Source: Methanobacteriota archaeon
GTDB lineage: Archaea; Altiarchaeota; Altiarchaeia; IMC4; QMZM01
DNA length: 40,913 bases
Reading direction: 5' to 3'
Assembly: GCA_903930485.1 (NCBI GenBank)
Contig: CAIYYO010000245.1
Location: forward strand, 1-40,913
Shown here: piece after piece, positions 1-40,913 of the stretch
Position numbering within the stretch: position 1 is the stretch's first letter
How the letters are laid out: each line of letters opens with the position of its first letter
Translations under genes and position numbers: made by a program
The notes under the pieces: model-generated
What the model saw: only the letters and a program-made list of their open reading frames with translations
Told to the model about the DNA's origin: nothing
Databases searched by the model: none

Positions 1-806
1 ATGCATCCTCCTCCGGATTCGGGCGAAAGCAATACGTAGAACACGTTATTGGTCTGGATGGCCTTCACCGGGAAATACCCGGACTTTGTCGGGAACTTGG
101 CCTTTACTACTGCGCCTTCCCAATCCAGCACGACTGCGTTCGAGCCGTAGGCGACGAAGAAGCGGTTCGGGCCTACTGCGAGAGCGACCGGGTCCTTCTG
201 GCCGCTGTCTATCTGGAATGCGTCTTTGTGGAGCGTCCCGTCCATGTTGAAAATGACGCCGTAAAAGTCCCCAATATGGTAAGTACCGTATTCGAATACG
301 CATTCCCCGACTAGGAGGAACCGCCCGCCTCCGCTTTTCGGATACCAGAGAGTGGAGGTCGTGCTCGTCGAGGTCGTAGTAGTCGTGACGGTCGTGACGG
401 TTACGAAAGTCCAGGTCGTGGTCGAGGTAGAGGTCGTAGTCGTGGGAGGCGCGGTCCTGATGCAGTCGCATTTGAATTCCTTCATGTCCGAGCCGTGGAC
501 GATATAATTCACGGTCGGGCAGGCGATTATGACTATTATAAAGGCGATGAAGCCCTGTATAACCATCTTCTTGGCCGCGCCTTTGCGCTCTGAGTCTTCG
601 CTGGTCGAATATTTCAGGCCGGAGACGACGACGAGCAGGGCGAGGATGGCCGTGGCAAGAGCCCACAAAACGCACAGGACGAGCCTTACGGCGTCTTGCA
701 TGCGCCAGCCGATGAAGCTAAGAGGCGACGACGAGTTGCCTTGGCCGTAGGCTGCGGCGGCGAGGATGCAGACTATCACGAGAAGATGGATCGATCGGTT
801 TTCCAT
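1..806 (-). CDS. Secreted/membrane-anchored protein: VirB2/TrbC-type pilin-like helical hairpin + Thr-rich linker + beta-rich ectodomain (paralog of 850..2322; C-terminus runs off the window)
   Basis: Absent from the ORF track because it is open to base 1. My reverse-strand translation from the ATG at 806 reads MENRSIHLLVIVCILAAAAYGQGNSSSPLSFIGWRMQDAVRLVLCVLWALATAILALLVVVSGLKYSTSEDSERKGAAKKMVIQGFIAFIIVIIACPTVNYIVHGSDMKEFKCDCIRTAPPTTTTSTS...GGRFLLVGECVFEYGTYHIGDFYGVIFNMDGT..., with no stop down to base 3. It is colinear with, and about 75-80% identical by eye to, the N-terminal ~270 aa of the neighbouring gene. Confidence 0.8.
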   Translation of the reverse strand, partial: MENRSIHLLVIVCILAAAAYGQGNSSSPLSFIGWRMQDAVRLVLCVLWALATAILALLVVVSGLKYSTSEDSERKGAAKKMVIQGFIAFIIVIIACPTVNYIVHGSDMKEFKCDCIRTAPPTTTTSTSTTTWTFVTVTTVTTTTTSTSTTSTLWYPKSGGGRFLLVGECVFEYGTYHIGDFYGVIFNMDGTLHKDAFQIDSGQKDPVALAVGPNRFFVAYGSNAVVLDWEGAVVKAKFPTKSGYFPVKAIQTNNVFYVLLSPESGGGC

Positions 807-825
807 TCCGTTTATATTATTATGT

Positions 826-845
826 CCGCGCCTTATATAGAAATC
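826..845 (-). promoter_or_regulatory. TATA-box promoter of the 1..806 gene (near-leaderless)
   Basis: The minus strand reads tttcTATATAAggcgcggacataataatataaacggaATG. The TATA element ends about 26 nt before the ATG. The block is almost identical to 2346..2360, upstream of the paralog. Confidence 0.55.
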
Positions 846-849
846 CCAT

Positions 850-2322
850 TTACCAGTCGTACGCCGCCCATCCAGGAGATTCCGCCATGACCAGAGGCAG
901 GGTGTCGACTACGTGGTTTCCGTTGAAATCCAGGAACGATGCGCCTATCCCGTCGTCGGTAGTATGTATGGCCACGATCCCTACGAACATGTGGTTGCCG
1001 TAGGCGAGGCTCGTCGGCACGTCGCCGTGTCCGCCGAAGGTTCCGGGGCCGACGACGTTCCCGTCCTCGTCGAGGTATTCCGCTACGTTGTTGTAGGCTT
1101 CCATGAATTTCCCGTCGCCGTAGACCATGTCGTGGACGCACACTATATCGGCCGATGTTGTTTTAGATGTCTGGTAAACGCCGTTGAGATCGTAGATGAA
1201 AACTTTGTCGAGGAAGGCTACTATGAAGTATTTTTGCCCCGCCTCCACTTCTGCGTTGATAAACCCGCATTCCGGTGAGCTTATCGTCGTTACCTCGAAC
1301 TTGCCCTTCACCTGATTCCCGGAGAGGTCATAGATGATCCCGTATATCACGCTGTTCGTGTGGTCCGTCCATGTTATGAACAATTTGCCGTTCCCGAGAG
1401 CCATGTCGCCTTCGGCGAAATAGTCCCCGCCGAACCCCAGGGCAGAGGTTCCTATCTTGTCGATGGCCACAGAATAAGTGTTCTGGAGGTCCCCGTCGAG
1501 GCCGTAGACTTGTATGACGCATCCGGTGCCCGTTTTCGGCGAAAGGAGGACATAGTATTTGCTGTTGGCCTGTATGGCTTTTATCGGGATGTATCCTGCC
1601 TTTGTCGTGTACTTTGCCTTGATAGTGTTGCCTTCCCAGTCCAGTATCACGGCATTCGAGCTGTATCCTACGAAGAACCTGTTAGGGCCTACTGCGAGAG
1701 CGACCGGGTCTTGTACGCCGCTGTCTATGAAGAAGGCGTTCTTGTGGATGGTTCCGTCCATGTTGAATATGACTCCGTACATATCCCCTTCATGATAGCT
1801 CCCCCAGTCGAATATGTCGATGCCTACTAGGAGGAACCTTCCGCCGCCGCTCTTGGGGTACATCGTCGTCGTGGTAGTAAAGGTCGTGGACGTCGTGGAA
1901 GTTACCGTCGTGACGGTAGCAAATGTCCAGGTCGTAGTCGTCGTCGAAGTCGTGGTCGTGGGCGGAACGACCCTGATGCAATCGCATTTGAACTCCTTCA
2001 CGTCCGAGCCGTGGACGATGTAATTTACGGTCGGGCAGGCGACGACGACTATTATGAAGGCGACGAAGCCCTGTATCACCATCTTCCTGGCTTTGTCTTT
2101 CTGTTCCGAGTCCCCGCTCGTCATGTATTTAAGCCCGGAGACGACGACGAGGATGGCAAGGACAGCCGTTGTAAGCGCCCACAGCGCGCACAAAACGAGC
2201 CTTGCGGCGTCTTCCAGACGCCAGCCGATGAAATGAAGCGGCGACGACGAGTCCCCCTGCGCATAGGCCGCGGCGGCGAGGATGCAGACCACAGTGAGAA
2301 GTTGGATCGTTTTGTTTTCCAT
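850..2322 (-). CDS. Secreted/membrane-anchored protein: signal peptide + VirB2/TrbC-type pilin-like hairpin + Thr-rich stalk + ~370-aa beta-rich (propeller-like) ectodomain
   Basis: ORF 850..2373. The likely start is MENKTIQLL at 2322, because the conserved TATA box lies inside the longer ORF. Signal peptide ...AAAAYA/QG. Hairpin LVLCALWALTTAVLAILVVVSGLKYMTSGDSEQKDKARKMVIQGFVAFIIVVVACPTVNYIV, followed by EFKCDC. Thr/Ser run PPTTTTSTTTTTWTFATVTTVTSTTSTTFTTTTT. The rest is repetitive and beta-strand-like. Confidence 0.85.
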   Translation of the reverse strand: MENKTIQLLTVVCILAAAAYAQGDSSSPLHFIGWRLEDAARLVLCALWALTTAVLAILVVVSGLKYMTSGDSEQKDKARKMVIQGFVAFIIVVVACPTVNYIVHGSDVKEFKCDCIRVVPPTTTTSTTTTTWTFATVTTVTSTTSTTFTTTTTMYPKSGGGRFLLVGIDIFDWGSYHEGDMYGVIFNMDGTIHKNAFFIDSGVQDPVALAVGPNRFFVGYSSNAVILDWEGNTIKAKYTTKAGYIPIKAIQANSKYYVLLSPKTGTGCVIQVYGLDGDLQNTYSVAIDKIGTSALGFGGDYFAEGDMALGNGKLFITWTDHTNSVIYGIIYDLSGNQVKGKFEVTTISSPECGFINAEVEAGQKYFIVAFLDKVFIYDLNGVYQTSKTTSADIVCVHDMVYGDGKFMEAYNNVAEYLDEDGNVVGPGTFGGHGDVPTSLAYGNHMFVGIVAIHTTDDGIGASFLDFNGNHVVDTLPLVMAESPGWAAYDW

Positions 2323-2345
2323 TCCGTTTATATTATTATGTCTGC

Positions 2346-2360
2346 GGCTTATATAGAAAG
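2346..2360 (-). promoter_or_regulatory. TATA-box promoter of the 850..2322 gene
   Basis: The minus strand reads ctttcTATATAAgccgcagacataataatataaacggaATG, the same spacing and sequence as 826..845. Confidence 0.55.
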
Positions 2361-2429
2361 GGCCGGTTATCATTCGTCCAACGATGTTTATGTTATTTCT
2401 TCAGCTAATACAATAAACTTTAGATTAAA

Positions 2430-3839
2430 ATGATCGTGATGAAGTTCGGCGGGACCTCTGTCGGGTCTGCAAGAGAGATCTTGAGGGTGACTGAGCTTGT
2501 TTCCAAGGAGAAGCGCAAAAAGGTCGTAGTGGTTTCGGCGATGGGCGGCGTTACCGACAAGCTGGACAAGATGGCGCGCAAAGTCGTGAACCTGCCTACC
2601 GAGGTCGTAGAGTCCGAGGTCGAGAAATTCCATAAAGAGATACTAGACCAGCACGTTTCGGCAATCAAGGAGGCCGTGAAGGACGGCAAAGTGCAGGAGG
2701 AGGTCTTGAAGGAAGTCTCTACTCTCGCAAACAGCCTGAGATATGCTTTGATGGGCATCGGGTATCTCGAAGACCTTTCGCCGAGATCGCTTGACTACAT
2801 CTGGTCTTTCGGCGAGCGTATGTCCGCCCCCATAGTGGCCGGCGCGCTGCGTTCTAAAGGAGTGGATGCGAAGCACATGACCGGCTACGAAGCCGGCCTT
2901 GTGACCAATTCATGCTTCGGTCAGGCTAGGCCTCTCTTCAAGAAGCTCGACAAGACGATAAAGGAGGCCTTGAATCCAGTGGTCGCGAAAGGAATCGTTC
3001 CGGTAGTCACCGGTTTCATAGCCGCGGACGAGGAGGCAAAGATGACGACGCTCGGCAGGGGCGGTTCGGATTATACAGCTTCCATAATCGGGCGGTACCT
3101 GAACGTCGAAGAGGTGCAGATATGGACCGACGTCGACGGAATACTGACGACGGACCCGAGGATCGTCCCAAACGCGAAACAGATCTACACCATCTCCTAC
3201 GTCGAAGCCATGGACCTCGCATACTTCGGAGCCAAGGTCATACATTCCAAGATGATCGAGCCGGCCATGGACGCCGACATACCTGTGCGCATCAAGAACA
3301 CGTTCAATCCGGACAACGTGGGAACCCTTGTCGTGAAGGAGAGCGAGCAGGTTGAGGGCGTGGTGAAAGCGATTTCGATAGCTAAGAACGTCGCCATCAT
3401 AAACCTGAAGGGCGTCGGGCTTGCCGACACGCCGAACATCGCTGCGACGGTTTTTAACCTGCTCGGCGAGAGCGGCATAAACATAATCATGATATCGGCC
3501 GCGTCCGAGGCCAACCTTTCTTTTGTCGTCAAGCGCTCGGACGTCCAGGCGGCAGTGAACGTCCTGAACACGGAATTTTTCGCAGGATGCATTAGGACGC
3601 TTGAGGTCATAGAAGACGCGTGCATAATCGCCGTCGTAGGCGCGGGAATGCGCGGAACGCACGGCATAGCCGCGAAGATCTTCCAGACCGCCGCGGACGT
3701 GAACGCGAACATCATAATGATCGCCCAGGGGTCTTCGGAGGTCAACATATCCTTCATGGTGAAGGAGAACGAAGGGGACTCGGTGCTTAAGGCGCTGCAC
3801 AGGAATTTCATAGAGTGCGCCAAAGGCGCCGGAAAGTAG
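2430..3839 (+). CDS. lysC: Aspartate kinase (aspartokinase) with C-terminal ACT domains
   Basis: 469 aa. N-terminal MKFGGTSVGS kinase motif, GRGGSDYTAS, WTDVDGILTTDPRIV, and tandem ACT-like regions (IINLKGVG..., IAVVGAGMRGTHGIAAKIF). Confidence 0.92.
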   Translation: MIVMKFGGTSVGSAREILRVTELVSKEKRKKVVVVSAMGGVTDKLDKMARKVVNLPTEVVESEVEKFHKEILDQHVSAIKEAVKDGKVQEEVLKEVSTLANSLRYALMGIGYLEDLSPRSLDYIWSFGERMSAPIVAGALRSKGVDAKHMTGYEAGLVTNSCFGQARPLFKKLDKTIKEALNPVVAKGIVPVVTGFIAADEEAKMTTLGRGGSDYTASIIGRYLNVEEVQIWTDVDGILTTDPRIVPNAKQIYTISYVEAMDLAYFGAKVIHSKMIEPAMDADIPVRIKNTFNPDNVGTLVVKESEQVEGVVKAISIAKNVAIINLKGVGLADTPNIAATVFNLLGESGINIIMISAASEANLSFVVKRSDVQAAVNVLNTEFFAGCIRTLEVIEDACIIAVVGAGMRGTHGIAAKIFQTAADVNANIIMIAQGSSEVNISFMVKENEGDSVLKALHRNFIECAKGAGK

Positions 3840-3846
3840 TTTTTTC

Positions 3847-4758
3847 ATGAAAGACTTGCTAGTCGAACGGGTCTCGTCTGCTCTCAGGGATGCAGGATTC
3901 CAGTTGTCGGATTGCTGCAGCGTCCGGAGCTGCTTCGACATACTGGCAAGGCGCGGCGACTCGATGCTCCTGATAAAGATACTCCAGAACATCGAAGGGC
4001 TCACCCCCCGTTCCGCTTCGGAACTGCGCAGCGTCGCAAGTGCCATGTCCGGAACTCCCATCGTCGTGGGAGACCATATGAAGAACGCCGGCTTATCTTC
4101 TGATGTTGTATATACGAGATACGGCTTACACGTCGTCAACATCGAGGCGTTCGGAATGATACTTTCCAAGAGGACGCCCCTGATCTATTCCATAAGGGGC
4201 AACTACTGCGTGAGGATAAATCCTGAACTGCTTTCGCAGATAAGGAAAAAGGCCGATCTGACGCAGAAAGAGCTTGCCGTAGAGCTCGGCGTATCCAAGC
4301 AGAGCATCCACCGCTACGAGTCTTCGGGAAGGATATCCCTCGAGATAGCGGAGAAGCTGAGGAAGCTCCTGCGCGAAGATATTATGTTGCCGGGCGAGGT
4401 CTTGTCCGGCGAGTTAAACAGCCTCGAGGAGCGCATAACGACTACGATGACGGATCTAGAGCGCATGGTCTTCGATGAATTCCGCAAGATGGGATTCGAC
4501 GCATCGGTGACCAATGCGCCTTTCGACATAGTCGCCGAGGAGCCGAGAAAGAAGGAGAGGGTCTTGTCGGTAGTCGGCGACGACCGCAAGGGCCTTAAGA
4601 AGAAGATCGAGATAATCCGGGACATTTCGGACATGACCGGCTACCGGATGGTCTGCATAAGCAACAGGGCGAACGGTCTCGACGTCGTCGTGATAAAACC
4701 GAAGGAGCTCAAGGATATCAGCGAAGCCGACGAGTTCCTGAGGCTGCTTGAGATATAA
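3847..4758 (+). CDS. Archaeal HTH (XRE-type) transcriptional regulator, COG1395-like
   Basis: 303 aa. The central helix-turn-helix LTQKELAVELGVSKQSIHRYESSGR is flanked by domains typical of the conserved archaeal COG1395 family. Confidence 0.7.
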   Translation: MKDLLVERVSSALRDAGFQLSDCCSVRSCFDILARRGDSMLLIKILQNIEGLTPRSASELRSVASAMSGTPIVVGDHMKNAGLSSDVVYTRYGLHVVNIEAFGMILSKRTPLIYSIRGNYCVRINPELLSQIRKKADLTQKELAVELGVSKQSIHRYESSGRISLEIAEKLRKLLREDIMLPGEVLSGELNSLEERITTTMTDLERMVFDEFRKMGFDASVTNAPFDIVAEEPRKKERVLSVVGDDRKGLKKKIEIIRDISDMTGYRMVCISNRANGLDVVVIKPKELKDISEADEFLRLLEI

Positions 4759-4780
4759 ATAAAGGAATCTAATTTTTTTC

Positions 4781-5815
4781 ATGGTCAACAAATACTTGAT
4801 AGGGGTCTTCCTCATTCTTCTGGCCCTCTCTACTGTCTACTATCTGGGTAATTCCATGATGCCCTCCAAAAACGAGGTCGTAGTATACGTGTCCGCAGAC
4901 CAGGATTATTCCGAGCCCGTGCTCAAGGACTTCGAAAAACAGACCGGGATAAAGGTGAAGGCGGTTTACGATACAGAAGCCTCGAAGACCGTCGGCCTCG
5001 TCAACAGGCTGATAGCAGAAAAAGACAGGCCTCAGGCCGACGTTTTCTGGAACAACGAGCTCATAAGGACGATCCTGCTGAAAGAGAAGGGAGTCCTTGC
5101 CCCATACAATTCTCCCGGGGCTGCAGGCAAGCCCGTCGAATACAAGGACCCGGAAGGATATTGGACGGGTTTTTCAGCAAGGACTCGGGTCATAATCTAC
5201 AATACCGGATACATAAGCCCTGCCGATGCGCCTGAATCCTTGAGCGACCTGAAAAATCCTAAATGGAACGGAAAGGTCGGCATCGCGAATCCCGCCCTCG
5301 GGACGACCGGCGACCAGGTGGCGGCCCTTTTTTCGCTATGGGGCGACGATGCGGCGAAGGGTTATTTCAATCAGCTGAAAGACAACGGCGTCAAAGTGGT
5401 CGACAGCAACGGCATGGTCAAAAGCCAGGTGGCTGCAGGGGATCTCTGGCTGGGACTTGCGGATACCGACGACGCATACGGCGCGATCCAGAGCGGCAAG
5501 CCCGTTGCCATGGTATTCCCTGACCAGAAAGAAGGCGAGATAGGTACCCTGATGCTTCCCCACAGCGTGATGCTCATCAAGGGCGCGCCGCACGAAGGCA
5601 ACGGAAAAAAGCTGATAGACTACCTACTAAGCGACCAGGTCGAGCAGATGTATGCGAATTCCGGGATCAAGACGATACCGCTTGGAAACGGCGTGCAGCG
5701 CCCTGATAACGTGCCTTCCTTGGATTCGATCAAGACGATGAACGTGACCCAGTACGAGGTGTATTCGAGCCTGAACCGTTCCCAGGATTTTATTACCCGA
5801 CTCCTAATAAATTAA
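4781..5815 (+). CDS. ABC transporter substrate-binding protein, iron(III)/FbpA-AfuA-like family
   Basis: 344 aa. N-terminal membrane anchor, then VVVYVSADQDYSEPVLKDFEKQTGIKVKAVYD...ADVFWNNE, typical of family-1 solute-binding proteins of Fe3+-type importers. First gene of a three-gene ABC operon. Confidence 0.75.
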   Translation: MVNKYLIGVFLILLALSTVYYLGNSMMPSKNEVVVYVSADQDYSEPVLKDFEKQTGIKVKAVYDTEASKTVGLVNRLIAEKDRPQADVFWNNELIRTILLKEKGVLAPYNSPGAAGKPVEYKDPEGYWTGFSARTRVIIYNTGYISPADAPESLSDLKNPKWNGKVGIANPALGTTGDQVAALFSLWGDDAAKGYFNQLKDNGVKVVDSNGMVKSQVAAGDLWLGLADTDDAYGAIQSGKPVAMVFPDQKEGEIGTLMLPHSVMLIKGAPHEGNGKKLIDYLLSDQVEQMYANSGIKTIPLGNGVQRPDNVPSLDSIKTMNVTQYEVYSSLNRSQDFITRLLIN

Positions 5816-5817
5816 AG

Positions 5818-7512
5818 ATGTCCTCCAGGTCCTGGCTGAAAATAATCGCGATAACTTCTTTTCTCATCCTCTCGGTCCTGCCGGTCGCGTATATGTACGT
5901 CTCGAGCTTCAATCTTTCAAGATATACCTGGATCTTCGAGGACGTACGGCAGCAGCACATGTTCGAGACTACCATGATCCTTGGATTAGGCACCGCGCTC
6001 CTGTGCATCCTGCTCGGGGTCAGCATAGCGGTCCTGCTCGAATACACTGACATCCCGTTCAAGTCCTGTCTCTCGGTCCTTGTGATAGTCTCCTTGCTGA
6101 TACCTCCTTACATCATGGGCATATCCTTTCTGTCGTTCATAGGCAAGAACTGGGTGACCTCGGAAATCAAGGAACCCAATCCTGAAGTAGCCTCGATGGT
6201 TCGGAGAGACCGGGGCATCACGAACTCGGCCATGAATGCCGCAGCCCTGCAAAACACTTTACTGAACAAGACCGCCGTCACAATGCCCCCCGTCCAGCAA
6301 AAACCGTGGTACATCCCCTACAACATAGACCCCTACAACGTGCAATGGGCTATAGTCATCCTCTCCCTGGCCCTTTTCCCGATAGTGTTCCTGCTGACGT
6401 CTTTCGCGCTAAGGAACATCGACGAAAGGATGATCGACGCAGCACTTCTCCTCCGCAAGCCGTTGGGAGCGATCTGGAGGGTGAGCCTTCCGATGGTTCT
6501 TCCCCAGATACTCGTAGGCGGCCTGATCGTCTACATTTTCGCGATATCCGAGCTCGGGGTCCCGTCGGTCATGCGCGTCGATACGACGACGATGGAGGTC
6601 TTCAACCACTTTACAGGGTTCTTCGACATAAGCCAGGCCCTTGCGCTGACCGTGCCTTTGGCGTTCTCGATAGCGGTCCTGATACTTGCCGCCCAGCTCA
6701 TCATAGGAAAAAAGCCTTTTTTCACGGTTCCGTCGGCGGCAGAGGGCCGCGTCATCCTGAAGCTGGGCAAGGCGCAGAAGGCGCTCGGACTCGGATACAT
6801 ATTCGCCGTGATAGCCGTTTCGTCCGCGATGCCCCTCGGCATCCTTTTATACAACTCCGGCCTCGCAGTCCTCCCGGCCCTGGAAAAAGCAGGAGACTCC
6901 ATTCTAAACAGCCTTTTCCTGTCGATATTCTGCTCGACGCTGATACTAGTGCCTTCATTCTTCATCGCCTACTTCTACAAGGGAGTGAAGTGGATGGACT
7001 ACTTGATACTCGCGCCATTGATAGCCCCGAGCGCGGCCCTCGGCATAGGCATGATAGGGGTCTGGAACAACGGTTACACGGCATTTGTTTACGGAAGTTT
7101 CCTCGTGCTGGCGTTCGGCTACCTTGCAAGGTTCCTCCCGTTCACGATAAAGACCCTTGAGCCGTTCATGGCGCAGGTGCCGGCTTCGGTCGAGGAATCC
7201 GGAAGGCTCGCCGGCGCCTCGTTCACGAAGACCGTGAGCGGCATACTCGCGCCTCTCCTGAAGCCCGGTCTTCTCACAGCGTGGCTGATAGCTTTCATAC
7301 TATGCATGAGGGAGCTGGACCTTTCGGTCATGCTGACGCCGCCCGGATTCCAAACCCTTCCGAACAGGATATTCACACTCTACCACTACGGAGACATCAG
7401 GACCTCGTCGGTGCTGTCGCTCTTTCTGGTAGCCATCGTCGTGGTCCCCTACATCGCAATCGTATTCATGAGCAACGCGTCAAAATGGCATACATCGAAC
7501 TCAAAGAAGTGA
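5818..7512 (+). CDS. ABC transporter permease with two fused transmembrane domains, FbpB/AfuB-like
   Basis: 564 aa and polytopic. Its size and duplicated permease modules are typical of iron(III)-type importer permeases. It starts 3 nt after the binding-protein stop. Confidence 0.8.
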   Translation: MSSRSWLKIIAITSFLILSVLPVAYMYVSSFNLSRYTWIFEDVRQQHMFETTMILGLGTALLCILLGVSIAVLLEYTDIPFKSCLSVLVIVSLLIPPYIMGISFLSFIGKNWVTSEIKEPNPEVASMVRRDRGITNSAMNAAALQNTLLNKTAVTMPPVQQKPWYIPYNIDPYNVQWAIVILSLALFPIVFLLTSFALRNIDERMIDAALLLRKPLGAIWRVSLPMVLPQILVGGLIVYIFAISELGVPSVMRVDTTTMEVFNHFTGFFDISQALALTVPLAFSIAVLILAAQLIIGKKPFFTVPSAAEGRVILKLGKAQKALGLGYIFAVIAVSSAMPLGILLYNSGLAVLPALEKAGDSILNSLFLSIFCSTLILVPSFFIAYFYKGVKWMDYLILAPLIAPSAALGIGMIGVWNNGYTAFVYGSFLVLAFGYLARFLPFTIKTLEPFMAQVPASVEESGRLAGASFTKTVSGILAPLLKPGLLTAWLIAFILCMRELDLSVMLTPPGFQTLPNRIFTLYHYGDIRTSSVLSLFLVAIVVVPYIAIVFMSNASKWHTSNSKK

Positions 7513-8159
7513 GCAAGGCATTTGCCGGAAAGTCGGTAGTGAAAGACGTATCCCTTGAGATAGAACGCAGCACCGTGACAGGGATAATGGGCCGTTCGGG
7601 AAGCGGAAAAACAACGCTCCTGCGGATGTTATCCGGCCTCGAGACCCCGGATTACGGAGAGATAACCATCGATGGAGTAAAAGTATTCTCCTCAAAGGAA
7701 AAGATAAACGTCGCGCCGGAGAAAAGGAATGTCGGCATGGTCTTCCAGGAATACGCTCTCTGGCCCCACATGAACGCCGGACAACACATAGCGTTCGTTC
7801 TGGAGGCGAAGAAGATCCCCTCAAAAAAGCGCCCGGCCCTGATAAAAAAATACCTCGCCCTTATCCGCATGGAAGGAAGAGAGACGTCCTATCCCGGACA
7901 GCTTTCCGGCGGCGAGAAGCAGAGGCTCGCCCTCGCAAGAGCGCTGGCGCAGGAGCCGCGGATACTCCTTTTGGACGAGCCATTCTCCAGCCTCGACAAA
8001 GAACTAAAGGAAGGATTCCGCGAAGAGATAAAAAGGGTGCGGGAGACGCTGGAGACGACCATACTCTACGTGACACACAACTCCGAAGACCTTGAAGGCC
8101 TCGCGGACAATATGGCCCGGATAGAGAAGGGAAAGATCATAATGCAGGGCCGGTTGTGA
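7485..8159 (+). CDS. ABC transporter ATP-binding protein
   Basis: The start is set at MAYIELKEV (ATG 7485); the ORF-track start at 7281 lies inside the permease. Walker A GRSGSGKTT, signature LSGGEKQR, Walker B ILLLDEP. Confidence 0.9.
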   Translation: MAYIELKEVSKAFAGKSVVKDVSLEIERSTVTGIMGRSGSGKTTLLRMLSGLETPDYGEITIDGVKVFSSKEKINVAPEKRNVGMVFQEYALWPHMNAGQHIAFVLEAKKIPSKKRPALIKKYLALIRMEGRETSYPGQLSGGEKQRLALARALAQEPRILLLDEPFSSLDKELKEGFREEIKRVRETLETTILYVTHNSEDLEGLADNMARIEKGKIIMQGRL

Positions 8160-8179
8160 TGCATCTTCGATGCATTATG

Positions 8180-9217
8180 TCATCTCGTTCTTCTGTAGAT
8201 CACGTAGGCTACGATGAGGAGGAGGGCAGCCGGAACGATATAGATCAGATAACCAAGGATGTTATCTCCCTGTTTCCCGGTTACGGGCGCAGTGGTCGGA
8301 ACGCTTTCATTGCCTGCGGCCAGGCAGTCGGGGTCGTCTCCGGGCCGGCAGTCCGGGTCGCATATGCCGTCTTTCACCGCGTCGCAGTATCCGTCGTACG
8401 AGCCTGAGGGGCAGTCCTTTCGGCAGTTGAGATAGTTCTCGCCTTCTTCGCATAGGCCGTTCCCGCAGTCGGTTGAAATGGTTGGCGTGACGGGTCTGGT
8501 CGAGGTCGTCGGCCGGGTCGTCGTGTCCGTGGCCACGGATGAACAATCAGGGTCCTGTCCGGGCAAGCAGTCGGGGTCGCATATCCCGTCGGCCCGTTTG
8601 GTGCAGAACCCGTCCCTATTTTCGGGAGGACAGTCCACCGGGCAGTTTACATGGTTCTCGTAAGGCTTGTCGCAGTACCCGTTCGAGTCGCAGGCGCAGT
8701 TCGGGTCTAAATCTCTGCCGCAGTCCGGGTCGCACACGAAGTCGTCGAAGGGGACGCACCAGCCGTCCAGGGCCGCAGGCGGGCAGTCCTGCGGGCAGTT
8801 CACAAAATTCTCCTGCGAGACGTCGCATCTCTCGTCCCCGCATCCCGGCGGAGCCGGAACACTCCGGTTATCGCAGATCTTCCCTATCCGGCTCACCTGG
8901 GACATGTCCCCGTAGTAGTCGAGCAGGCTGCGGAGAGTGATGCCTTTGCCCGCCAGCTCGCCGGACGAGATATTGTCTCCGCATTTGTAACCTAGATGGC
9001 TTTTGGTCTTCCAGAAGACATCGCTCGACATATCGTATAAGTATCCGTCAACCATCACCCAGCAGCGGTTGTTCTGTATAGCATCCTGCAGGTCTGACGA
9101 GAGATAGCATCGCTCCTCCTTCAGGTCTAAGACGCTGGCGGCAGATACGCCCGACAGGATGAAATACGCGGCCGCGATCGATGCCATGAGCGATAAAAAT
9201 TTTTTTCCGGTGACCAT
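8180..9217 (-). CDS. Secreted, C-terminally membrane-anchored protein with three Cys-rich ~50-aa modules
   Basis: 345 aa. Signal peptide, then three modules of the form CG(D/N)x(x)C...EN(x)xNCxxDCP...DG(W/F/Y)C...(D)GICDPDC.PG.DPDC. A TDTTTRPTTSTRPVTPT linker follows, then a C-terminal TM helix and YRRTR. Confidence 0.8.
   Translation of the reverse strand: MVTGKKFLSLMASIAAAYFILSGVSAASVLDLKEERCYLSSDLQDAIQNNRCWVMVDGYLYDMSSDVFWKTKSHLGYKCGDNISSGELAGKGITLRSLLDYYGDMSQVSRIGKICDNRSVPAPPGCGDERCDVSQENFVNCPQDCPPAALDGWCVPFDDFVCDPDCGRDLDPNCACDSNGYCDKPYENHVNCPVDCPPENRDGFCTKRADGICDPDCLPGQDPDCSSVATDTTTRPTTSTRPVTPTISTDCGNGLCEEGENYLNCRKDCPSGSYDGYCDAVKDGICDPDCRPGDDPDCLAAGNESVPTTAPVTGKQGDNILGYLIYIVPAALLLIVAYVIYRRTR
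8324..8842 (-). repeat. Three in-frame Cys-rich coding repeats (residues ~126-174, 176-225, 251-298 of the 8180..9217 product)
   Basis: Repeat units CGDERCDVSQENFVNCPQDCPPAALDGWCVPFDDFVCDPDCGRDLDPNC / CDSNGYCDKPYENHVNCPVDCPPENRDGFCTKRADGICDPDCLPGQDPDC / CGNGLCEEGENYLNCRKDCPSGSYDGYCDAVKDGICDPDC RPGDDPDC. Confidence 0.8.
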
Positions 9218-9229
9218 CTTCCTGATTAA

Positions 9230-10090
9230 CTATTTCTCAGTATCGGGATAAAGCTTCCACAATTCCTTCCTCTTGGACTCCAGAAGATCATCCCCCCTTC
9301 CAAGGAATCCGGCAGCCGTCAAGACCCTGACGCCGCCCTTCTTTTCCGCTTCCGCGAAAACCTCGGCGATCTTTTCACGCCACCTCGGATCCCTCAGGAG
9401 GTGGTGGTCGACGACCAACGTCTTGATATCTGTTTCGTCGATGATCCTTTTGAGATTGTTAATGGCTTCTCTCACAGAGAAATACATCGGGCCGTCTATG
9501 AACGCAGTCTCCGGGTTTTCCTTGACGATGTAGTCCGTCTGCTCTTTGGTGCAGGGTCCCAGGACGTCCGACGAGTGGAGGAATCGCGATACGCCGTCGT
9601 CTACCACAACTTCGGTGACGTAGCCGAGCCGTCCGTCGAATCCGTGAGTCATGGGCGGCGAGAACCTTAACGACGTATCGCCGTAACGGAACTCCTTTCC
9701 ATCGGTGTATAAAACCTCCTTAGGCCTGCCGAGCAAAGAATCAAGGTTCTCCAGAAAGACCTTGGAGCGGCCGGTCTGGCTCTTGTTTATGTGATGCGTC
9801 GGGTCTTTGAGCATCGCTGTTTTGTCTTTGTATATCCCTCCCTCATCCGGGTCGTGGTGGTCGTAGTGGTAATGCGTAACGACCAGTATGTCACAGTTGG
9901 CGGCTTTCTTTTTTATCTCCGTCCAGTGCTCGCCCAGCCTCTCGACCTCTTTCGGGTGGGGCGGGAGTCCGAATCTCTTGGGCGCGAGGGCGACGGCCGG
10001 GTCGATGATCAATTTGACATCCTTTGTCTCGACATAGGTCGCCATAGACCTCGTTCCCATGGAATCGAATGCGAGGGGTATTATTTTCAT
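9230..10090 (-). CDS. MBL-fold metallo-hydrolase, archaeal UPF0282 family
   Basis: 286 aa. MKIIPLAFDSMGTRSMATYVETKD...IDPAVALAPKRFGLPPHPKE and the metal motif VVTHYHYDHHDP. Confidence 0.8.
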   Translation of the reverse strand: MKIIPLAFDSMGTRSMATYVETKDVKLIIDPAVALAPKRFGLPPHPKEVERLGEHWTEIKKKAANCDILVVTHYHYDHHDPDEGGIYKDKTAMLKDPTHHINKSQTGRSKVFLENLDSLLGRPKEVLYTDGKEFRYGDTSLRFSPPMTHGFDGRLGYVTEVVVDDGVSRFLHSSDVLGPCTKEQTDYIVKENPETAFIDGPMYFSVREAINNLKRIIDETDIKTLVVDHHLLRDPRWREKIAEVFAEAEKKGGVRVLTAAGFLGRGDDLLESKRKELWKLYPDTEK

Positions 10091-10194
10091 TACGGGTGTG
10101 CTGCTAATCCATTGTTTTTTATATCCTAAATCTTAATCTCTAAGACAATGGGTTTTCTCTGTTTTTTTAGCTCTTTCTTCTATTGACGGGATGA

Positions 10195-10202
10195 TTTATA
10201 TA
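10195..10202 (+). promoter_or_regulatory. Consensus archaeal TATA box upstream of the thermosome gene
   Basis: TTTATATA lies about 60 nt upstream of the ATG at 10264. An AGGTGG Shine-Dalgarno-like motif lies between them. Confidence 0.5.
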
Positions 10203-10263
10203 CACTCAAACCCATAGATAAATCCGTATCAATCTGTGTAAAAACAGGTGGAAAAACAAAAAA

Positions 10264-11901
10264 ATGGCACAAGGACAACAGATATTTATTTTGCCCGAAG
10301 GGGCGCTTAGGACGACAGGAAGAGACGCGCAGAGAAACAACATAGCGGCGGCCAAAGCCGTTGCTGAGACCGTGAGGACCACCCTTGGTCCGAGAGGGAT
10401 GGACAAGATGCTTGTCGACGATTTGGGAGACATCGTCATAACCAACGACGGAGCGACCATAGTCCAGGAGATGAACATCGAACACCCGGCAGCCAAGATG
10501 GTAGTCGAAGTCGCAAAGACGCAAGATGAAGAAGTAGGCGACGGAACAACTACGGCAGTCATATTGACCGGCGAGCTATTGTCGAACGCAGAGAAATTAC
10601 TCGAACAAGGCATACACCCGTCCATCATCGTAAGAGGATACAGGATGGCGGCCGAGAAAGCGGACGAGATACTACAGACGATAGGAAAAGACGTCGTGCT
10701 AAAAGACGAAAAACTCCTCCAGCAGATAGCCCAGACCGCGATGACCGGAAAAGGCTCTGAATCCTCGAAGGAGAAATTGTCGGACCTGGCTGTTCGCGCG
10801 ATAAAGCAGGTCTCAGAAACCGTAGACGGAAAGATCAAAATAGACCTCGACAACGTAAAGGTCGAAAAGAAGGAAGGCGGAAGCATCAGCGACTCGGAAC
10901 TCGTACAAGGACTGATAATAGACAAGGAAAGAGTCTCAGGCAACATGCCCAAGATGGTCAAGAACGCGAAGATAGCGCTAATCGACGCCGCAGTCGAAGT
11001 AAAAAGCACCGAGACCGAAGCAAAGATACAGATAACAGACCCCTCGCAATTGCAGGCATTCCTGACCCAGGAAGAGAACATGATAAAAGACATGGTCGAC
11101 AGGATAGTGAAAAGCGGCGCAACAGTCGTGTTCACGCAGAAGGGAATAGACGACCTGGCGCAGCACTACCTCGCAAAAGCCGGGATATTCGCGGCACGAA
11201 GGGTAAAGAAATCCGACATGGAGAAACTGGCCAAAGCGACGGGCGCAAGCATACAGACCAACCTGAAAGACCTGTCCAGCAAAGACCTCGGATTCGCAGG
11301 CGAAGTCGAAGAAGTCAAGATCGCTAAAAACGAGATGACGTTCGTGCGCGGATGCAAGAATCCCAAGGCGGTAAGCATACTGATAAGAGGCGGGACAGAG
11401 CACGTCGTAGACGAAGTCGAAAGAGCAATGACCGACGCACTAGGCGGTGTCGCAGCAGCGCTGGAAGTAGGCAAAGTAGTCGCAGGCGGAGGAGCAGCAG
11501 AGATTGAACTCGCACGCCAGATACGCAAATACTCAGGAAGCGTAGGCGGACGGGAACAGCTCGCAATAGACGCATTCGCCGACTCCATCGAGATAATCCC
11601 GAGGACTCTAGCCGAAAGCGCAGGAATGGACGCGATCGACACATTAGTGAAGCTGCGAAGCGACCACGACAAAGGAAAAGACGGAATGGGAGTGATGGTA
11701 CTCGAATGCACGACAGGCGACATGCTGAAAGCAGGCATCATCGAGCCCCTGAAGATAAAAACCCAAGCCGTAAAATCCGCAAGCGAAGCAGCCCAGCTGA
11801 TACTAAGGATAGACGACGTGATCGCCTCATCCAAGAAAGGAGGAGGAATGCCCCCGGGCGGAATGGGAGGAATGGGCGGCGGAATGGAGGATATGGATTA
11901 A
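10264..11901 (+). CDS. ths: Thermosome subunit (group II chaperonin)
   Basis: 545 aa. [39 protein letters not shown], and a GGM-rich tail [14 protein letters not shown]. Confidence 0.97.
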
Positions 11902-11970
11902 ACCCGCTGGTTTAATCCTTTAGGACTGAGTCTGCTCTAATATCTTTTTCTATTTTTTTTATTTTTATTA
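11895..11970 (+). terminator. Hairpin plus poly-T tract after the thermosome gene
   Basis: A 10-bp perfect inverted repeat ggattaaacc-cgct-ggtttaatcc (11895..11918) overlaps the stop codon. T-runs follow (ctttttctattttttttattttt). Confidence 0.5.
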
Positions 11971-12065
11971 CAGTGTCGATTTTTTCTAGTAAACCATGCC
12001 TATGCCCCTTAATTCTTCACCGACCTTTCAGAGGTGGTTACAAGGCTCGGTAAGCTAAAATTAAA

Positions 12066-12455
12066 ATGGAACCTATTACAAACGAGGTGTTGACGACAAT
12101 CTTGATGCTAGGACTACTGGCTTTCTTAGTTGAGAAAAGATTTAGTGGAAGATGGACGATAGTCGCAAATAGCGTTATTGTATATCTCTCCATATTCCCT
12201 CTTATAGCTGTCATCCCGGATTACCTACAAGCTTGGACAATGGGCGGATTAATAGCTGGTGTGTTATGTGCTTTATCCTATCTAAGAAAGGAACAATTAT
12301 ATCCTCCTATATCTCGTCTTTTTTATTGGCTTTACAGTTCTAAAACGGTTCTAGGGGTCTATCTTGCATATACCATAGGTTACCCATATTTATCGCTTGC
12401 CTTTGCGATTGTAATATGGATTATTGCCTTAACGAAACTGAAACATGCTGTTTAA
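12066..12455 (+). CDS. Small polytopic membrane protein (hypothetical), inside the AT-rich island
   Basis: 129 aa with about four hydrophobic helices. Its codon usage and G+C are clearly lower than those of the flanking genes. No family recognised. Confidence 0.5.
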   Translation: MEPITNEVLTTILMLGLLAFLVEKRFSGRWTIVANSVIVYLSIFPLIAVIPDYLQAWTMGGLIAGVLCALSYLRKEQLYPPISRLFYWLYSSKTVLGVYLAYTIGYPYLSLAFAIVIWIIALTKLKHAV

Positions 12456-12465
12456 AAATAAATTA

Positions 12466-12497
12466 TTTTTTTCTTTTTCTTATCTATTTTTTTTAAA
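12466..12497 (+). terminator. Poly-T terminator tract
   Basis: tttttttctttttcttatctatttttttt lies immediately after the stop at 12455. Confidence 0.4.
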
Positions 12498-12625
12498 CGT
12501 CTGCGATTTTACGAAGTCATTGACTCGTGGGCCGCTGGATTTGGGTCGAGTTAGGAGCAGCCGAAAGAGACGTTTGAATCCTATCCCTCATTAATCTTAA
12601 TATTCTGCCTCCTCATAATCTACTG

Positions 12626-14041
12626 ATGCGATCTTCAATTTCAGAAAATAAGTTTTTGGATTCAATAAAACACTTAGGTACAACTTTGGGTAGAACACCA
12701 AAGTTTGAAGAGTGCTCCAAGATTCCTGGCTTTTATGCATATTACAGGAGATTCAAATCACTGAAAACGATTCTTGACAGAGCTGGATTGTTAAATGAAA
12801 TTAAGAGATGCATCTTTTGTGGTAACTCATTTTCTAGGAGAGATTTTTCTATTTGTCACTTTAATAGAGCAAAATTCTGTTCAGCAAAGTGTAGAAAGAA
12901 GGCCGAAATCGCTAGCGAAAACAAGAAAAAAAGAGACAAGGAATATTATCTAATGAATAGGGAAAAAATAATAAAGCGAGTAAGAGAATATGAACTCCGA
13001 AACAAAAAACCGTTGGAGAGTCGGATTTGTTTACTTTGTAAGACCAGGTTTCAGCCGAAAATTGCTTTTCAAATATTTTGCTCGGATAAATGCGCCAAAG
13101 AATACTCCCGTACTGTACGGCACCCTGAGATATCCAAAGCCAAAGCGAAAAAGGGATGGGAGAAACGTAAACTTGCTGAAAATGAAAGAAGAAAGATACT
13201 AGGGCTTCCTCTTATTGGTGAAGGGTATGCTGCGGAAACAGAAATGAAATTAGTCTTAGACACAATTTTTTACAATAAAGAAAAAATCGATAATGGTTAC
13301 TGGGTAGTAAGAGACGGAATTCTGATAACTAAAGCGGGCCGTTTAGGAGGTCGTCAATTAGATCGGTATTATCCAAAACTCAAGTTGGCTTTTGAATACC
13401 GAGGGGAACAACATTATAGTAGAAGGAGCTACTACTATCAGGGAGAGCCTCGTTTTATCAAAACACAACAATGGGACAAAGAAACAGAAGATATGTGTGA
13501 AAGGACAGGTGTTTGTTTGGTTATCCTAAGTTGGAAAGACCGATTATGGCGAGATAATATTCTAAAAAAAATTATTGAACGTGGGTTTGATGTTACTCTT
13601 GAAATGCTTGAACCAAGAGCAGTTAAATGGAAAAGACCAGAATCAAAAGAAGTAATAGGGTTATATCTCAACGGGACGCGTACTCACGACATTGCAAAAA
13701 AATATGGTGTTAGAGCATCTCTAATAAGAAAAATACTAAAAATGAGCGGCGTTAGGCTTCGCAGTAGAAGCGAGGATTCAAAACTAATGTGGAAGAAAGA
13801 GGGCTTCAGAGAGTTGTATTCAAAACGAACAATAGGAATTCCTTCTCCTAAGCGGCAAATCTATAAAGAGGAGGACATTAAAAAGATTATTTTCCTGTAT
13901 AACCAAGGTCATTCGACTCTTCAAATATCCAAAATAACTGGGTACACTCCTATGTCAGTTTTAACTGTTCTTCGATTGAATGGTGTTAAGATAAGAACGA
14001 GAAGCGAAGCTGCCAAGCTTAGATATTCAAAAAATCGATAA
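12626..14041 (+). CDS. Homing-endonuclease-like multidomain protein: HEAR repeat + 2 FCS-type zinc fingers + PD-(D/E)XK (Vsr/DUF559-like) nuclease core + 2 C-terminal HTH modules
   Basis: 471 aa.
- N-terminus: FLDSIKHLGTTLGRTPKFEE...YYRRFKSLKTILDRAGL, the homing-endonuclease-associated-repeat pattern.
- Zinc fingers: CIFCGNSF...FCSAKCRKK and CLLCKTRF...FCSDKCAKEY (FCS type).
- Nuclease core: ETEMKLVLD...QLDRYYPKLKLAFEYRGEQHY.
- C-terminal duplicated modules: HDIAKKYGVRASLIRKILKMSGVRLRSRSE and LQISKITGYTPMSVLTVLRLNGVKIRTRSEA. Confidence 0.65.
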   Translation: MRSSISENKFLDSIKHLGTTLGRTPKFEECSKIPGFYAYYRRFKSLKTILDRAGLLNEIKRCIFCGNSFSRRDFSICHFNRAKFCSAKCRKKAEIASENKKKRDKEYYLMNREKIIKRVREYELRNKKPLESRICLLCKTRFQPKIAFQIFCSDKCAKEYSRTVRHPEISKAKAKKGWEKRKLAENERRKILGLPLIGEGYAAETEMKLVLDTIFYNKEKIDNGYWVVRDGILITKAGRLGGRQLDRYYPKLKLAFEYRGEQHYSRRSYYYQGEPRFIKTQQWDKETEDMCERTGVCLVILSWKDRLWRDNILKKIIERGFDVTLEMLEPRAVKWKRPESKEVIGLYLNGTRTHDIAKKYGVRASLIRKILKMSGVRLRSRSEDSKLMWKKEGFRELYSKRTIGIPSPKRQIYKEEDIKKIIFLYNQGHSTLQISKITGYTPMSVLTVLRLNGVKIRTRSEAAKLRYSKNR

Positions 14042-14090
14042 GGGTAACTTTCCCCCATCAGATATTAATCCGTAGACGATTATCTTTTCC

Positions 14091-15776
14091 ATGTTCGGCC
14101 GCAAAGGCGTTTTCAGCCTTAAGGGTATCGATTACAAGTGGATCGCCCTATTCAACACCACCCTCGGGACCTTGATGGCGACTTTGAATGCGAGCATCGT
14201 CTTGATCTCTTTGCCTGATATCTTCCGGGGCATCGGCATCGATCCTCTTGCGCCTGAGGAGACGTCTTTCCTGCTTTGGACCTTGATGAGCTACATGGTC
14301 GTTACCGCTGTCCTGCTTCTGACCTTCGGCAGGCTGTCGGACATCTACGGCAGGGTCCGATTATATAACTTGGGGTTCGCGATCTTTACCTTTGGTTCGA
14401 TCCTTCTCTATTTCGTCCAGGGTTCCGGCGATTCGGCGGCGATCCAGATAATCCTTTTCCGCATCGTCCAGGGCATCGGCGGCGCCTTTCTGATGGCGAA
14501 TTCGGTTGCGATAATCACGGATGCTTTCGGCAGGGAGCAGAGGGGCTTCGCGCTTGGCATCAATCAGGTCGCGGCCTTGAGCGGCAGTTTTCTCGGCTTA
14601 CTGATCGGCGGCCTGCTTTCCCCGGTCGACTGGAAAGCGATATTCCTCGTCAGCGTTCCGTTCGGCATAATAGGGACCGTGTGGGCGTATCTCATGCTTA
14701 AGGAGTCGTCTGCGCCCAAGAAGAACCAGAGGATCGACCTGTTAGGCAATTTCCTTTTCGCAGGCGGGCTTATTGCAGTGCTAGCATCCATGACATACGG
14801 GCTGCTGCCATACAGATCCGAGCCGATGGGATGGAACAACCCCTGGGTGTTGGGAGGAATGGCCCTCGGATTAGCGTTCCTTGCCGCGTTCGTCCTGTAC
14901 GAGCCGCGCATAAAGGACCCTCTTTTCGACTTCGGGTTCTTTAGGAGCAGGTCTTTCGCAATGGGGAACCTGGCTAATTTCCTCTCCTCGATAGCGAGAG
15001 GCGGCCTGCAGTTCCTTGTCATCCTCTGGCTTCAGGGGATATGGTTGCCGCTGCACGGCTACTCGTTCGAGGTCACGCCGTTCTGGGCCGCGATCTACAT
15101 GCTGCCTTTGACGGCGGCGATCCTCTTGTTCGGCCCGGTGAGCGGATATATTTCCGACAGGATCGGCTCGCGCATGATCGCGACGACGGGACTGTTTTTA
15201 ACGGTTCTTGCATTCCTCGGGTTCTCGTTCCTTCCCGCGGATTTCCAGTATATCTGGTTCGCGGTACTGCTCTTCGTGATGGGCATGGGGATGGGCCTGT
15301 TCGGTTCCCCGAATACAGCGGACATAATGAACTCGGTCCCGCCGGAAGAAAGGGGCGCTGCATCGGGAATAATCGCGACCTTCATGAATACCGGGATGAC
15401 GTTGAGCATGGGATTGATCTTCGCGCTGGTGACAATAGGAATTAGCACCGCGCTCCCGGGACAGCTTTTTTCAGGCCTGACCGAAGCAGGCGTGCCCCAA
15501 GCCACTGCATCGATGGTTTCCCATCTCCCGCCAACCGGCGCCCTGTTCGCAAGCTTCCTCGGATATAATCCGCTGCAGACATTGATCCCCGCAGACGTCC
15601 TTAAAAGCCTTCCGGCAGCGACGACGGAACAAATACTAGGCAAGAAATTCTTCCCGACGCTGTTATCCGGACCGTTCATCGACGGCGCTAGGATAGCGTT
15701 CTACGTTTCCCTTGCTCTTTCGCTGATGGCGACCGTGGCATCGTATTACAGGGCGGATCCCAAGAGAAAGAAATAG
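14091..15776 (+). CDS. MFS transporter, 14-TMS DHA2/EmrB-like
   Basis: 561 aa and polytopic. Contains [16 protein letters not shown] (the MFS motif A region). Confidence 0.85.
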
Positions 15777-15779
15777 CTA

Positions 15780-17120
15780 TCAACCGCCGCTCGCCCACAA
15801 TCCTATCAGATTCAGCACCTGCCCTATCGTCGCATGTCCTTGGGCCCATTGCCCTATGATGGTGAGTACTTCTCCGACGGTTACTTGTCCGCATGGCGGG
15901 GTGTCGCCCGGGTTCGCGCAGGACGATGGCATGGTCGTTGTCGTAGTTCCGTAGGTCGTCGTAGTCGCGCCAGGCGTTGTCGTATCCGTTATCTCCACGG
16001 TGTAGTCTTCGACTTCCCCGAAGTAGATCGGGTCGCATGGGCCCTTGCTTAGCCAGTTGTCCGTGATCCTCATCCTGGTCTTTCCCGTGAGGGCGTTTGC
16101 TGGCACTGTCATCGTCTTCGTGAAAGTGTGCGTGCCGGAAAACTCGTAGGTTCCGAGGTCTATTGCTTCCCCGGCGTCGGTGTAATCGTGGTCCTGGTTG
16201 TAGTCTATCCAGGCTTTGACGTATTCTCCGGAGTAGTAGCTTACGTTCACCTGGACGGCGAGCACGTATTGTTGTCCTCTTGCGAGCGTCGTCAGTGTCT
16301 GGGCCGTGTAGTCCGAGTAATCGCTTCCGCCCGAAGCCGTCGAGCCTGTGTTCAAGGTTACGCGGCTGATGTATTCGCCGTAGTAGTCGCTGGAGCTTAT
16401 CATGCAATAAGGCGTGCACGATAGCTGGGTCACGTTGAATCCCGTGTAGCCTAAGGAGCCGTCTACGGATTTGTCGCTGGTGAATCTGATCGTCGTTGTC
16501 GAGTTCAGGGGCGCGTAGAATCCCGACCATTGGCCTGAGAGCTCCTGGTTTCCGAGCGTCAGCGTGTCGTAATAATCTTCAGTTTTTCCTTTAGAGTATG
16601 CCCCCATCTGCATGTTCCCGGGGCATGTGCACGTGATGGAGCAGTTCATGTTGCTCCCGTACTCGGTCTGGTTGAGGCTTATGCTTACGTTGTTCACTCC
16701 CTCGGCAAGTCCTGAGCATGACCAGGAGGGACAGGGTTTTGTCTGGGCGTTCGGGGTGTTGTCCACTGTGACGTAGACCATGTCCCGGCTTGAGATGTTG
16801 TTCGAGTCGGTGACTGTCAGCCTTAGCGTGTATTGCCCGTCCGGGACTTTCGAGGTGTTCCATGAGCCCAGTATGCTCTGGTTTATGTTCGACGTTCCTC
16901 CGCCGGTGAGCCCTATGCCTGTTGTGGTCCAGTTAGCCGGGTTCCGGCCTGGTCCGACCTCGAGCACGTACCTTGCGATGTTCGGGCTTATCGCCGTGCC
17001 GTTCACCCTGGTCGTACCGTTGATGAAGCCTTCCTGGTTGGTGACGCACCCGCAACTGAACAAGACGAGGACGGCAAGCATGACTGCCCCTGACTGTTCA
17101 TTTCTCTTCATAGGTGACAC
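15780..17120 (-). CDS. Secreted protein: subtilase-associated Ig-like N-domain + CUB-like domain + GEVED domain + Thr-rich linker + tandem dockerin-like C-terminal motif
   Basis: 446 aa.
- Signal/lipobox-like AVLVLFSCGC.
- ARYVLEVGPGRNPANWTT...VPDGQYTLRLTVTDSNN...VYVTVDN.
- CUB-like ...TTTIRFTSDKSVDGSLGYTGFNVTQL.
- ...YFGEVEDYTVEI (GEVED signature).
- TDTTTPGATTTTYGTTTTT linker.
- Tail VTVGEVLTIIGQWAQG / ATIGQVLNLIGLWASG.
The start overlaps the upstream S8 protease gene by 23 nt. Confidence 0.75.
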   Translation of the reverse strand: MSPMKRNEQSGAVMLAVLVLFSCGCVTNQEGFINGTTRVNGTAISPNIARYVLEVGPGRNPANWTTTGIGLTGGGTSNINQSILGSWNTSKVPDGQYTLRLTVTDSNNISSRDMVYVTVDNTPNAQTKPCPSWSCSGLAEGVNNVSISLNQTEYGSNMNCSITCTCPGNMQMGAYSKGKTEDYYDTLTLGNQELSGQWSGFYAPLNSTTTIRFTSDKSVDGSLGYTGFNVTQLSCTPYCMISSSDYYGEYISRVTLNTGSTASGGSDYSDYTAQTLTTLARGQQYVLAVQVNVSYYSGEYVKAWIDYNQDHDYTDAGEAIDLGTYEFSGTHTFTKTMTVPANALTGKTRMRITDNWLSKGPCDPIYFGEVEDYTVEITDTTTPGATTTTYGTTTTTMPSSCANPGDTPPCGQVTVGEVLTIIGQWAQGHATIGQVLNLIGLWASGG

Positions 17121-19341
17121 CTTCCAAGTTGTTTATCAAAGCGACCGGCGGAGGACTCGTCAGCATCAGGGCTGCCGAGACGTTGATAACACCCGCTCCC
17201 TGTATGTTGCTGTCGTATCCGAGGTCCTGGGCCGTGTCTTTGAGCGCGGCTTTGATCTGCAGCGGAGACCATGTCGGGTCCTTCTGTAGCAGAAGCGCCG
17301 CGGCTCCGGCAACGTGCGGGGTCGCCATCGAGGTCCCTGAGAGCGCCACGTGCCTGTCGTCGAGGCAGGGGGTCTCGGAGAACGAGGTAGCCCATCTCGC
17401 CGAACAAATGGCTACGCCGGGCGCGAGTACGTCGGGCTTATCATAGATGTATGCCGGCCCTCTCGAGCTGAAATCCGCGATGATGTTCGGGTCGAGCGAA
17501 ATGATGATGGTCGCGGAAACGGTCCCGTTGTCTAGGAGGCTGCTTAAGTATTCCCCGTCTTCTTCGGAGATCGACACCGCGGGTATGCTTGACACGTTGA
17601 CGAGGTCGCCTTTGAAATTGCCGTAGTAGTTGTTGTAGATTATCGCGCCTACTGCGCCCGCATTGTATGCGTTCCTGACTTTTTCATTGAAGGTGATGTT
17701 GCCCCTCTTTATGAGGGCGATCATTCCCGCGAGGTTTTTTCCTGCAAAATCCGTAGACAATCCGAGGCCTGAATATGTGAGGATGCCCGTTACACCGTTT
17801 GAGGGCGTGGTTATCGAGCTGCTTAAAGCGAACGAGTCTATCGGGTTCTCTGCCTTGTCAACGCTCAGGTTCGAGAGCCTGTTCCTTCCCGGGTCGGACC
17901 TCTTGTAGATGGCTCCTACGGTCAGGGCTTTGCGAGCGCATCCCGGGGACGCGATGGTGCCGTTGTCCGGTCCGTTGTTCCCTGCCGCGACCGCAACGAC
18001 AACTCCTGCAGCTACTGCATTATCAACCGCCGTGGACAAGGCGTCGTCAGGGCTTCCGTATCCTCCGAGGCTGAGGCTTATCACGTTCGCGCTGTCGTTC
18101 ACTGCCCTGTCTATCCCGGCTATTATGTCGTCTTCGCTCCCTTCCCCGGCCGAGCTCATGACCTTGTACGCAAGCAGCTTCGCGTCAGGGGCCACGCCTT
18201 TCAATGTCCCGTTCCCGGCTGCGATGCCGGCGCAATGCGTTCCGTGGCCCTGGTCGTCCATCGGGTCGTCGCTTCCGTCGATGAAATTGTATCCGCCGAC
18301 GACTTTCGAGCAGTTGCTCAGGCCCGAGGAGACGGTGCCGTTGAGCACTTTGTCTATCTCGAAGCCCCAGGAGGTGTCCGACCAGTCGGTCTCGAAGGTC
18401 ACGGTCAGCGTGTCTCCGCTTACAGACGGGCTCCAGGTGTCGTTGTAGATGCCGGTGTAAGTCTTTACGGTATTCCCGGTCGAGTTCTTGAGGTATATGA
18501 CGTCGTATCCGTATTCGGTGTCGATGGTCTTGAAGTGGACCGCCATCTTCGAATAGCCGGGCATCTTTATCGTCCAGTTGTACGTCATGTCGTTATGGTA
18601 TGGGTGTTCAGACGAGAGGGAGTAAGCAGTCGTGCTCCCGTCGAGCCGCCTGCCCGTGCAGTTGCCGAGGTCCGGGTGCGTGTAATCGATCCCCGTGTCG
18701 ACGATGGCGATGGTCACGCCTTTGCCCGTGATGTTCCTGCCCAGGGCGTCTTTCATCCCCCATGCCTGGGCCGCGCCGATCATCGGCACGCTTTCAGAGA
18801 GCGTGATGTGATACGATTTTATGGGATATATCTTTTTGACCGCGTCGAGCGAGCCGAGGTATATGACGTCTTTTTCCGAAACGTTTTCCAGGGACATTCC
18901 GTCAAGCACGTTCATGTATTCCCTTCTGACCGACGGCTTGCCCTCTGCGAGGCTTAGGAGCTGCGCAACCCTTAGGTGCTCGTCGGTCATCTTCGCGACG
19001 TGGTCTTCCAGGGACTGCAGTCCTGTGGCCTCTTTTTTGTATTCGGACAAGGGCTCCTCCCTCAGCTCGACGATGTATCTGCCCAGGCTCAGGTATTTTT
19101 GCAGCGCTTTCTCGTCGACGGGATCAAGCGGCAGGGGCACCCGGCCGTCCGGGTATTTCTTCTGGACGTATTTGGCCGCTTCCGGGGGCAGGTAAAACTT
19201 GTTCAGGTCGACAAAGGCGGCCTGCTGCAGCGCATTGGAAGGCATGGGCTTCACCGTACCCTCTTTTAGAGAAAAGTTCTGGGTAAGGCCGAGGCAGAGG
19301 ATTGAAAGTAAAACGATCGACGGGATCACGGCCTTCTTCAT
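17098..19341 (-). CDS. Secreted subtilisin-like serine protease (peptidase S8) with I9-like propeptide, a CUB-like insert between catalytic Asp and His, and a PA domain
   Basis: 747 aa. Catalytic motifs VTIAIVDTGIDYTHPDL (Asp), DDQGHGTHCAGIAAG (His) and LSGTSMATPHVAGAAALLL (Ser). The PA-domain region is GKNLAGMIALIKRGNITFNEKVRNAYNAGAVGAIIYNN. Asp and His are 151 residues apart. Confidence 0.93.
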   Translation of the reverse strand: MKKAVIPSIVLLSILCLGLTQNFSLKEGTVKPMPSNALQQAAFVDLNKFYLPPEAAKYVQKKYPDGRVPLPLDPVDEKALQKYLSLGRYIVELREEPLSEYKKEATGLQSLEDHVAKMTDEHLRVAQLLSLAEGKPSVRREYMNVLDGMSLENVSEKDVIYLGSLDAVKKIYPIKSYHITLSESVPMIGAAQAWGMKDALGRNITGKGVTIAIVDTGIDYTHPDLGNCTGRRLDGSTTAYSLSSEHPYHNDMTYNWTIKMPGYSKMAVHFKTIDTEYGYDVIYLKNSTGNTVKTYTGIYNDTWSPSVSGDTLTVTFETDWSDTSWGFEIDKVLNGTVSSGLSNCSKVVGGYNFIDGSDDPMDDQGHGTHCAGIAAGNGTLKGVAPDAKLLAYKVMSSAGEGSEDDIIAGIDRAVNDSANVISLSLGGYGSPDDALSTAVDNAVAAGVVVAVAAGNNGPDNGTIASPGCARKALTVGAIYKRSDPGRNRLSNLSVDKAENPIDSFALSSSITTPSNGVTGILTYSGLGLSTDFAGKNLAGMIALIKRGNITFNEKVRNAYNAGAVGAIIYNNYYGNFKGDLVNVSSIPAVSISEEDGEYLSSLLDNGTVSATIIISLDPNIIADFSSRGPAYIYDKPDVLAPGVAICSARWATSFSETPCLDDRHVALSGTSMATPHVAGAAALLLQKDPTWSPLQIKAALKDTAQDLGYDSNIQGAGVINVSAALMLTSPPPVALINNLEGVTYEEK

Positions 19342-19364
19342 GAATTTATTATTACTTAAAAGAC

Positions 19365-20263
19365 CTATATAAACCTTTTAAGGCTGCTTCCCGTAGGCAG
19401 CCCGGTCCTTGCGCCCACTTTCCGGATGCACAGGGACGCGACCTTGTTCCCATTCCTTCCGGCTTCGAACAGAGAGCCGCCCCTTATCAGCGTGTAGAGG
19501 AATCCGGCCGCGAACGCATCGCCTGCGCCCGTAGTATCGACGACCGGGACTTTGTAGGCAGGGACGTCGTAGCAGCCTTCGGAGCCCGCGACAAAGCATC
19601 CGCGCGACCCCAGGGTTACGGCGACGATACCTGCGCCCTTGTCCAGCAGTGTTTCCGCGCCTTCGCGGTAGCCTTCGCCCGTAAGTCCTTCGGCCTCCGA
19701 TTCGTTCAGGAACAGGACGCTGCTCCTCTTCACGAGCTGGGAAAGCCTCCCCGGTCCCTTCTTCACGTAAAGGTCCCCGGGGCTGAAGCTGATCCGCACG
19801 TCAGGGAGTTTTTTTGCTATCTTTTTCTGGAGCATGAACTGCTTGTCGCCGACGAATGAAGTGATATGCAGGAACGACGCCTTGGCCGCGTAATCCAGGT
19901 CTATGTCTTTCTCGGAGAGCAGGCTGTTGGCTCCGGGGTAGGGATAAAGCGTCCTCTCTCCCCCTTCGCGTCGACGAAGCCGATGATGATCCCGGTCCTT
20001 CCCGGCAGAAGCGAAACCCCGGAGACGTCGACGTTGTTCCTCCTGAAGTCTTCGAGGAGCATCCTGCCCTCCGCGTCCCGGCCGACCGCGCCGATGAAGC
20101 CCGTCAAAAGGCCCAGCCTCGCAAGCCCTGCGACCGTGTTGGCCGCAGAGCCGCCTGGAGACTCGCACACGGATCTGACCGGCACATGCTCCCCCTCGCG
20201 TGCGATCCTTTCCACCATGTACAGCCTGTCCAGGTTTAATGCGCCGAAGCCGATGACGTCCAT
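19365..20263 (-). pseudogene. PfkB/ribokinase-family carbohydrate kinase interrupted by a frameshift at a G5 (C5 on +) run
   Basis: The N-terminal part is in ORF 19901..20263 (MDVIGFGALNLD...SPGGSAANTVAGLARLG...GFVDAKGE). The C-terminal part is in ORF 19365..20168, from ...RTLYPYPGANSLL to DTTGAGDAFAAGF (PfkB signature). The frames switch at C5 19960..19964. Confidence 0.8.
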
Positions 20264-20277
20264 TTTTTTACTTTTTT

Positions 20278-21369
20278 TCAGCCGAGCTTTGCGGCGTCGC
20301 CTCTGACGAGTGACCGCGCTCTCTTATGGGTGATGAGGATCTCTTCCATTTTTTCCTTGCTTATGCCTTCGAGCAGGTGGTAGGCCGGCTTGAAGAAATC
20401 CTTGTTAGTTTTGTTTTCGTCCAGGAATTCTCTAACGTCGGCCGTTGCATATTCTTCAGGGATCTTCGAGGGCTCGCTCAGGAATGCGTCGCGCCTGGTT
20501 TCCCATTCCCTGACGGTTTCCAACACGCCTGCTTTTCCCTTGCGTTCATGGGCCGCGGTAAGGGCGAGCAGGAGGCGCATGTCCGTCGATGCGAGGCCTG
20601 CGACCCCGTAAGGCATGCAGAACACGTTGCCGTTGAATACTACCGAAACCCCGCCCGAGTCCCTGACCCCGCCGAGCATCCTGTAATCCGTTATGCTGTC
20701 CCCGACCACGATGTAATTCTTAAGTTTCGTTTTCGTTTTCTTCGCGACGTCTTTGGCGGCGTCGAGCTTCCGTTGGCCTCCGACGACGCGGACCTCTTTC
20801 ATAGCCTGCCCGATGCCTGTCTTGGAGAGGTCCTTCCAGAAGAATCTGTCGAGCCTTGCCTTCAATTTTTTCTCGTCGTTGAGGTCAGGGTAAAGATCGT
20901 CGAGTATGTCTATCTCGGCTTCCTCTATCAGCGACGAATCCGCGTCATGCAATTCTCTCACGTAACGGTCAAGGTCCAGCCGCGTGCAATAAACCTTCTC
21001 CTTCGCGATTCCGATCTTCCCGGCGATGTTGTGGGCATGCTGCCGGTAGCTTGTGGAAATAATGTACGGGTCCCAGCCTGTCTCCTTCAGCCGGTCAATC
21101 GTGTATTTGACGCCGTCGACTATCTTCGCATTGTCCGAGACCTTCCTGATCTGTTCCTCGGTTATCCCGTGGCGTATCAGGAAAGGGACTATCAGCGAAA
21201 GAGTGTCTCCGGGCTCATAGCCTCGCCTCTTTTCCAGCGTGAGTATGTCGTCGTACCTGCTGACAGCCTCGAATATCCTGTGCCCTGCGTCTATCAGCCC
21301 CAGCACTTCGTAAGCGTTGTCCTGCGGCGAAAGCGGCCCCTCGAGGTCGAAGCAGATTATCTTGGCCAT
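20278..21369 (-). CDS. HAD-superfamily hydrolase-like protein (EhaR-like family)
   Basis: 363 aa. N-terminal ICFDLEGPLSPQDNAYE (a DxEG variant of HAD motif I) and a late VVGDSITD motif. The architecture resembles archaeal proteins annotated as energy-converting hydrogenase A subunit R. It lies directly upstream of the PfkB gene. Confidence 0.65.
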   Translation of the reverse strand: MAKIICFDLEGPLSPQDNAYEVLGLIDAGHRIFEAVSRYDDILTLEKRRGYEPGDTLSLIVPFLIRHGITEEQIRKVSDNAKIVDGVKYTIDRLKETGWDPYIISTSYRQHAHNIAGKIGIAKEKVYCTRLDLDRYVRELHDADSSLIEEAEIDILDDLYPDLNDEKKLKARLDRFFWKDLSKTGIGQAMKEVRVVGGQRKLDAAKDVAKKTKTKLKNYIVVGDSITDYRMLGGVRDSGGVSVVFNGNVFCMPYGVAGLASTDMRLLLALTAAHERKGKAGVLETVREWETRRDAFLSEPSKIPEEYATADVREFLDENKTNKDFFKPAYHLLEGISKEKMEEILITHKRARSLVRGDAAKLG

Positions 21370-21447
21370 TTCTGATCGGTTTTATTATATAGCACCAGCG
21401 TCTTAATCTAATAATTATAAACAATGCAGGATTAATAAGAGCTGAAA

Positions 21448-22335
21448 ATGTTGCTACTACCCGTGCTTGTCGTGCTCGCATCTATCGTGTTCCTGGGACT
21501 CGCCAGCCTGGCCGACCTGCGCACCGGAGAAGTCCCGGACGGACTAAGCTACGGCTATACGGTTGTGATGATCCTGCTTGCGGCCTACGGCTCTTACACA
21601 TTCAATGACACCTCGCTTGTGACCGACTCCCTCATAATGGGTGCATGTTTTTTCATAGCCGGGTTCTTAATGTTCTACCTCGGGCAATGGGGCGGCGGAG
21701 ACGTGAAAGTCCTAGCAGGGATAGGCTGCGCCCTCGGATCCCTCAACCATATAGGATACCTTCCGCAGGCCGCGCTCTCCTTTTATCCCTACTACCTGTC
21801 GTACCTGACAAACCTGATCTTCATAGCGTTCCCGTATGCCGCGATCTACGGCCTCGTTATCGGCTTCAATAATCCCGACACGCGGAAGGAATTCGGCGCC
21901 TACGTTGGAAAGGCCAGGACAAAGGCGATATTGATAGCGTCTTTGTCCCCCTCGCTCCTTGCATTCCTCGTAAACCTCCAGAAGCTGGCCTCGTTCTATT
22001 TACTCCTGCCGGTCATGCTCACCGTCGCGCTTTACCTCAAAGCGGTCGAGAAAACAGCACTCAGGCAGTCAAAGGATGTAAAGGACCTGCGAGAAGGCGA
22101 CGTCGCGGCAGAAGACCTCGCTTGCGGCAACGAAACAATCGCGAGCAAGAGAGACATCGAAGGCATGAGCCCGGACGCTATCAAAAAGATCCAGGAACTG
22201 TCTGCAAAGGGAGAGCTTCCGGGCAGGATAGTAATAAAAAGAGGCATCAAGTTCACGCTTGTATTGTTCCTCGCATTCCTAACGTCAGTCTACCTCGGCA
22301 ACCTGGTGGAGATAATCACTGGTTTGCTGATATAG
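21448..22335 (+). CDS. A24-family aspartic prepilin/preflagellin peptidase (FlaK/PibD/EppA/TadV-like), copy 1
   Basis: 295 aa and polytopic. First catalytic Asp in LASLADLRTGEVPD, second in the GxGD-type motif QWGGGDVKVLAGIG. There is no methyltransferase domain. Confidence 0.8.
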   Translation: MLLLPVLVVLASIVFLGLASLADLRTGEVPDGLSYGYTVVMILLAAYGSYTFNDTSLVTDSLIMGACFFIAGFLMFYLGQWGGGDVKVLAGIGCALGSLNHIGYLPQAALSFYPYYLSYLTNLIFIAFPYAAIYGLVIGFNNPDTRKEFGAYVGKARTKAILIASLSPSLLAFLVNLQKLASFYLLLPVMLTVALYLKAVEKTALRQSKDVKDLREGDVAAEDLACGNETIASKRDIEGMSPDAIKKIQELSAKGELPGRIVIKRGIKFTLVLFLAFLTSVYLGNLVEIITGLLI

Positions 22336-22345
22336 CGACGGCTGG

Positions 22346-24280
22346 TCAGCACTGGAGGGCCGGCAGCGTCGAGAGATAATCCATGCACTTCTGGCAGAAA
22401 GCCCTCGGACCTGGAGCGTTGGCCGCGCTCATAATGCATCTGCCGCCTGCAGGGTCTTTATTCCCGAAACATGTTCCGTCGTCCCGATTAGACGAGCACA
22501 GGGTTCCGCCTGCGCAGTATCCTGTCCATTTGCTCTCGCTGGCGTCTCCTCCGCCGATAAGGGCGTCAAGGCAATTGGCTTTGGAGTTGGCGTCATGCGG
22601 AAAACACCTGCACGTGTCCCTGTACTCGTCGTTCAGTCCCCAGCCGTGACCCAGCTCGTGCAGCGCGTAATAAGGCATATCAGGCTCGGCCGCCCCCTGA
22701 GTGTAAACGACGCCGCTTCCCGGCCAGTCGAAGCCGCCTATCTCGCCTCCGCAGGTGCTGAGGTCCTCCATCCCGATGAAATAGGTCGCATCCGAAGTCT
22801 TGTCTTTGCCGCAGGCCTTTATCGTCTCCATGAGCTTTTCCTGGAAAGCCCCGGCAGAGCATTCCGCGTCCGTGGCCGGGATGGTGATGGCGCATTGCTT
22901 GTCGGTAGTGCTGAATTCCACTTTGGCAGGGCAGTTCTTCAGGGGTGTGAGCGTCTTGATCAGGTTTGCGACTTCGTTGGCTTTGTCCGTGAAGCTCAGA
23001 GAATTCCATGAGCCAAGCTGGACGAAAACGAATTTCAGTTTAGTTGTGGGGTTCGGGACAGGCGCGTTCACCGAGACTTTGGCCGCGGCCGAGACGGTCA
23101 CCGTGTCGCACAAACACCCGTACGACACCGTGTAATCGCCGTTGCCGGGATAGAAATTCTTCTCGCTCGTGGAGGCGGAATCCACCTGTTTAGGGCCGTC
23201 GACCCCGCCCCAGTCCAGCCCGCATTTCTCGCACAACACGCTGGCTCCGGCACTGTTCACGTATCCGTTGCTGAGAGTCGCATAGACTGTGCTGTACGGG
23301 ACCGAAGATTCGCTCCTGCCCTGGAAAGAGCCCAAAGTCAGGCCGACCTTGGCGGTGCATGTCGGATCATACGTGCAGCAGCAGCCTCCGGGACAGGTCT
23401 TGCATTTCTCCTGCTGCTTGCACGTTTTCATATTCATCCCTTCGCCGCAGACATAGTTGCATTTGTCGTCGCATGCGCTCTTTATGACGATTATCTGACA
23501 AAGCTGGCCGTACTTTGCGGCATCAGCCGTCCATTTCCCGCCGGCGCAGCAGAGCTTGTCCGGGTTTTCCCTGCACGGACAATCGGTTCCAGTGCATGCC
23601 TCCCCGGCGACGTATTTCGAGGTTGTTCCCCCGATGACGAAAGAATACGACCCAAGGTTGGTGCAATCGCAATTCAACGGAGAAATAGCCCCGCCGGTCA
23701 CGTAATTCAGGGCCGGGATCGCTATCCCAAGGAAAAGCAGGCCGACAAGCGCGTTAATGACCCAGCCGCGCATCACTGCCCTGAGATGCGGATCTCCGGA
23801 GGACATGTACCTTAGAGCCGCCACAAGGATTATCAATGCCGCGACGAATGCTGCGACGTATTCGAACAGGCATATTACGCGGCACGAGACGGCGTCGAAG
23901 AATTCCTTTATCTGGTGATGGGGCGTGCATGCGCAATTGAAGGATGCGAAGACCTTTTTAGTCAGGCCCTGCTGCGACCCTTCGACGAACATGTTCAATG
24001 CGGGCAGGGCTATCAAAACCAGCACGAGGCCCACCATTGCATACATTATATAACTCTTCATAGAGTGCCTTACGCCGGGGTCGTCGGACGTCATGTAGCG
24101 AAAGCCCGAGAGGACGATGACGACGGCAGATATCGCGAGGATGACGTATTCGATAAAGCAGGCCATGTTGCAGACTATGGAATCATAGACGCCCTTCAGC
24201 TCCGTTGAGATCGGGCCCGCGTAAACCGGCGTCACGACAAAGAAAAACAATGCCGCGGCAAGCAGTAGTCTGTACTCCAT
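22346..24280 (-). CDS. Secreted membrane protein: two tandem VirB2/TrbC-type pilin-like hairpins + Cys-rich region + metzincin-like Zn-protease motif (HExxHxxGxxD)
   Basis: 644 aa.
- Signal peptide ...TPVYA/GP.
- Hairpin 1: ILAISAVVIVLSGFRYMTSDDPGVRHSMKSYIMYAMVGLVLVLIALPALNMFV ... FNCAC.
- Hairpin 2: AAFVAALIILVAALRYMSSGDPHLRAVMRGWVINALVGLLFLGIAIPALNYV ... LNCDC.
- About 45 Cys follow.
- YALHELGHGWGLNDEY at 22646..22660 (HELGH).
- A possible Met-turn, GRCIMSA, lies 70 residues further on. Confidence 0.8.
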   Translation of the reverse strand: MEYRLLLAAALFFFVVTPVYAGPISTELKGVYDSIVCNMACFIEYVILAISAVVIVLSGFRYMTSDDPGVRHSMKSYIMYAMVGLVLVLIALPALNMFVEGSQQGLTKKVFASFNCACTPHHQIKEFFDAVSCRVICLFEYVAAFVAALIILVAALRYMSSGDPHLRAVMRGWVINALVGLLFLGIAIPALNYVTGGAISPLNCDCTNLGSYSFVIGGTTSKYVAGEACTGTDCPCRENPDKLCCAGGKWTADAAKYGQLCQIIVIKSACDDKCNYVCGEGMNMKTCKQQEKCKTCPGGCCCTYDPTCTAKVGLTLGSFQGRSESSVPYSTVYATLSNGYVNSAGASVLCEKCGLDWGGVDGPKQVDSASTSEKNFYPGNGDYTVSYGCLCDTVTVSAAAKVSVNAPVPNPTTKLKFVFVQLGSWNSLSFTDKANEVANLIKTLTPLKNCPAKVEFSTTDKQCAITIPATDAECSAGAFQEKLMETIKACGKDKTSDATYFIGMEDLSTCGGEIGGFDWPGSGVVYTQGAAEPDMPYYALHELGHGWGLNDEYRDTCRCFPHDANSKANCLDALIGGGDASESKWTGYCAGGTLCSSNRDDGTCFGNKDPAGGRCIMSAANAPGPRAFCQKCMDYLSTLPALQC

Positions 24281-24335
24281 CAGTTTACGTATTTACCCGT
24301 GGGGACTAATATACTCCGATTTCCGAAAGAAACAT

Positions 24336-25580
24336 TCAGGCCTGGGATACTATTATCCCGTTCTCGTAGACCATGTTCTCCTTCTCTATCTTCTTCCTGC
24401 CGACCTTTACGCCAGCGAACCTGGAATCGTCGAGGAGCACTTTCGAGACCTTGCCTAATTCAGCTCCCTCCTTGTTAACGACCTTTTTCCCGGCATACTC
24501 CTTTATCCACCTCTTTTTGGCGTTGATCTCCTCGATGAAGATCAATTCGGTCCCCTTCACTACTATCACGAAGAACACGAGAGACAGGAATATGGAGAAC
24601 CCGAATTCCGTCAGCTTCGCCGTCGTCGTCTTTTCAACGAGGTAATAAGCCCCGGACTGCGCCGTAAGGGTTATAAGGACGATGAGCGCGAGAAGGATTA
24701 TGTATCTCCTGATGGAAAGATACCTCTCCATCGAGTATTCATCAATAATCCTGCCCACTATGGCGATCACGAACGCAAGCAGCACGAGGTCGGCGTAATT
24801 CAGCGTCAAAGCCGTCTTGATGGAATCGAACAAGCCCACCGGATTCGTCTTGACGAATTCGTCGTAGTTGAAGGCCAGGCCCACCATCAAAGTCACGAAG
24901 GCGAGGACATAGGCTATAATACTGATTCTCTCGATAGACAGCGACCTCAGGAATTCCGAAGACCTCGAGAACAACTCTTCCTCGAAGCCCAGCCCCTTGA
25001 TAATGAGATAAATCCCCAGGATCGCGAGCAGGAGCAGCATCGTCTGCAGGAAGACGTTCAACGCCGCGCCGACAGCTATCAGCAGGAGGACGAGTCCCGG
25101 CAACGCGAAGATCAGGTGCGCCAGGTTCGGGTCCTTCTCCACTTCGCGCAGGAAATTCGTTATCGTGAAATACGCTTTCTCCAGCTCCTTGCTCTGCCTG
25201 ACAATGACGGTCTTCACGGAATTGATCTTGACCCTTGACTGTATTATCGGAATCAGCTGCTCGTCTTCTGCGCCGTCGGTCACCAGGACGACGGATTCGG
25301 GCTTGAATTTCGCAAGAATGGCGTCAAGCTGCTTCGCTATCTTCTCGTCGGAGACCAGGCCGACGTCGTCGTCTCCCACCAGCGTTACGACCTCGGCTCC
25401 CAGGATCCTTGCAGTCTTCACCGCCTCAAAGAGAGCGTTGACGTCCGTGTCCTCCGGGTCGGCAAGGCCGAGCTCTCTGGCAGCGTTCAGGTTCGCCTCT
25501 TCGCCTATCAGCGGGCCTTCTATATGGGCTTTCTCTCCTATGTCGTTGTCTCTGTCGACGCACAAGACAAGGGTTTTCAT
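24336..25580 (-). CDS. DUF373-family archaeal membrane protein
   Basis: 414 aa. MKTLVLCVDRDNDIGEKA...LGLADPEDTDVNALFEAV N-domain, followed by about 7 TM helices. Confidence 0.8.
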   Translation of the reverse strand: MKTLVLCVDRDNDIGEKAHIEGPLIGEEANLNAARELGLADPEDTDVNALFEAVKTARILGAEVVTLVGDDDVGLVSDEKIAKQLDAILAKFKPESVVLVTDGAEDEQLIPIIQSRVKINSVKTVIVRQSKELEKAYFTITNFLREVEKDPNLAHLIFALPGLVLLLIAVGAALNVFLQTMLLLLAILGIYLIIKGLGFEEELFSRSSEFLRSLSIERISIIAYVLAFVTLMVGLAFNYDEFVKTNPVGLFDSIKTALTLNYADLVLLAFVIAIVGRIIDEYSMERYLSIRRYIILLALIVLITLTAQSGAYYLVEKTTTAKLTEFGFSIFLSLVFFVIVVKGTELIFIEEINAKKRWIKEYAGKKVVNKEGAELGKVSKVLLDDSRFAGVKVGRKKIEKENMVYENGIIVSQA

Positions 25581-25755
25581 CTGATTTGTGTATATTATAT
25601 TAGTTTACAGGATATTAATTTATATATCGCTTATCCGACGGCTTTCCCGGTTTTTGCTATCCTGCTCCCCACCCACCGTTACCCACCCTGCTTTTTAAAG
25701 AGTCGTGCATAATTTATAACATTAAACCAAAAAACAAAATACAGGTGTTTAAAAA

Positions 25756-26061
25756 ATGGCAAAAAAAGCAAAGAAAAAAGCGGAAGTAAAATACTATGAG
25801 TTGAAGAAAGGGAAGGTGAAGCACATATTCACCGGCAAGACGCCCAGGCAGGCTGCGCTAAAAGCCGCGACAAGGGGCTTTACCGAGATCAAGCTGCGTG
25901 AAAGAGGCCGAAGGAACAAGGACGGGACGTACAGCATACACTCATTCGCAGGCTCGACTAAGATGGTAGAAGCACCCGCAGACAGGCCCTCATGGCTGCC
26001 TGCGAAAGTGAAGAAGCCGAAAGTCAGCAAGAAAGGCGTCGAAAGGGTAAAGAAGTTCTAA
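25756..26061 (+). CDS. Chromosomal (chromatin) protein MC1
   Basis: 101 aa and basic. FTGKTPRQAALKAATRG...IKLRERGRRNK...HSF...VEAPADRPSWLPAKVKKPKVSKK matches the hallmark MC1 pattern (FTGKQPRQAALKAANRG...RLRERGTKKVHVF...APKNRPAWMP). Confidence 0.85.
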   Translation: MAKKAKKKAEVKYYELKKGKVKHIFTGKTPRQAALKAATRGFTEIKLRERGRRNKDGTYSIHSFAGSTKMVEAPADRPSWLPAKVKKPKVSKKGVERVKKF

Positions 26062-26090
26062 AGAACTTCTATATATTTTCTTTTTTTTTA
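26051..26090 (+). terminator. Hairpin + poly-T terminator after the MC1 gene
   Basis: An 8-bp stem agaagttc-taaa-gaacttct spans the stop codon. It is followed by tatatattttcttttttttta. Confidence 0.55.
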
Positions 26091-26121
26091 TTTATCTGCT
26101 TTAATTGCTTTTTCTATTAAC

Positions 26122-26985
26122 ATGATCCTATTCTCAGGAAGCTCATGCGTTAGTCTAGGGCGCAAGGTGGCGGCCGGTCTGGGCGCCAGGTTGGGCGAGG
26201 CCAAGATAGACCGGTTCCCTGACGGCGAGATATACCTGCGAGCGCTCACCCCTGTAAAAGGCGAGGAATGCGTTCTCGTCCAGTCGACGCTCGGCAACGG
26301 CAACCTGGTGGAACTTATCCTTTTCATGGACCTTTTGCGGGACCGCGGAGCCTCGAAGATACATGCCGTGGTCCCCTATCTTGGATATGCGAGGCAGGAC
26401 AAGTCATTCAACGAAGGCGAGGCCCTGAGCGCCAAGACAGTCCTCAAGGTATTGCACGAATTCCCGGACACCCTGACAACGGTGAACTGCCACTTCCTGG
26501 ACAAGGAAGGCTCATTTCAATTCCACGGCATAGAACTCACGAACATAGACGCGTTCCCGTTGCTCGCCGCCTATTTCAAGGACAGATTAAAGAATCCGGT
26601 CCTTATAGCGCCGGACAAGGGCTCTCTCCACTACGCGAAGCACGCGGCAGAGGCGATAGGCTGCGAATTCGATTTCCTCCAGAAGAAGCGGCTGACGAGC
26701 GAAAAAGTCTTGATCGAGACCAAGAAGCTCTCGGTTGCGGGAAAGGACGCATTGATCCTAGACGACATGATATCCACGGGCGGGACGATCATCGAGGCCG
26801 CCAGGCTCCTGAAAAGCCAGGGGGCGGCGTCGGTTAGCGTGGGATGCGTTCACGGGGTCTTCTCGCACGGGGTGGAAGGTGTTAAGTCCGCGGTGGATTC
26901 GCTGGTATGCACCGACACAATCGACAGGGGGGGCATCAGTGCGGTAAGCGTGGCCGGCCTCATCGCAAAAAGCCTCCAGAGATGA
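26122..26985 (+). CDS. prs: Ribose-phosphate pyrophosphokinase (PRPP synthetase)
   Basis: 287 aa. DRFPDGEIYLR, VVPYLGYARQDK, and the PRPP-binding loop LILDDMISTGGTI. Confidence 0.92.
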   Translation: MILFSGSSCVSLGRKVAAGLGARLGEAKIDRFPDGEIYLRALTPVKGEECVLVQSTLGNGNLVELILFMDLLRDRGASKIHAVVPYLGYARQDKSFNEGEALSAKTVLKVLHEFPDTLTTVNCHFLDKEGSFQFHGIELTNIDAFPLLAAYFKDRLKNPVLIAPDKGSLHYAKHAAEAIGCEFDFLQKKRLTSEKVLIETKKLSVAGKDALILDDMISTGGTIIEAARLLKSQGAASVSVGCVHGVFSHGVEGVKSAVDSLVCTDTIDRGGISAVSVAGLIAKSLQR

Positions 26986-28475
26986 AACTCAAATACGTGG
27001 TTTTCGTCTGCGGAGCCGTTGTGATGGCTCTTGAGATCCTCGGAAGCAGGGTCATCGCTCCTTTCTACGGAAATTCCTTGTATGCGTGGGGGAGCCTTAT
27101 CGGGGTGATATTGGGCGCTCTCAGCCTTGGTTATTATCTCGGCGGAAGGGCGGCAGATAGGGATCCATCATTCCACGGCCTTTCCATGATCATGTTAAAG
27201 GCCGGTTTCCTCATCGCTTTAATCCCCTTTCTCTCTCCCGTTGTGCTAGATCCCTCCCTGGTGTATCTGATGGGTATGAGGTACGGAGCCCTTGTTTCGG
27301 TTCTGTTCCTGTTCACGGCTCCAAGCGTTTATCTCGGGATGGTGTCTCCTTACGCCGTTAAGCTCGAAGCCAAGAACCTGGAGGCCATCGGAAATACTGC
27401 GGGAAACCTGTATGCCATCTCCACGATGGGGAGCATAGCCGGAACGTTTCTCACGTCATTTTTCCTGATACCCGAAATAGGGGTTCAGGCGATAATATAC
27501 CTATTAAGCGCCATCCTCATACTCTCGGCCTTGATTTCTTCAGGGAAAAAGATTCTGGCGCCTATTCTGCTATGGTCTGCGGCCTTTGTCGTAGCGTCTC
27601 TTTCCCTTTCGACTTACAGCACAGCGGCTCCGGATTATTCCATCCTGTTCCAAAAGGACTCAGCATACTATCAGGTAAAGGTCGTTGAAGACGTCAACAA
27701 GTCCGAGAGGCTTCTATTTCTTGACGGATCCTACACCGGAGGCATGTTTACCAACTCAACCGATGCGGTATTTCAATACACCGATTACTTCCATCTGCCT
27801 TACGTACTCGATCGCGGGATATCCGATGTCCTATTCATGGGCGGGGGCGCCGGGACAGGGCCTAAGCGTTTCCGAGGAGCATATCCTGAGGATAACATAG
27901 ATGTGGTCGACATAGATCCGGAAGTGAACAAAGAAGCTTTGGAATATTTCGATCTTCTGGCCGATGAAAAGATGAAGATATATGCCGAAGAGGGCAGGAC
28001 ATTTCTTGCAAATACGCCAAAGAAATACGACCTGATAGTCCTGGACGCGTTCTCTTCGAGAAATACGGTCCCCTACCACTTTATGACCAAGGAATTCATC
28101 GGCACGGTAAAGGACCGTCTGACCGTAAACGGGTCGGTGATCATCAATTTCCACTCCGCGATCACGGGCCCAAAATCAGGCTTGTTCAATGCGGAATACC
28201 GGACGTACAAAGCAGTGTTTCCCACGGTCTACGTATTCCCCGTAGAGTCGGATCCTGAAGAACTACAAAACGTCATAATGATCGCCTCAAAATCCGGCAA
28301 ACGCCTGACAAGGCAGGAATTCATCGAAGGCGCAGGGAATCTGTCAAAGCAAACCGGAATAACGCATTTAGGCGAATATGCGGGCCATCTGCTTGAGACC
28401 GAGCCGGCGGAAGGCATCCTCCTGACCGACGATTACTGTCCTGTTGACAATCTGCTTCTGCCTGCGATAAATTGA
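26982..28475 (+). CDS. Membrane-fused spermidine/spermine synthase-family protein
   Basis: The start is set at MKLKYVVFV (ATG 26982, an ATGA overlap with the prs stop); the track ORF start at 26907 lies inside prs. About 7 N-terminal TM helices precede a class-I methyltransferase-fold aminopropyltransferase region (VLFMGGGAGTGP..., DLIVLDAFS). Confidence 0.8.
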   Translation: MKLKYVVFVCGAVVMALEILGSRVIAPFYGNSLYAWGSLIGVILGALSLGYYLGGRAADRDPSFHGLSMIMLKAGFLIALIPFLSPVVLDPSLVYLMGMRYGALVSVLFLFTAPSVYLGMVSPYAVKLEAKNLEAIGNTAGNLYAISTMGSIAGTFLTSFFLIPEIGVQAIIYLLSAILILSALISSGKKILAPILLWSAAFVVASLSLSTYSTAAPDYSILFQKDSAYYQVKVVEDVNKSERLLFLDGSYTGGMFTNSTDAVFQYTDYFHLPYVLDRGISDVLFMGGGAGTGPKRFRGAYPEDNIDVVDIDPEVNKEALEYFDLLADEKMKIYAEEGRTFLANTPKKYDLIVLDAFSSRNTVPYHFMTKEFIGTVKDRLTVNGSVIINFHSAITGPKSGLFNAEYRTYKAVFPTVYVFPVESDPEELQNVIMIASKSGKRLTRQEFIEGAGNLSKQTGITHLGEYAGHLLETEPAEGILLTDDYCPVDNLLLPAIN

Positions 28476-29222
28476 TCATTCAAACCATTCCCTCAAAGTC
28501 TTTTCCTTTATGTGCCTTATGTCTAGGCTCTCGACGTTGATCTTCTTGTAGTCTATCCCGTCCTTCCTTAAAAGGTTCAAGGCGTTCGGCGTGATCCCTG
28601 GCGCGATGAGTATCCCGTGGGCTTCGCCGATGTATGTTTTGAGCCATTCGGTATATCTTTTTATCTGCAGGGCGGCGGGCAGCCCGGCCTTCTCGATCTT
28701 CAATTCAACGACGACGTATTTGTCGCCGATCTTGCCGTACATGTCGAAGAATCCGAGCGGGGACTGGTGCTCTGTCGATATCAGCCTGAAGTCCGGGTGC
28801 ACGAGCTTCGGGTTCTTGACCAGGTAATCCTGGAGGTCCTGCTCGGAATGAGTGAGATCCAGTTTTTCGTCGTCCACCAGGCCGGAGTAAGACTTGTAGT
28901 CGACTATCTCCTTTACTATGACCTTCATCTCCTCGAAGGGCTTCTTGGTCCTCTGGCTGTACAAGATAACGTCGCTGCCAGCGTATTCCGCAACGGTCTC
29001 GGTCGGAGAGTTCATCCAGTTGACGGGCTTGTAGCCGGAGACGCTGTGGATCAGGAGCGTAGAATCCTTCTTGATGGTGATCAGCCGGTGGCCTAAGCCT
29101 ATCGTCGAACGGGACCTGCCGCTGTATTCGATAACGCAGCTGCACAATATGATGATGAGCTTGCGCTCCTCTATGTCCTGGTTTATCCGGTTGTAGACGT
29201 CTGGGTTGATCATGGCAAGCAT
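28476..29222 (-). CDS. nucS: Endonuclease NucS / EndoMS
   Basis: 248 aa. N-terminal half-barrel region (IILCSCVIEYSGRS...) and a C-terminal RecB-like nuclease core (FFDMYGKIGDKYVVVELKIEKAGLPAALQIKRY). Confidence 0.88.
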   Translation of the reverse strand: MLAMINPDVYNRINQDIEERKLIIILCSCVIEYSGRSRSTIGLGHRLITIKKDSTLLIHSVSGYKPVNWMNSPTETVAEYAGSDVILYSQRTKKPFEEMKVIVKEIVDYKSYSGLVDDEKLDLTHSEQDLQDYLVKNPKLVHPDFRLISTEHQSPLGFFDMYGKIGDKYVVVELKIEKAGLPAALQIKRYTEWLKTYIGEAHGILIAPGITPNALNLLRKDGIDYKKINVESLDIRHIKEKTLREWFE

Positions 29223-29269
29223 TTATAGGATAATATAGTGGAACGAACAAAGTAAATAGCGGACAATAA

Positions 29270-29365
29270 AATACTGTGGTCTAAAGGCCGCAGTATTGCT
29301 CTCAAAAGCGGCAGGTTGAGAGCATCCATCCTCGGCCTAAAAGGCCGAGGTATCCTGCCGCTTTT
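29270..29365 (+). promoter_or_regulatory. Multi-hairpin structured element (candidate 5' leader / small ncRNA) abutting the start codon of the A24 peptidase gene
   Basis: - H1: 29270..29297, a 12-bp stem (two G.U pairs) with loop taaa.
- Outer helix: 12 bp perfect, aaaagcggcagg (29304..29315) with cctgccgctttt (29354..29365).
- Inner hairpin: 8 bp, cctcggcc-taaaa-ggccgagg (29330..29350), enclosed by the outer helix.
- Alternative or pseudoknot pairing: tgctctcaa (29297..29305) with ttgagagca (29316..29324).
- TATA-like tttatagg/ataatata at 29222..29237. Confidence 0.45.
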
Positions 29366-30457
29366 GTGATGCAACCCCTGCTCGATCTATTCTCGGTATT
29401 GACGGCGCTGGCCGGCTGTTTTATCGCCCTCAGGTCCGACCTGGCGACCGGGAAGATCCCTAATAGGCTGACTAATAGAATGCTTGCGGCATCGTTTATT
29501 CTGATGATCCTCCGGGTTTTTTCAGGGGACTCGTCATACCTCGGGCTGTATCTTCTGAATTTCGCAGCAGGCTTCGTCATCGGGTTCGTTTTCTGGTACG
29601 TCCAGGCATGGTCGGGCGGAGACGCCAAGATATTCTGGGCCATCGCATCCCTGATACTAGTTTATCCTCCGGCGCTGGAGGGGTTGTTTGGGGTGAGCCA
29701 GCCTTATTATTCCTCTCAGGTTTTTGCAGTGACCGTACTTTTCAACATGGGGCTGCTGCTCCTATTGCGTTTTCTTTTCATGGGATTAACCAAATTCCTG
29801 AAAGAAGGAAAGATAATAGACGCTTTCAGGCTCACGACGTCCCCGATGATCTATATCATGGCGTCTACCTTGATCGGGACCGGATTGGCGGCCGTGGCAG
29901 GAATACCTGCCTTGATTTACGTTTCGTGGCCGGTTATCTTTCTCCTTTCCGTAATAGAGCGGAGCTCGTACAGGAAATTCCTGGTTTCATCGGCTCTCAT
30001 AGCCGTTCTAGGGTTCGCGGCACTATCTCTGACGTCTAAACAGAACATTGCCTACGAACTGCTCTCGAACAAGCAAACGCTTGGCATAGCATTCCTCCTT
30101 TCGGCTTATGCAGCAGGCTCAAGGATCCCTTTCACGAAAAATATGCCCATCAAGGATTTAAAGACAGGGATATCGGTGGCCGAGGAAATATACACCACGG
30201 ACGGCTCGATCATCCGCGAGGAAGTCAATCCTTCCCTTATGTATTCCTTTCTCTCGATTCTGAAGCCCAGGAGAAACTATATCGTCCGTCCCACCCCGGC
30301 AGGCCTTTCAGAAAGGGACATAGAGGAGTTGAAAACGCATGAAGCCGATCTTGGAGGTTCCATTAAGGTAAACCAGAGCTTCCTGTTGATGCCCTATATA
30401 ACCGCCGCCCTGCTGCTTTCTCTGTATGCTGATTTCCTGTGGATCCTGCTTTCCTGA
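29366..30457 (+). CDS. A24-family aspartic prepilin peptidase (TadV/CpaA/PibD-like), copy 2, adjacent to the pilus locus
   Basis: 363 aa and polytopic. First Asp in IALRSDLATGKIPN, second in AWSGGDAKIFWAI. The start is GTG 29366 or ATG 29369. Confidence 0.78.
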   Translation: MMQPLLDLFSVLTALAGCFIALRSDLATGKIPNRLTNRMLAASFILMILRVFSGDSSYLGLYLLNFAAGFVIGFVFWYVQAWSGGDAKIFWAIASLILVYPPALEGLFGVSQPYYSSQVFAVTVLFNMGLLLLLRFLFMGLTKFLKEGKIIDAFRLTTSPMIYIMASTLIGTGLAAVAGIPALIYVSWPVIFLLSVIERSSYRKFLVSSALIAVLGFAALSLTSKQNIAYELLSNKQTLGIAFLLSAYAAGSRIPFTKNMPIKDLKTGISVAEEIYTTDGSIIREEVNPSLMYSFLSILKPRRNYIVRPTPAGLSERDIEELKTHEADLGGSIKVNQSFLLMPYITAALLLSLYADFLWILLS

Positions 30458-30470
30458 TTCCCGCGGGGAA

Positions 30471-32339
30471 TCACATCATGCCTTCAAAAACGAGCTGCAT
30501 GACCACGACCGTCAGGGAGAATATGATCGCCGCTACCGGGAGATAGATCCCGAGATGGTATTTCTTTATCACGGCATCCCTGCCGTATATCAGGTCGTCC
30601 GAGAACATGGCAAGGATAGCCGTCGTCTCTAGGACGTAGATGCCTATCACCAGTTTGATGACCTCGGGGTTCAGCGTCTTTACGACAAGGCCTCCGAAGC
30701 CGAGCCCGGAGACGTCGCTTTCGCTCAAGGTCTTGGATAGCAGATAGCCGAGGCTTGTAGCTACCCCGCCCACGAGGGGGCCGACGAACACTGCGATAAT
30801 CACCATGGACGCTGTGACGTTGCCGATGATCTTCTTCATCTCGGCATCGACGGTCCGCATATTCCTTATGTGCTCGGACAGCCGTATTATCACCGAGGCG
30901 ATGGATTTCGAATTCCTGCCGGACATCGATACGATGGTGTCGAGGGAGCTGTGTATCATCTCGGAGTATATTTTTGAGGCCGAGCCTCCCCTCTTTCCGA
31001 AGAACGCTTCGCGCATGTCGATATTGAACAGCCGGATGTTGTTCGCTGCCATGGAGAAGATGTTGGCCGTGCGTCCCCTGTTCAGGTCCGAGATGTGCGC
31101 CATTGCGTTAGGAAGGGGCCGGCCGCTCGACAAAAGAACTGAAAGCTGCCTGAGGGTTTCGGAAAATTCTTCTTCTATGTCCTTTATCTCGTCCCTCATT
31201 TTCTTTACGCTGTAAGACGATCCTACCAAGTAAATGCCCAAACCGACTGTTATGCCGATGAGGATGAGCGACGTACCTAAAGGATAGTTCGGCGCCTCGT
31301 CACGCAGCGAGGAACCGAGGTCGAGAAAGCCGAGAAGGCAAATAGAGGCGGCGATAAGTGCTATCACTCCGTAAAAGGCGTACCTTACCGGCCTGTTCCC
31401 GGCCTTTATGCCGAAGAATCGGTTGTACTCCTCTGCGGGGATCTCTATCGGCGGAAATGTTATGGGCTTGCTGCTTATGATGAAGCTGACGGCGATGTAT
31501 AATAGTATTGGGAGGACGACGTCGTAGAGGAAGAATATTACGAGAGGCGAGACCTCTATCCCGATGGTCGGCATCACGGGTACAAGGCCTATGAAAATGA
31601 GCGGGAGTATAACAAGAAATGTGAAAACAACGAGGATGGGCGTTTCGAGCTTTCTCGAAGCCGTATCTGTCCTTTCTCGCAGCCCGCTGAGGAGGACGTT
31701 CATCCCGTTGTCGAGCATCATCCACCGGTTCTTCTCGCTGGATTCCAGCGTCGAGGCAATCAAGAGCTGCATGAAGGCCTTGAACTCAGGGATATTGCCC
31801 CACTCGTCTGCGAATTTGGACAAAGACTCGACGATGCTCGAGCTTCTGCCCATGTCTATGTCGAAGACCATCCTCTTTAAAAGCTTCTTCGGAAAACCCG
31901 GGGTATGCTCTGAAGCGAACTCGACCGCCTTCTCGATTATCGGGCTGATGCGTAGAGAGATGACAAGGTAGCTTGCTATGGCTGGTATGTGCCCCAGCAT
32001 CTCGGTCTTCTTCGATTCCAGGAGTATCTGCGGGTATTTCTCGACGTACAGGTAAACGGCCAACGGAAGAATGAGAAAGAAGACGTACAAAGGCGTGAAC
32101 AGAGTAGAAGAGACCATCGAAACCAATACCATCGCCAGGATGAGGATGAATAAGACTATAGCTGCTCCAAGGGATAGAGCATGCACCTCCTTAGGCTTTA
32201 CTTTGATCTCGAGAAGGTCCAAGGTGTCTTCAAGGAGCTTGTCCTGTTTAGACGTTTTCTCCTGCTCGACGGTCTTTCCAAGATGCCTGTAGGCCAGACG
32301 GCATAAGCTTTCGAACAGCGTTGGACGGTCCTTTTTCAT
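30471..32339 (-). CDS. Type IV pilus platform membrane protein, fused TadB/TadC (FlaJ/PilC, T2SS-F) type
   Basis: 622 aa and polytopic. Two cytoplasmic helical T2SSF-like modules are each followed by TM segments. It lies immediately downstream of the secretion ATPase in the same orientation. Confidence 0.75.
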   Translation of the reverse strand: MKKDRPTLFESLCRLAYRHLGKTVEQEKTSKQDKLLEDTLDLLEIKVKPKEVHALSLGAAIVLFILILAMVLVSMVSSTLFTPLYVFFLILPLAVYLYVEKYPQILLESKKTEMLGHIPAIASYLVISLRISPIIEKAVEFASEHTPGFPKKLLKRMVFDIDMGRSSSIVESLSKFADEWGNIPEFKAFMQLLIASTLESSEKNRWMMLDNGMNVLLSGLRERTDTASRKLETPILVVFTFLVILPLIFIGLVPVMPTIGIEVSPLVIFFLYDVVLPILLYIAVSFIISSKPITFPPIEIPAEEYNRFFGIKAGNRPVRYAFYGVIALIAASICLLGFLDLGSSLRDEAPNYPLGTSLILIGITVGLGIYLVGSSYSVKKMRDEIKDIEEEFSETLRQLSVLLSSGRPLPNAMAHISDLNRGRTANIFSMAANNIRLFNIDMREAFFGKRGGSASKIYSEMIHSSLDTIVSMSGRNSKSIASVIIRLSEHIRNMRTVDAEMKKIIGNVTASMVIIAVFVGPLVGGVATSLGYLLSKTLSESDVSGLGFGGLVVKTLNPEVIKLVIGIYVLETTAILAMFSDDLIYGRDAVIKKYHLGIYLPVAAIIFSLTVVVMQLVFEGMM

Positions 32340-32346
32340 GTTCTCT

Positions 32347-34683
32347 TCAAGCCTTCTTCGCCTTCAACGCCTTAACGTATTTCTCGGCCCAGGCAGCCCA
32401 TTTGTCGAAGATCTTGTCGTAATCCACGTCCCGGAACCTGCCTCCGTCCCTGTATCTCTGGTCGTCCACCATCGACAAATATTTTTTATTGTAGTCGGCA
32501 GAAGCCTTAAGCTCAAGGATTTCATGCAATCCGGTAACACGGTGCCAGCCGATGATCTTTTCATACATCTTCGACCTCACCAAAGTTTCCTTCCACACGT
32601 GCTCGAGAGTGGTTCCCCTCCGGCCGGCGACGAACCTGATAATCTGCGAGCTTTTAGGATCCAAGCCCTGCGGCACTTCAAGGCAGTCTTTTTCGCTGTC
32701 GTACTCCATCAGGGTCGTGAAAAGGCTATCGGCCTGGGCTCCGCTTCCTATGCTCTCTATGTCTACGTCTTTGTTCAGCTCCGCGATCTCGCTGACTCTC
32801 CGACCTACCGGAAGCCTCTGCGTCACTACCACGGCGTCGGTGGCCTTGAAAGACGTCGCCGGGATGTTCAAGTCGTAAACCACTCGTTCGAAAACGTCTC
32901 TCGGGCCTCTCCCGTGGATCGTTCCTAGGACGGTGTTGCCGGTAGCTCCGACACGTATCGATTCGTACAATACTCTGGCTTCCTGTCCCCTTACCTCCCC
33001 GACGACGATGCTCGACTCCCCCATACGCAAAGAAGACCTCAGCGCGTCATCTGCGGTGATGTTTATCCCCTCGCTCGTGGTTATCGGCTTAGACAGCATC
33101 CTCTGGACCCGGAAACCGATCGCGTTCATCTCCGGGACAGGCAGCTCCAAGGTGTCTTCAAGAGTCAGTATCCTGTACTTAGGATTCATCGACGACATGA
33201 TGCCCCCGAGAAAAGACGACTTGCCGGTTCCGCGGCCGCCTACGATGAGAAGCGCCACCTGGTCGTTGACCATCAAAGTCAGAAGGGCGGCGCCTAGCGG
33301 CGATATCATCTTGTTCTCGACGAACATCGGCATCGTCCAGGGGATCTCGTTCTTGCACCGCAGAGAGAAAGCGATCCCGTCAGGCGAAAGCGGCGGCGCT
33401 ATCACGCTGACACGCGTCTTCAATTCCTCCAGGTCCATGTCCAGTATCGGAGAATTAGGAGAGAGACCTATCCCGCTCTTTAGCACGAATTTCAGGACAA
33501 AGTTGTTGCCCCTGTCCTCGGAGAGATAAATGTTGGTCCTGCAGTCGTCATGGTCGCGGTGCTTGACGTAGACCGGCGTCGTCTCCATCGGCGAATTCAC
33601 ATACACGTCGTTAATATTCGGGTCTTTCAAGAGGAGCTCAATCACGTCCAGGCCTCGCGTGCACCTTATAAGAGTAGAGACCAACTCATTGGTTTCCTTG
33701 ATGCCGAGCAAGATCCCTTTAAGAGAAGCCTCCTCCAGAAGCCTTATCTTGCAAAGAGCCTCGAACTTCTTCTTCGCGCTCTGAGACGTATCCGTCGACT
33801 CTATCTGGCTGCCGGCCGTCTTGAGAAGCCAATCCCTCGTCTGGATAAGAAGCTCAAGGATTTCGGGCTTAGACCGCAGCTCGTACTCCGGAGGTATTAT
33901 GTAATAAAGGTCCTCGTTCCAGGAAGGGATCCTGTAAAGCCTGACCCTCGCCCCGCATACGAAATATTCCTTGCCGAGCGGCTTCGCGTCTTCGGGAAGG
34001 TCCAGCACTATCCTTGCCTCGGAAAGGAACGGCCTCACCTTTGCGATAAAGATCTTCCGGTAAACATCCGAAGTCTTCAGGTCAGGGTAATCAAGGGATT
34101 TTTCGACAAGCTTCGTCTCCTTAAGAGATTTCTTCAAGTAGTCAAGGGTACTTATCCTAAGGTTCGCGCACTTCCGGCATTCAGGCTTTAAATGAACTAT
34201 CTCTTTTTCAACAGGGGAATCCAGGCCCCTATAAGCTTTTATCGGGTCGGTCTTGATCGATTCTATCAACGTCTCCCTCAGGTTTTTCACGTTCTCGGCG
34301 CATTCGCCGCACTCCTCCCGGTATATGCCGAAACATGCCCCGCCGGCGTTGACTGCGATCTCGGATATCTCTTTAAGGGTCTCGACTTCCTCTTTTTCGT
34401 ATTCTTCTGTTGTAAGCCGTCTTGAGAATTCTATCTTGTCTACCGGGTTCTGGATGAGCTTTGTTATCACTTGTTTCCTGCATACGTCATCAGAAAGATT
34501 GGAGGAATGCCTGCATCCTTCGCAGTTCATCCTTAAAGTGGTAAGGCCTACTGCATGGTCTATGTCGTAGCGTTCTTCGCAGGGCGGGACGTATTCGGTG
34601 TTTGTTTTTTTGCCGATCAGCTTCATGACTTCGTCTCTTATCTTTTCGGCATCGCTTATCCTGCTTTGGTTTTCTTTAGGCAT
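32347..34683 (-). CDS. Type II/IV secretion-family ATPase (TadA/FlaI/PilB-like) with a ~370-aa N-terminal extension rich in CxxC pairs
   Basis: 778 aa. Walker A LLIVGGRGTGKSSFLGG (33214..33240). The downstream ILTLEDTLEL and GESSIVVGEVRG are typical of the Asp/His boxes and Walker B region. The N-terminus contains CEGC, CGEC and CRKC. Confidence 0.9.
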   Translation of the reverse strand: MPKENQSRISDAEKIRDEVMKLIGKKTNTEYVPPCEERYDIDHAVGLTTLRMNCEGCRHSSNLSDDVCRKQVITKLIQNPVDKIEFSRRLTTEEYEKEEVETLKEISEIAVNAGGACFGIYREECGECAENVKNLRETLIESIKTDPIKAYRGLDSPVEKEIVHLKPECRKCANLRISTLDYLKKSLKETKLVEKSLDYPDLKTSDVYRKIFIAKVRPFLSEARIVLDLPEDAKPLGKEYFVCGARVRLYRIPSWNEDLYYIIPPEYELRSKPEILELLIQTRDWLLKTAGSQIESTDTSQSAKKKFEALCKIRLLEEASLKGILLGIKETNELVSTLIRCTRGLDVIELLLKDPNINDVYVNSPMETTPVYVKHRDHDDCRTNIYLSEDRGNNFVLKFVLKSGIGLSPNSPILDMDLEELKTRVSVIAPPLSPDGIAFSLRCKNEIPWTMPMFVENKMISPLGAALLTLMVNDQVALLIVGGRGTGKSSFLGGIMSSMNPKYRILTLEDTLELPVPEMNAIGFRVQRMLSKPITTSEGINITADDALRSSLRMGESSIVVGEVRGQEARVLYESIRVGATGNTVLGTIHGRGPRDVFERVVYDLNIPATSFKATDAVVVTQRLPVGRRVSEIAELNKDVDIESIGSGAQADSLFTTLMEYDSEKDCLEVPQGLDPKSSQIIRFVAGRRGTTLEHVWKETLVRSKMYEKIIGWHRVTGLHEILELKASADYNKKYLSMVDDQRYRDGGRFRDVDYDKIFDKWAAWAEKYVKALKAKKA

Positions 34684-34936
34684 TTTGGATTTGCAGAAGG
34701 TAGACTAGGTTAAATAATAGAAATATATATGTATTAAATGTTTATAAATTATGTATATATTATGGTAATTGTTCATAAATAAGCCATTAAATAGTAATAA
34801 ATGTCTGGAAATAATGTAATCGGGCTTATGAACCTGCTTTAGGGGTTAATCTATAGAATTATAAATATTGTTTAATATTTAAATACAAATTACATATAAT
34901 TTACTAATAAATTTAAAGATAAACGACAAAAGTAAA
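34684..34936. promoter_or_regulatory. Very AT-rich divergent control region between the ATPase operon (-) and the pilin operon (+)
   Basis: 253 bp, far more AT-rich than the coding flanks. It contains many TATA-like elements, e.g. catataat at 34893..34900, about 37 nt upstream of the first pilin ATG. Confidence 0.5.
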
Positions 34937-35155
34937 ATGTCAAACAAAATACGAGAGTTTCTAGGAGACGAAAGAGGAGACACAAGCACGGTATTCAAGC
35001 TAGTGCTTGCCATAACGGTGATAGCGGCAGTCCTGGTGATACTGCTATACGTACTGCAGAGCGCGCAGACAGGCGGAAGAAAACTGACGAGTACGCTGAA
35101 CGATACCACAGGGCAGATCACCGAGAACCTGACGAACTTCTCCAAGTCGGCGTAA
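34937..35155 (+). CDS. Flp-like small type IV pilin (class III signal peptide), paralog 1
   Basis: 72 aa. MSNKIREFLGDERG/DTSTVFKLVLAITVIAAVLVILLYVL: an Flp-type leader F-x-x-DE-[RK]-G followed by a hydrophobic helix. Confidence 0.8.
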   Translation: MSNKIREFLGDERGDTSTVFKLVLAITVIAAVLVILLYVLQSAQTGGRKLTSTLNDTTGQITENLTNFSKSA

Positions 35156-35186
35156 GGGTGCTCTATTTTGCGGGATCGCCACAGAA

Positions 35187-35399
35187 ATGGAGAGTTTAAG
35201 GAACTTCTTTCGAGATGAACGAGGCGCATCCTCGATGGTGATAAAACTGGTGCTCGCCGTTACTTTGGGTGCGGCCGTTATCGTTATAATGCTCCAGCTG
35301 ATGCATGTGAACCTGGAAGTAGCTTCGAACAGCTCAAGCACCATGAGATCCGGCGCAAAGAATGCAATGGACGGAACTATGAAACAAATATCGGATTAA
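35187..35399 (+). CDS. Flp-like small type IV pilin, paralog 2
   Basis: 70 aa. MESLRNFFRDERG/ASSMVIKLVLAVTLGAAVIVIMLQL. Confidence 0.8.
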   Translation: MESLRNFFRDERGASSMVIKLVLAVTLGAAVIVIMLQLMHVNLEVASNSSSTMRSGAKNAMDGTMKQISD

Positions 35400-35400
35400 A

Positions 35401-35613
35401 ATGGGCATTTTGAACAAATTCATAAAGGATGAGAAAGGTGCGTCGGACCTCGTATTCAAGCTCGTTCTAGCAATAACCATAGCCGCGATAGTCTTGATAA
35501 TACTCCTGCAGTTGCTCCACCAGACCCAGGACGCGGGGATGAATGCGACGAAAACTGTCGGAGAAGGGCTCAAGACGTTCGCAGAAAATGTATCCAAAGA
35601 ACTCTCGGGCTGA
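35401..35613 (+). CDS. Flp-like small type IV pilin, paralog 3
   Basis: 70 aa. MGILNKFIKDEKG/ASDLVFKLVLAITIAAIVLIILLQL. It starts 1 nt after the stop of paralog 2. Confidence 0.8.
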   Translation: MGILNKFIKDEKGASDLVFKLVLAITIAAIVLIILLQLLHQTQDAGMNATKTVGEGLKTFAENVSKELSG

Positions 35614-36046
35614 GCCTGGCTTCCTGAAAGACACAAGGGGGTCGGGGCTGCAGGACTCTCCCTTCATGATACTTCTTGCCGTACTTGTCATTGTATTCGT
35701 CACGGCACTGGGAACTGGCATCGCTAAGAGTCTCATGGATCTGCAGCAGCACGCGAACGCCGTAGACGCGGCCGAAAAGATATACGATGCCGCAGACCTT
35801 CTAAGCGCAGGGGCGGGAGGCTCGTCAAGGACTCTATGGGTAAATATACCCGCAGGTTACGAGATCTCCTGCGACGGAAACCTTTCCCTGAAAGACGGCA
35901 AAGGAACAATCGGGCAGCCGCTCAAAGTAGACGGGATAACTTTCGAGCCGGCAACCCTCCAAGGAAGGAATGAAAAATATCACCTGAAAATAGAATACGC
36001 TTCCGGAGACGGCAGCCCGACCATAACGGTATCTGAAATAGCATGA
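35588..36046 (+). CDS. Pilin-like (TadE/minor-pilin-like) protein
   Basis: The ORF starts at 35543. I prefer ATG 35588 (MYPKNSRAEPGFLKDTRG/SGLQDSPFMILLAVLVIVFVTAL), which keeps an Flp-like FLKDxRG leader with less overlap. The start is uncertain. Confidence 0.6.
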   Translation: MYPKNSRAEPGFLKDTRGSGLQDSPFMILLAVLVIVFVTALGTGIAKSLMDLQQHANAVDAAEKIYDAADLLSAGAGGSSRTLWVNIPAGYEISCDGNLSLKDGKGTIGQPLKVDGITFEPATLQGRNEKYHLKIEYASGDGSPTITVSEIA

Positions 36047-36846
36047 AACACCGTATATCCTCGTGCAAAAGGGGCTACGTGACCTGGAGCATCTCAAGGA
36101 TCGGCGTAATGATGGCAGTCGTCCTGCTCATTCTCCTACTTTACATGATCTATCAATACGTGTCCTGCGTCAATGCATCCGATGCCGCGAACCAGGAGGC
36201 TGAGGACCTTGCCGCAGCGATAGAAAAAACGTATTCAGGCCCGTCAGGCCTTGAAACGACGTATACGTTTCCACAATATATTGAGAATCATCCCTATTCA
36301 TTGAACATAGTCTCCGGAGCAAAAAGAGGCATCCTCGTCGACATCTATGGGACAAGGTGCAGCCCTTCCAGGGGTGGGGCATCCCTCGCATCGCCGGTAA
36401 AAGAATATCCAACGCCTGTGAAAAACGAGACAGAAGAGAACGTCACCATAATCATCAAGAACATAGGCGACGGAGTCAGGATAGCAAGGAAGCAGGCATG
36501 CGTCAAATGCGTAGTCTTGGACGAATTCCACTATACTGCGCCCGACGACTGCGACAATCCGAACAAGGAATACGTCCGCCTGAAAAATAAATGCGACACA
36601 TCGTGCGATCTAACTGGGTGGGAGATGAAAGACCGGAAAGGGCATACTTACATTTTCCCATCCTACGAGCTCGAAGCAGGGTTGGCAGTTTCGGTGCACA
36701 CGGGCTGCGGCACCGATTCTTCTCAAGACCTTTACTGGTGCTTCGATTCGGGCGGGCTTTGCAAGGCGGTCTGGAACAACGACGGCGACACTTTATACCT
36801 GCGGGATTCCGAAGGCTTTTTATGCCTTGAATACACCTATCCCTAA
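36043..36846 (+). CDS. Pilin-like N-terminus fused to a C-terminal lamin-tail domain (LTD)
   Basis: 267 aa. The N-terminus is KRG/YVTWSISRIGVMMAVVLLILLLYMI. The C-terminus (36499..36843) is NKEYVRLKNKCDTSCDLTGWEMKDRKGHTYIFPSYELEAGLAVSVHTGCG...AVWNNDGDTLYLRDSEGFLCLEYTY, the LTD pattern (EyVEL.N....dLsGW.l.D..g..y.fp...l..g..v.v.tg.g......iWnN.GD.v.L.D..G). ATGA overlap with the previous gene. Confidence 0.8.
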   Translation: MKHRISSCKRGYVTWSISRIGVMMAVVLLILLLYMIYQYVSCVNASDAANQEAEDLAAAIEKTYSGPSGLETTYTFPQYIENHPYSLNIVSGAKRGILVDIYGTRCSPSRGGASLASPVKEYPTPVKNETEENVTIIIKNIGDGVRIARKQACVKCVVLDEFHYTAPDDCDNPNKEYVRLKNKCDTSCDLTGWEMKDRKGHTYIFPSYELEAGLAVSVHTGCGTDSSQDLYWCFDSGGLCKAVWNNDGDTLYLRDSEGFLCLEYTYP

Positions 36847-36850
36847 CAGG

Positions 36851-37327
36851 ATGGCTTATTCGGGGATAGGTAGAAGAGGCCAGATAGGCCCGATGTCTCT
36901 TGAAGATATTTTCCCGATGCTTGCCGCGATCATAATAGTCTTCATCTTTATCGCCTACATCTATGGGATCGTCGCCGGGAATCTCGAACAGAGGCGGGTC
37001 GAGGCCGGTTACGGGGCCGCAATGGGGCTGTCCGACGAGCTGTATTCTAAAAGTGTTTTTATTTACGGCAACAAATCAGGGCTATTCGATAGCAGGCGGC
37101 TGGATCAATACGCCGGAGATTATCCGGACCTGGCGACGTTGTATGGCATCACTGGGTACGGCTTCTCGGTAGAAGTGCAGGACCTCACGGAACCAGCCCG
37201 CCGTTGGAGCTTTGCGCCGGAAAAAATCGGAACAAACGCGCCCGAGATAGCTTACCCAGTTGCGATCCGCTACTCGGCCGACAAGGTTGATGAGGGTCTC
37301 CTGAAGGTCAAGGTCTGGAAGCTCTAA
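36851..37327 (+). CDS. Pilin-like (class III signal peptide) protein
   Basis: ORF from 36827. I prefer ATG 36851 (MAYSGIGRRGQ/IGPMSLEDIFPMLAAIIIVFIFIAY), just after the stop of the previous gene. Confidence 0.6.
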   Translation: MAYSGIGRRGQIGPMSLEDIFPMLAAIIIVFIFIAYIYGIVAGNLEQRRVEAGYGAAMGLSDELYSKSVFIYGNKSGLFDSRRLDQYAGDYPDLATLYGITGYGFSVEVQDLTEPARRWSFAPEKIGTNAPEIAYPVAIRYSADKVDEGLLKVKVWKL

Positions 37328-37352
37328 TATACTTTCTCTCCGATAAATTTAC

Positions 37353-37835
37353 ATGGATTTGGAGATCGTCGATCTGGATAAGCCGTCCGACGTTAACGTG
37401 ATACTGGGACAGACGCACTTCATAAAGAGCGTCGAAGACATTTACGAGGCATTGGTTAATGCGGTACCGGGAATCAAGTTCGGTCTCGCGTTCTGTGAGG
37501 CCTCCGGCGACCGCCTGGTGCGCGTCGACGGCACTGACAAGGATCTGATGGCGCTTGCGTCGAAGAACGCCTTAAAGGTCGGCGCAGGCCATTCATTCCT
37601 AATATTCCTGAAAAATGCTTACCCGGTCAACGTTCTCAACGCCGTCAAAAACGTGCCCGAGGTATGCTCCATATTCGCCGCGACCGCGAATCCGCTGCAG
37701 GTCGCGATCGTCGAGACGGCGTCCGGGCGGGGGATCATTGGCGTGGTCGACGGCGGCTCTCCGCAGGGCGTGGAATCCGAGGAAAAGGCCCGCGAGCGCA
37801 GGGAGCTTTTGAGGAAGATAGGGTACAAGCGGTAG
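37353..37835 (+). CDS. Adenosine-specific kinase family protein (PAE2307-like)
   Basis: 160 aa. VILGQTHFIKSVEDIYEALVNAVPGIKFGLAFCEASGDRLVR...AGHSFLIFLKNAYPVNVLNAVKNVPEVCSIFAATANPLQV...GVVDGGSP...LRKIGYK matches the hallmark of that family. Confidence 0.8.
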   Translation: MDLEIVDLDKPSDVNVILGQTHFIKSVEDIYEALVNAVPGIKFGLAFCEASGDRLVRVDGTDKDLMALASKNALKVGAGHSFLIFLKNAYPVNVLNAVKNVPEVCSIFAATANPLQVAIVETASGRGIIGVVDGGSPQGVESEEKARERRELLRKIGYKR

Positions 37836-38240
37836 CTATATCTGGCACTTGTATATTTTCAATCCGACAAGAACGTATAGAACCATAAGGATCATCAGGA
37901 GGAGTATGAATACTGTCTCAGCAATCGCTTGGTTCCTGTTTTTCTTTTGACCGATTAAGTCATAGATCTCCGTCGCCAGCATCGATACCGCGAGCCAGTA
38001 CATGATCATTGGTATGATATAGTCTATGGTTTGCTCTTTTGTCGCCAAAAGAGGAGGTCCGAGGAATATCGATGGCAGGCCTGCTATTACCATATATGTC
38101 ATCAAGGCCGTCTTGATCTGCGCAAGATCCTGGGGCAGTGCGTAGAAAATGATATAAGACGTTGTCCATGTTGCGGCAAGGAGGGCGAAGGTTTTGGCGA
38201 TGGTCTGGGTCTTTTGTTTGCTTCCCCATTTTTTCATCAA
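37836..38240 (-). CDS. Small polytopic membrane protein (hypothetical)
   Basis: 134 aa with four hydrophobic helices. It is convergent with and abuts the previous gene. No family recognised. Confidence 0.55.
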   Translation of the reverse strand: MMKKWGSKQKTQTIAKTFALLAATWTTSYIIFYALPQDLAQIKTALMTYMVIAGLPSIFLGPPLLATKEQTIDYIIPMIMYWLAVSMLATEIYDLIGQKKNRNQAIAETVFILLLMILMVLYVLVGLKIYKCQI

Positions 38241-38449
38241 TTAATCCTAAGTATTCGAAGGAAAAAACCATCGGGTCATTGGCCTTCAGTAATTTTATCC
38301 TTATGTGTTTTTTGGTTTAGGAATTAGATTGATATCCGATACTGTCACCTATTTTTCCAAATATATCATGTAAACTATCTATTTTAGGCAATATGTCTTA
38401 TATCCTCCCTCTTAAATCATTCCTACAACTGCTATGGGGGTGAAATGAG

Positions 38450-38740
38450 ATGATACACATCCATCTGGCGAACCATTACGTGCTGAGGGACCTGTCCAAT
38501 GCCGTGGACGACGGCGACATCGATGAAGCCAAGAGGCTTTTCACAAAATATACCGGCCGCTACAAAATGGACCCTGACCTGTCCCCGATTGCTTGCAAAG
38601 TCAACGCATGTTTTGGTAGAATGAGCAGCCAGACCCGGGTCGAAGTAAAAGCAAGGCTGGAAAAACTTTCCATTGCACGCAGGCTTGAAAGCCTTAACGG
38701 ATCCGCGCACTTGTTCCCGAGCCGGCTGACCTTGAGGTAA
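38450..38740 (+). CDS. Hypothetical small protein
   Basis: 96 aa. It is preceded by a GGGGTGA Shine-Dalgarno-like motif 7 nt upstream. Its codon usage is closer to the host's than that of the overlapping antisense ORF 38432..38836. Confidence 0.4.
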   Translation: MIHIHLANHYVLRDLSNAVDDGDIDEAKRLFTKYTGRYKMDPDLSPIACKVNACFGRMSSQTRVEVKARLEKLSIARRLESLNGSAHLFPSRLTLR

Positions 38741-38786
38741 TATCTTTTTACCTCCTTCTTTTAAGCCTAATCGAATTACTGTTACG

Positions 38787-40646
38787 ATGAGTCTTTTCCC
38801 TTTCGAGAAGGTGCGAGGCGGGCAGAAGGAATTCATGCAGGACGTGGAGGCGGCGCTTGTAAATGGAAGCCATCTCGTAGCTCACGCCCCTACAGGCGTC
38901 GGAAAGACGGTCGCGGTAGTCGCTCCGGCCCTCGCATACGCTCTCGAGAACGGGAAGCAGGTGTTCTTCCTGGCGCCGAAGCATACCCAGCACACTATAG
39001 TCGTCGATACTCTGAAGAAGATCGCGCAAAAGACCTGCCAGGGATTCGTGTCGGTCGACATAATAGGAAAGCAGTGGACCTGTCCGCACAAGGTCGCTGA
39101 CCTGGACAACAAGGAATTCAACGAATTCTGCAGCGCCATGAAGAAGGACGAGCGATGCGAGTATTATTCCGGCGTCCACAAAAAGAAGCTGTCGAAGGAA
39201 GCCCGCAACGCAATAGATCTCGTCAAAGAGAGGCCGCTTCATGCCGAAGAAGTCAGGGAAATATGCTCGACGCGCAGCCTGTGCCCTTATGAGGTCTGCA
39301 TCGAAGCAGGCAAGGGGGCGGATTTCATAATCTGCGACTACTTCCACATATTTTCTCCCAAAGTCCGACGAGCATTCCTCGCCAAGTTGAACAAAGATCT
39401 GGAAGATGCGGTTCTCATAGTCGACGAAGCCCATAACCTGCCGGACAGGATTCGCTCGACCCTGAGCCGGGACCTTACTGATTATTCCGTAGGACGGGCG
39501 GGCAAAGAGGCGGCGTTCCTGGATAGCGAAGCACTGATAGACGGCTACAAGTCGCTGGGCGCGGCGCTGAAAAAACTCGGCAAAGGGATGAAAGCCGGCG
39601 AAGAAAGATTCGTCAAACGAGAGGAATTCATCGAAGATATATCCGGCGAGACCGAGTTAGACTACAAGGACCTGGTCACGTTGTCTTCCGACCTCTCCGA
39701 AGAAGTTCTAAGCCTGCCGAACAGATATCGTTCATATTCAAAGACGGTCTCGCATTTCCTTGAAAGCTGGGCGAAAGAAGACATAGGATACGCCCGAATA
39801 TTCCGGAAGGAAAAGAATTCCCGGTTGTCATACAGGTGCCTCGACCCGTCGGTCTCAAGCAAGGAGGTCTTTGACGCATCCCATACTGCAATCCTGATGA
39901 GCGGAACGCTTCTCCCGCTTGCAATGTACTCGAGCCTCCTGGGTCTGGATCCAAAACGCGTTATTGAAAAAGAGTATCGGTCGCCTTTTCCGAAAGAGAA
40001 CAGGCTTTCGCTGATCGTTCCGGGCGTGACGACGAAGTTTCGGGACAGGTCAGATGAGATGTACCGCCGTTACGCGGAGATTTTGGCCGGCATAATTCGC
40101 GAAGTGCCTGGGAACGCTGCGGTGTTCTTTCCGTCTTACCAGATACTAGGATTCGTTCACACGCATCTATTGGCCCATGAAACCGGGAAAGAGGTCCTTG
40201 TAGAGAAGCAGTCCATGGACAAGGGCGATCGAATAGAGTTGTACCGGCGCCTTGCGAACCTGAAAAACGACAGATGCGGAGGAATACTTCTGGGAGTCCA
40301 GGCGGGGTCTCTTTCCGAAGGAGTGGATTACGCCAACAACATGCTTGATGCTGTGGTCATCGTAGGCCTGCCTCTTGAAAGCCCGAATCTGGAGACCAAG
40401 GCGCTGATAGAGTATTACGACTTCGTATACGAGCGGGGATGGGACTATGGATATATTTTTCCGGCGATGAACCGGGTCCTTCAGGCCGCGGGACGGTGCA
40501 TCAGGAGCGAGACCGACAAAGGCGCGATAGTCCTGATGGACGAGCGTTTCAAATGGAGGAACTATTCCAAATGTTTTCCGCTGGATATGGATTTTGTTAT
40601 CACCGCGGCGCCTGACATTTATGTTAAAAAGTTCTTTGGTCGTTGA
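38787..40646 (+). CDS. xpd: XPD/Rad3-family ATP-dependent 5'-3' DNA helicase (FeS-cluster helicase)
   Basis: 619 aa. Walker A AHAPTGVGKT, DEAH box IVDEAHNL. Four FeS-domain Cys (WTCPHK, FCSAM, ERCEYY, LCPYE). C-terminal motifs MSGTL, GVDY, QAAGRCIR. Confidence 0.93.
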   Translation: MSLFPFEKVRGGQKEFMQDVEAALVNGSHLVAHAPTGVGKTVAVVAPALAYALENGKQVFFLAPKHTQHTIVVDTLKKIAQKTCQGFVSVDIIGKQWTCPHKVADLDNKEFNEFCSAMKKDERCEYYSGVHKKKLSKEARNAIDLVKERPLHAEEVREICSTRSLCPYEVCIEAGKGADFIICDYFHIFSPKVRRAFLAKLNKDLEDAVLIVDEAHNLPDRIRSTLSRDLTDYSVGRAGKEAAFLDSEALIDGYKSLGAALKKLGKGMKAGEERFVKREEFIEDISGETELDYKDLVTLSSDLSEEVLSLPNRYRSYSKTVSHFLESWAKEDIGYARIFRKEKNSRLSYRCLDPSVSSKEVFDASHTAILMSGTLLPLAMYSSLLGLDPKRVIEKEYRSPFPKENRLSLIVPGVTTKFRDRSDEMYRRYAEILAGIIREVPGNAAVFFPSYQILGFVHTHLLAHETGKEVLVEKQSMDKGDRIELYRRLANLKNDRCGGILLGVQAGSLSEGVDYANNMLDAVVIVGLPLESPNLETKALIEYYDFVYERGWDYGYIFPAMNRVLQAAGRCIRSETDKGAIVLMDERFKWRNYSKCFPLDMDFVITAAPDIYVKKFFGR

Positions 40647-40705
40647 AGGGGGCCTCAGCCCATGTTATCTGCTTTCGGTTCGTATTTCTTATTGAGGATT
40701 TAACT

Positions 40706-40913
40706 ATGGCTCTTGTGAAAGATTGCATGTCTGAGGGAGTCGTTTTTCTTAATGTTGACGACACGATTTACGACGTTTCCCTTCTCATGAAGGAAAAAGG
40801 CGTAAGCTCCGTTATTGTCTACAGGAACAGGAAGCCTGCGGGAATAGGCACCGAGAGGGATATAGTCTGGAGGGTCGTCTGCGAGAAAAAAGATCCGGCC
40901 GGGACGAAGCTCG
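40706..40913 (+). CDS. CBS-domain protein (N-terminal part; continues past the window end)
   Basis: My translation from ATG 40706 reads MALVKDCMSEGVVFLNVDDTIYDVSLLMKEKGVSSVIVYRNRKPAGIGTERDIVWRVV..., a typical CBS pair beginning. It is open to the end of the window. Confidence 0.7.
   Translation, partial: MALVKDCMSEGVVFLNVDDTIYDVSLLMKEKGVSSVIVYRNRKPAGIGTERDIVWRVVCEKKDPAGTKL

Follow-up and report, generated by a model that had tools for sequence, protein, structure and literature searches.

Pilin-family membrane hairpins joined to stalked ectodomains in an Altiarchaeia archaeon

Tandem paralogs and their segments

Two paralogous genes, A and B, lie in tandem on the minus strand at the left end of the window, which is the whole stretch of DNA analysed (40,913 nucleotides). 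Gene A (850..2322) is a complete CDS of 490 aa plus stop, delimited by the ORF list, the translation and the homologs P0002-P0009. The ORF spans 850-2373; translation probably begins with the ATG at 2322 (MENKT...), a start codon that gene B has as well. Gene B (1..806) begins at 806 and exits the left window edge, with 268 codons visible in the translation. The full-length version, P0003 (520 aa), comes from an independent ENA assembly and matches gene B exactly at the N-terminus. The DNA of the two genes is ~77% identical over the common part and 90% identical from -36 to +24 around the start codon.

Both products begin with a signal peptide, after which come a pair of hydrophobic helices linked through a basic loop, then EFKCDC and a stalk rich in Thr and Ser. 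In gene A the Sec-type signal peptide (residues 1-22; 2257..2322, minus strand) is modelled as a helix over residues 4-21 and, judged from the sequence, is predicted to be cleaved after AYA; it ends in AAAYA and is followed by QG. The hairpin module (residues 23-118; 1969..2256, minus strand) was delimited by Pfam, NCBIfam, hydropathy, charge and alignment A1. It contains, in this order, C45, TM1, the loop GLKYMTSGDSEQKDKARK, TM2 with ACPTVNY and HGSDVKEFKCDC, with EFKCDC at residues 110-115. The hydrophobic segments cover residues 39-68 and 77-106 (Kyte-Doolittle, 19-residue window), and the loop LKYMTSGDSEQKDKARKMV has five K/R and a net charge of +2, compared with -1 and 0 for its flanks. 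AlphaFold2 models the hairpin as long antiparallel helices, 36-68 and 72-104 (pLDDT 56-73). The Thr/Ser stalk (residues 119-160; 1843..1968, minus strand) was recognised by composition, low pLDDT and DNA repeats: it is 64% Thr/Ser and predicted disordered, pLDDT is <50 across residues 97-159, and the DNA has short tandem repeats at 1867-1959. The remainder of gene A (residues 161-490; 853..1842, minus strand) encodes the ectodomain. In the translation of gene B, also on the minus strand, the signal peptide lies at 741-806, the hairpin at 453-740, the Thr stalk at ~327-452 and the start of the propeller at 1-326. Every element that the first-pass annotation had listed for these paralogs, from the signal peptide to the Thr/Ser run and the beta-rich domain, is present in the translations.

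The ectodomain of gene A is ~330 aa long and beta-rich. The AlphaFold2 model of the protein (mean pLDDT 73) gives it ~30 strands with block pLDDT mostly of 80-96, and the Foldseek search against the PDB returned 645 matches at E <= 1e-3. Kelch, WD40 and designed propellers are at the top, the best matches reaching E = 5e-10 with a target-normalised TM-score of ~0.6. The ectodomain is therefore predicted to belong to the beta-propeller fold class (Kelch/WD40-like), in which repeated four-stranded blades close into a toroid, and the modelling that had been proposed for it gives a confident beta-propeller. The assignment is to a fold class only, since no sequence family is assignable: the ectodomain sequence has no Pfam match and no PDB sequence match. 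The propeller is a putative binding or catalytic surface module.

The same propeller is encoded in locus L006 at 7344-8495, where it is 42% identical to that of gene A and 65% identical to that of P0009. The N-terminus of this protein has a lipobox-like sequence (LLPGC) and a short Ser/Thr linker, and there is no room for a hairpin upstream. The anchor of the propeller is interchangeable, being a hairpin in some proteins and a lipobox-like N-terminus in another. The architecture of gene A was found again in P0002, P0004 (two contigs), P0005, P0006 and loci L006 and L009. An assembly chimera, which had been named as a possible source of the long ORFs, was rejected because the architecture also occurs in independent ENA, JGI and Logan assemblies.

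Family membership and conservation of the hairpin

The relevant Pfam gathering scores are 26.6 bits for T4SS_pilin (PF18895) and 27.9 bits for TrbC/VirB2 (PF04956). As a whole protein, gene A scores 27.1 bits against PF18895 (E = 4.4e-6), over the threshold by 0.5 bits, and its hairpin alone scores 29.5 bits (E = 8.1e-7), a margin of ~3 bits. The visible part of gene B is under the threshold (22.6 bits, E = 1.1e-4), and gene A is under that of PF04956, with 16.9 bits for the whole protein and 20.9 bits for the hairpin. Gene A also scores 30 bits against the NCBIfam Mbov_0395 pilin-like model (cutoff 40), and the matches to NCBIfam models of VirB6-like ICE transmembrane proteins are weak and far under the cutoff. 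The link to the T4SS-pilin family drawn in the first-pass annotation stands, by a narrow margin, for gene A with PF18895; the visible part of gene B, and gene A against TrbC/VirB2, stay under threshold.

At the level of the family the relationship is broader. Precomputed PF18895 matches exist for P0004-P0007; T4SS_pilin is matched by 63/64 long family members and TrbC, at E < 1e-4, by 30/64. The PF04956 threshold is passed by P0031 (35.4 bits), P0062 (28.9 bits), P0133 (28.4 bits) and P0136 (29.9 bits). These four are among the proteins passing both PF18895 and PF04956 to which the family profile ties genes A and B (E ~1e-37 to 1e-63). The module profile finds 6404 proteins at E <= 1e-3 among 1.84 billion representatives, and in a 5.8-billion-protein database it reaches stand-alone pilins of the CPR type with PF18895 and PF04956 matches (E = 7e-7). 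A match to the solved structures was not obtained: TraA, VirB2, TrbC, TedC and CedA1, the last two named in the first-pass annotation, were matched neither by PDB sequence profile nor by Foldseek, methods that discriminate helical hairpins poorly.

The invariant positions of alignment A1 are C, Y, A, P, N and CxC. Y40, P71, N74 and the loop G-x-[KR]-Y-x-[TS]-S-x-D are common to the hairpin module and the stand-alone pilins, and TM2 with the post-TM2 segment shows family-wide conservation equal to or above that of the propeller. Such conservation exceeds what anchoring needs and suggests a specific interaction, for example that the hairpin oligomerises, binds lipid or is recognised by machinery dedicated to it.

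The closest known proteins are the VirB2-like pilins (PF18895) of CPR/Patescibacteria. They share with genes A and B the signal peptide and the two hydrophobic helices, the loop G-x-[KR]-Y-x-[TS]-S-G-D ... K-x-A-[KR], the N-[YF] after TM2 and the organisation in tandem paralog arrays, and gene A is, like them, above the Pfam gathering score. On the other hand, they are stand-alone proteins of ~100-140 aa that lack the Cys/CxC triad, whereas genes A and B are archaeal and have a Thr stalk, followed in gene A by the 330-aa propeller. The stand-alone size range (70-140 aa, signal peptide and hairpin only) is exceeded by both gene A (490 aa) and P0003 (520 aa), and 44/60 CxC-type matches have at least 100 extra residues. 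CPR pilin genes are usually near virB4 (1135/1948 assemblies), whereas the loci of genes A and B have no T4SS genes nearby.

The TrbC/VirB2, CedA1 and TedC pilins are likewise helix-loop-helix membrane hairpins, and VirB2 and TedC are cleaved by signal peptidase (PMC9905601). PF04956 is matched by P0031 and the 30/64 family members, while gene A is sub-threshold. The Ced/Ted pilins are small proteins whose genes accompany those of CedA/CedB or TedA/TedB, a linkage that genes A and B do not have. The polytopic channel VirB6/CedA, which in its N-terminal region is homologous to the pilin of its own system, is a precedent for a pilin-type hairpin inside a larger membrane protein (PMC9905601); it adds further TM helices in the membrane, whereas gene A adds a stalk and a soluble ectodomain.

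Further hairpin fusions and genomic setting

A third hairpin fusion, P0031 (644 aa), is encoded at 22346..24280 on the minus strand and was recognised by Pfam matches, sequence and AlphaFold2 hairpins. Its two tandem hairpins (residues ~24-116 and ~121-207; nt 23660-24211) both terminate in N-C-x-C and are modelled at pLDDT 70-89. After them come a region rich in Cys and, at the C-terminus, a zincin-like domain (HELGHGWGLNDEY), which scores 22.5 bits against Reprolysin_5, under threshold. The scores of P0031 against PF18895 (37.4 bits) and PF04956 (35.4 bits, as above) are both over the gathering score. P0042, from a related contig with the same neighbour genes, has five hairpins, and up to 17 occur in tandem in some family proteins; those with 5-17 have little else. 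The third fusion, the conserved cysteine triad and the tandem multi-hairpin proteins had not been part of the first-pass annotation.

In relatives, the hairpin is combined with papain-type Peptidase_C1, zincin/Peptidase_M64 and C25-like peptidases, PKD, CARDB, Cohesin and NosD/beta-helix domains. A neighbour gene in L001 encodes a signal peptide, a Cys-rich domain, a Thr linker, a hairpin, a Thr/Pro linker and a papain C1 domain. Hairpin fusions are encoded side by side, two in L001, four in L006 and three in the window.

The window thermosome is 95% identical to a named Altiarchaeia thermosome. The host is an uncultured Altiarchaeia archaeon, in line with the earlier placement of the fusion in archaea. 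The flanking aspartate kinase, ABC importer and thermosome genes are kept across loci, and the setting of genes A and B is consequently core chromosomal synteny and not a mobile element. The ABC importer repeatedly adjoins the propeller genes; in the window, two unrelated genes intervene. The Pfam scan of the large ORFs of the 41-kb window found no VirB4, VirB6 or VirD4, so the absence of these genes stated earlier holds for every large ORF scanned, and none was found in the six loci covered (the window, the ERZ1426824 contig, L001, L004, L005 and L006). The sole secretion ATPase belongs to the T2SSE/T2SSF pair of a type IV pilus locus. A DUF333 neighbour protein (L001, L009) has a Thr-rich linker and a C-terminal TM helix; the combination of stalk and anchor is a local design rule, as in this adjacent protein.

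Probable role of the hairpin at the cell surface

The balance of the evidence leans towards reuse of the pilin-derived hairpin as a membrane anchor for surface display. Since it carries many other extracellular domains in related archaea, the hairpin is most likely an anchor and not a subunit of a DNA-transfer pilus. The products of genes A and B would be Sec-exported surface proteins from which the signal peptide is removed. The ~95-residue hairpin, probably descended from the VirB2/TrbC/T4SS_pilin superfamily, would sit in the cytoplasmic membrane with the N-terminus out, the basic loop in and the C-terminus out. The two ends are probably stapled together by three conserved Cys of the outer face, namely the one that precedes TM1 and the pair in the CxC that follows TM2. 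The ~40-residue Thr-rich stalk, probably O-glycosylated, would keep the beta-propeller off the membrane. The hairpin would act mainly as an anchor and display module, combined in this lineage with many ectodomains and duplicated in tandem, and presumably does so without polymerising.

Hydropathy, charge distribution and the type of partner are all consistent with the pilin-type topology. The cleavable signal peptide, the two spans with a positive-inside loop and the extracellular-type partners found family-wide would place the C-terminal fusion outside the cell, in agreement with the orientation previously deduced from the loop. The layout of the L001 papain gene fits both hairpin termini being outside.

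Similar arrangements with other anchors are known. The haloarchaeal S-layer glycoproteins have a Thr-rich O-glycosylated stalk and a single TM or lipid anchor. Such stalk-tethered archaeal surface proteins share with gene A the ectodomain, the Thr-rich spacer and the membrane anchor, but the anchor of gene A is an N-terminal two-helix hairpin of the pilin family with conserved Cys. The DUF333 neighbour (C-terminal TM) and the L006 ortholog (lipobox-like N-terminus) are local examples of stalk and anchor. In the Sulfolobus bindosome, solute-binding proteins have type IV-pilin-like (class III) signal peptides, and it is through such pilin-like N-termini that sugar-binding proteins are organised there; the bindosome element consists of one hydrophobic helix, which a prepilin peptidase processes, and BasEF is its assembly system. 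As in the hairpin fusions, a pilin-type N-terminal element holds extracellular domains and the genes adjoin ABC importers, but the bindosome belongs to the type IV pilus superfamily and the hairpin fusions to that of T4SS/VirB2.

The first-pass annotation had left both an anchor and a decorated conjugative-type filament open, and the filament now appears unlikely. In that model, hairpins and lipid together would polymerise into a tube or protofilament like that of VirB2/TedC, from which propellers and enzymes would stand out on their stalks in bottle-brush fashion; the multi-hairpin proteins would be covalently pre-linked subunits, and T4SS-like or other machinery would lie elsewhere in the genome. 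Membership of the T4SS_pilin/TrbC family, the motifs common with stand-alone pilins, the strongly conserved TM2 and post-TM2 segment, the up to 17 hairpins per protein and the resemblance of the tandem paralog arrays to CPR pilin arrays all speak for it. By rough geometry, a stalk of at least 60 Å would allow each subunit enough surface area to accommodate a propeller. In the F-, T- and Ted-pilus structures both pilin termini are on the filament exterior (PMC9905601), so that C-terminal, N-terminal and head-to-tail fusions would be topologically allowed. The anchor is nevertheless favoured because the 65%-identical propeller ortholog has a lipobox-like N-terminus, because exo-enzymes and adhesion domains make up most of the partners, and because the genes lie in conserved synteny among chromosomal housekeeping genes with no VirB4, VirB6 or VirD4 found in the six loci. 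Few CxC-type proteins qualify as true stand-alone candidates for a major pilin, and the literature search turned up no conjugative pilin, whether from archaea or bacteria, that has a large domain fused to it. The proteins with 5-17 hairpins and little else are a poor fit to a pure anchor role. Altiarchaeia and other multi-hairpin archaea and CPR might make a hitherto unseen VirB2-like surface polymer, its subunits bearing enzymes and binding domains on glycosylated stalks or being pre-concatenated 'polypilins' with as many as 17 hairpins, without a canonical conjugation system and unrelated to DNA transfer, a conjecture about as doubtful as the filament itself.

Somewhat less probable still is an oligomeric scaffold in which the hairpins stay in the membrane and associate laterally via the conserved motifs, clustering enzymes and binding domains as a surface platform near transporters with a bindosome-like logic. 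This would account for conservation beyond hydrophobicity, for different hairpin fusions encoded side by side (L001, L006 and the window) and for propeller genes that repeatedly adjoin the ABC importer, tandem hairpins being the covalent form of the cluster. However, the two unrelated genes interrupt the transporter adjacency in the window, and the adjacency could be inherited synteny.

It is very improbable that TM2 acts like an internal signal peptide, with the CxC lipidated or serving as cleavage site and the ectodomain becoming a lipoprotein or being released. The basic loop, TM2 and the invariant Cys do mimic the n-region, h-region and +1 Cys of a lipoprotein, and the propeller has an ortholog with a lipobox-like signal, but ~10 residues (HGSDVKEFK) separate TM2 from the Cys with no lipobox consensus, the presence of a third invariant Cys ahead of TM1 is more in keeping with a disulfide, and the motif recurs between the hairpins of multi-hairpin proteins, which cleavage would fragment. 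A generic two-helix anchor, with a Pfam match that is a compositional false positive and no kinship to conjugative pilins, would suit the 0.5-bit margin of whole gene A, the sub-threshold scores of visible gene B and of gene A with the TrbC and NCBIfam pilin-like models, and the solved pilins unmatched by sequence or fold, but it is hardly credible and largely refuted by the profile links to proteins over both the PF18895 and PF04956 thresholds, among them P0031, P0062, P0133 and P0136, the 30/64 TrbC matches, the invariant Y, P, N and loop TS-x-D and the reach of the profile to CPR stand-alone pilins.

VirB2-type pilins are viewed as small proteins dedicated to building conjugative/T4SS pili, and the phylum Altiarchaeota is known for unusual surface structures. 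Here the same pilin module is a portable N-terminal or internal element, associated with propellers, proteases, adhesion domains and tandem multiplication. The literature search found no description of such pilin-hairpin fusions, in agreement with the earlier statement that no characterised archaeal example was known. If the hairpin is an anchor, a conjugation component has been reused as a general surface-display device, and genome annotation should recognise a new class of archaeal membrane anchor whose genes are now labelled 'pilin' or 'hypothetical'. If the hairpins polymerise, they would form a new kind of functionalised filament. Thousands of PF18895 matches in metagenomes are now taken as evidence of T4SS activity, and caution is needed.

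The assemblies break within the poly-Thr stalk, and for this reason many members give the false impression of being short stand-alone pilins or ectodomains that lack an anchor. Many short CxC-type matches stop within the stalk, like contig-end truncations.

Architecture of the tandem genes and their ectodomain

Gene A lies on the reverse strand in an open reading frame at 850-2373. Its 490-aa product is read from a probable ATG at 2322 (MENKT...), placed there because the paralog begins at an equivalent Met. Gene B, on the same strand, begins at 806 and runs into the left edge of the window after 268 codons. The full-length form of gene B is P0003, a database protein of 520 aa with an identical N-terminus, which an independent ENA assembly places directly after a 507-aa gene A product. 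The domain order is the same in both proteins: a signal peptide (...AAAYA/QG), an amphipathic lead-in with one Cys, a first transmembrane helix (TM1), a loop, a second helix (TM2, ...ACPTVNYIV), the segment HGSD[VM]KEFKCDC, a Thr/Ser stalk of about 40 residues and a beta-rich domain. The loop consensus of the two genes is GLKY[MS]TS[GE]DSE[QR]K..A[RK]K. In gene A, hydropathy places the hydrophobic spans at residues 39-68 and 77-106, and the loop contains five K/R with a net charge of +2, the flanks having -1 and 0. The features that the first-pass annotation had read from the two genes are confirmed in every detail, and the observation is real and broader than was then seen. For the products of genes A and B, the topology, the disulfides and the glycosylation of the stalk are all presumptive. 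The two genes share about 77% DNA identity, with 90% around the start codon. Gene conversion between them was considered and has no strong case, the identity being fairly even (67-90%) with only the start-codon region standing out.

Gene A was modelled by AlphaFold2 with a nine-sequence family alignment (mean pLDDT 73). In the model the hairpin forms two long helices (residues 36-68 and 72-104), the stalk is disordered (pLDDT <50) and residues 161-490 form about 30 strands, with block pLDDT mostly of 80-96. Foldseek searches of the PDB with this model gave 645 matches at E <= 1e-3, with Kelch, WD40 and designed propellers on top, and the ectodomain is predicted to be a beta-propeller. Pfam and PDB sequence searches assigned the propeller to no sequence family. 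The propeller family is small, with 10 clusters in 5.8 billion proteins, and rare, since the locus search with the full-length alignment yielded a single GTDB genome locus (L006) and a further two from JGI metagenomes (L009, L010). The homologs P0008 and P0009 were rejected as free ('ectodomain-only') propellers, both being cut by contig ends inside the poly-Thr run.

The propeller-fusion genes repeatedly adjoin the same ABC importer (window 4781-8159; in the related loci, L003 1155-4750, L006 8500-11908 and L010 291-1424). The importer comprises a binding protein of the PhnS/Fe3+/thiamine class, a double-domain permease and an ATPase; none of the three reaches its NCBIfam equivalog cutoff. 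The repeated adjacency hints that propeller and importer may be functionally linked. In L010, a single metagenome contig, an integrase/transposase-like ORF of 301 aa (1814-2719) is placed between the binding-protein gene and the propeller-fusion gene.

Relation of the hairpin to conjugative pilins

Residues 46-95 of gene A match Pfam T4SS_pilin (PF18895) with 27.1 bits in the whole protein and 29.5 bits for the hairpin alone, against a gathering score of 26.6 bits. The hairpin module qualifies for this family by score, and the profile-level similarity proposed in the first-pass annotation holds narrowly. With the TrbC/VirB2 profile (PF04956) gene A is sub-threshold, at 16.9-20.9 bits against 27.9. 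The NCBIfam 'Mbov_0395 pilin-like conjugal transfer protein' gives 24.5-30 bits on gene A against a cutoff of 40, and the Pfam score of genes A and B themselves is marginal.

The hairpin profile (alignment A1) was built from nine hairpin modules. The invariant positions are C19, Y40, A69, P71, N74, C87 and C89; of the cysteines, one marks the outer end of TM1, and the other two form a CxC some 10 residues past TM2. In a database of 5.8 billion proteins the profile recovered stand-alone pilins of the CPR type with both Pfam domains, in a search that gave five short proteins only, its word index missing most relatives. Run exhaustively with HMMER against 1.84 billion representatives, the profile gave 6404 matches at E <= 1e-3, of which 315 reached E <= 1e-10. 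The family of hairpin modules as a whole can be assigned on sequence grounds to the VirB2/TrbC/T4SS_pilin superfamily, because the A1 profile recovers the CPR pilins and many relatives of the module clear the thresholds of both PF18895 and PF04956. A generic pair of TM helices unrelated to pilins is very unlikely in view of these profile links. PDB sequence searches with the hairpin profile and the whole-family profile gave no relevant match, and the solved pilins were reached neither by the hairpin profile nor by Foldseek with the models of gene A or P0031, a third hairpin fusion of the window. This outcome is expected, since the solved pilins share negligible sequence similarity among themselves (PMC9905601).

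Functional T4SS pilins are small, stand-alone and linked to VirB4/VirB6, whereas proteins A and B are neither small nor stand-alone, and their genes have no such linkage in the loci examined. A precedent for a pilin hairpin inside a larger protein is offered by CedA and VirB6, whose N-termini are homologous to CedA1 and VirB2 (PMC9905601), but without a stalked soluble ectodomain.

Other hairpin fusions and tandem hairpins

In Altiarchaeia the VirB2-superfamily hairpin is used as a module that carries ectodomains on a stalk, is probably stapled by its cysteines and has expanded in tandem, and the hairpin-fusion architecture is a lineage-wide system. GCA_034716875.1 is one of the other Altiarchaeia/Altiarchaeota genomes that have such fusions. 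P0031 (644 aa; 22346-24280, reverse strand) contains two tandem hairpins, each ending N-C-x-C, followed by a Cys-rich region and a zincin-like domain (HELGHGWGLNDEY), and scores 37.4 bits with PF18895 and 35.4 bits with TrbC. The PDB sequence search with the zincin-like domain gave no relevant match, and Foldseek of the P0031 model, whose C-terminal half is unreliable (mean pLDDT 44.6), gave nothing below E = 1e-3. P0042, encoded in a related contig, adjoins the same Peptidase_A24, HAD and PfkB genes and is taken as the P0031 ortholog by position. It has five hairpins, the first two 42% identical to those of P0031, and therefore the hairpin copy number varies between orthologs. The Peptidase_A24 (prepilin peptidase) gene beside P0031, the second of its kind in the window (21448-22335, forward strand), is convergent with the end of the P0031 gene at a distance of 10 nt, and the adjacency recurs beside P0042 in another assembly.

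In the syntenic loci L001 and L009, the gene A ortholog is followed by a gene for a protein with a signal peptide, a Cys-rich domain, a Thr linker, a hairpin, a Thr/Pro linker and a papain C1 peptidase, a layout that can be reconciled only with both ends of the hairpin lying outside the cell. P0010, named 'pilin [Candidatus Altiarchaeota archaeon]' by NCBI, combines the hairpin, CDC and a Thr stalk with a large domain that faintly matches a C25 peptidase, and an ortholog is carried by L006. The partners found among 64 long family members, PKD (7), CARDB (3), Peptidase_M64, Cohesin, NosD/beta-helix and Peptidase_C1, are all extracellular domain types. As to function, the nearest analogues are the stalk-anchored surface glycoproteins of archaea and, in Sulfolobus, the bindosome proteins with their pilin-like N-termini.

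Proteins with 5-17 hairpins in tandem rank first among the matches of the exhaustive HMMER search. P0036 (1775 aa) has 17 hairpins and is encoded on an archaeal contig beside a ribosomal L39e gene, with no T4SS genes nearby; the Cys-bearing tandem type is found in archaea, in this case in a housekeeping context. A second tandem set is CPR-like, without cysteines, and has 3-8 hairpins. These 'polypilins' (3-17 hairpins per polypeptide) occur among P0036-P0179 and at L005 10001-15328 and L007 950-4393. Neither pilin-hairpin fusions nor tandem 'polypilins' nor an Altiarchaeota T4SS are described in the full-text literature searched, in line with the earlier statement that no characterised archaeal example of such fusions is known.

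Encoded alongside the hairpin fusions are Cys-rich repeat proteins (CGNGVCE..ENC..CP.DC units) and DUF333-like proteins in which a Thr-rich linker is combined with a C-terminal TM helix (L004 8257-9099; L006 164-928, 3289-4236 and 4304-4828; L001 13097-13990). Together, these genes resemble a surface-protein island that is conserved in these archaea. The poly-Thr stalk is a place where metagenome assemblies are prone to break (L003 1-120; L008 3-140; short matches P0073, P0102, P0104 and P0126), producing apparent anchorless ectodomains and apparent stand-alone pilins. Many short 'stand-alone' matches stop just past the CxC or within the stalk, and at least 100 extra residues are present in 44 of the 60 CxC-type proteins among the best 150 matches.

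Anchor or filament, and genomic context

The hairpin most likely acts as a membrane anchor or display module for ectodomains, a reading held with moderate confidence. The L006 gene at 7344-8495 encodes the same propeller family (42% identical to gene A, 65% to P0009), and in place of both the hairpin and the long Thr stalk it has a lipobox-like N-terminus (…VVLLPGC) and a short Ser/Thr linker. It conceals no hidden hairpin, because the preceding gene is only 165 nt away. The anchor has been swapped between propeller orthologs, and the propeller therefore works when simply membrane-tethered. An anchor is also favored by the adjacent surface proteins, which likewise combine an ectodomain, a Thr stalk and an anchor, there a C-terminal TM helix, by the partner domains, mostly hydrolases and adhesion domains, and by the conserved chromosomal synteny of the genes. 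T4SS machinery was found in none of the six loci examined, which points the same way; CPR pilins are near virB4 in 58% of assemblies.

On the other hand, a pure anchor does not account for every feature. The hairpin keeps motif positions common to real pilins (alignment A1), and TM2 with the post-TM2 segment (HGSDVKEFKCDC) has an identity of 0.71-1.0 versus 0.54-0.90 for the propeller, a conservation at least equal to that of the propeller. Proteins consisting almost entirely of 5-17 hairpins demand another explanation. A decorated filament, in which the hairpins polymerise and the stalks carry the ectodomains, is unlikely and would be of high interest if true. The structures of the F-, T- and Ted-pilus establish that both termini of conjugative pilins face the filament exterior (PMC9905601), and therefore C-terminal, N-terminal and head-to-tail fusions are compatible with a filament; the stalk of about 40 residues could relieve crowding. 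The lack of T4SS machinery in the six loci argues against such a filament. An oligomeric platform of hairpins within the membrane has a somewhat smaller chance, and a role of the hairpin and CxC as a lipidation or processing signal is most improbable.

No VirB4, VirB6 or VirD4 family is present in the window, which bears out the first-pass annotation, and T2SSE (32347-34683, reverse strand) is the only secretion ATPase. T2SSE belongs to an archaeal type IV pilus (Tad/Flp-like) locus at 29366-37327, together with a Peptidase_A24 prepilin peptidase (29366-30457, forward), T2SSF (30471-32339, reverse), three tandem Flp-like prepilin genes encoding roughly 70 aa each and sharing the motif F..DE[RK]G/[AD][ST] (34937-35155, 35187-35399 and 35401-35613, forward), a lamin-tail-domain protein (36043-36846) and a DUF7285-like protein (36827-37327). 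The other genes, of housekeeping and envelope type, encode an aspartate kinase, an HTH regulator, the ABC importer, a thermosome, an MFS transporter, secreted subtilase and GEVED/PKD proteins, PfkB, a HAD hydrolase, DUF373, PRPP synthetase, NucS and an XPD-like helicase. The window gave no match in Rfam or tRNA scans. The thermosome (10264-11901) shares 95% identity with a protein labelled 'Candidatus Altiarchaeia archaeon', and its remaining named top matches are all from Altiarchaeota or Altiarchaeales. Between the thermosome and the MFS transporter is a low-GC island (12001-14041; 37% versus about 55% elsewhere), which looks like a foreign or mobile insertion and contains a 471-aa ORF (12626-14041, forward strand) with HNH_repeat, NinG-like and HTH matches.

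Follow-up and report, generated by a model that had tools for sequence, protein, structure and literature searches.

Pilins of the VirB2 type are known as small subunits that type IV secretion machines produce and assemble. One open reading frame in a 40.9-kb stretch of archaeal DNA (40,913 nucleotides, analyzed whole and called the window below) places two hairpins resembling such pilins in a single polypeptide with an apparent zinc protease, and raises the question of what pilin-like units do at the base of such a protein. We approached this question through the integrity of the reading frame, the identity of its parts, the relatives of each part, and the genes encoded around them.

Architecture and integrity of the reading frame

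The encoded protein comprises, in order, a signal peptide, two pilin-like hairpins, a Cys-rich stalk, and a metzincin domain:

22346..24280, minus strand: target open reading frame, 644 aa plus stop, starting at the first ATG
24218..24280, minus strand: Sec-type signal peptide, aa 1-21 (cleavage between TPVYA and GP), judged by eye from the sequence
23924..24217, minus strand: hairpin 1, aa 22-119, with C37-x3-C41 in helix 1, loop RYMTSDDPGVR, helix 2, and tail C116-x-C118; TrbC 32.9 bits and T4SS_pilin 27.7 bits, both above cut-off
23645..23923, minus strand: hairpin 2, aa 120-212, with C133-x3-C137, loop RYMSSGDPHLR, and tail C204-x-C206; T4SS_pilin 22.9 bits, E 9e-5, slightly below cut-off
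23048..23644, minus strand: Cys-rich region, aa 213-411, 20 Cys including CPGGCCC, without a Pfam family
22349..23047, minus strand: metzincin-like catalytic domain, aa 412-644, from an AF2 model, Foldseek, and a PDB profile search

The reading frame is a genuine gene. An assembly chimera of separate genes, which the original prediction had listed as grounds for refutation, is ruled out by a second contig (12.3 kb) that carries the same protein, and by a positional ortholog of 869 aa (P0008, at locus L015) that likewise has a double hairpin, a stalk, and a protease. In an exhaustive HMMER search of representative proteins, 282 matched at E ≤ 1e-3 and 35 at E ≤ 1e-30, showing that the protein is not a chance reading; a word-indexed search with the target returned only the target itself. 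The architecture had been called apparently undescribed, and our searches agree: we found no paper or annotation on a hairpin-stalk-protease protein, and literature searches on Altiarchaeota with VirB or pilin, and on PF18895, also yielded no description.

By eye, the N-terminus (MEYRLLLAAALFFFVVTPVYA followed by GP) resembles a signal for Sec and signal peptidase I, and relatives have AYA-E or VYA-A at the same position. Because a gene for an A24 prepilin peptidase lies adjacent, we also considered a class III signal and rejected it: the N-terminus lacks the [KR]G-hydrophobic site, and the A24 gene is convergent. Of the 43 Cys residues in the protein, the hairpins contribute 8, aa 213-411 another 20, and aa 412-644 the remaining 15. 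The 432-residue ectodomain therefore holds 35, fewer than the roughly 45 in about 440 extracellular residues that had been claimed. The Cys-rich region has only short matches, in four other proteins, and the equivalent region in relatives is PKD, CARDB, or Thr-rich; we presume that it forms a disulfide-rich or metal-binding stalk.

The C-terminal metzincin-like domain

The AF2 model of aa 412-644 has a pLDDT of 93.8 and a pTM of 0.91. Foldseek comparisons place it among the metzincins, which make up nearly all of the best 50 of 55 matches with E ≤ 1e-3 (TM ~0.4-0.56); the leading matches, BF3526 (M64), ADAM-8, adamalysin II, snake-venom metalloproteinases, fragilysin, and archaemetzincin, are all metzincins. 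A profile search of PDB sequences with the domain found 3p1v at E 4.9e-6, and the best Pfam match was Reprolysin_5 (26.0 bits against a cut-off of 27). The motifs are as follows:

22622..22660, minus strand: zinc motif H541-E-L-G-H545-G-W-G548-L-N-D551-E552-Y553, conserved in 55 homologous domains
22427..22438, minus strand: Met-turn candidate C615-I-M617-S, within R-C-I-M-S, with M617 in 55/55 domains
22385..22396, minus strand: C629-x-x-C632 in the C-terminal helix (model residues 223-229), a predicted structural zinc site together with C615 and E552

In the target, HELGHGWGLNDEY begins at H541 and CIMS at C615. Across the 55 homologous domains, H541, E542, Y553, and M617 are invariant, and H545 (54/55), D551 (51/55), E552 (54/55), and R614 (53/55) are nearly so. 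Together, the HExxHxxGxxD motif, the invariant Met, the confident model, and leading fold matches confined to metzincins support the first proposal that the C-terminal domain is a metzincin.

The further assignment to the snapalysin type survives only in part. Like snapalysins (M7) and other Asp-metzincins, the target has the exact HExxHxxGxxD spacing and a downstream Met, but its membership in that family is not borne out. PDB snapalysins matched the target profile marginally (E 0.026-0.027) and are absent from the best 50 of 55 fold matches; among 39 homologs, Pfam M7 matched one and the NCBIfam snapalysin profile two, at E ≥ 0.0045. Moreover, snapalysins span ~130 aa and lack Cys-rich features, whereas the target domain spans ~230 aa.

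The best sequence-profile matches, which are also among the best fold matches, are the igalysins (M64: Thomasclavelia ramosa IgAse, BF3526, and BACOVA_00663). In igalysin crystal structures the sites comprise D550, E551, Y552, C606-I-M608, C616, and C619, with the Met-turn reading C-I-M-R, and a structural zinc is bound by the family-specific Glu that follows the Asp, together with the Cys of the Met-turn and a pair of Cys in the C-terminal helix (PMC12237041). The target also has Asp as third zinc ligand, followed by Glu-Tyr (D-E-Y), and its E552, Y553, C615, C629, and C632 would reproduce the igalysin structural-zinc pattern, judging from the aligned residues. The three Cys of this putative site are all kept in 40/55 domains and all lost in 13/55, and thus co-vary in 53/55. 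The target also departs from igalysins. Their motif, HExxHxxxGxxD, has one extra residue before the Gly (PMC12237041), whereas the target spacing is canonical, and HMMER aligns it to 3p1v and 4df9 only with a one-residue gap. The target catalytic domain is also shorter (~230 aa versus 313 aa) and has many more Cys. Pfam Peptidase_M64 scores the target at 10.7 bits against a threshold of 26 and matches 11/39 homologs at E ≤ 0.01, the best at 6.5e-7. Adamalysins and reprolysins (M12B) are the other close group: Reprolysin_5 is the best Pfam match, ADAM-8, adamalysin II, and snake-venom metalloproteinases are top folds, and both they and the target are disulfide-rich. Their third zinc ligand, however, is His rather than Asp, with TM ~0.5 and identity of ~12-15%.

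Overall, the domain represents a new, uncharacterized metzincin family, nearest to igalysins (M64) and adamalysins. It joins the canonical Asp-metzincin motif to an igalysin structural zinc site, the latter predicted here. The family comprises at least 55 clusters at 50% identity, in Altiarchaeota, Woesearchaeota, and unassigned metagenome sequences. Most of the ~50 homologs listed have a signal peptide only and are presumably soluble or otherwise anchored.

Pilin-like hairpins and their conserved locus

The loops of both target hairpins read exactly as the original prediction gave them, and the hairpins share 34% identity (BLASTP E 3e-22). The whole protein matches T4SS_pilin with 37.4 bits (cut-off 26.6) and TrbC with 35.4 bits (cut-off 27.9), over two stretches each. 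When the hairpins were searched separately, hairpin 1 passed both profiles and hairpin 2 alone fell short. Hairpin 1, the only unit modeled, forms two long helices in AF2 (residues 3-43 and 47-80; pLDDT 83, above 90 in the core), and the hydropathy of the target fits a signal peptide followed by a hydrophobic two-helix hairpin with a short polar loop. These profile matches and the modeled helices agree with the assignment of the N-terminal units to VirB2/T4SS_pilin-type hairpins. Neither Foldseek (no match below E = 2) nor a PDB-sequence profile search, both of which have no power on a bare helical hairpin, linked the unit to solved pilins, so its pilin identity derives from the Pfam profiles.

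VirB2/TrbC pilins, T4SS_pilin proteins (PF18895) of Patescibacteria, and archaeal CedA1/TedC likewise have a signal peptide followed by a pair of hydrophobic helices with a short charged loop between them. Profile matches above Pfam thresholds and two termini predicted to be extracellular extend this likeness. In contrast to these stand-alone subunits of ~70-140 aa, the target is 644 aa long, with two hairpins and a 432-aa ectodomain, and it is not encoded beside VirB4, VirB3, or VirB6. Its hairpins are predicted to be closed by conserved Cys pairs and not by the head-to-tail cyclization of TrbC, VirB2, and TrhA pilins. All eight hairpin Cys are invariant in seven relatives, and the Cys counts of N-terminal part and tail agree in 197 of 231 hairpin units (C/C 126, CxxxC/CxC 42, none/none 29). 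Paired CxxxC/CxC closure would be a disulfide counterpart of pilin cyclization, and possibly a new stabilizing device. Arrays of paralogous pilins are known from Patescibacteria (PMC12102498); there they are separate small genes near virB4, whereas the family described here places tandem hairpins in one polypeptide.

The window contains exactly four hairpins, in the target and two further proteins:

850..2373, minus strand: paralog of 507 aa with one hairpin, a Thr-rich linker, and an ectodomain of ~340 aa (T4SS_pilin 27.1 bits; alignment, HMM match)
3..806, minus strand: second paralog, truncated at the window boundary, with 75% identity to the 507-aa protein

Alignment confirms the common tail reported for these hairpins, with P-[AT]-[LV]-N-[YM]..G and [FL]-x-C-x-C in all four. 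Beyond the window, the named members of the hairpin expansion are all Altiarchaeota, with one to at least 17 hairpins in tandem per protein; Altiarchaeales MAGs with such genes include GCA_049299895.1, GCA_002254405.1, GCA_975902405.1, and GCA_034716875.1. Single- or few-hairpin relatives match T4SS_pilin in 44/44 cases and TrbC in 29/44. Multi-hairpin relatives place 5-7 hairpins below one ectodomain or form arrays of 10-17 hairpins without an ectodomain. Short linkers join the hairpins, islands of four array genes occur, and small single-hairpin genes lie in tandem at locus L006. Array counts spread over 3-11 and 17; grouping at 5, 10, and 15, as expected if each set formed one ring of a five-start pilus, was not observed. 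A word-indexed search with the hairpin profile returned 10 small pilins only, and a degenerate DNA pattern search gave nine metagenome loci, six of them with hairpins. The ectodomains often fused to hairpins in relatives are typical surface domains (CARDB, PKD, cohesin, NosD/beta-helix, CN_hydrolase, and protease), in keeping with the earlier view of the hairpin as a portable base for differing ectodomains.

The hairpin loop region is strongly conserved, with G38, R50, and G63 nearly invariant. Such conservation would exceed the needs of a plain anchor, as would 5-7 hairpins per ectodomain or arrays with no ectodomain at all; the hairpin base is probably functional in itself.

The genes on either side of the target are conserved:

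24336..25580, minus strand: DUF373 membrane protein, upstream across a 55-bp gap, neighbor in all syntenic loci
21448..22335, plus strand: archaeal A24 prepilin peptidase, convergent, conserved neighbor in syntenic loci

We saw no sign of a functional link between the A24 peptidase gene and the target. An alignment-based locus search found two GTDB genomes with a related locus, and synteny, together with a 95% identical thermosome, places the window with Candidatus Altiarchaeales MAGs. Between DUF373 and the A24 gene, relatives encode a double hairpin alone, or one with a short tail, a Cys-rich stalk and protease, or a PKD stalk and protease; the positional orthologs measure 236-242 aa (L001, L002), 353 aa (P0002, L016), and 869 aa (P0008, L015, with PKD and the same protease). 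DNA homology to the closest relative ends at nt 23649 (~aa 210, just past the CxC of hairpin 2) and restarts at 22335. The hairpin base is thus a lineage-specific reusable module. The ectodomain has been swapped rapidly at a fixed junction while the surrounding locus stayed conserved, which suggests that the Altiarchaeal surface is under strong pressure to diversify. The fusions also offer candidate surface markers in an uncultured lineage with a poorly understood envelope. The suggestion of a host-contact effector from an episymbiotic archaeon is not supported by this placement, as Altiarchaeales are described as free-living (PMC4975002). Scanning the window for Rfam families and tRNAs gave no hits.

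No type IV secretion genes lie in the window, and none encoding VirB4, VirB6, VirB3, or a TraC-like protein occur within ~10 kb at L001, L002, L010, L012-L016, L018, and L019. A control small-pilin locus (L021) shows PrgI, TraC-like, and AAA_10/P-loop_TraG genes, demonstrating that such genes are detectable. The co-occurrence with VirB4/CedB-like ATPases raised at the outset was therefore not seen at the target or at these ~10 relative loci. The use of a pilin hairpin as a concatenated ectodomain carrier outside secretion clusters raises the question of whether hairpins can insert, and perhaps assemble, alone.

Membrane anchor, filament subunit, or precursor

We favor a model, with a probability of about 0.55, in which the target is a zinc endopeptidase that an Altiarchaeales archaeon anchors to its cytoplasmic membrane, on the outward-facing side. 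The protein would be exported via Sec and its signal peptide cleaved after Ala21. The two hairpins would insert with both ends extracellular, leaving their short net-basic loops (RYMTSDDPxxR) in the cytoplasm; given the lack of a nearby type IV secretion ATPase, insertion most likely needs only Sec/YidC. Outside the cell, the helix-1 C-x3-C would pair with the C-x-C after helix 2 to close each hairpin covalently, much like a cysteine-stabilized-helix staple and in place of the cyclization of TrbC, VirB2, and TrhA. The 200-aa Cys-rich segment would serve as a rigid stalk for the C-terminal 230 aa, a putatively active metzincin with its catalytic zinc on H541, H545, and D551, E542 as general base, Y553 as “tyrosine switch”, and M617 in the Met-turn. 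A second, structural zinc may be held by E552, C615, C629, and C632, as in igalysins. Some ~17 extracellular disulfides may be hard to keep in the anoxic, often sulfidic habitats of Altiarchaeales, and some Cys may act as metal ligands instead. An outer membrane is present in Ca. Altiarchaeum (PMC4975002), so that the ectodomain could lie in a periplasm instead of being exposed at the surface.

A second model, possible though in our judgment doubtful, is that the hairpins co-assemble with other hairpin or array proteins and lipid into a VirB2-like helical filament, tube, or sheath, of which the target is a minor, protease-bearing subunit. Tandem hairpins would then be pre-linked protomers, as a VirB2 subunit exposes its N- and C-terminus on the outer surface of the pilus. 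This model would account for a domain family of bona fide conjugative pilins, for conservation of the loop, and of an Arg where helix 2 begins, far beyond the needs of a passive anchor, for arrays reaching 17 or more hairpins with short linkers and islands of four such genes, and for the tandem single-hairpin genes at L006; disulfide closure would mimic cyclization. It is harder to reconcile with the lack of VirB4, VirB6, VirB3, and TraC-like genes at ~10 loci when those of the control are detectable, with hairpin numbers that do not favor the 5 or 10 suggested by a single layer of a five-start pilus, and with the steric problem of a 430-aa ectodomain on each second hairpin. A broader and rather unlikely version holds that Altiarchaeota turned the VirB2 hairpin into a self-assembling block independent of type IV secretion, with hairpins, arrays, and fusions co-polymerizing with lipid into a new surface filament, tube, or membrane lattice. 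If so, this structure might be tied to the unusual double-membrane envelope of the lineage, and the target would be its catalytic decoration.

Maturation of pilins by proteolysis, as by RP4 TraF, suggests a further model: the hairpins may be a carrier for export and membrane insertion, and the attached metzincin or another protease would cleave the exported chain past the CxC tail. The products would be a soluble secreted protease, single pilin-sized hairpins, or both, and the arrays would be polyproteins. A sharp module boundary, conserved exactly past CxC, the prevalence of signal-peptide-only forms among the ~50 listed protease-domain homologs, and the proteolytic maturation of TrbC and VirB2 pilins themselves (PMC9905601) are compatible with this wholly inferential scheme. 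We consider it improbable, however, as the linkers show no conserved cleavage motif, the predicted disulfide staple spans the junction, and no protease is consistently encoded beside the arrays.

The membrane-anchored protease model also has to be set against a very improbable adhesin, whose C-terminal domain would use the metzincin fold for binding or adhesion, or would be a zymogen that the Cys-rich region keeps latent: Q replaces H545 in 1/55 homologs and D551 is missing from a few, a flap occludes the cleft in the two igalysin relatives from structural genomics (PMC12237041), and most fusion partners in the hairpin family are adhesion-type domains, but the target keeps H541, E542, H545, D551, Y553, and M617, all invariant or nearly so across the family.

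Parts of the protein and its pilin-type hairpins

The following features define the protein:

22346..24280, minus strand: target open reading frame
aa 22-119 of the target: hydrophobic hairpin 1
aa 120-212 of the target: hydrophobic hairpin 2

The reading frame is real and encodes 644 residues. Its N-terminus, MEYRLLLAAALFFFVVTPVYA|GP, reads by eye as a Sec signal complete with n-, h- and c-regions, and the two hairpins (34% identity, BLASTP E 3e-22) are clear duplicates of each other. As the original prediction had it, the zinc motif HELGHGWGLNDEY (H541) and the candidate Met-turn CIMS (C615) are both present; its figure of about 45 cysteines in the ectodomain was too high, as we count 43 in the whole protein and 35 within the 432-residue ectodomain. 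A second, 12.3-kb contig of another assembly encodes an identical protein, and in the positional ortholog P0008 the parts follow the same order, from double hairpin through stalk to the same protease domain, which together rule out an assembly chimera. At least one hairpin occurs with a target-type protease domain in four more representatives (P0029, P0040, P0064 and P0066); in P0007, which has five hairpins and an HExxH motif downstream, this domain was not detected.

Pfam profiles for T4SS_pilin (37.4 bits; gathering threshold 26.6) and TrbC/VirB2 (35.4 bits; threshold 27.9) each match the whole target in two stretches. The pilin-like character first proposed for the hairpins is supported; searched singly, hairpin 1 is above both thresholds and hairpin 2 slightly under (22.9 bits, E 9e-5). 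For hairpin 1, AlphaFold2 with 59 hairpins predicts a pair of long helices (3-43 and 47-80; core pLDDT >90). Searches against solved pilins by fold and by sequence gave no informative match, so the assignment stands on the Pfam profiles, which match all 44 few-hairpin relatives. Hairpins in the window number exactly four, spread over three proteins, and all four are followed by the common tail noted at the outset.

All eight hairpin cysteines of the target are invariant across seven close relatives. Among 231 hairpin units, 197 have as many cysteines at the start of helix 1 as after helix 2 (C/C, 126; CxxxC/CxC, 42; none/none, 29). The classical cysteine-stabilized-helix arrangement joins a helical CxxxC to a CxC that lies on an extended segment. 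We infer that each hairpin is closed extracellularly by one or two disulfides. Such a closure would play the part that head-to-tail cyclization plays in TrbC, VirB2 and TrhA, and the papers and annotations we searched contain no description of it. So many disulfides are questionable in an anoxic, sulfidic habitat.

A metzincin family near igalysins and adamalysins

An exhaustive HMMER search with the target returned 282 representatives at E <= 1e-3, about 55 of which contain the C-terminal protease domain, in most cases preceded by a signal peptide alone. The AlphaFold2 model of aa 408-644 (39-sequence alignment; mean pLDDT 93.8, pTM 0.91) matches essentially nothing but metzincins in a Foldseek search of the PDB (E 2e-5 to 7e-4, query TM ~0.4-0.56), including BF3526 (M64), ADAM-8, adamalysin II, snake-venom metalloproteinases, fragilysin and archaemetzincin. 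In a profile search of PDB sequences, M64 proteins came top (3p1v, E 4.9e-6; and 4df9). Scanned member by member, the family matched the Pfam entries Reprolysin_5 (15/39), Peptidase_M64 (11/39) and Reprolysin_4 (8/39). The original label of snapalysin-type metzincin holds for the metzincin fold and for the spacing of the zinc-binding motif, the latter being the one likeness to snapalysin, and not for kinship: snapalysin scored no better than E 0.026 in the profile search, and M7 matched one of 39 members.

H541, E542, Y553, C604 and M617 are invariant among the 55 domains, H545 and E552 are each retained in 54, and D551 in 51; C615, C629 and C632 occur together in 40 domains and are all missing from 13. 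The igalysin IgAse, as crystallized, uses D550 as its third zinc ligand and Y552 as a tyrosine switch, and a second, structural zinc is held by E551, the Met-turn Cys606, C616 and C619 (PMC12237041). By sequence correspondence, D551-E552-Y553, C615-I-M617 and C629-x-x-C632 of the target match the IgAse residues one for one. The spacing differs: the definition of igalysins includes one additional residue (HExxHxxxGxxD), and the target family has the canonical HExxHxxGxxD. We conclude that the domain is a true metzincin and represents a new family, nearest to igalysins and adamalysins. NCBIfam has no model for this family, and no paper or annotation searched describes it.

Ectodomain exchange and hairpin expansion

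Across relatives, the target locus keeps the double-hairpin base and varies the ectodomain, with orthologs of 236, 242, 353, 644 and 869 aa. Those in loci L001 and L002 (236-242 aa) lack an ectodomain, the closest relative, P0002 (353 aa, locus L016), has a short tail in its place, the target has a Cys-rich stalk and protease on its double hairpin, and P0008 has a PKD stalk and protease. Nucleotide similarity between the target and L016 stops at 23649 (~aa 210), just past the hairpin-2 CxC, and returns at 22335 in the neighboring gene; the 1.3 kb encoding the ectodomain (22346-23648) is a replaced cassette, swapped at a fixed junction.

The hairpin is massively expanded in Altiarchaeota relatives, from one to at least 17 tandem copies per protein; P0003, P0009, P0011 and P0014 have 10-11 each, and P0006 (1775 aa) is among the many-hairpin proteins. 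Array genes either occupy a conserved housekeeping locus (L39e / array / Mrp antiporter) or form islands of four. Few-hairpin members bear CARDB, PKD, cohesin, NosD/beta-helix, CN_hydrolase, Ig-like or protease ectodomains, in keeping with the proposal that the hairpin carries different ectodomains. All expansion members with a source annotation are Altiarchaeota, and no paper or annotation searched describes such an expansion away from T4SS genes.

Giant arrays of Altiarchaeales occur at L012 4175-9247, L014 10001-15328 and L019 1-13356, with no ATPase or T4SS gene seen nearby. One comprises adjacent genes of 617 and 1039 aa, and another a single 1775-aa protein with ~17 hairpins and ~38 TM helices, both at the L39e / array / Mrp-antiporter locus. 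On a short metagenome contig (L006 1-2248), six small genes in a row encode one hairpin each, resembling the VirB2 gene arrays reported for Patescibacteria. The tandem window paralogs (850-2373 and 3-806) are 75% identical, and each has one hairpin, a Thr-rich linker and a ~340-aa C-terminal domain that matched no Pfam family.

Genomic setting and proposed role

Scanning GTDB species genomes with a degenerate pattern identified two Candidatus Altiarchaeales MAGs; the window is collinear with both and with three further contigs. The shared order is T2SSE, T2SSF, A24 peptidase, NucS, PRPP synthetase, (MC1), DUF373 and the double-hairpin gene, followed by A24 peptidase, HAD, PfkB, …, thermosome, MBL, …, HTH and Asp kinase. 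Thermosome identity is 94-97%, that of the remaining proteins 45-91%, and relatives with a named source carry the annotation Candidatus Altiarchaeia, Altiarchaeales or Altiarchaeota. The idea of a host-contact effector in an episymbiont is unsupported, because the window is syntenic with Altiarchaeales, which are described as free-living (Alti-1 biofilm-forming, Alti-2 free-living; PMC4975002).

The suggested check for co-occurrence with VirB4/CedB-like ATPases gave a negative result at the loci covered: VirB4, VirD4, VirB3, VirB6 and TraC-like genes are absent from the 40.9-kb window and from ~10 kb around the hairpin genes in L001, L002, L010, L012-L016, L018 and L019/L020. The same look-up at a control small T4SS_pilin gene (L021) returned PrgI, TraC-like and AAA_10/P-loop_TraG directly downstream; T4SS genes near the hairpin loci would therefore have been seen.

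The pilin hairpin and metzincin modules each belong to known kinds; their combination is apparently undescribed, as predicted, being absent from every paper or annotation searched. The finding is solid and leads to testable biology. The function we infer for the target, with a probability of roughly 0.55, is that of a Sec-exported, membrane-anchored surface metzincin, in which a pilin-derived, disulfide-closed double hairpin would act as base, the Cys-rich region as stalk and a two-zinc metzincin as head. The conserved, presumably cytoplasmic loop and the existence of multi-hairpin bases speak against a purely passive anchoring role for the base. Since Ca. Altiarchaeum has an outer membrane (PMC4975002), "surface" might mean periplasm.

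A less likely alternative is that the protein joins others in a VirB2-like filament or lattice that displays the protease; the pilin profiles speak for it and the absence of T4SS genes near the hairpin loci covered speaks against it. We consider it improbable that the protein is a processed precursor from which the protease, single pilins or both are released. A non-catalytic adhesin or zymogen is very improbable, as the zinc motif is retained almost throughout the family.

The window also encodes, at 29366-34683 and 21448-22335, two archaeal prepilin peptidases of the A24 type and a T2SSE/T2SSF (type IV pilus-like) ATPase/platform pair. These genes stay syntenic with the hairpin gene across Altiarchaeales; the target carries no class III signal. 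Next to T2SSE/F is a run of small same-strand ORFs of 167, 267, 166 and 160 aa (35543-37835), one of which contains a Lamin Tail Domain; they are possible pilins or surface proteins of the T2SSE/F system. Between the target and L016, identity is 60% for the hairpin protein and 60-65% for both A24 peptidases, versus 91% for DUF373 and NucS, 87% for T2SSE and 97% for thermosome; judged from these two closest genomes, the hairpin protein and peptidases diverge much faster than their neighbors.

The stretch 12001-19341 is low in GC (0.37 versus ~0.55) and includes an HNH/homing-endonuclease-like ORF (12626..14041). In L001, L002 and L016 the entire block of HNH, MFS, GEVED and S8 subtilase is absent from the interval separating thermosome and PfkB, and S8 and GEVED occur there in L013; the stretch resembles a variable and possibly mobile island bearing secreted proteases.

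Follow-up and report, generated by a model that had tools for sequence, protein, structure and literature searches.

A type IV pilus locus of an uncultured Altiarchaeota archaeon has Flp-like short pilins and an archaeal assembly machine that is probably not of the Tad/Epd type

A gene cluster of an uncultured Altiarchaeota archaeon, found in freshwater sediment metagenomes, raises the question of whether pilins that resemble bacterial Flp subunits are here assembled by a machine of the same lineage. The DNA analysed is a stretch of 40,913 nucleotides, called the window below. A preliminary description of the locus had proposed a complete archaeal type IV filament system with Flp-like pilins and with machinery of the Tad/Epd type. 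The locus is a real and complete type IV pilus gene cluster, and the short pilins do resemble Flp, whereas the assembly machine appears to be of a different archaeal type. The features discussed are as follows, with predicted cleavage sites marked by a slash.

21448..22335, plus strand: second, shorter A24 peptidase paralog, 295 aa (Peptidase_A24 41.5 bits, Arc_PepC 23.3 bits)
29366..30457, plus strand: long A24 peptidase for prepilins (class III signals), linked to the locus, 363 aa (Pfam, hydropathy, motifs)
30471..32339, minus strand: platform protein of the PilC/TadC/ArlJ family with two domains fused in one gene, 622 aa (Pfam: T2SSF in two stretches)
32347..34683, minus strand: assembly ATPase, 778 aa (T2SSE, Pfam)
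34684..34936, no strand: AT-rich divergent intergenic region, 253 bp (20.9% GC, against 52.5% for the window)
34937..35155, plus strand: short pilin, paralog group A, 72 aa (predicted cleavage DERG/DTSTVFK)
35187..35399, plus strand: short pilin, paralog group B, 70 aa (predicted cleavage DERG/ASSMVIK)
35401..35613, plus strand: short pilin, paralog group C, 70 aa (predicted cleavage DEKG/ASDLVFK)
35588..36046, plus strand: minor pilin-like protein (gene 7), 152 aa (leader GFLKDTRG/SGLQDSPFMILLAVLVIV)
36043..36846, plus strand: minor pilin-like protein with a C-terminal Lamin Tail Domain (LTD), 267 aa, Cys-rich (leader KRG/YVTWSISRIGVMM)
36827..37327, plus strand: pilin-fold protein (gene 9), 166 aa (leader RRG/QIGPMSLEDIFP; weak DUF7285 match)

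All nine open reading frames were found where the preliminary description had placed them. Together they form a complete archaeal type IV filament locus, with an assembly ATPase and its platform, an A24 peptidase, and six substrates, of which three are short pilins and three are larger and pilin-like. The locus is kept across Altiarchaeota metagenome genomes, and the nearest named relatives of its ATPase are from Altiarchaeia/Altiarchaeota (72%, 67% and 66% identity). Four related loci (L001, L003, L008 and L088) have the same gene order, including the flanking adenosine kinase and XPD helicase genes. The small reading frames are genuine genes under purifying selection, with pN/pS values of 0.15 (group A, against L088), 0.30 (group B) and 0.15 (group C). 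The value for gene 7 is 0.28. The gene junctions had been read correctly, with a 1-nt gap at 35400 and an ATGA overlap at 36043-36046. Gene 7 most likely starts at ATG 35588 rather than at the first ORF start, 35543; this gives a 26-nt overlap with pilin C, which is repeated in L001, L003 and L088. Gene 9 may start at ATG 36851 (158 aa) instead of TTG 36827. The spacer is indeed extremely AT-rich, is AT-rich in relatives as well (81 to 253 bp), and aligns poorly outside close relatives. It presumably holds promoters for both operons.

The three short pilins carry the expected leader F-x-x-D-E-[RK]-G, as FLGDERG, FFRDERG and FIKDEKG. In 45 relatives, F is found at −7 in 42, D at −4 in all 45, E at −3 in 38, R at −2 in 40 and G at −1 in 43, a pattern that is not due to chance. 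The short pilins form 72 clusters of 54-79 aa (nearly all 63-79), which fall into three orthologous groups. The family is small, with 23 representatives among 1.84 billion proteins searched with HMMER, and its named members are all altiarchaeal (Altiarchaeales). The mature pilins are predicted to have 57-60 residues (58 in group A, with three N-glycosylation sequons), and sequons occur about three times as often as expected (1.8 against 0.55). None has a Pfam match, including Class_IIIsignal, Flp_Fap and Pilin_N.

The leader is unusually Flp-like, as had been proposed, and is common to a genuine Ralstonia Flp (FLRDEQG/AT). A profile made from six Flp pilins of annotated tad loci matches the short pilins at 91.5% by hhalign (controls at most 1.2%), against 6-22% for the other archaeal pilins in the set. 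The likeness extends to positions +2 (T), +6 (aromatic), +8 (L) and +9 ([IV]) and to a C-terminal tail like T-x-G-x-x-L-x-x-F (TVGEGLKTFAENV in the group C pilin, TLGTEIKTAFGNV in Flp), and mature Tad pilins also have only 40-60 residues and no globular domain (PMC10710030). The Flp motif is however not present in full: the locus pilins have V, F and K/R in place of E5, Y6 and G7, and their helix is 15-16 residues longer. The match to DPANN pilins of about 180 residues is stronger than that to Flp (97.1%, E 6.6e-11), with D/E at +3/+4 and VF[KR]L in common. The short pilins and these DPANN pilins have homologous N-terminal helices, but the short pilins lack the head domain. The locus probably shares the all-helical filament principle of Tad/Flp (type IVc) pili, exemplified by CpaF and PilA of Caulobacter crescentus (PDB 8U1K for the filament, 8RKD for the ATPase).

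The three larger proteins have [KR]-G followed by a hydrophobic helix (TRG/S, KRG/Y and RRG/Q), as originally seen. The preliminary description had named TadE/F-like pseudopilins among the defining parts of Tad pili, but the larger proteins have no similarity to TadE/F in hhalign comparisons (at most 6%). The gene 7 protein has no Pfam match; in hhalign it reaches 62% with DPANN pilins, 42% with the short pilins and 6% with TadE/F. The 267-aa protein has its LTD at residues 157-266 (6e-17, Pfam), with orthologs in L001, L003 and L088 and an additional LTD protein of 573 aa in L001; we infer that it is a candidate tip or adhesive subunit. The gene 9 protein models as a pilin fold (AlphaFold2, pLDDT 81.7), with an N-terminal helix (residues 17-67) and a four-stranded sheet, and the model has no significant fold match in the PDB. 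Its DUF7285 match (E 0.0044) is over threshold in three orthologs.

The 363-aa peptidase matches Peptidase_A24 at 27.9 bits (cutoff 26.5) and Arc_PepC at 21.3 bits, under the cutoff. Both catalytic aspartates are present (D25, and D86 in GGD), and hydropathy indicates about 9-10 hydrophobic segments, with a soluble domain at residues ~251-338 ahead of the last. There is no Pfam match to a methyltransferase or methylase domain, in agreement with the preliminary description, which listed a TadV-type peptidase as a mark of Tad pili. Tad prepilin peptidases lack a methylase domain (PMC10191384). Archaeal A24 peptidases in general are not known to have one either, so its absence is not diagnostic of the TadV type. 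An ortholog adjoins the platform gene or sits about 1 kb away in L088/L089 and L008; in L001 and L003 the peptidase is not locus-linked, which counts against our preferred reading. The 295-aa paralog lies 7 kb upstream of the pilus locus, is 28% identical to the 363-aa enzyme across the catalytic region, and is also kept in L088. This paralog may serve the organism as its general class III peptidase.

In the clade formed by Epd-like and Tad systems the platform is split over two genes, each with one T2SSF domain, and other archaeal pili have a single two-domain gene (Denise et al., 2019, PMC6668835). The 622-aa protein is of the second kind. The preliminary description had recognised its two modules and had taken the fusion as a feature of Epd-like pili, which is the published relationship in reverse. 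Among 76 related loci with a platform match, complete ones have one full-length platform gene of about 510-790 aa adjoining the ATPase gene; shorter matches are cut by contig ends, and in L017 and L080 the gene is split into two pieces. Neither a TadZ/FlaH/MinD-like ATPase nor a secretin is encoded in the window.

The 778-aa protein is a secretion ATPase, as described, with a ~235-residue N-terminal extension, an archaeal-type N-domain and a RecA-like core. The extension has eight conserved cysteines (C35, C54, C57, C68; C125, C128, C169, C172), which are missing in the Haloterrigena homologue and several DPANN homologues. Walker A is GGRGTGKS (residues 482-489), within a family pattern of GxR[GS]xGK[ST]. 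The NCBIfam scores for TadA (119 bits) and FlaI (118 bits) are both far under the cutoffs. The AlphaFold2 model (pLDDT 83.8) gives Foldseek TM scores of 0.77 with 2OAP, 0.76 with FlaI and 0.68 with CpaF. A phylogeny had been suggested as a check. In a neighbour-joining tree of 225 columns, which does not settle the deep branching of the family and lacks labelled sequences of 4F, of clade 1 (Epd) and of the rest of clade 4, the family joins the Haloterrigena plasmid ATPase in 200/200 bootstraps, the clade 2/3 references (AfGspE, FlaI, PilB3-like) group together in 200/200, and the family groups with Tad in 5/200. The ATPase sits with DPANN, Hadarchaeota and Haloterrigena homologues in a well-supported clade of their own.

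This lineage appears to fit subclade 4F of Makarova et al. (2016), called subsystem 4F by Sivabalasarma & Albers (2026), an assignment that rests on the published description and on clustering with the unlabelled Haloterrigena ATPase. The 4F prototype is an MA1299-like ATPase (arCOG01818) with TadC (arCOG01814). 4F ATPases have an additional Cys-rich N-terminal domain, although halobacterial and nanoarchaeal orthologs no longer have the cysteines (Makarova Fig. S4), and a published 4F locus has a single TadC of 581 aa. The locus matches this description in its Cys-rich ATPase domain, with cysteines lost in some homologues, in its one platform gene of about 580-620 aa, in its tandemly duplicated pilin genes, and in having relatives in a halobacterial plasmid, Methanosarcinales-labelled contigs and DPANN. 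In contrast, the major 4F pilins (arCOG02981, arCOG10216) are PilA-family proteins with head domains, unlike the headless locus candidates with their Flp-like leader and no Pilin_N match, and the locus showed no CetZ or SMC partner and none like the coiled-coil arCOG07564. DPANN and Hadarchaeota loci (e.g. L011, L024, L085) have the same ATPase family followed by a single platform gene, with full-length ATPase matches of 31-35% that cover the N-terminal extension. The DPANN pilins differ in having a KGQ leader and a head domain, and mini-pilins of about 55 aa accompany them. The altiarchaeal trio of headless DERG pilins is absent from these loci, as are the LTD and DUF7285-like proteins. We consider it probable that this is a type IV pilus with ATPase and platform of the DPANN/Hadarchaeota/halobacterial lineage fitting 4F, and with Flp-like altiarchaeal pilins.

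The whole locus might instead be of Epd-like/Tad descent, related on the archaeal side to the ancestor of bacterial Tad pili, with a platform that was never split or was re-fused. The Flp-like short pilins favour this, as does the JGI annotation of some family members as 'UPF0333 family' or 'Flp'; we take UPF0333 to include Epd pilins, so a deeper pilin kinship with Epd is possible. The EppA-dependent (Epd) pilus of Methanococcus maripaludis, which is clade 1 of Makarova or system 1, is likewise archaeal. Its N-glycosylated major pilin has about 70 aa, or about 60 when mature, and it has several minor pilins in the range of 130-300 aa. A pilin-dedicated second A24 peptidase acts beside a general one, a FlaK/EppA division that the long locus peptidase recalls (PMC3875500, PMC4858521). 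Clade 1 has been reported in methanococci, methanobacteria and thermococci, and a 2026 preprint places system 1 in some DPANN. CpaF is moreover the top PDB match of the single ATPase sequence (101.8 bits), with slightly higher core identity (34%) than AfGspE/FlaI (27%). With the family profile, however, AfGspE (180.7 bits) exceeds CpaF (161.7 bits), and Foldseek also puts AfGspE and FlaI above CpaF. Epd pilins carry Q at +1, E at +5 and a DUF361 motif, whereas at these two positions the short pilins show A/D/E and V, and Q at +1 is found only in gene 9; no relationship links the larger proteins to TadE/F. In Epd the platform is encoded by two genes, there is a FlaH/MinD-like ATPase, and the ATPase and platform genes lie at a separate locus, and Tad has TadB plus TadC, TadZ and a secretin. 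The fused platform, the missing partner ATPase, the position of the ATPase outside the TadA clade and its Cys-rich extension, a published hallmark of 4F, make an Epd/Tad origin of the locus unlikely.

A bacterial flp gene acquired horizontally by Altiarchaeota and later fitted to an archaeal machine would explain the FxxDExG/AT leader and the selective fit of the Flp profile. It is highly improbable, given the closer match of the mature helix to DPANN pilins, the absent E5, Y6 and G7, the longer helix, the failure of the full HMMER search to recover canonical Flp at E <=1e-3, and a pilin-gene GC content like that of the remaining window. The machine might also build a short pseudopilus or a periplasmic or secretion-type structure (a T2S-like piston, or bindosome-like) rather than an external adhesive pilus. 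Secretion and bindosome systems of the type IV filament superfamily have the same core parts, and neighbouring genes encode several proteins that are secreted or lie at the surface (an S8 protease, GEVED/PKD and T4SS_pilin-domain proteins). The idea would be relevant if the organism had the double membrane described for Ca. Altiarchaeum, which we take to have two membranes. A double membrane is mentioned by Perras et al. (2015), in the part quoted in PMC4975002; as noted, the window has no secretin-like gene. Three tandem, highly conserved, sequon-rich pilin paralogs suggest an exposed filament surface, the LTD-bearing minor pilin resembles an adhesin, and neither a linked substrate-binding protein with a class III signal nor a secretion substrate can be identified. 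A pseudopilus is thus quite unlikely.

For the preferred reading, an archaeal type IV pilus with Flp-like pilins, a mechanism can be outlined from the well-studied members of the pilus family. The six pilin-like proteins would be made with class III signal peptides and inserted in the membrane, and the 363-aa aspartic peptidase would cleave them behind the conserved Gly (DE[RK]G/ in the short pilins, [KR]G/ in the larger ones). A hexameric ATPase acting on the single two-domain platform would then extract the processed subunits from the membrane into a helical filament. The larger proteins may act as primers or caps, and the LTD protein could supply an adhesive end. The shaft would consist of one or more of the three mature short pilins. 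Because these have no globular domain, its surface would be formed by their polar, putatively glycosylated C-terminal halves, as in Tad/Epd pili.

The likely role of such a filament is adhesion, and the locus, judged from its sequence, appears to be an archaeal adhesion-type pilus of an ordinary kind. The preliminary description had suggested the main adhesion or host-attachment filament. The analysis turned up nothing that speaks for or against host attachment, and Altiarchaeota, known as free-living autotrophs, give no reason to expect it; that the pilus is the main adhesion filament of the organism is plausible.

The preliminary description set out nine contiguous open reading frames, and every one of them was confirmed at the coordinates listed here, as was the AT-rich spacer.

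29366-30457, +, A24 peptidase, 363 aa (Pfam Peptidase_A24, 27.9 bits against a cutoff of 26.5, a narrow pass)
30471-32339, -, platform protein, 622 aa, with two T2SSF stretches (Pfam)
32347-34683, -, ATPase, 778 aa, with T2SSE
34684-34936, spacer, 253 bp, GC 20.9% (window 52.5%)
34937-35155, +, short pilin A, 72 aa, leader FLGDERG
35187-35399, +, short pilin B, 70 aa, leader FFRDERG
35401-35613, +, short pilin C, 70 aa, leader FIKDEKG
35588-36046, +, gene 7, larger pilin-like protein
36043-36846, +, gene 8, larger pilin-like protein
36827-37327, +, gene 9, larger pilin-like protein

The three leaders are likewise correct, and so are the 1-nt gap (35400) and the ATGA (36043). For gene 7 the most likely start is ATG 35588, giving a protein of 152 aa whose gene overlaps pilin C by 26 nt, and the same overlap recurs in three related loci; gene 9 may start at 36851. 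The peptidase lacks a methyltransferase domain, as had been described (Pfam; an Arc_PepC match was below threshold), and keeps both catalytic aspartates, D25 and D86, the latter in GGD. With T2SSE, two T2SSF stretches, Peptidase_A24 and six [KR]G leaders each followed by a hydrophobic helix, the locus has the features of the type IV filament superfamily. The spacers of five loci align poorly, and the trait they share is AT-richness. A sigma-70 and terminator scan was disregarded, being inapplicable to archaea.

The three small ORFs are true genes. They form three orthologous groups (72 clusters at 90% identity), and a comparison of the window with an 87%-identical relative gives a synonymous divergence of 0.40-0.66 and a non-synonymous one of 0.06-0.19 (pN/pS 0.15-0.30). 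Across 45 members the leader residues F-7, D-4, E-3, R-2 and G-1 are near-invariant, and the mature protein, 57-60 residues long, begins with a conserved [ADE]-[TS]-[SD]-x-V-F-[KR]-L-V-L-A. The K/R at +7 is conserved inside the hydrophobic helix, with D/E usually at +1, +3 or +4, and may substitute for the E5-based charge neutralisation of bacterial pilins. N-x-S/T sequons are about 3-fold enriched in the mature sequences (1.8, against 0.55 expected from shuffles), as would be expected of an exposed, N-glycosylated archaeal pilin surface, the glycosylation itself being predicted from sequence.

The short pilins and their 45 relatives matched no Pfam or NCBIfam family at E values up to 10, Flp_Fap, Class_IIIsignal (PF04021), TadE and Pilin_N included. 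Matches to Sec61_beta, SecG and TrbC were rejected as spurious and transmembrane-like. Some family members carry the JGI label 'UPF0333', which may hint at kinship with Epd-like pilins. Among 1.84 billion representative proteins, a full HMMER search gave only 23 relatives, all of 54-84 aa; in the complete ones the leader recurs together with a VFKLAL-type start, and those with names belong to Altiarchaeales. This search retrieved neither a canonical Flp nor a KGQ-type Epd pilin. Against PDB sequences the pilin profile found nothing significant: the best pilin-like matches were archaellins (E 0.18), and no Tad pilin was found.

These pilins had been described as Flp-like, and the description stands in part. 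Like the pilins of bacterial Tad (type IVc) systems, which have 40-60 mature residues and no C-terminal domain, they are very short. They were compared by hhalign with six pilins of annotated bacterial tad loci on plasmids, one of which is a Ralstonia 'Flp family type IVb pilin' with the sequence MKHAILQFLRDEQG|ATAIEYGLLAG. The altiarchaeal profile matches Flp with 91.5% probability (E 8.8e-7, 53 columns), with the leaders in register and the C-terminal tails matching (TVGEGLKTFAENV against TLGTEIKTAFGNV), and with an insertion of 15-16 residues in the altiarchaeal helix. Each paralog group on its own gives 71-88%, while the controls give 0.5% (reversed Flp alignment) and at most 1.2% (30 column-shuffled Flp alignments). 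What the altiarchaeal pilins lack is a Flp_Fap match and the Flp-defining residues E5, Y6 and G7 (PMC10710030): of the Flp motif T2, E5, Y6, G7 (G|xxxxEY), only T/S at +2 is kept, and they have V at +5 (42/45), F, I or L at +6 and K/R at +7 (41/45).

They also differ from Epd-like pilins, which have Q+1 and E+5 as hallmarks (PMC3875500) within a DUF361/Class_IIIsignal motif, whereas the short pilins have A, D or E at +1 and V at +5; among the six substrates only gene 9 has G|Q. The closest profile match is to the approximately 180-aa pilins with KGQ leaders that lie beside homologous ATPases in DPANN archaea (97.1%, E 6.6e-11). The Flp profile gives only 6-22% against these DPANN pilins, DPANN mini-pilins and a Methanococcus archaellin. 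Because the altiarchaeal profile is linked both to DPANN pilins and to Flp, the family sits between the two. The altiarchaeal pilin looks like the N-terminal helix of a DPANN-type pilin after loss of the head domain, with a Flp-like leader and tail.

The machinery tells a different story from the leaders, and its assignment as Tad/Epd-like was not borne out. A fused TadB/TadC gene had been taken for an Epd-like trait, which is the reverse of what is published: in the Epd-like and Tad clade the platform is encoded by a pair of homologous genes, each with a single T2SSF domain, and the longer two-domain platform is found in most other archaeal systems (Denise et al., 2019; PMC6668835). A 2026 preprint from the Albers laboratory gives the same split-platform description for its 'system 1'. 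The platform in the window is one 622-aa gene with both T2SSF stretches, and among 76 related loci with a platform match, the complete ones have one full-length platform gene adjoining the ATPase. Bacterial Tad loci instead have TadB and TadC with one T2SSF each, for example two genes of about 317 aa in the Rhizobium cpaF-2 locus, and further hallmarks of Tad are a second ATPase of TadZ type, the RcpA secretin and the pseudopilins TadE and TadF. Epd-like loci (clade 1/system 1) have two adjacent one-domain platform genes and a FlaH/MinD-like ATPase, neither of which was seen in the 41-kb window; its large ORFs have no CbiA/MinD/KaiC/TadZ/FlaH-like ATPase domain and no secretin (RcpA) domain.

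Homologues of the 778-aa ATPase in species-representative genomes are 31-35% identical over near full length, N-terminal extension included, and occur in Woese-, Iain-, Micr-, Aenigm-, Pace-, Undin- and Nanohaloarchaeota and in Hadarchaeota; an ATPase on a Haloterrigena plasmid is 40% identical over the core region. A neighbour-joining tree was made from 225 core columns with a VirB11/TrbB root, references from annotated plasmids and 200 bootstraps, and superseded an earlier tree with three PDB references and no outgroup, which could not be rooted. The family and the Haloterrigena plasmid ATPase are monophyletic in 200/200 bootstraps, as are the clade 2/3 references (AfGspE, FlaI and PilB3-like haloarchaeal ATPases). 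A place within the TadA/CpaF clade was not recovered: the family pairs with CpaF/TadA in only 5/200 bootstraps, neighbour-joining being a weak method for deep positions, and the TIGR03819 match, at 119 bits, falls far short of the cutoff of 373. Score comparisons are mixed and not decisive. In a single-sequence search the window ATPase scores 101.8 bits with CpaF, its best hit, 95 with AfGspE and 80 with FlaI, while the family profile prefers AfGspE (180.7 bits) to CpaF (161.7) and FlaI (126.4), and the AlphaFold2 model (pLDDT 83.8) gives TM scores of 0.77 to AfGspE, 0.76 to FlaI and 0.68 to CpaF. The Walker A motif of the whole family, Haloterrigena homologue included, is GxR[GS]xGK[ST], with an arginine in the loop; that of CpaF, AfGspE, FlaI, VirB11 and TrbB is GxT/GxxSGKT.

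The best fit to a described system is the archaeal subclade (subsystem) 4F, which Makarova et al. define by an arCOG01818 ATPase (MA1299-like) with an extra N-terminal cysteine-rich domain, whose cysteines are not conserved in halobacterial and nanoarchaeal orthologs. The N-terminal 235 or so residues of the altiarchaeal ATPase contain C35, C54, C57, C68, C125/C128 and C169/C172, kept in 24-25 of about 30 family members, and the same pattern of loss is seen, with the CxxC pairs missing in the Haloterrigena, Pacearchaeota and Nanohaloarchaea homologues. In 4F a single TadC-like platform (arCOG01814, approximately 580 aa, 9 TM; 581 aa in the example locus of Makarova et al.) directly follows the ATPase, and the altiarchaeal locus matches this in architecture, arCOG membership aside. 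Because the cysteine-rich ATPase N-terminus and the single platform match these published features, we infer that the ATPase/platform module is 4F; the tree contains no labelled 4F sequences. The major 4F pilin is of the PilA family (arCOG02981/arCOG10216), and since Pilin_N (PF07790) matches 0/6 of the altiarchaeal substrates, the pilin set differs from the one described for 4F. The cognate pilins of nanoarchaeal 4F systems were not known at the time of that work.

Some further features were seen around related ATPases. Several of these proteins (P0034, P0035, P0045 and P0046) are about 960-1260 aa long and contain intein domains (LAGLIDADG_3, Intein_splicing). In two loci, L005 (12133-12784) and L006 (4452-5023), the platform gene has a toxin-antitoxin pair (PIN, or MazE/PemK) immediately after it; their ATPase/platform pairs are about 40% identical to those of the window, short DERG pilins are absent, and in L005 the divergent side encodes proteins of 325-926 aa in their place. 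The L006 contig also carries a second, short T2SSE ATPase (6721-8148, 475 aa), which may be a TadA/Epd-like paralog, because its core shares 44.8% identity with CpaF, more than with AfGspE or FlaI.

A kinship of the three larger proteins with TadE/F pseudopilins was not upheld by hhalign, where genes 7-9 gave a probability of at most 6% against bacterial TadE/F-like proteins. Gene 8 ends in a Lamin Tail Domain (LTD; 6e-17), and the related locus L001 encodes a second LTD protein. The AlphaFold2 model of gene 9 (pLDDT 81.7) has a 50-residue N-terminal helix and a four-stranded sheet, a predicted pilin-type fold as judged from secondary structure; Foldseek against the PDB gave nothing better than E 0.06. 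Gene 9 also matches DUF7285 weakly, and three of its orthologs do so above threshold.

The 363-aa peptidase has about 9-10 hydrophobic segments, with a soluble domain ahead of the last, and phmmer found no match to it in the PDB. Its gene adjoins the platform gene or lies about 1 kb away in the window, in L088/L089 and in L008, though not in L001 or L003. The peptidases of the window (29366-30457) and L088 (7604-8692) are 60% identical, and the ATPases of the same genomes 87%, so the locus-linked peptidase is changing much more rapidly than the motor. Another A24 paralog, of 295 aa (+), starts at 21448, 7 kb upstream. Epd-like pili have a dedicated 9-TM EppA-type peptidase (arCOG02300), and by analogy the two paralogs of the window, one of them locus-linked, recall the division of labour between FlaK and EppA.

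The closest named relatives of the ATPase (72%, 67% and 66% identity) are from metagenome genomes of Candidatus Altiarchaeia/Altiarchaeota, and the window sequence was found in freshwater sediment metagenomes; a look for RNA-seq runs turned up none. The assignment to this taxon is based on the named relatives of the ATPase and the pilins, together with synteny. Four related loci (L001, L003, L008 and L088) share the layout, with ATPase and platform on one side and, on the divergent side, the three small pilins followed by an LTD protein of about 270 aa between two proteins of about 150 aa each. As in the window, an adenosine-kinase gene comes next in L003 and L088, and in L003 also an XPD helicase gene. 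A link to DNA uptake through the neighbouring NucS and XPD genes was considered and no evidence was found; these are housekeeping neighbours that vary between relatives. A link to hami assembly was also considered, again with no evidence found.

Elsewhere in the window, a 644-aa protein (22346-24280, -) lies tail-to-tail with the 295-aa peptidase, a pair conserved in L088; it combines a TrbC/VirB2/T4SS_pilin domain at the N-terminus with an M12-like metalloprotease region at the C-terminus. A 507-aa protein (850-2373, -) has a T4SS_pilin domain at 27.1 bits, barely above cutoff, so that the window has two such proteins, and in L003 an 896-aa Cys-rich protein with this domain directly follows the pilus platform gene. 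A low-GC island at 12000-14100 (36-38%, against about 53%) looks like an inserted mobile or homing-endonuclease-type element, with a 129-aa ORF and a 471-aa protein (12626-14041) containing HNH-repeat, NinG-like and HTH motifs. A 522-aa membrane protein with a spermidine-synthase-like domain (26907-28475, +) is encoded between the genes for PRPP synthase and NucS and is absent from the same position in the 87%-related L088; its true start may be later than annotated, because the annotated one overlaps the PRPP synthase gene by 79 nt. Two adjacent proteins at 15780-19341 (-) are probably secreted: a GEVED/PKD-domain protein of 446 aa, and an S8 subtilase of 747 aa that has PA and CUB domains.

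By comparison with known family members, the peptidase would cleave the six precursors after the conserved glycine, and the ATPase, acting on the fused platform, would polymerise one or more of the three headless pilins. The larger pilin-like proteins could serve to prime the fibre or to cap it, and among them the LTD protein is a candidate adhesin. The resulting filament would be all-helical and glycosylated and comparable with Tad and Epd pili; its likely role is adhesion.

The locus as such is ordinary, since loci for archaeal type IV pili abound: a single 2026 survey counted 29,521 of them. What is new is a Flp-like minimal pilin family, with named members only from Altiarchaeota, paired with a fused-platform 4F-like motor. 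The family is matched by no Pfam model and, in profile comparisons, bridges the DPANN-type pilins of archaea and the Flp of bacteria. Its occurrence with such a motor supports the idea of independent evolution of pilin sets and ATPase/platform modules, and it is a test case for whether headless pilins arose once, as the scenario of Tad from Epd implies, or repeatedly. A stronger reading, which we regard as rather doubtful, is that the headless altiarchaeal pilins are true Flp homologs, the closest archaeal relatives of Flp yet seen in sequence, built by an unsplit-platform machine that is neither Tad nor Epd. If so, either the Flp-type minimal pilin would predate the Tad/Epd machinery and its platform fission and be separable from them, or loss of the head domain and the FxxDExG leader would have arisen twice. 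Both options would uncouple the history of the pilin from that of the motor, and would bear on the proposed archaea-to-bacteria origin of Tad pili.

We found no paper that describes type IV pili from Altiarchaeota. Among the core genes of Alti-2, Bird et al. (2016) gave 'flagellar assembly protein J', and they inferred motility; it is suggestive only, but the genes once taken for motility may be pilus platform genes of the present kind. For Altiarchaeota outside the hami-bearing Ca. Altiarchaeum, the locus offers a candidate surface filament.
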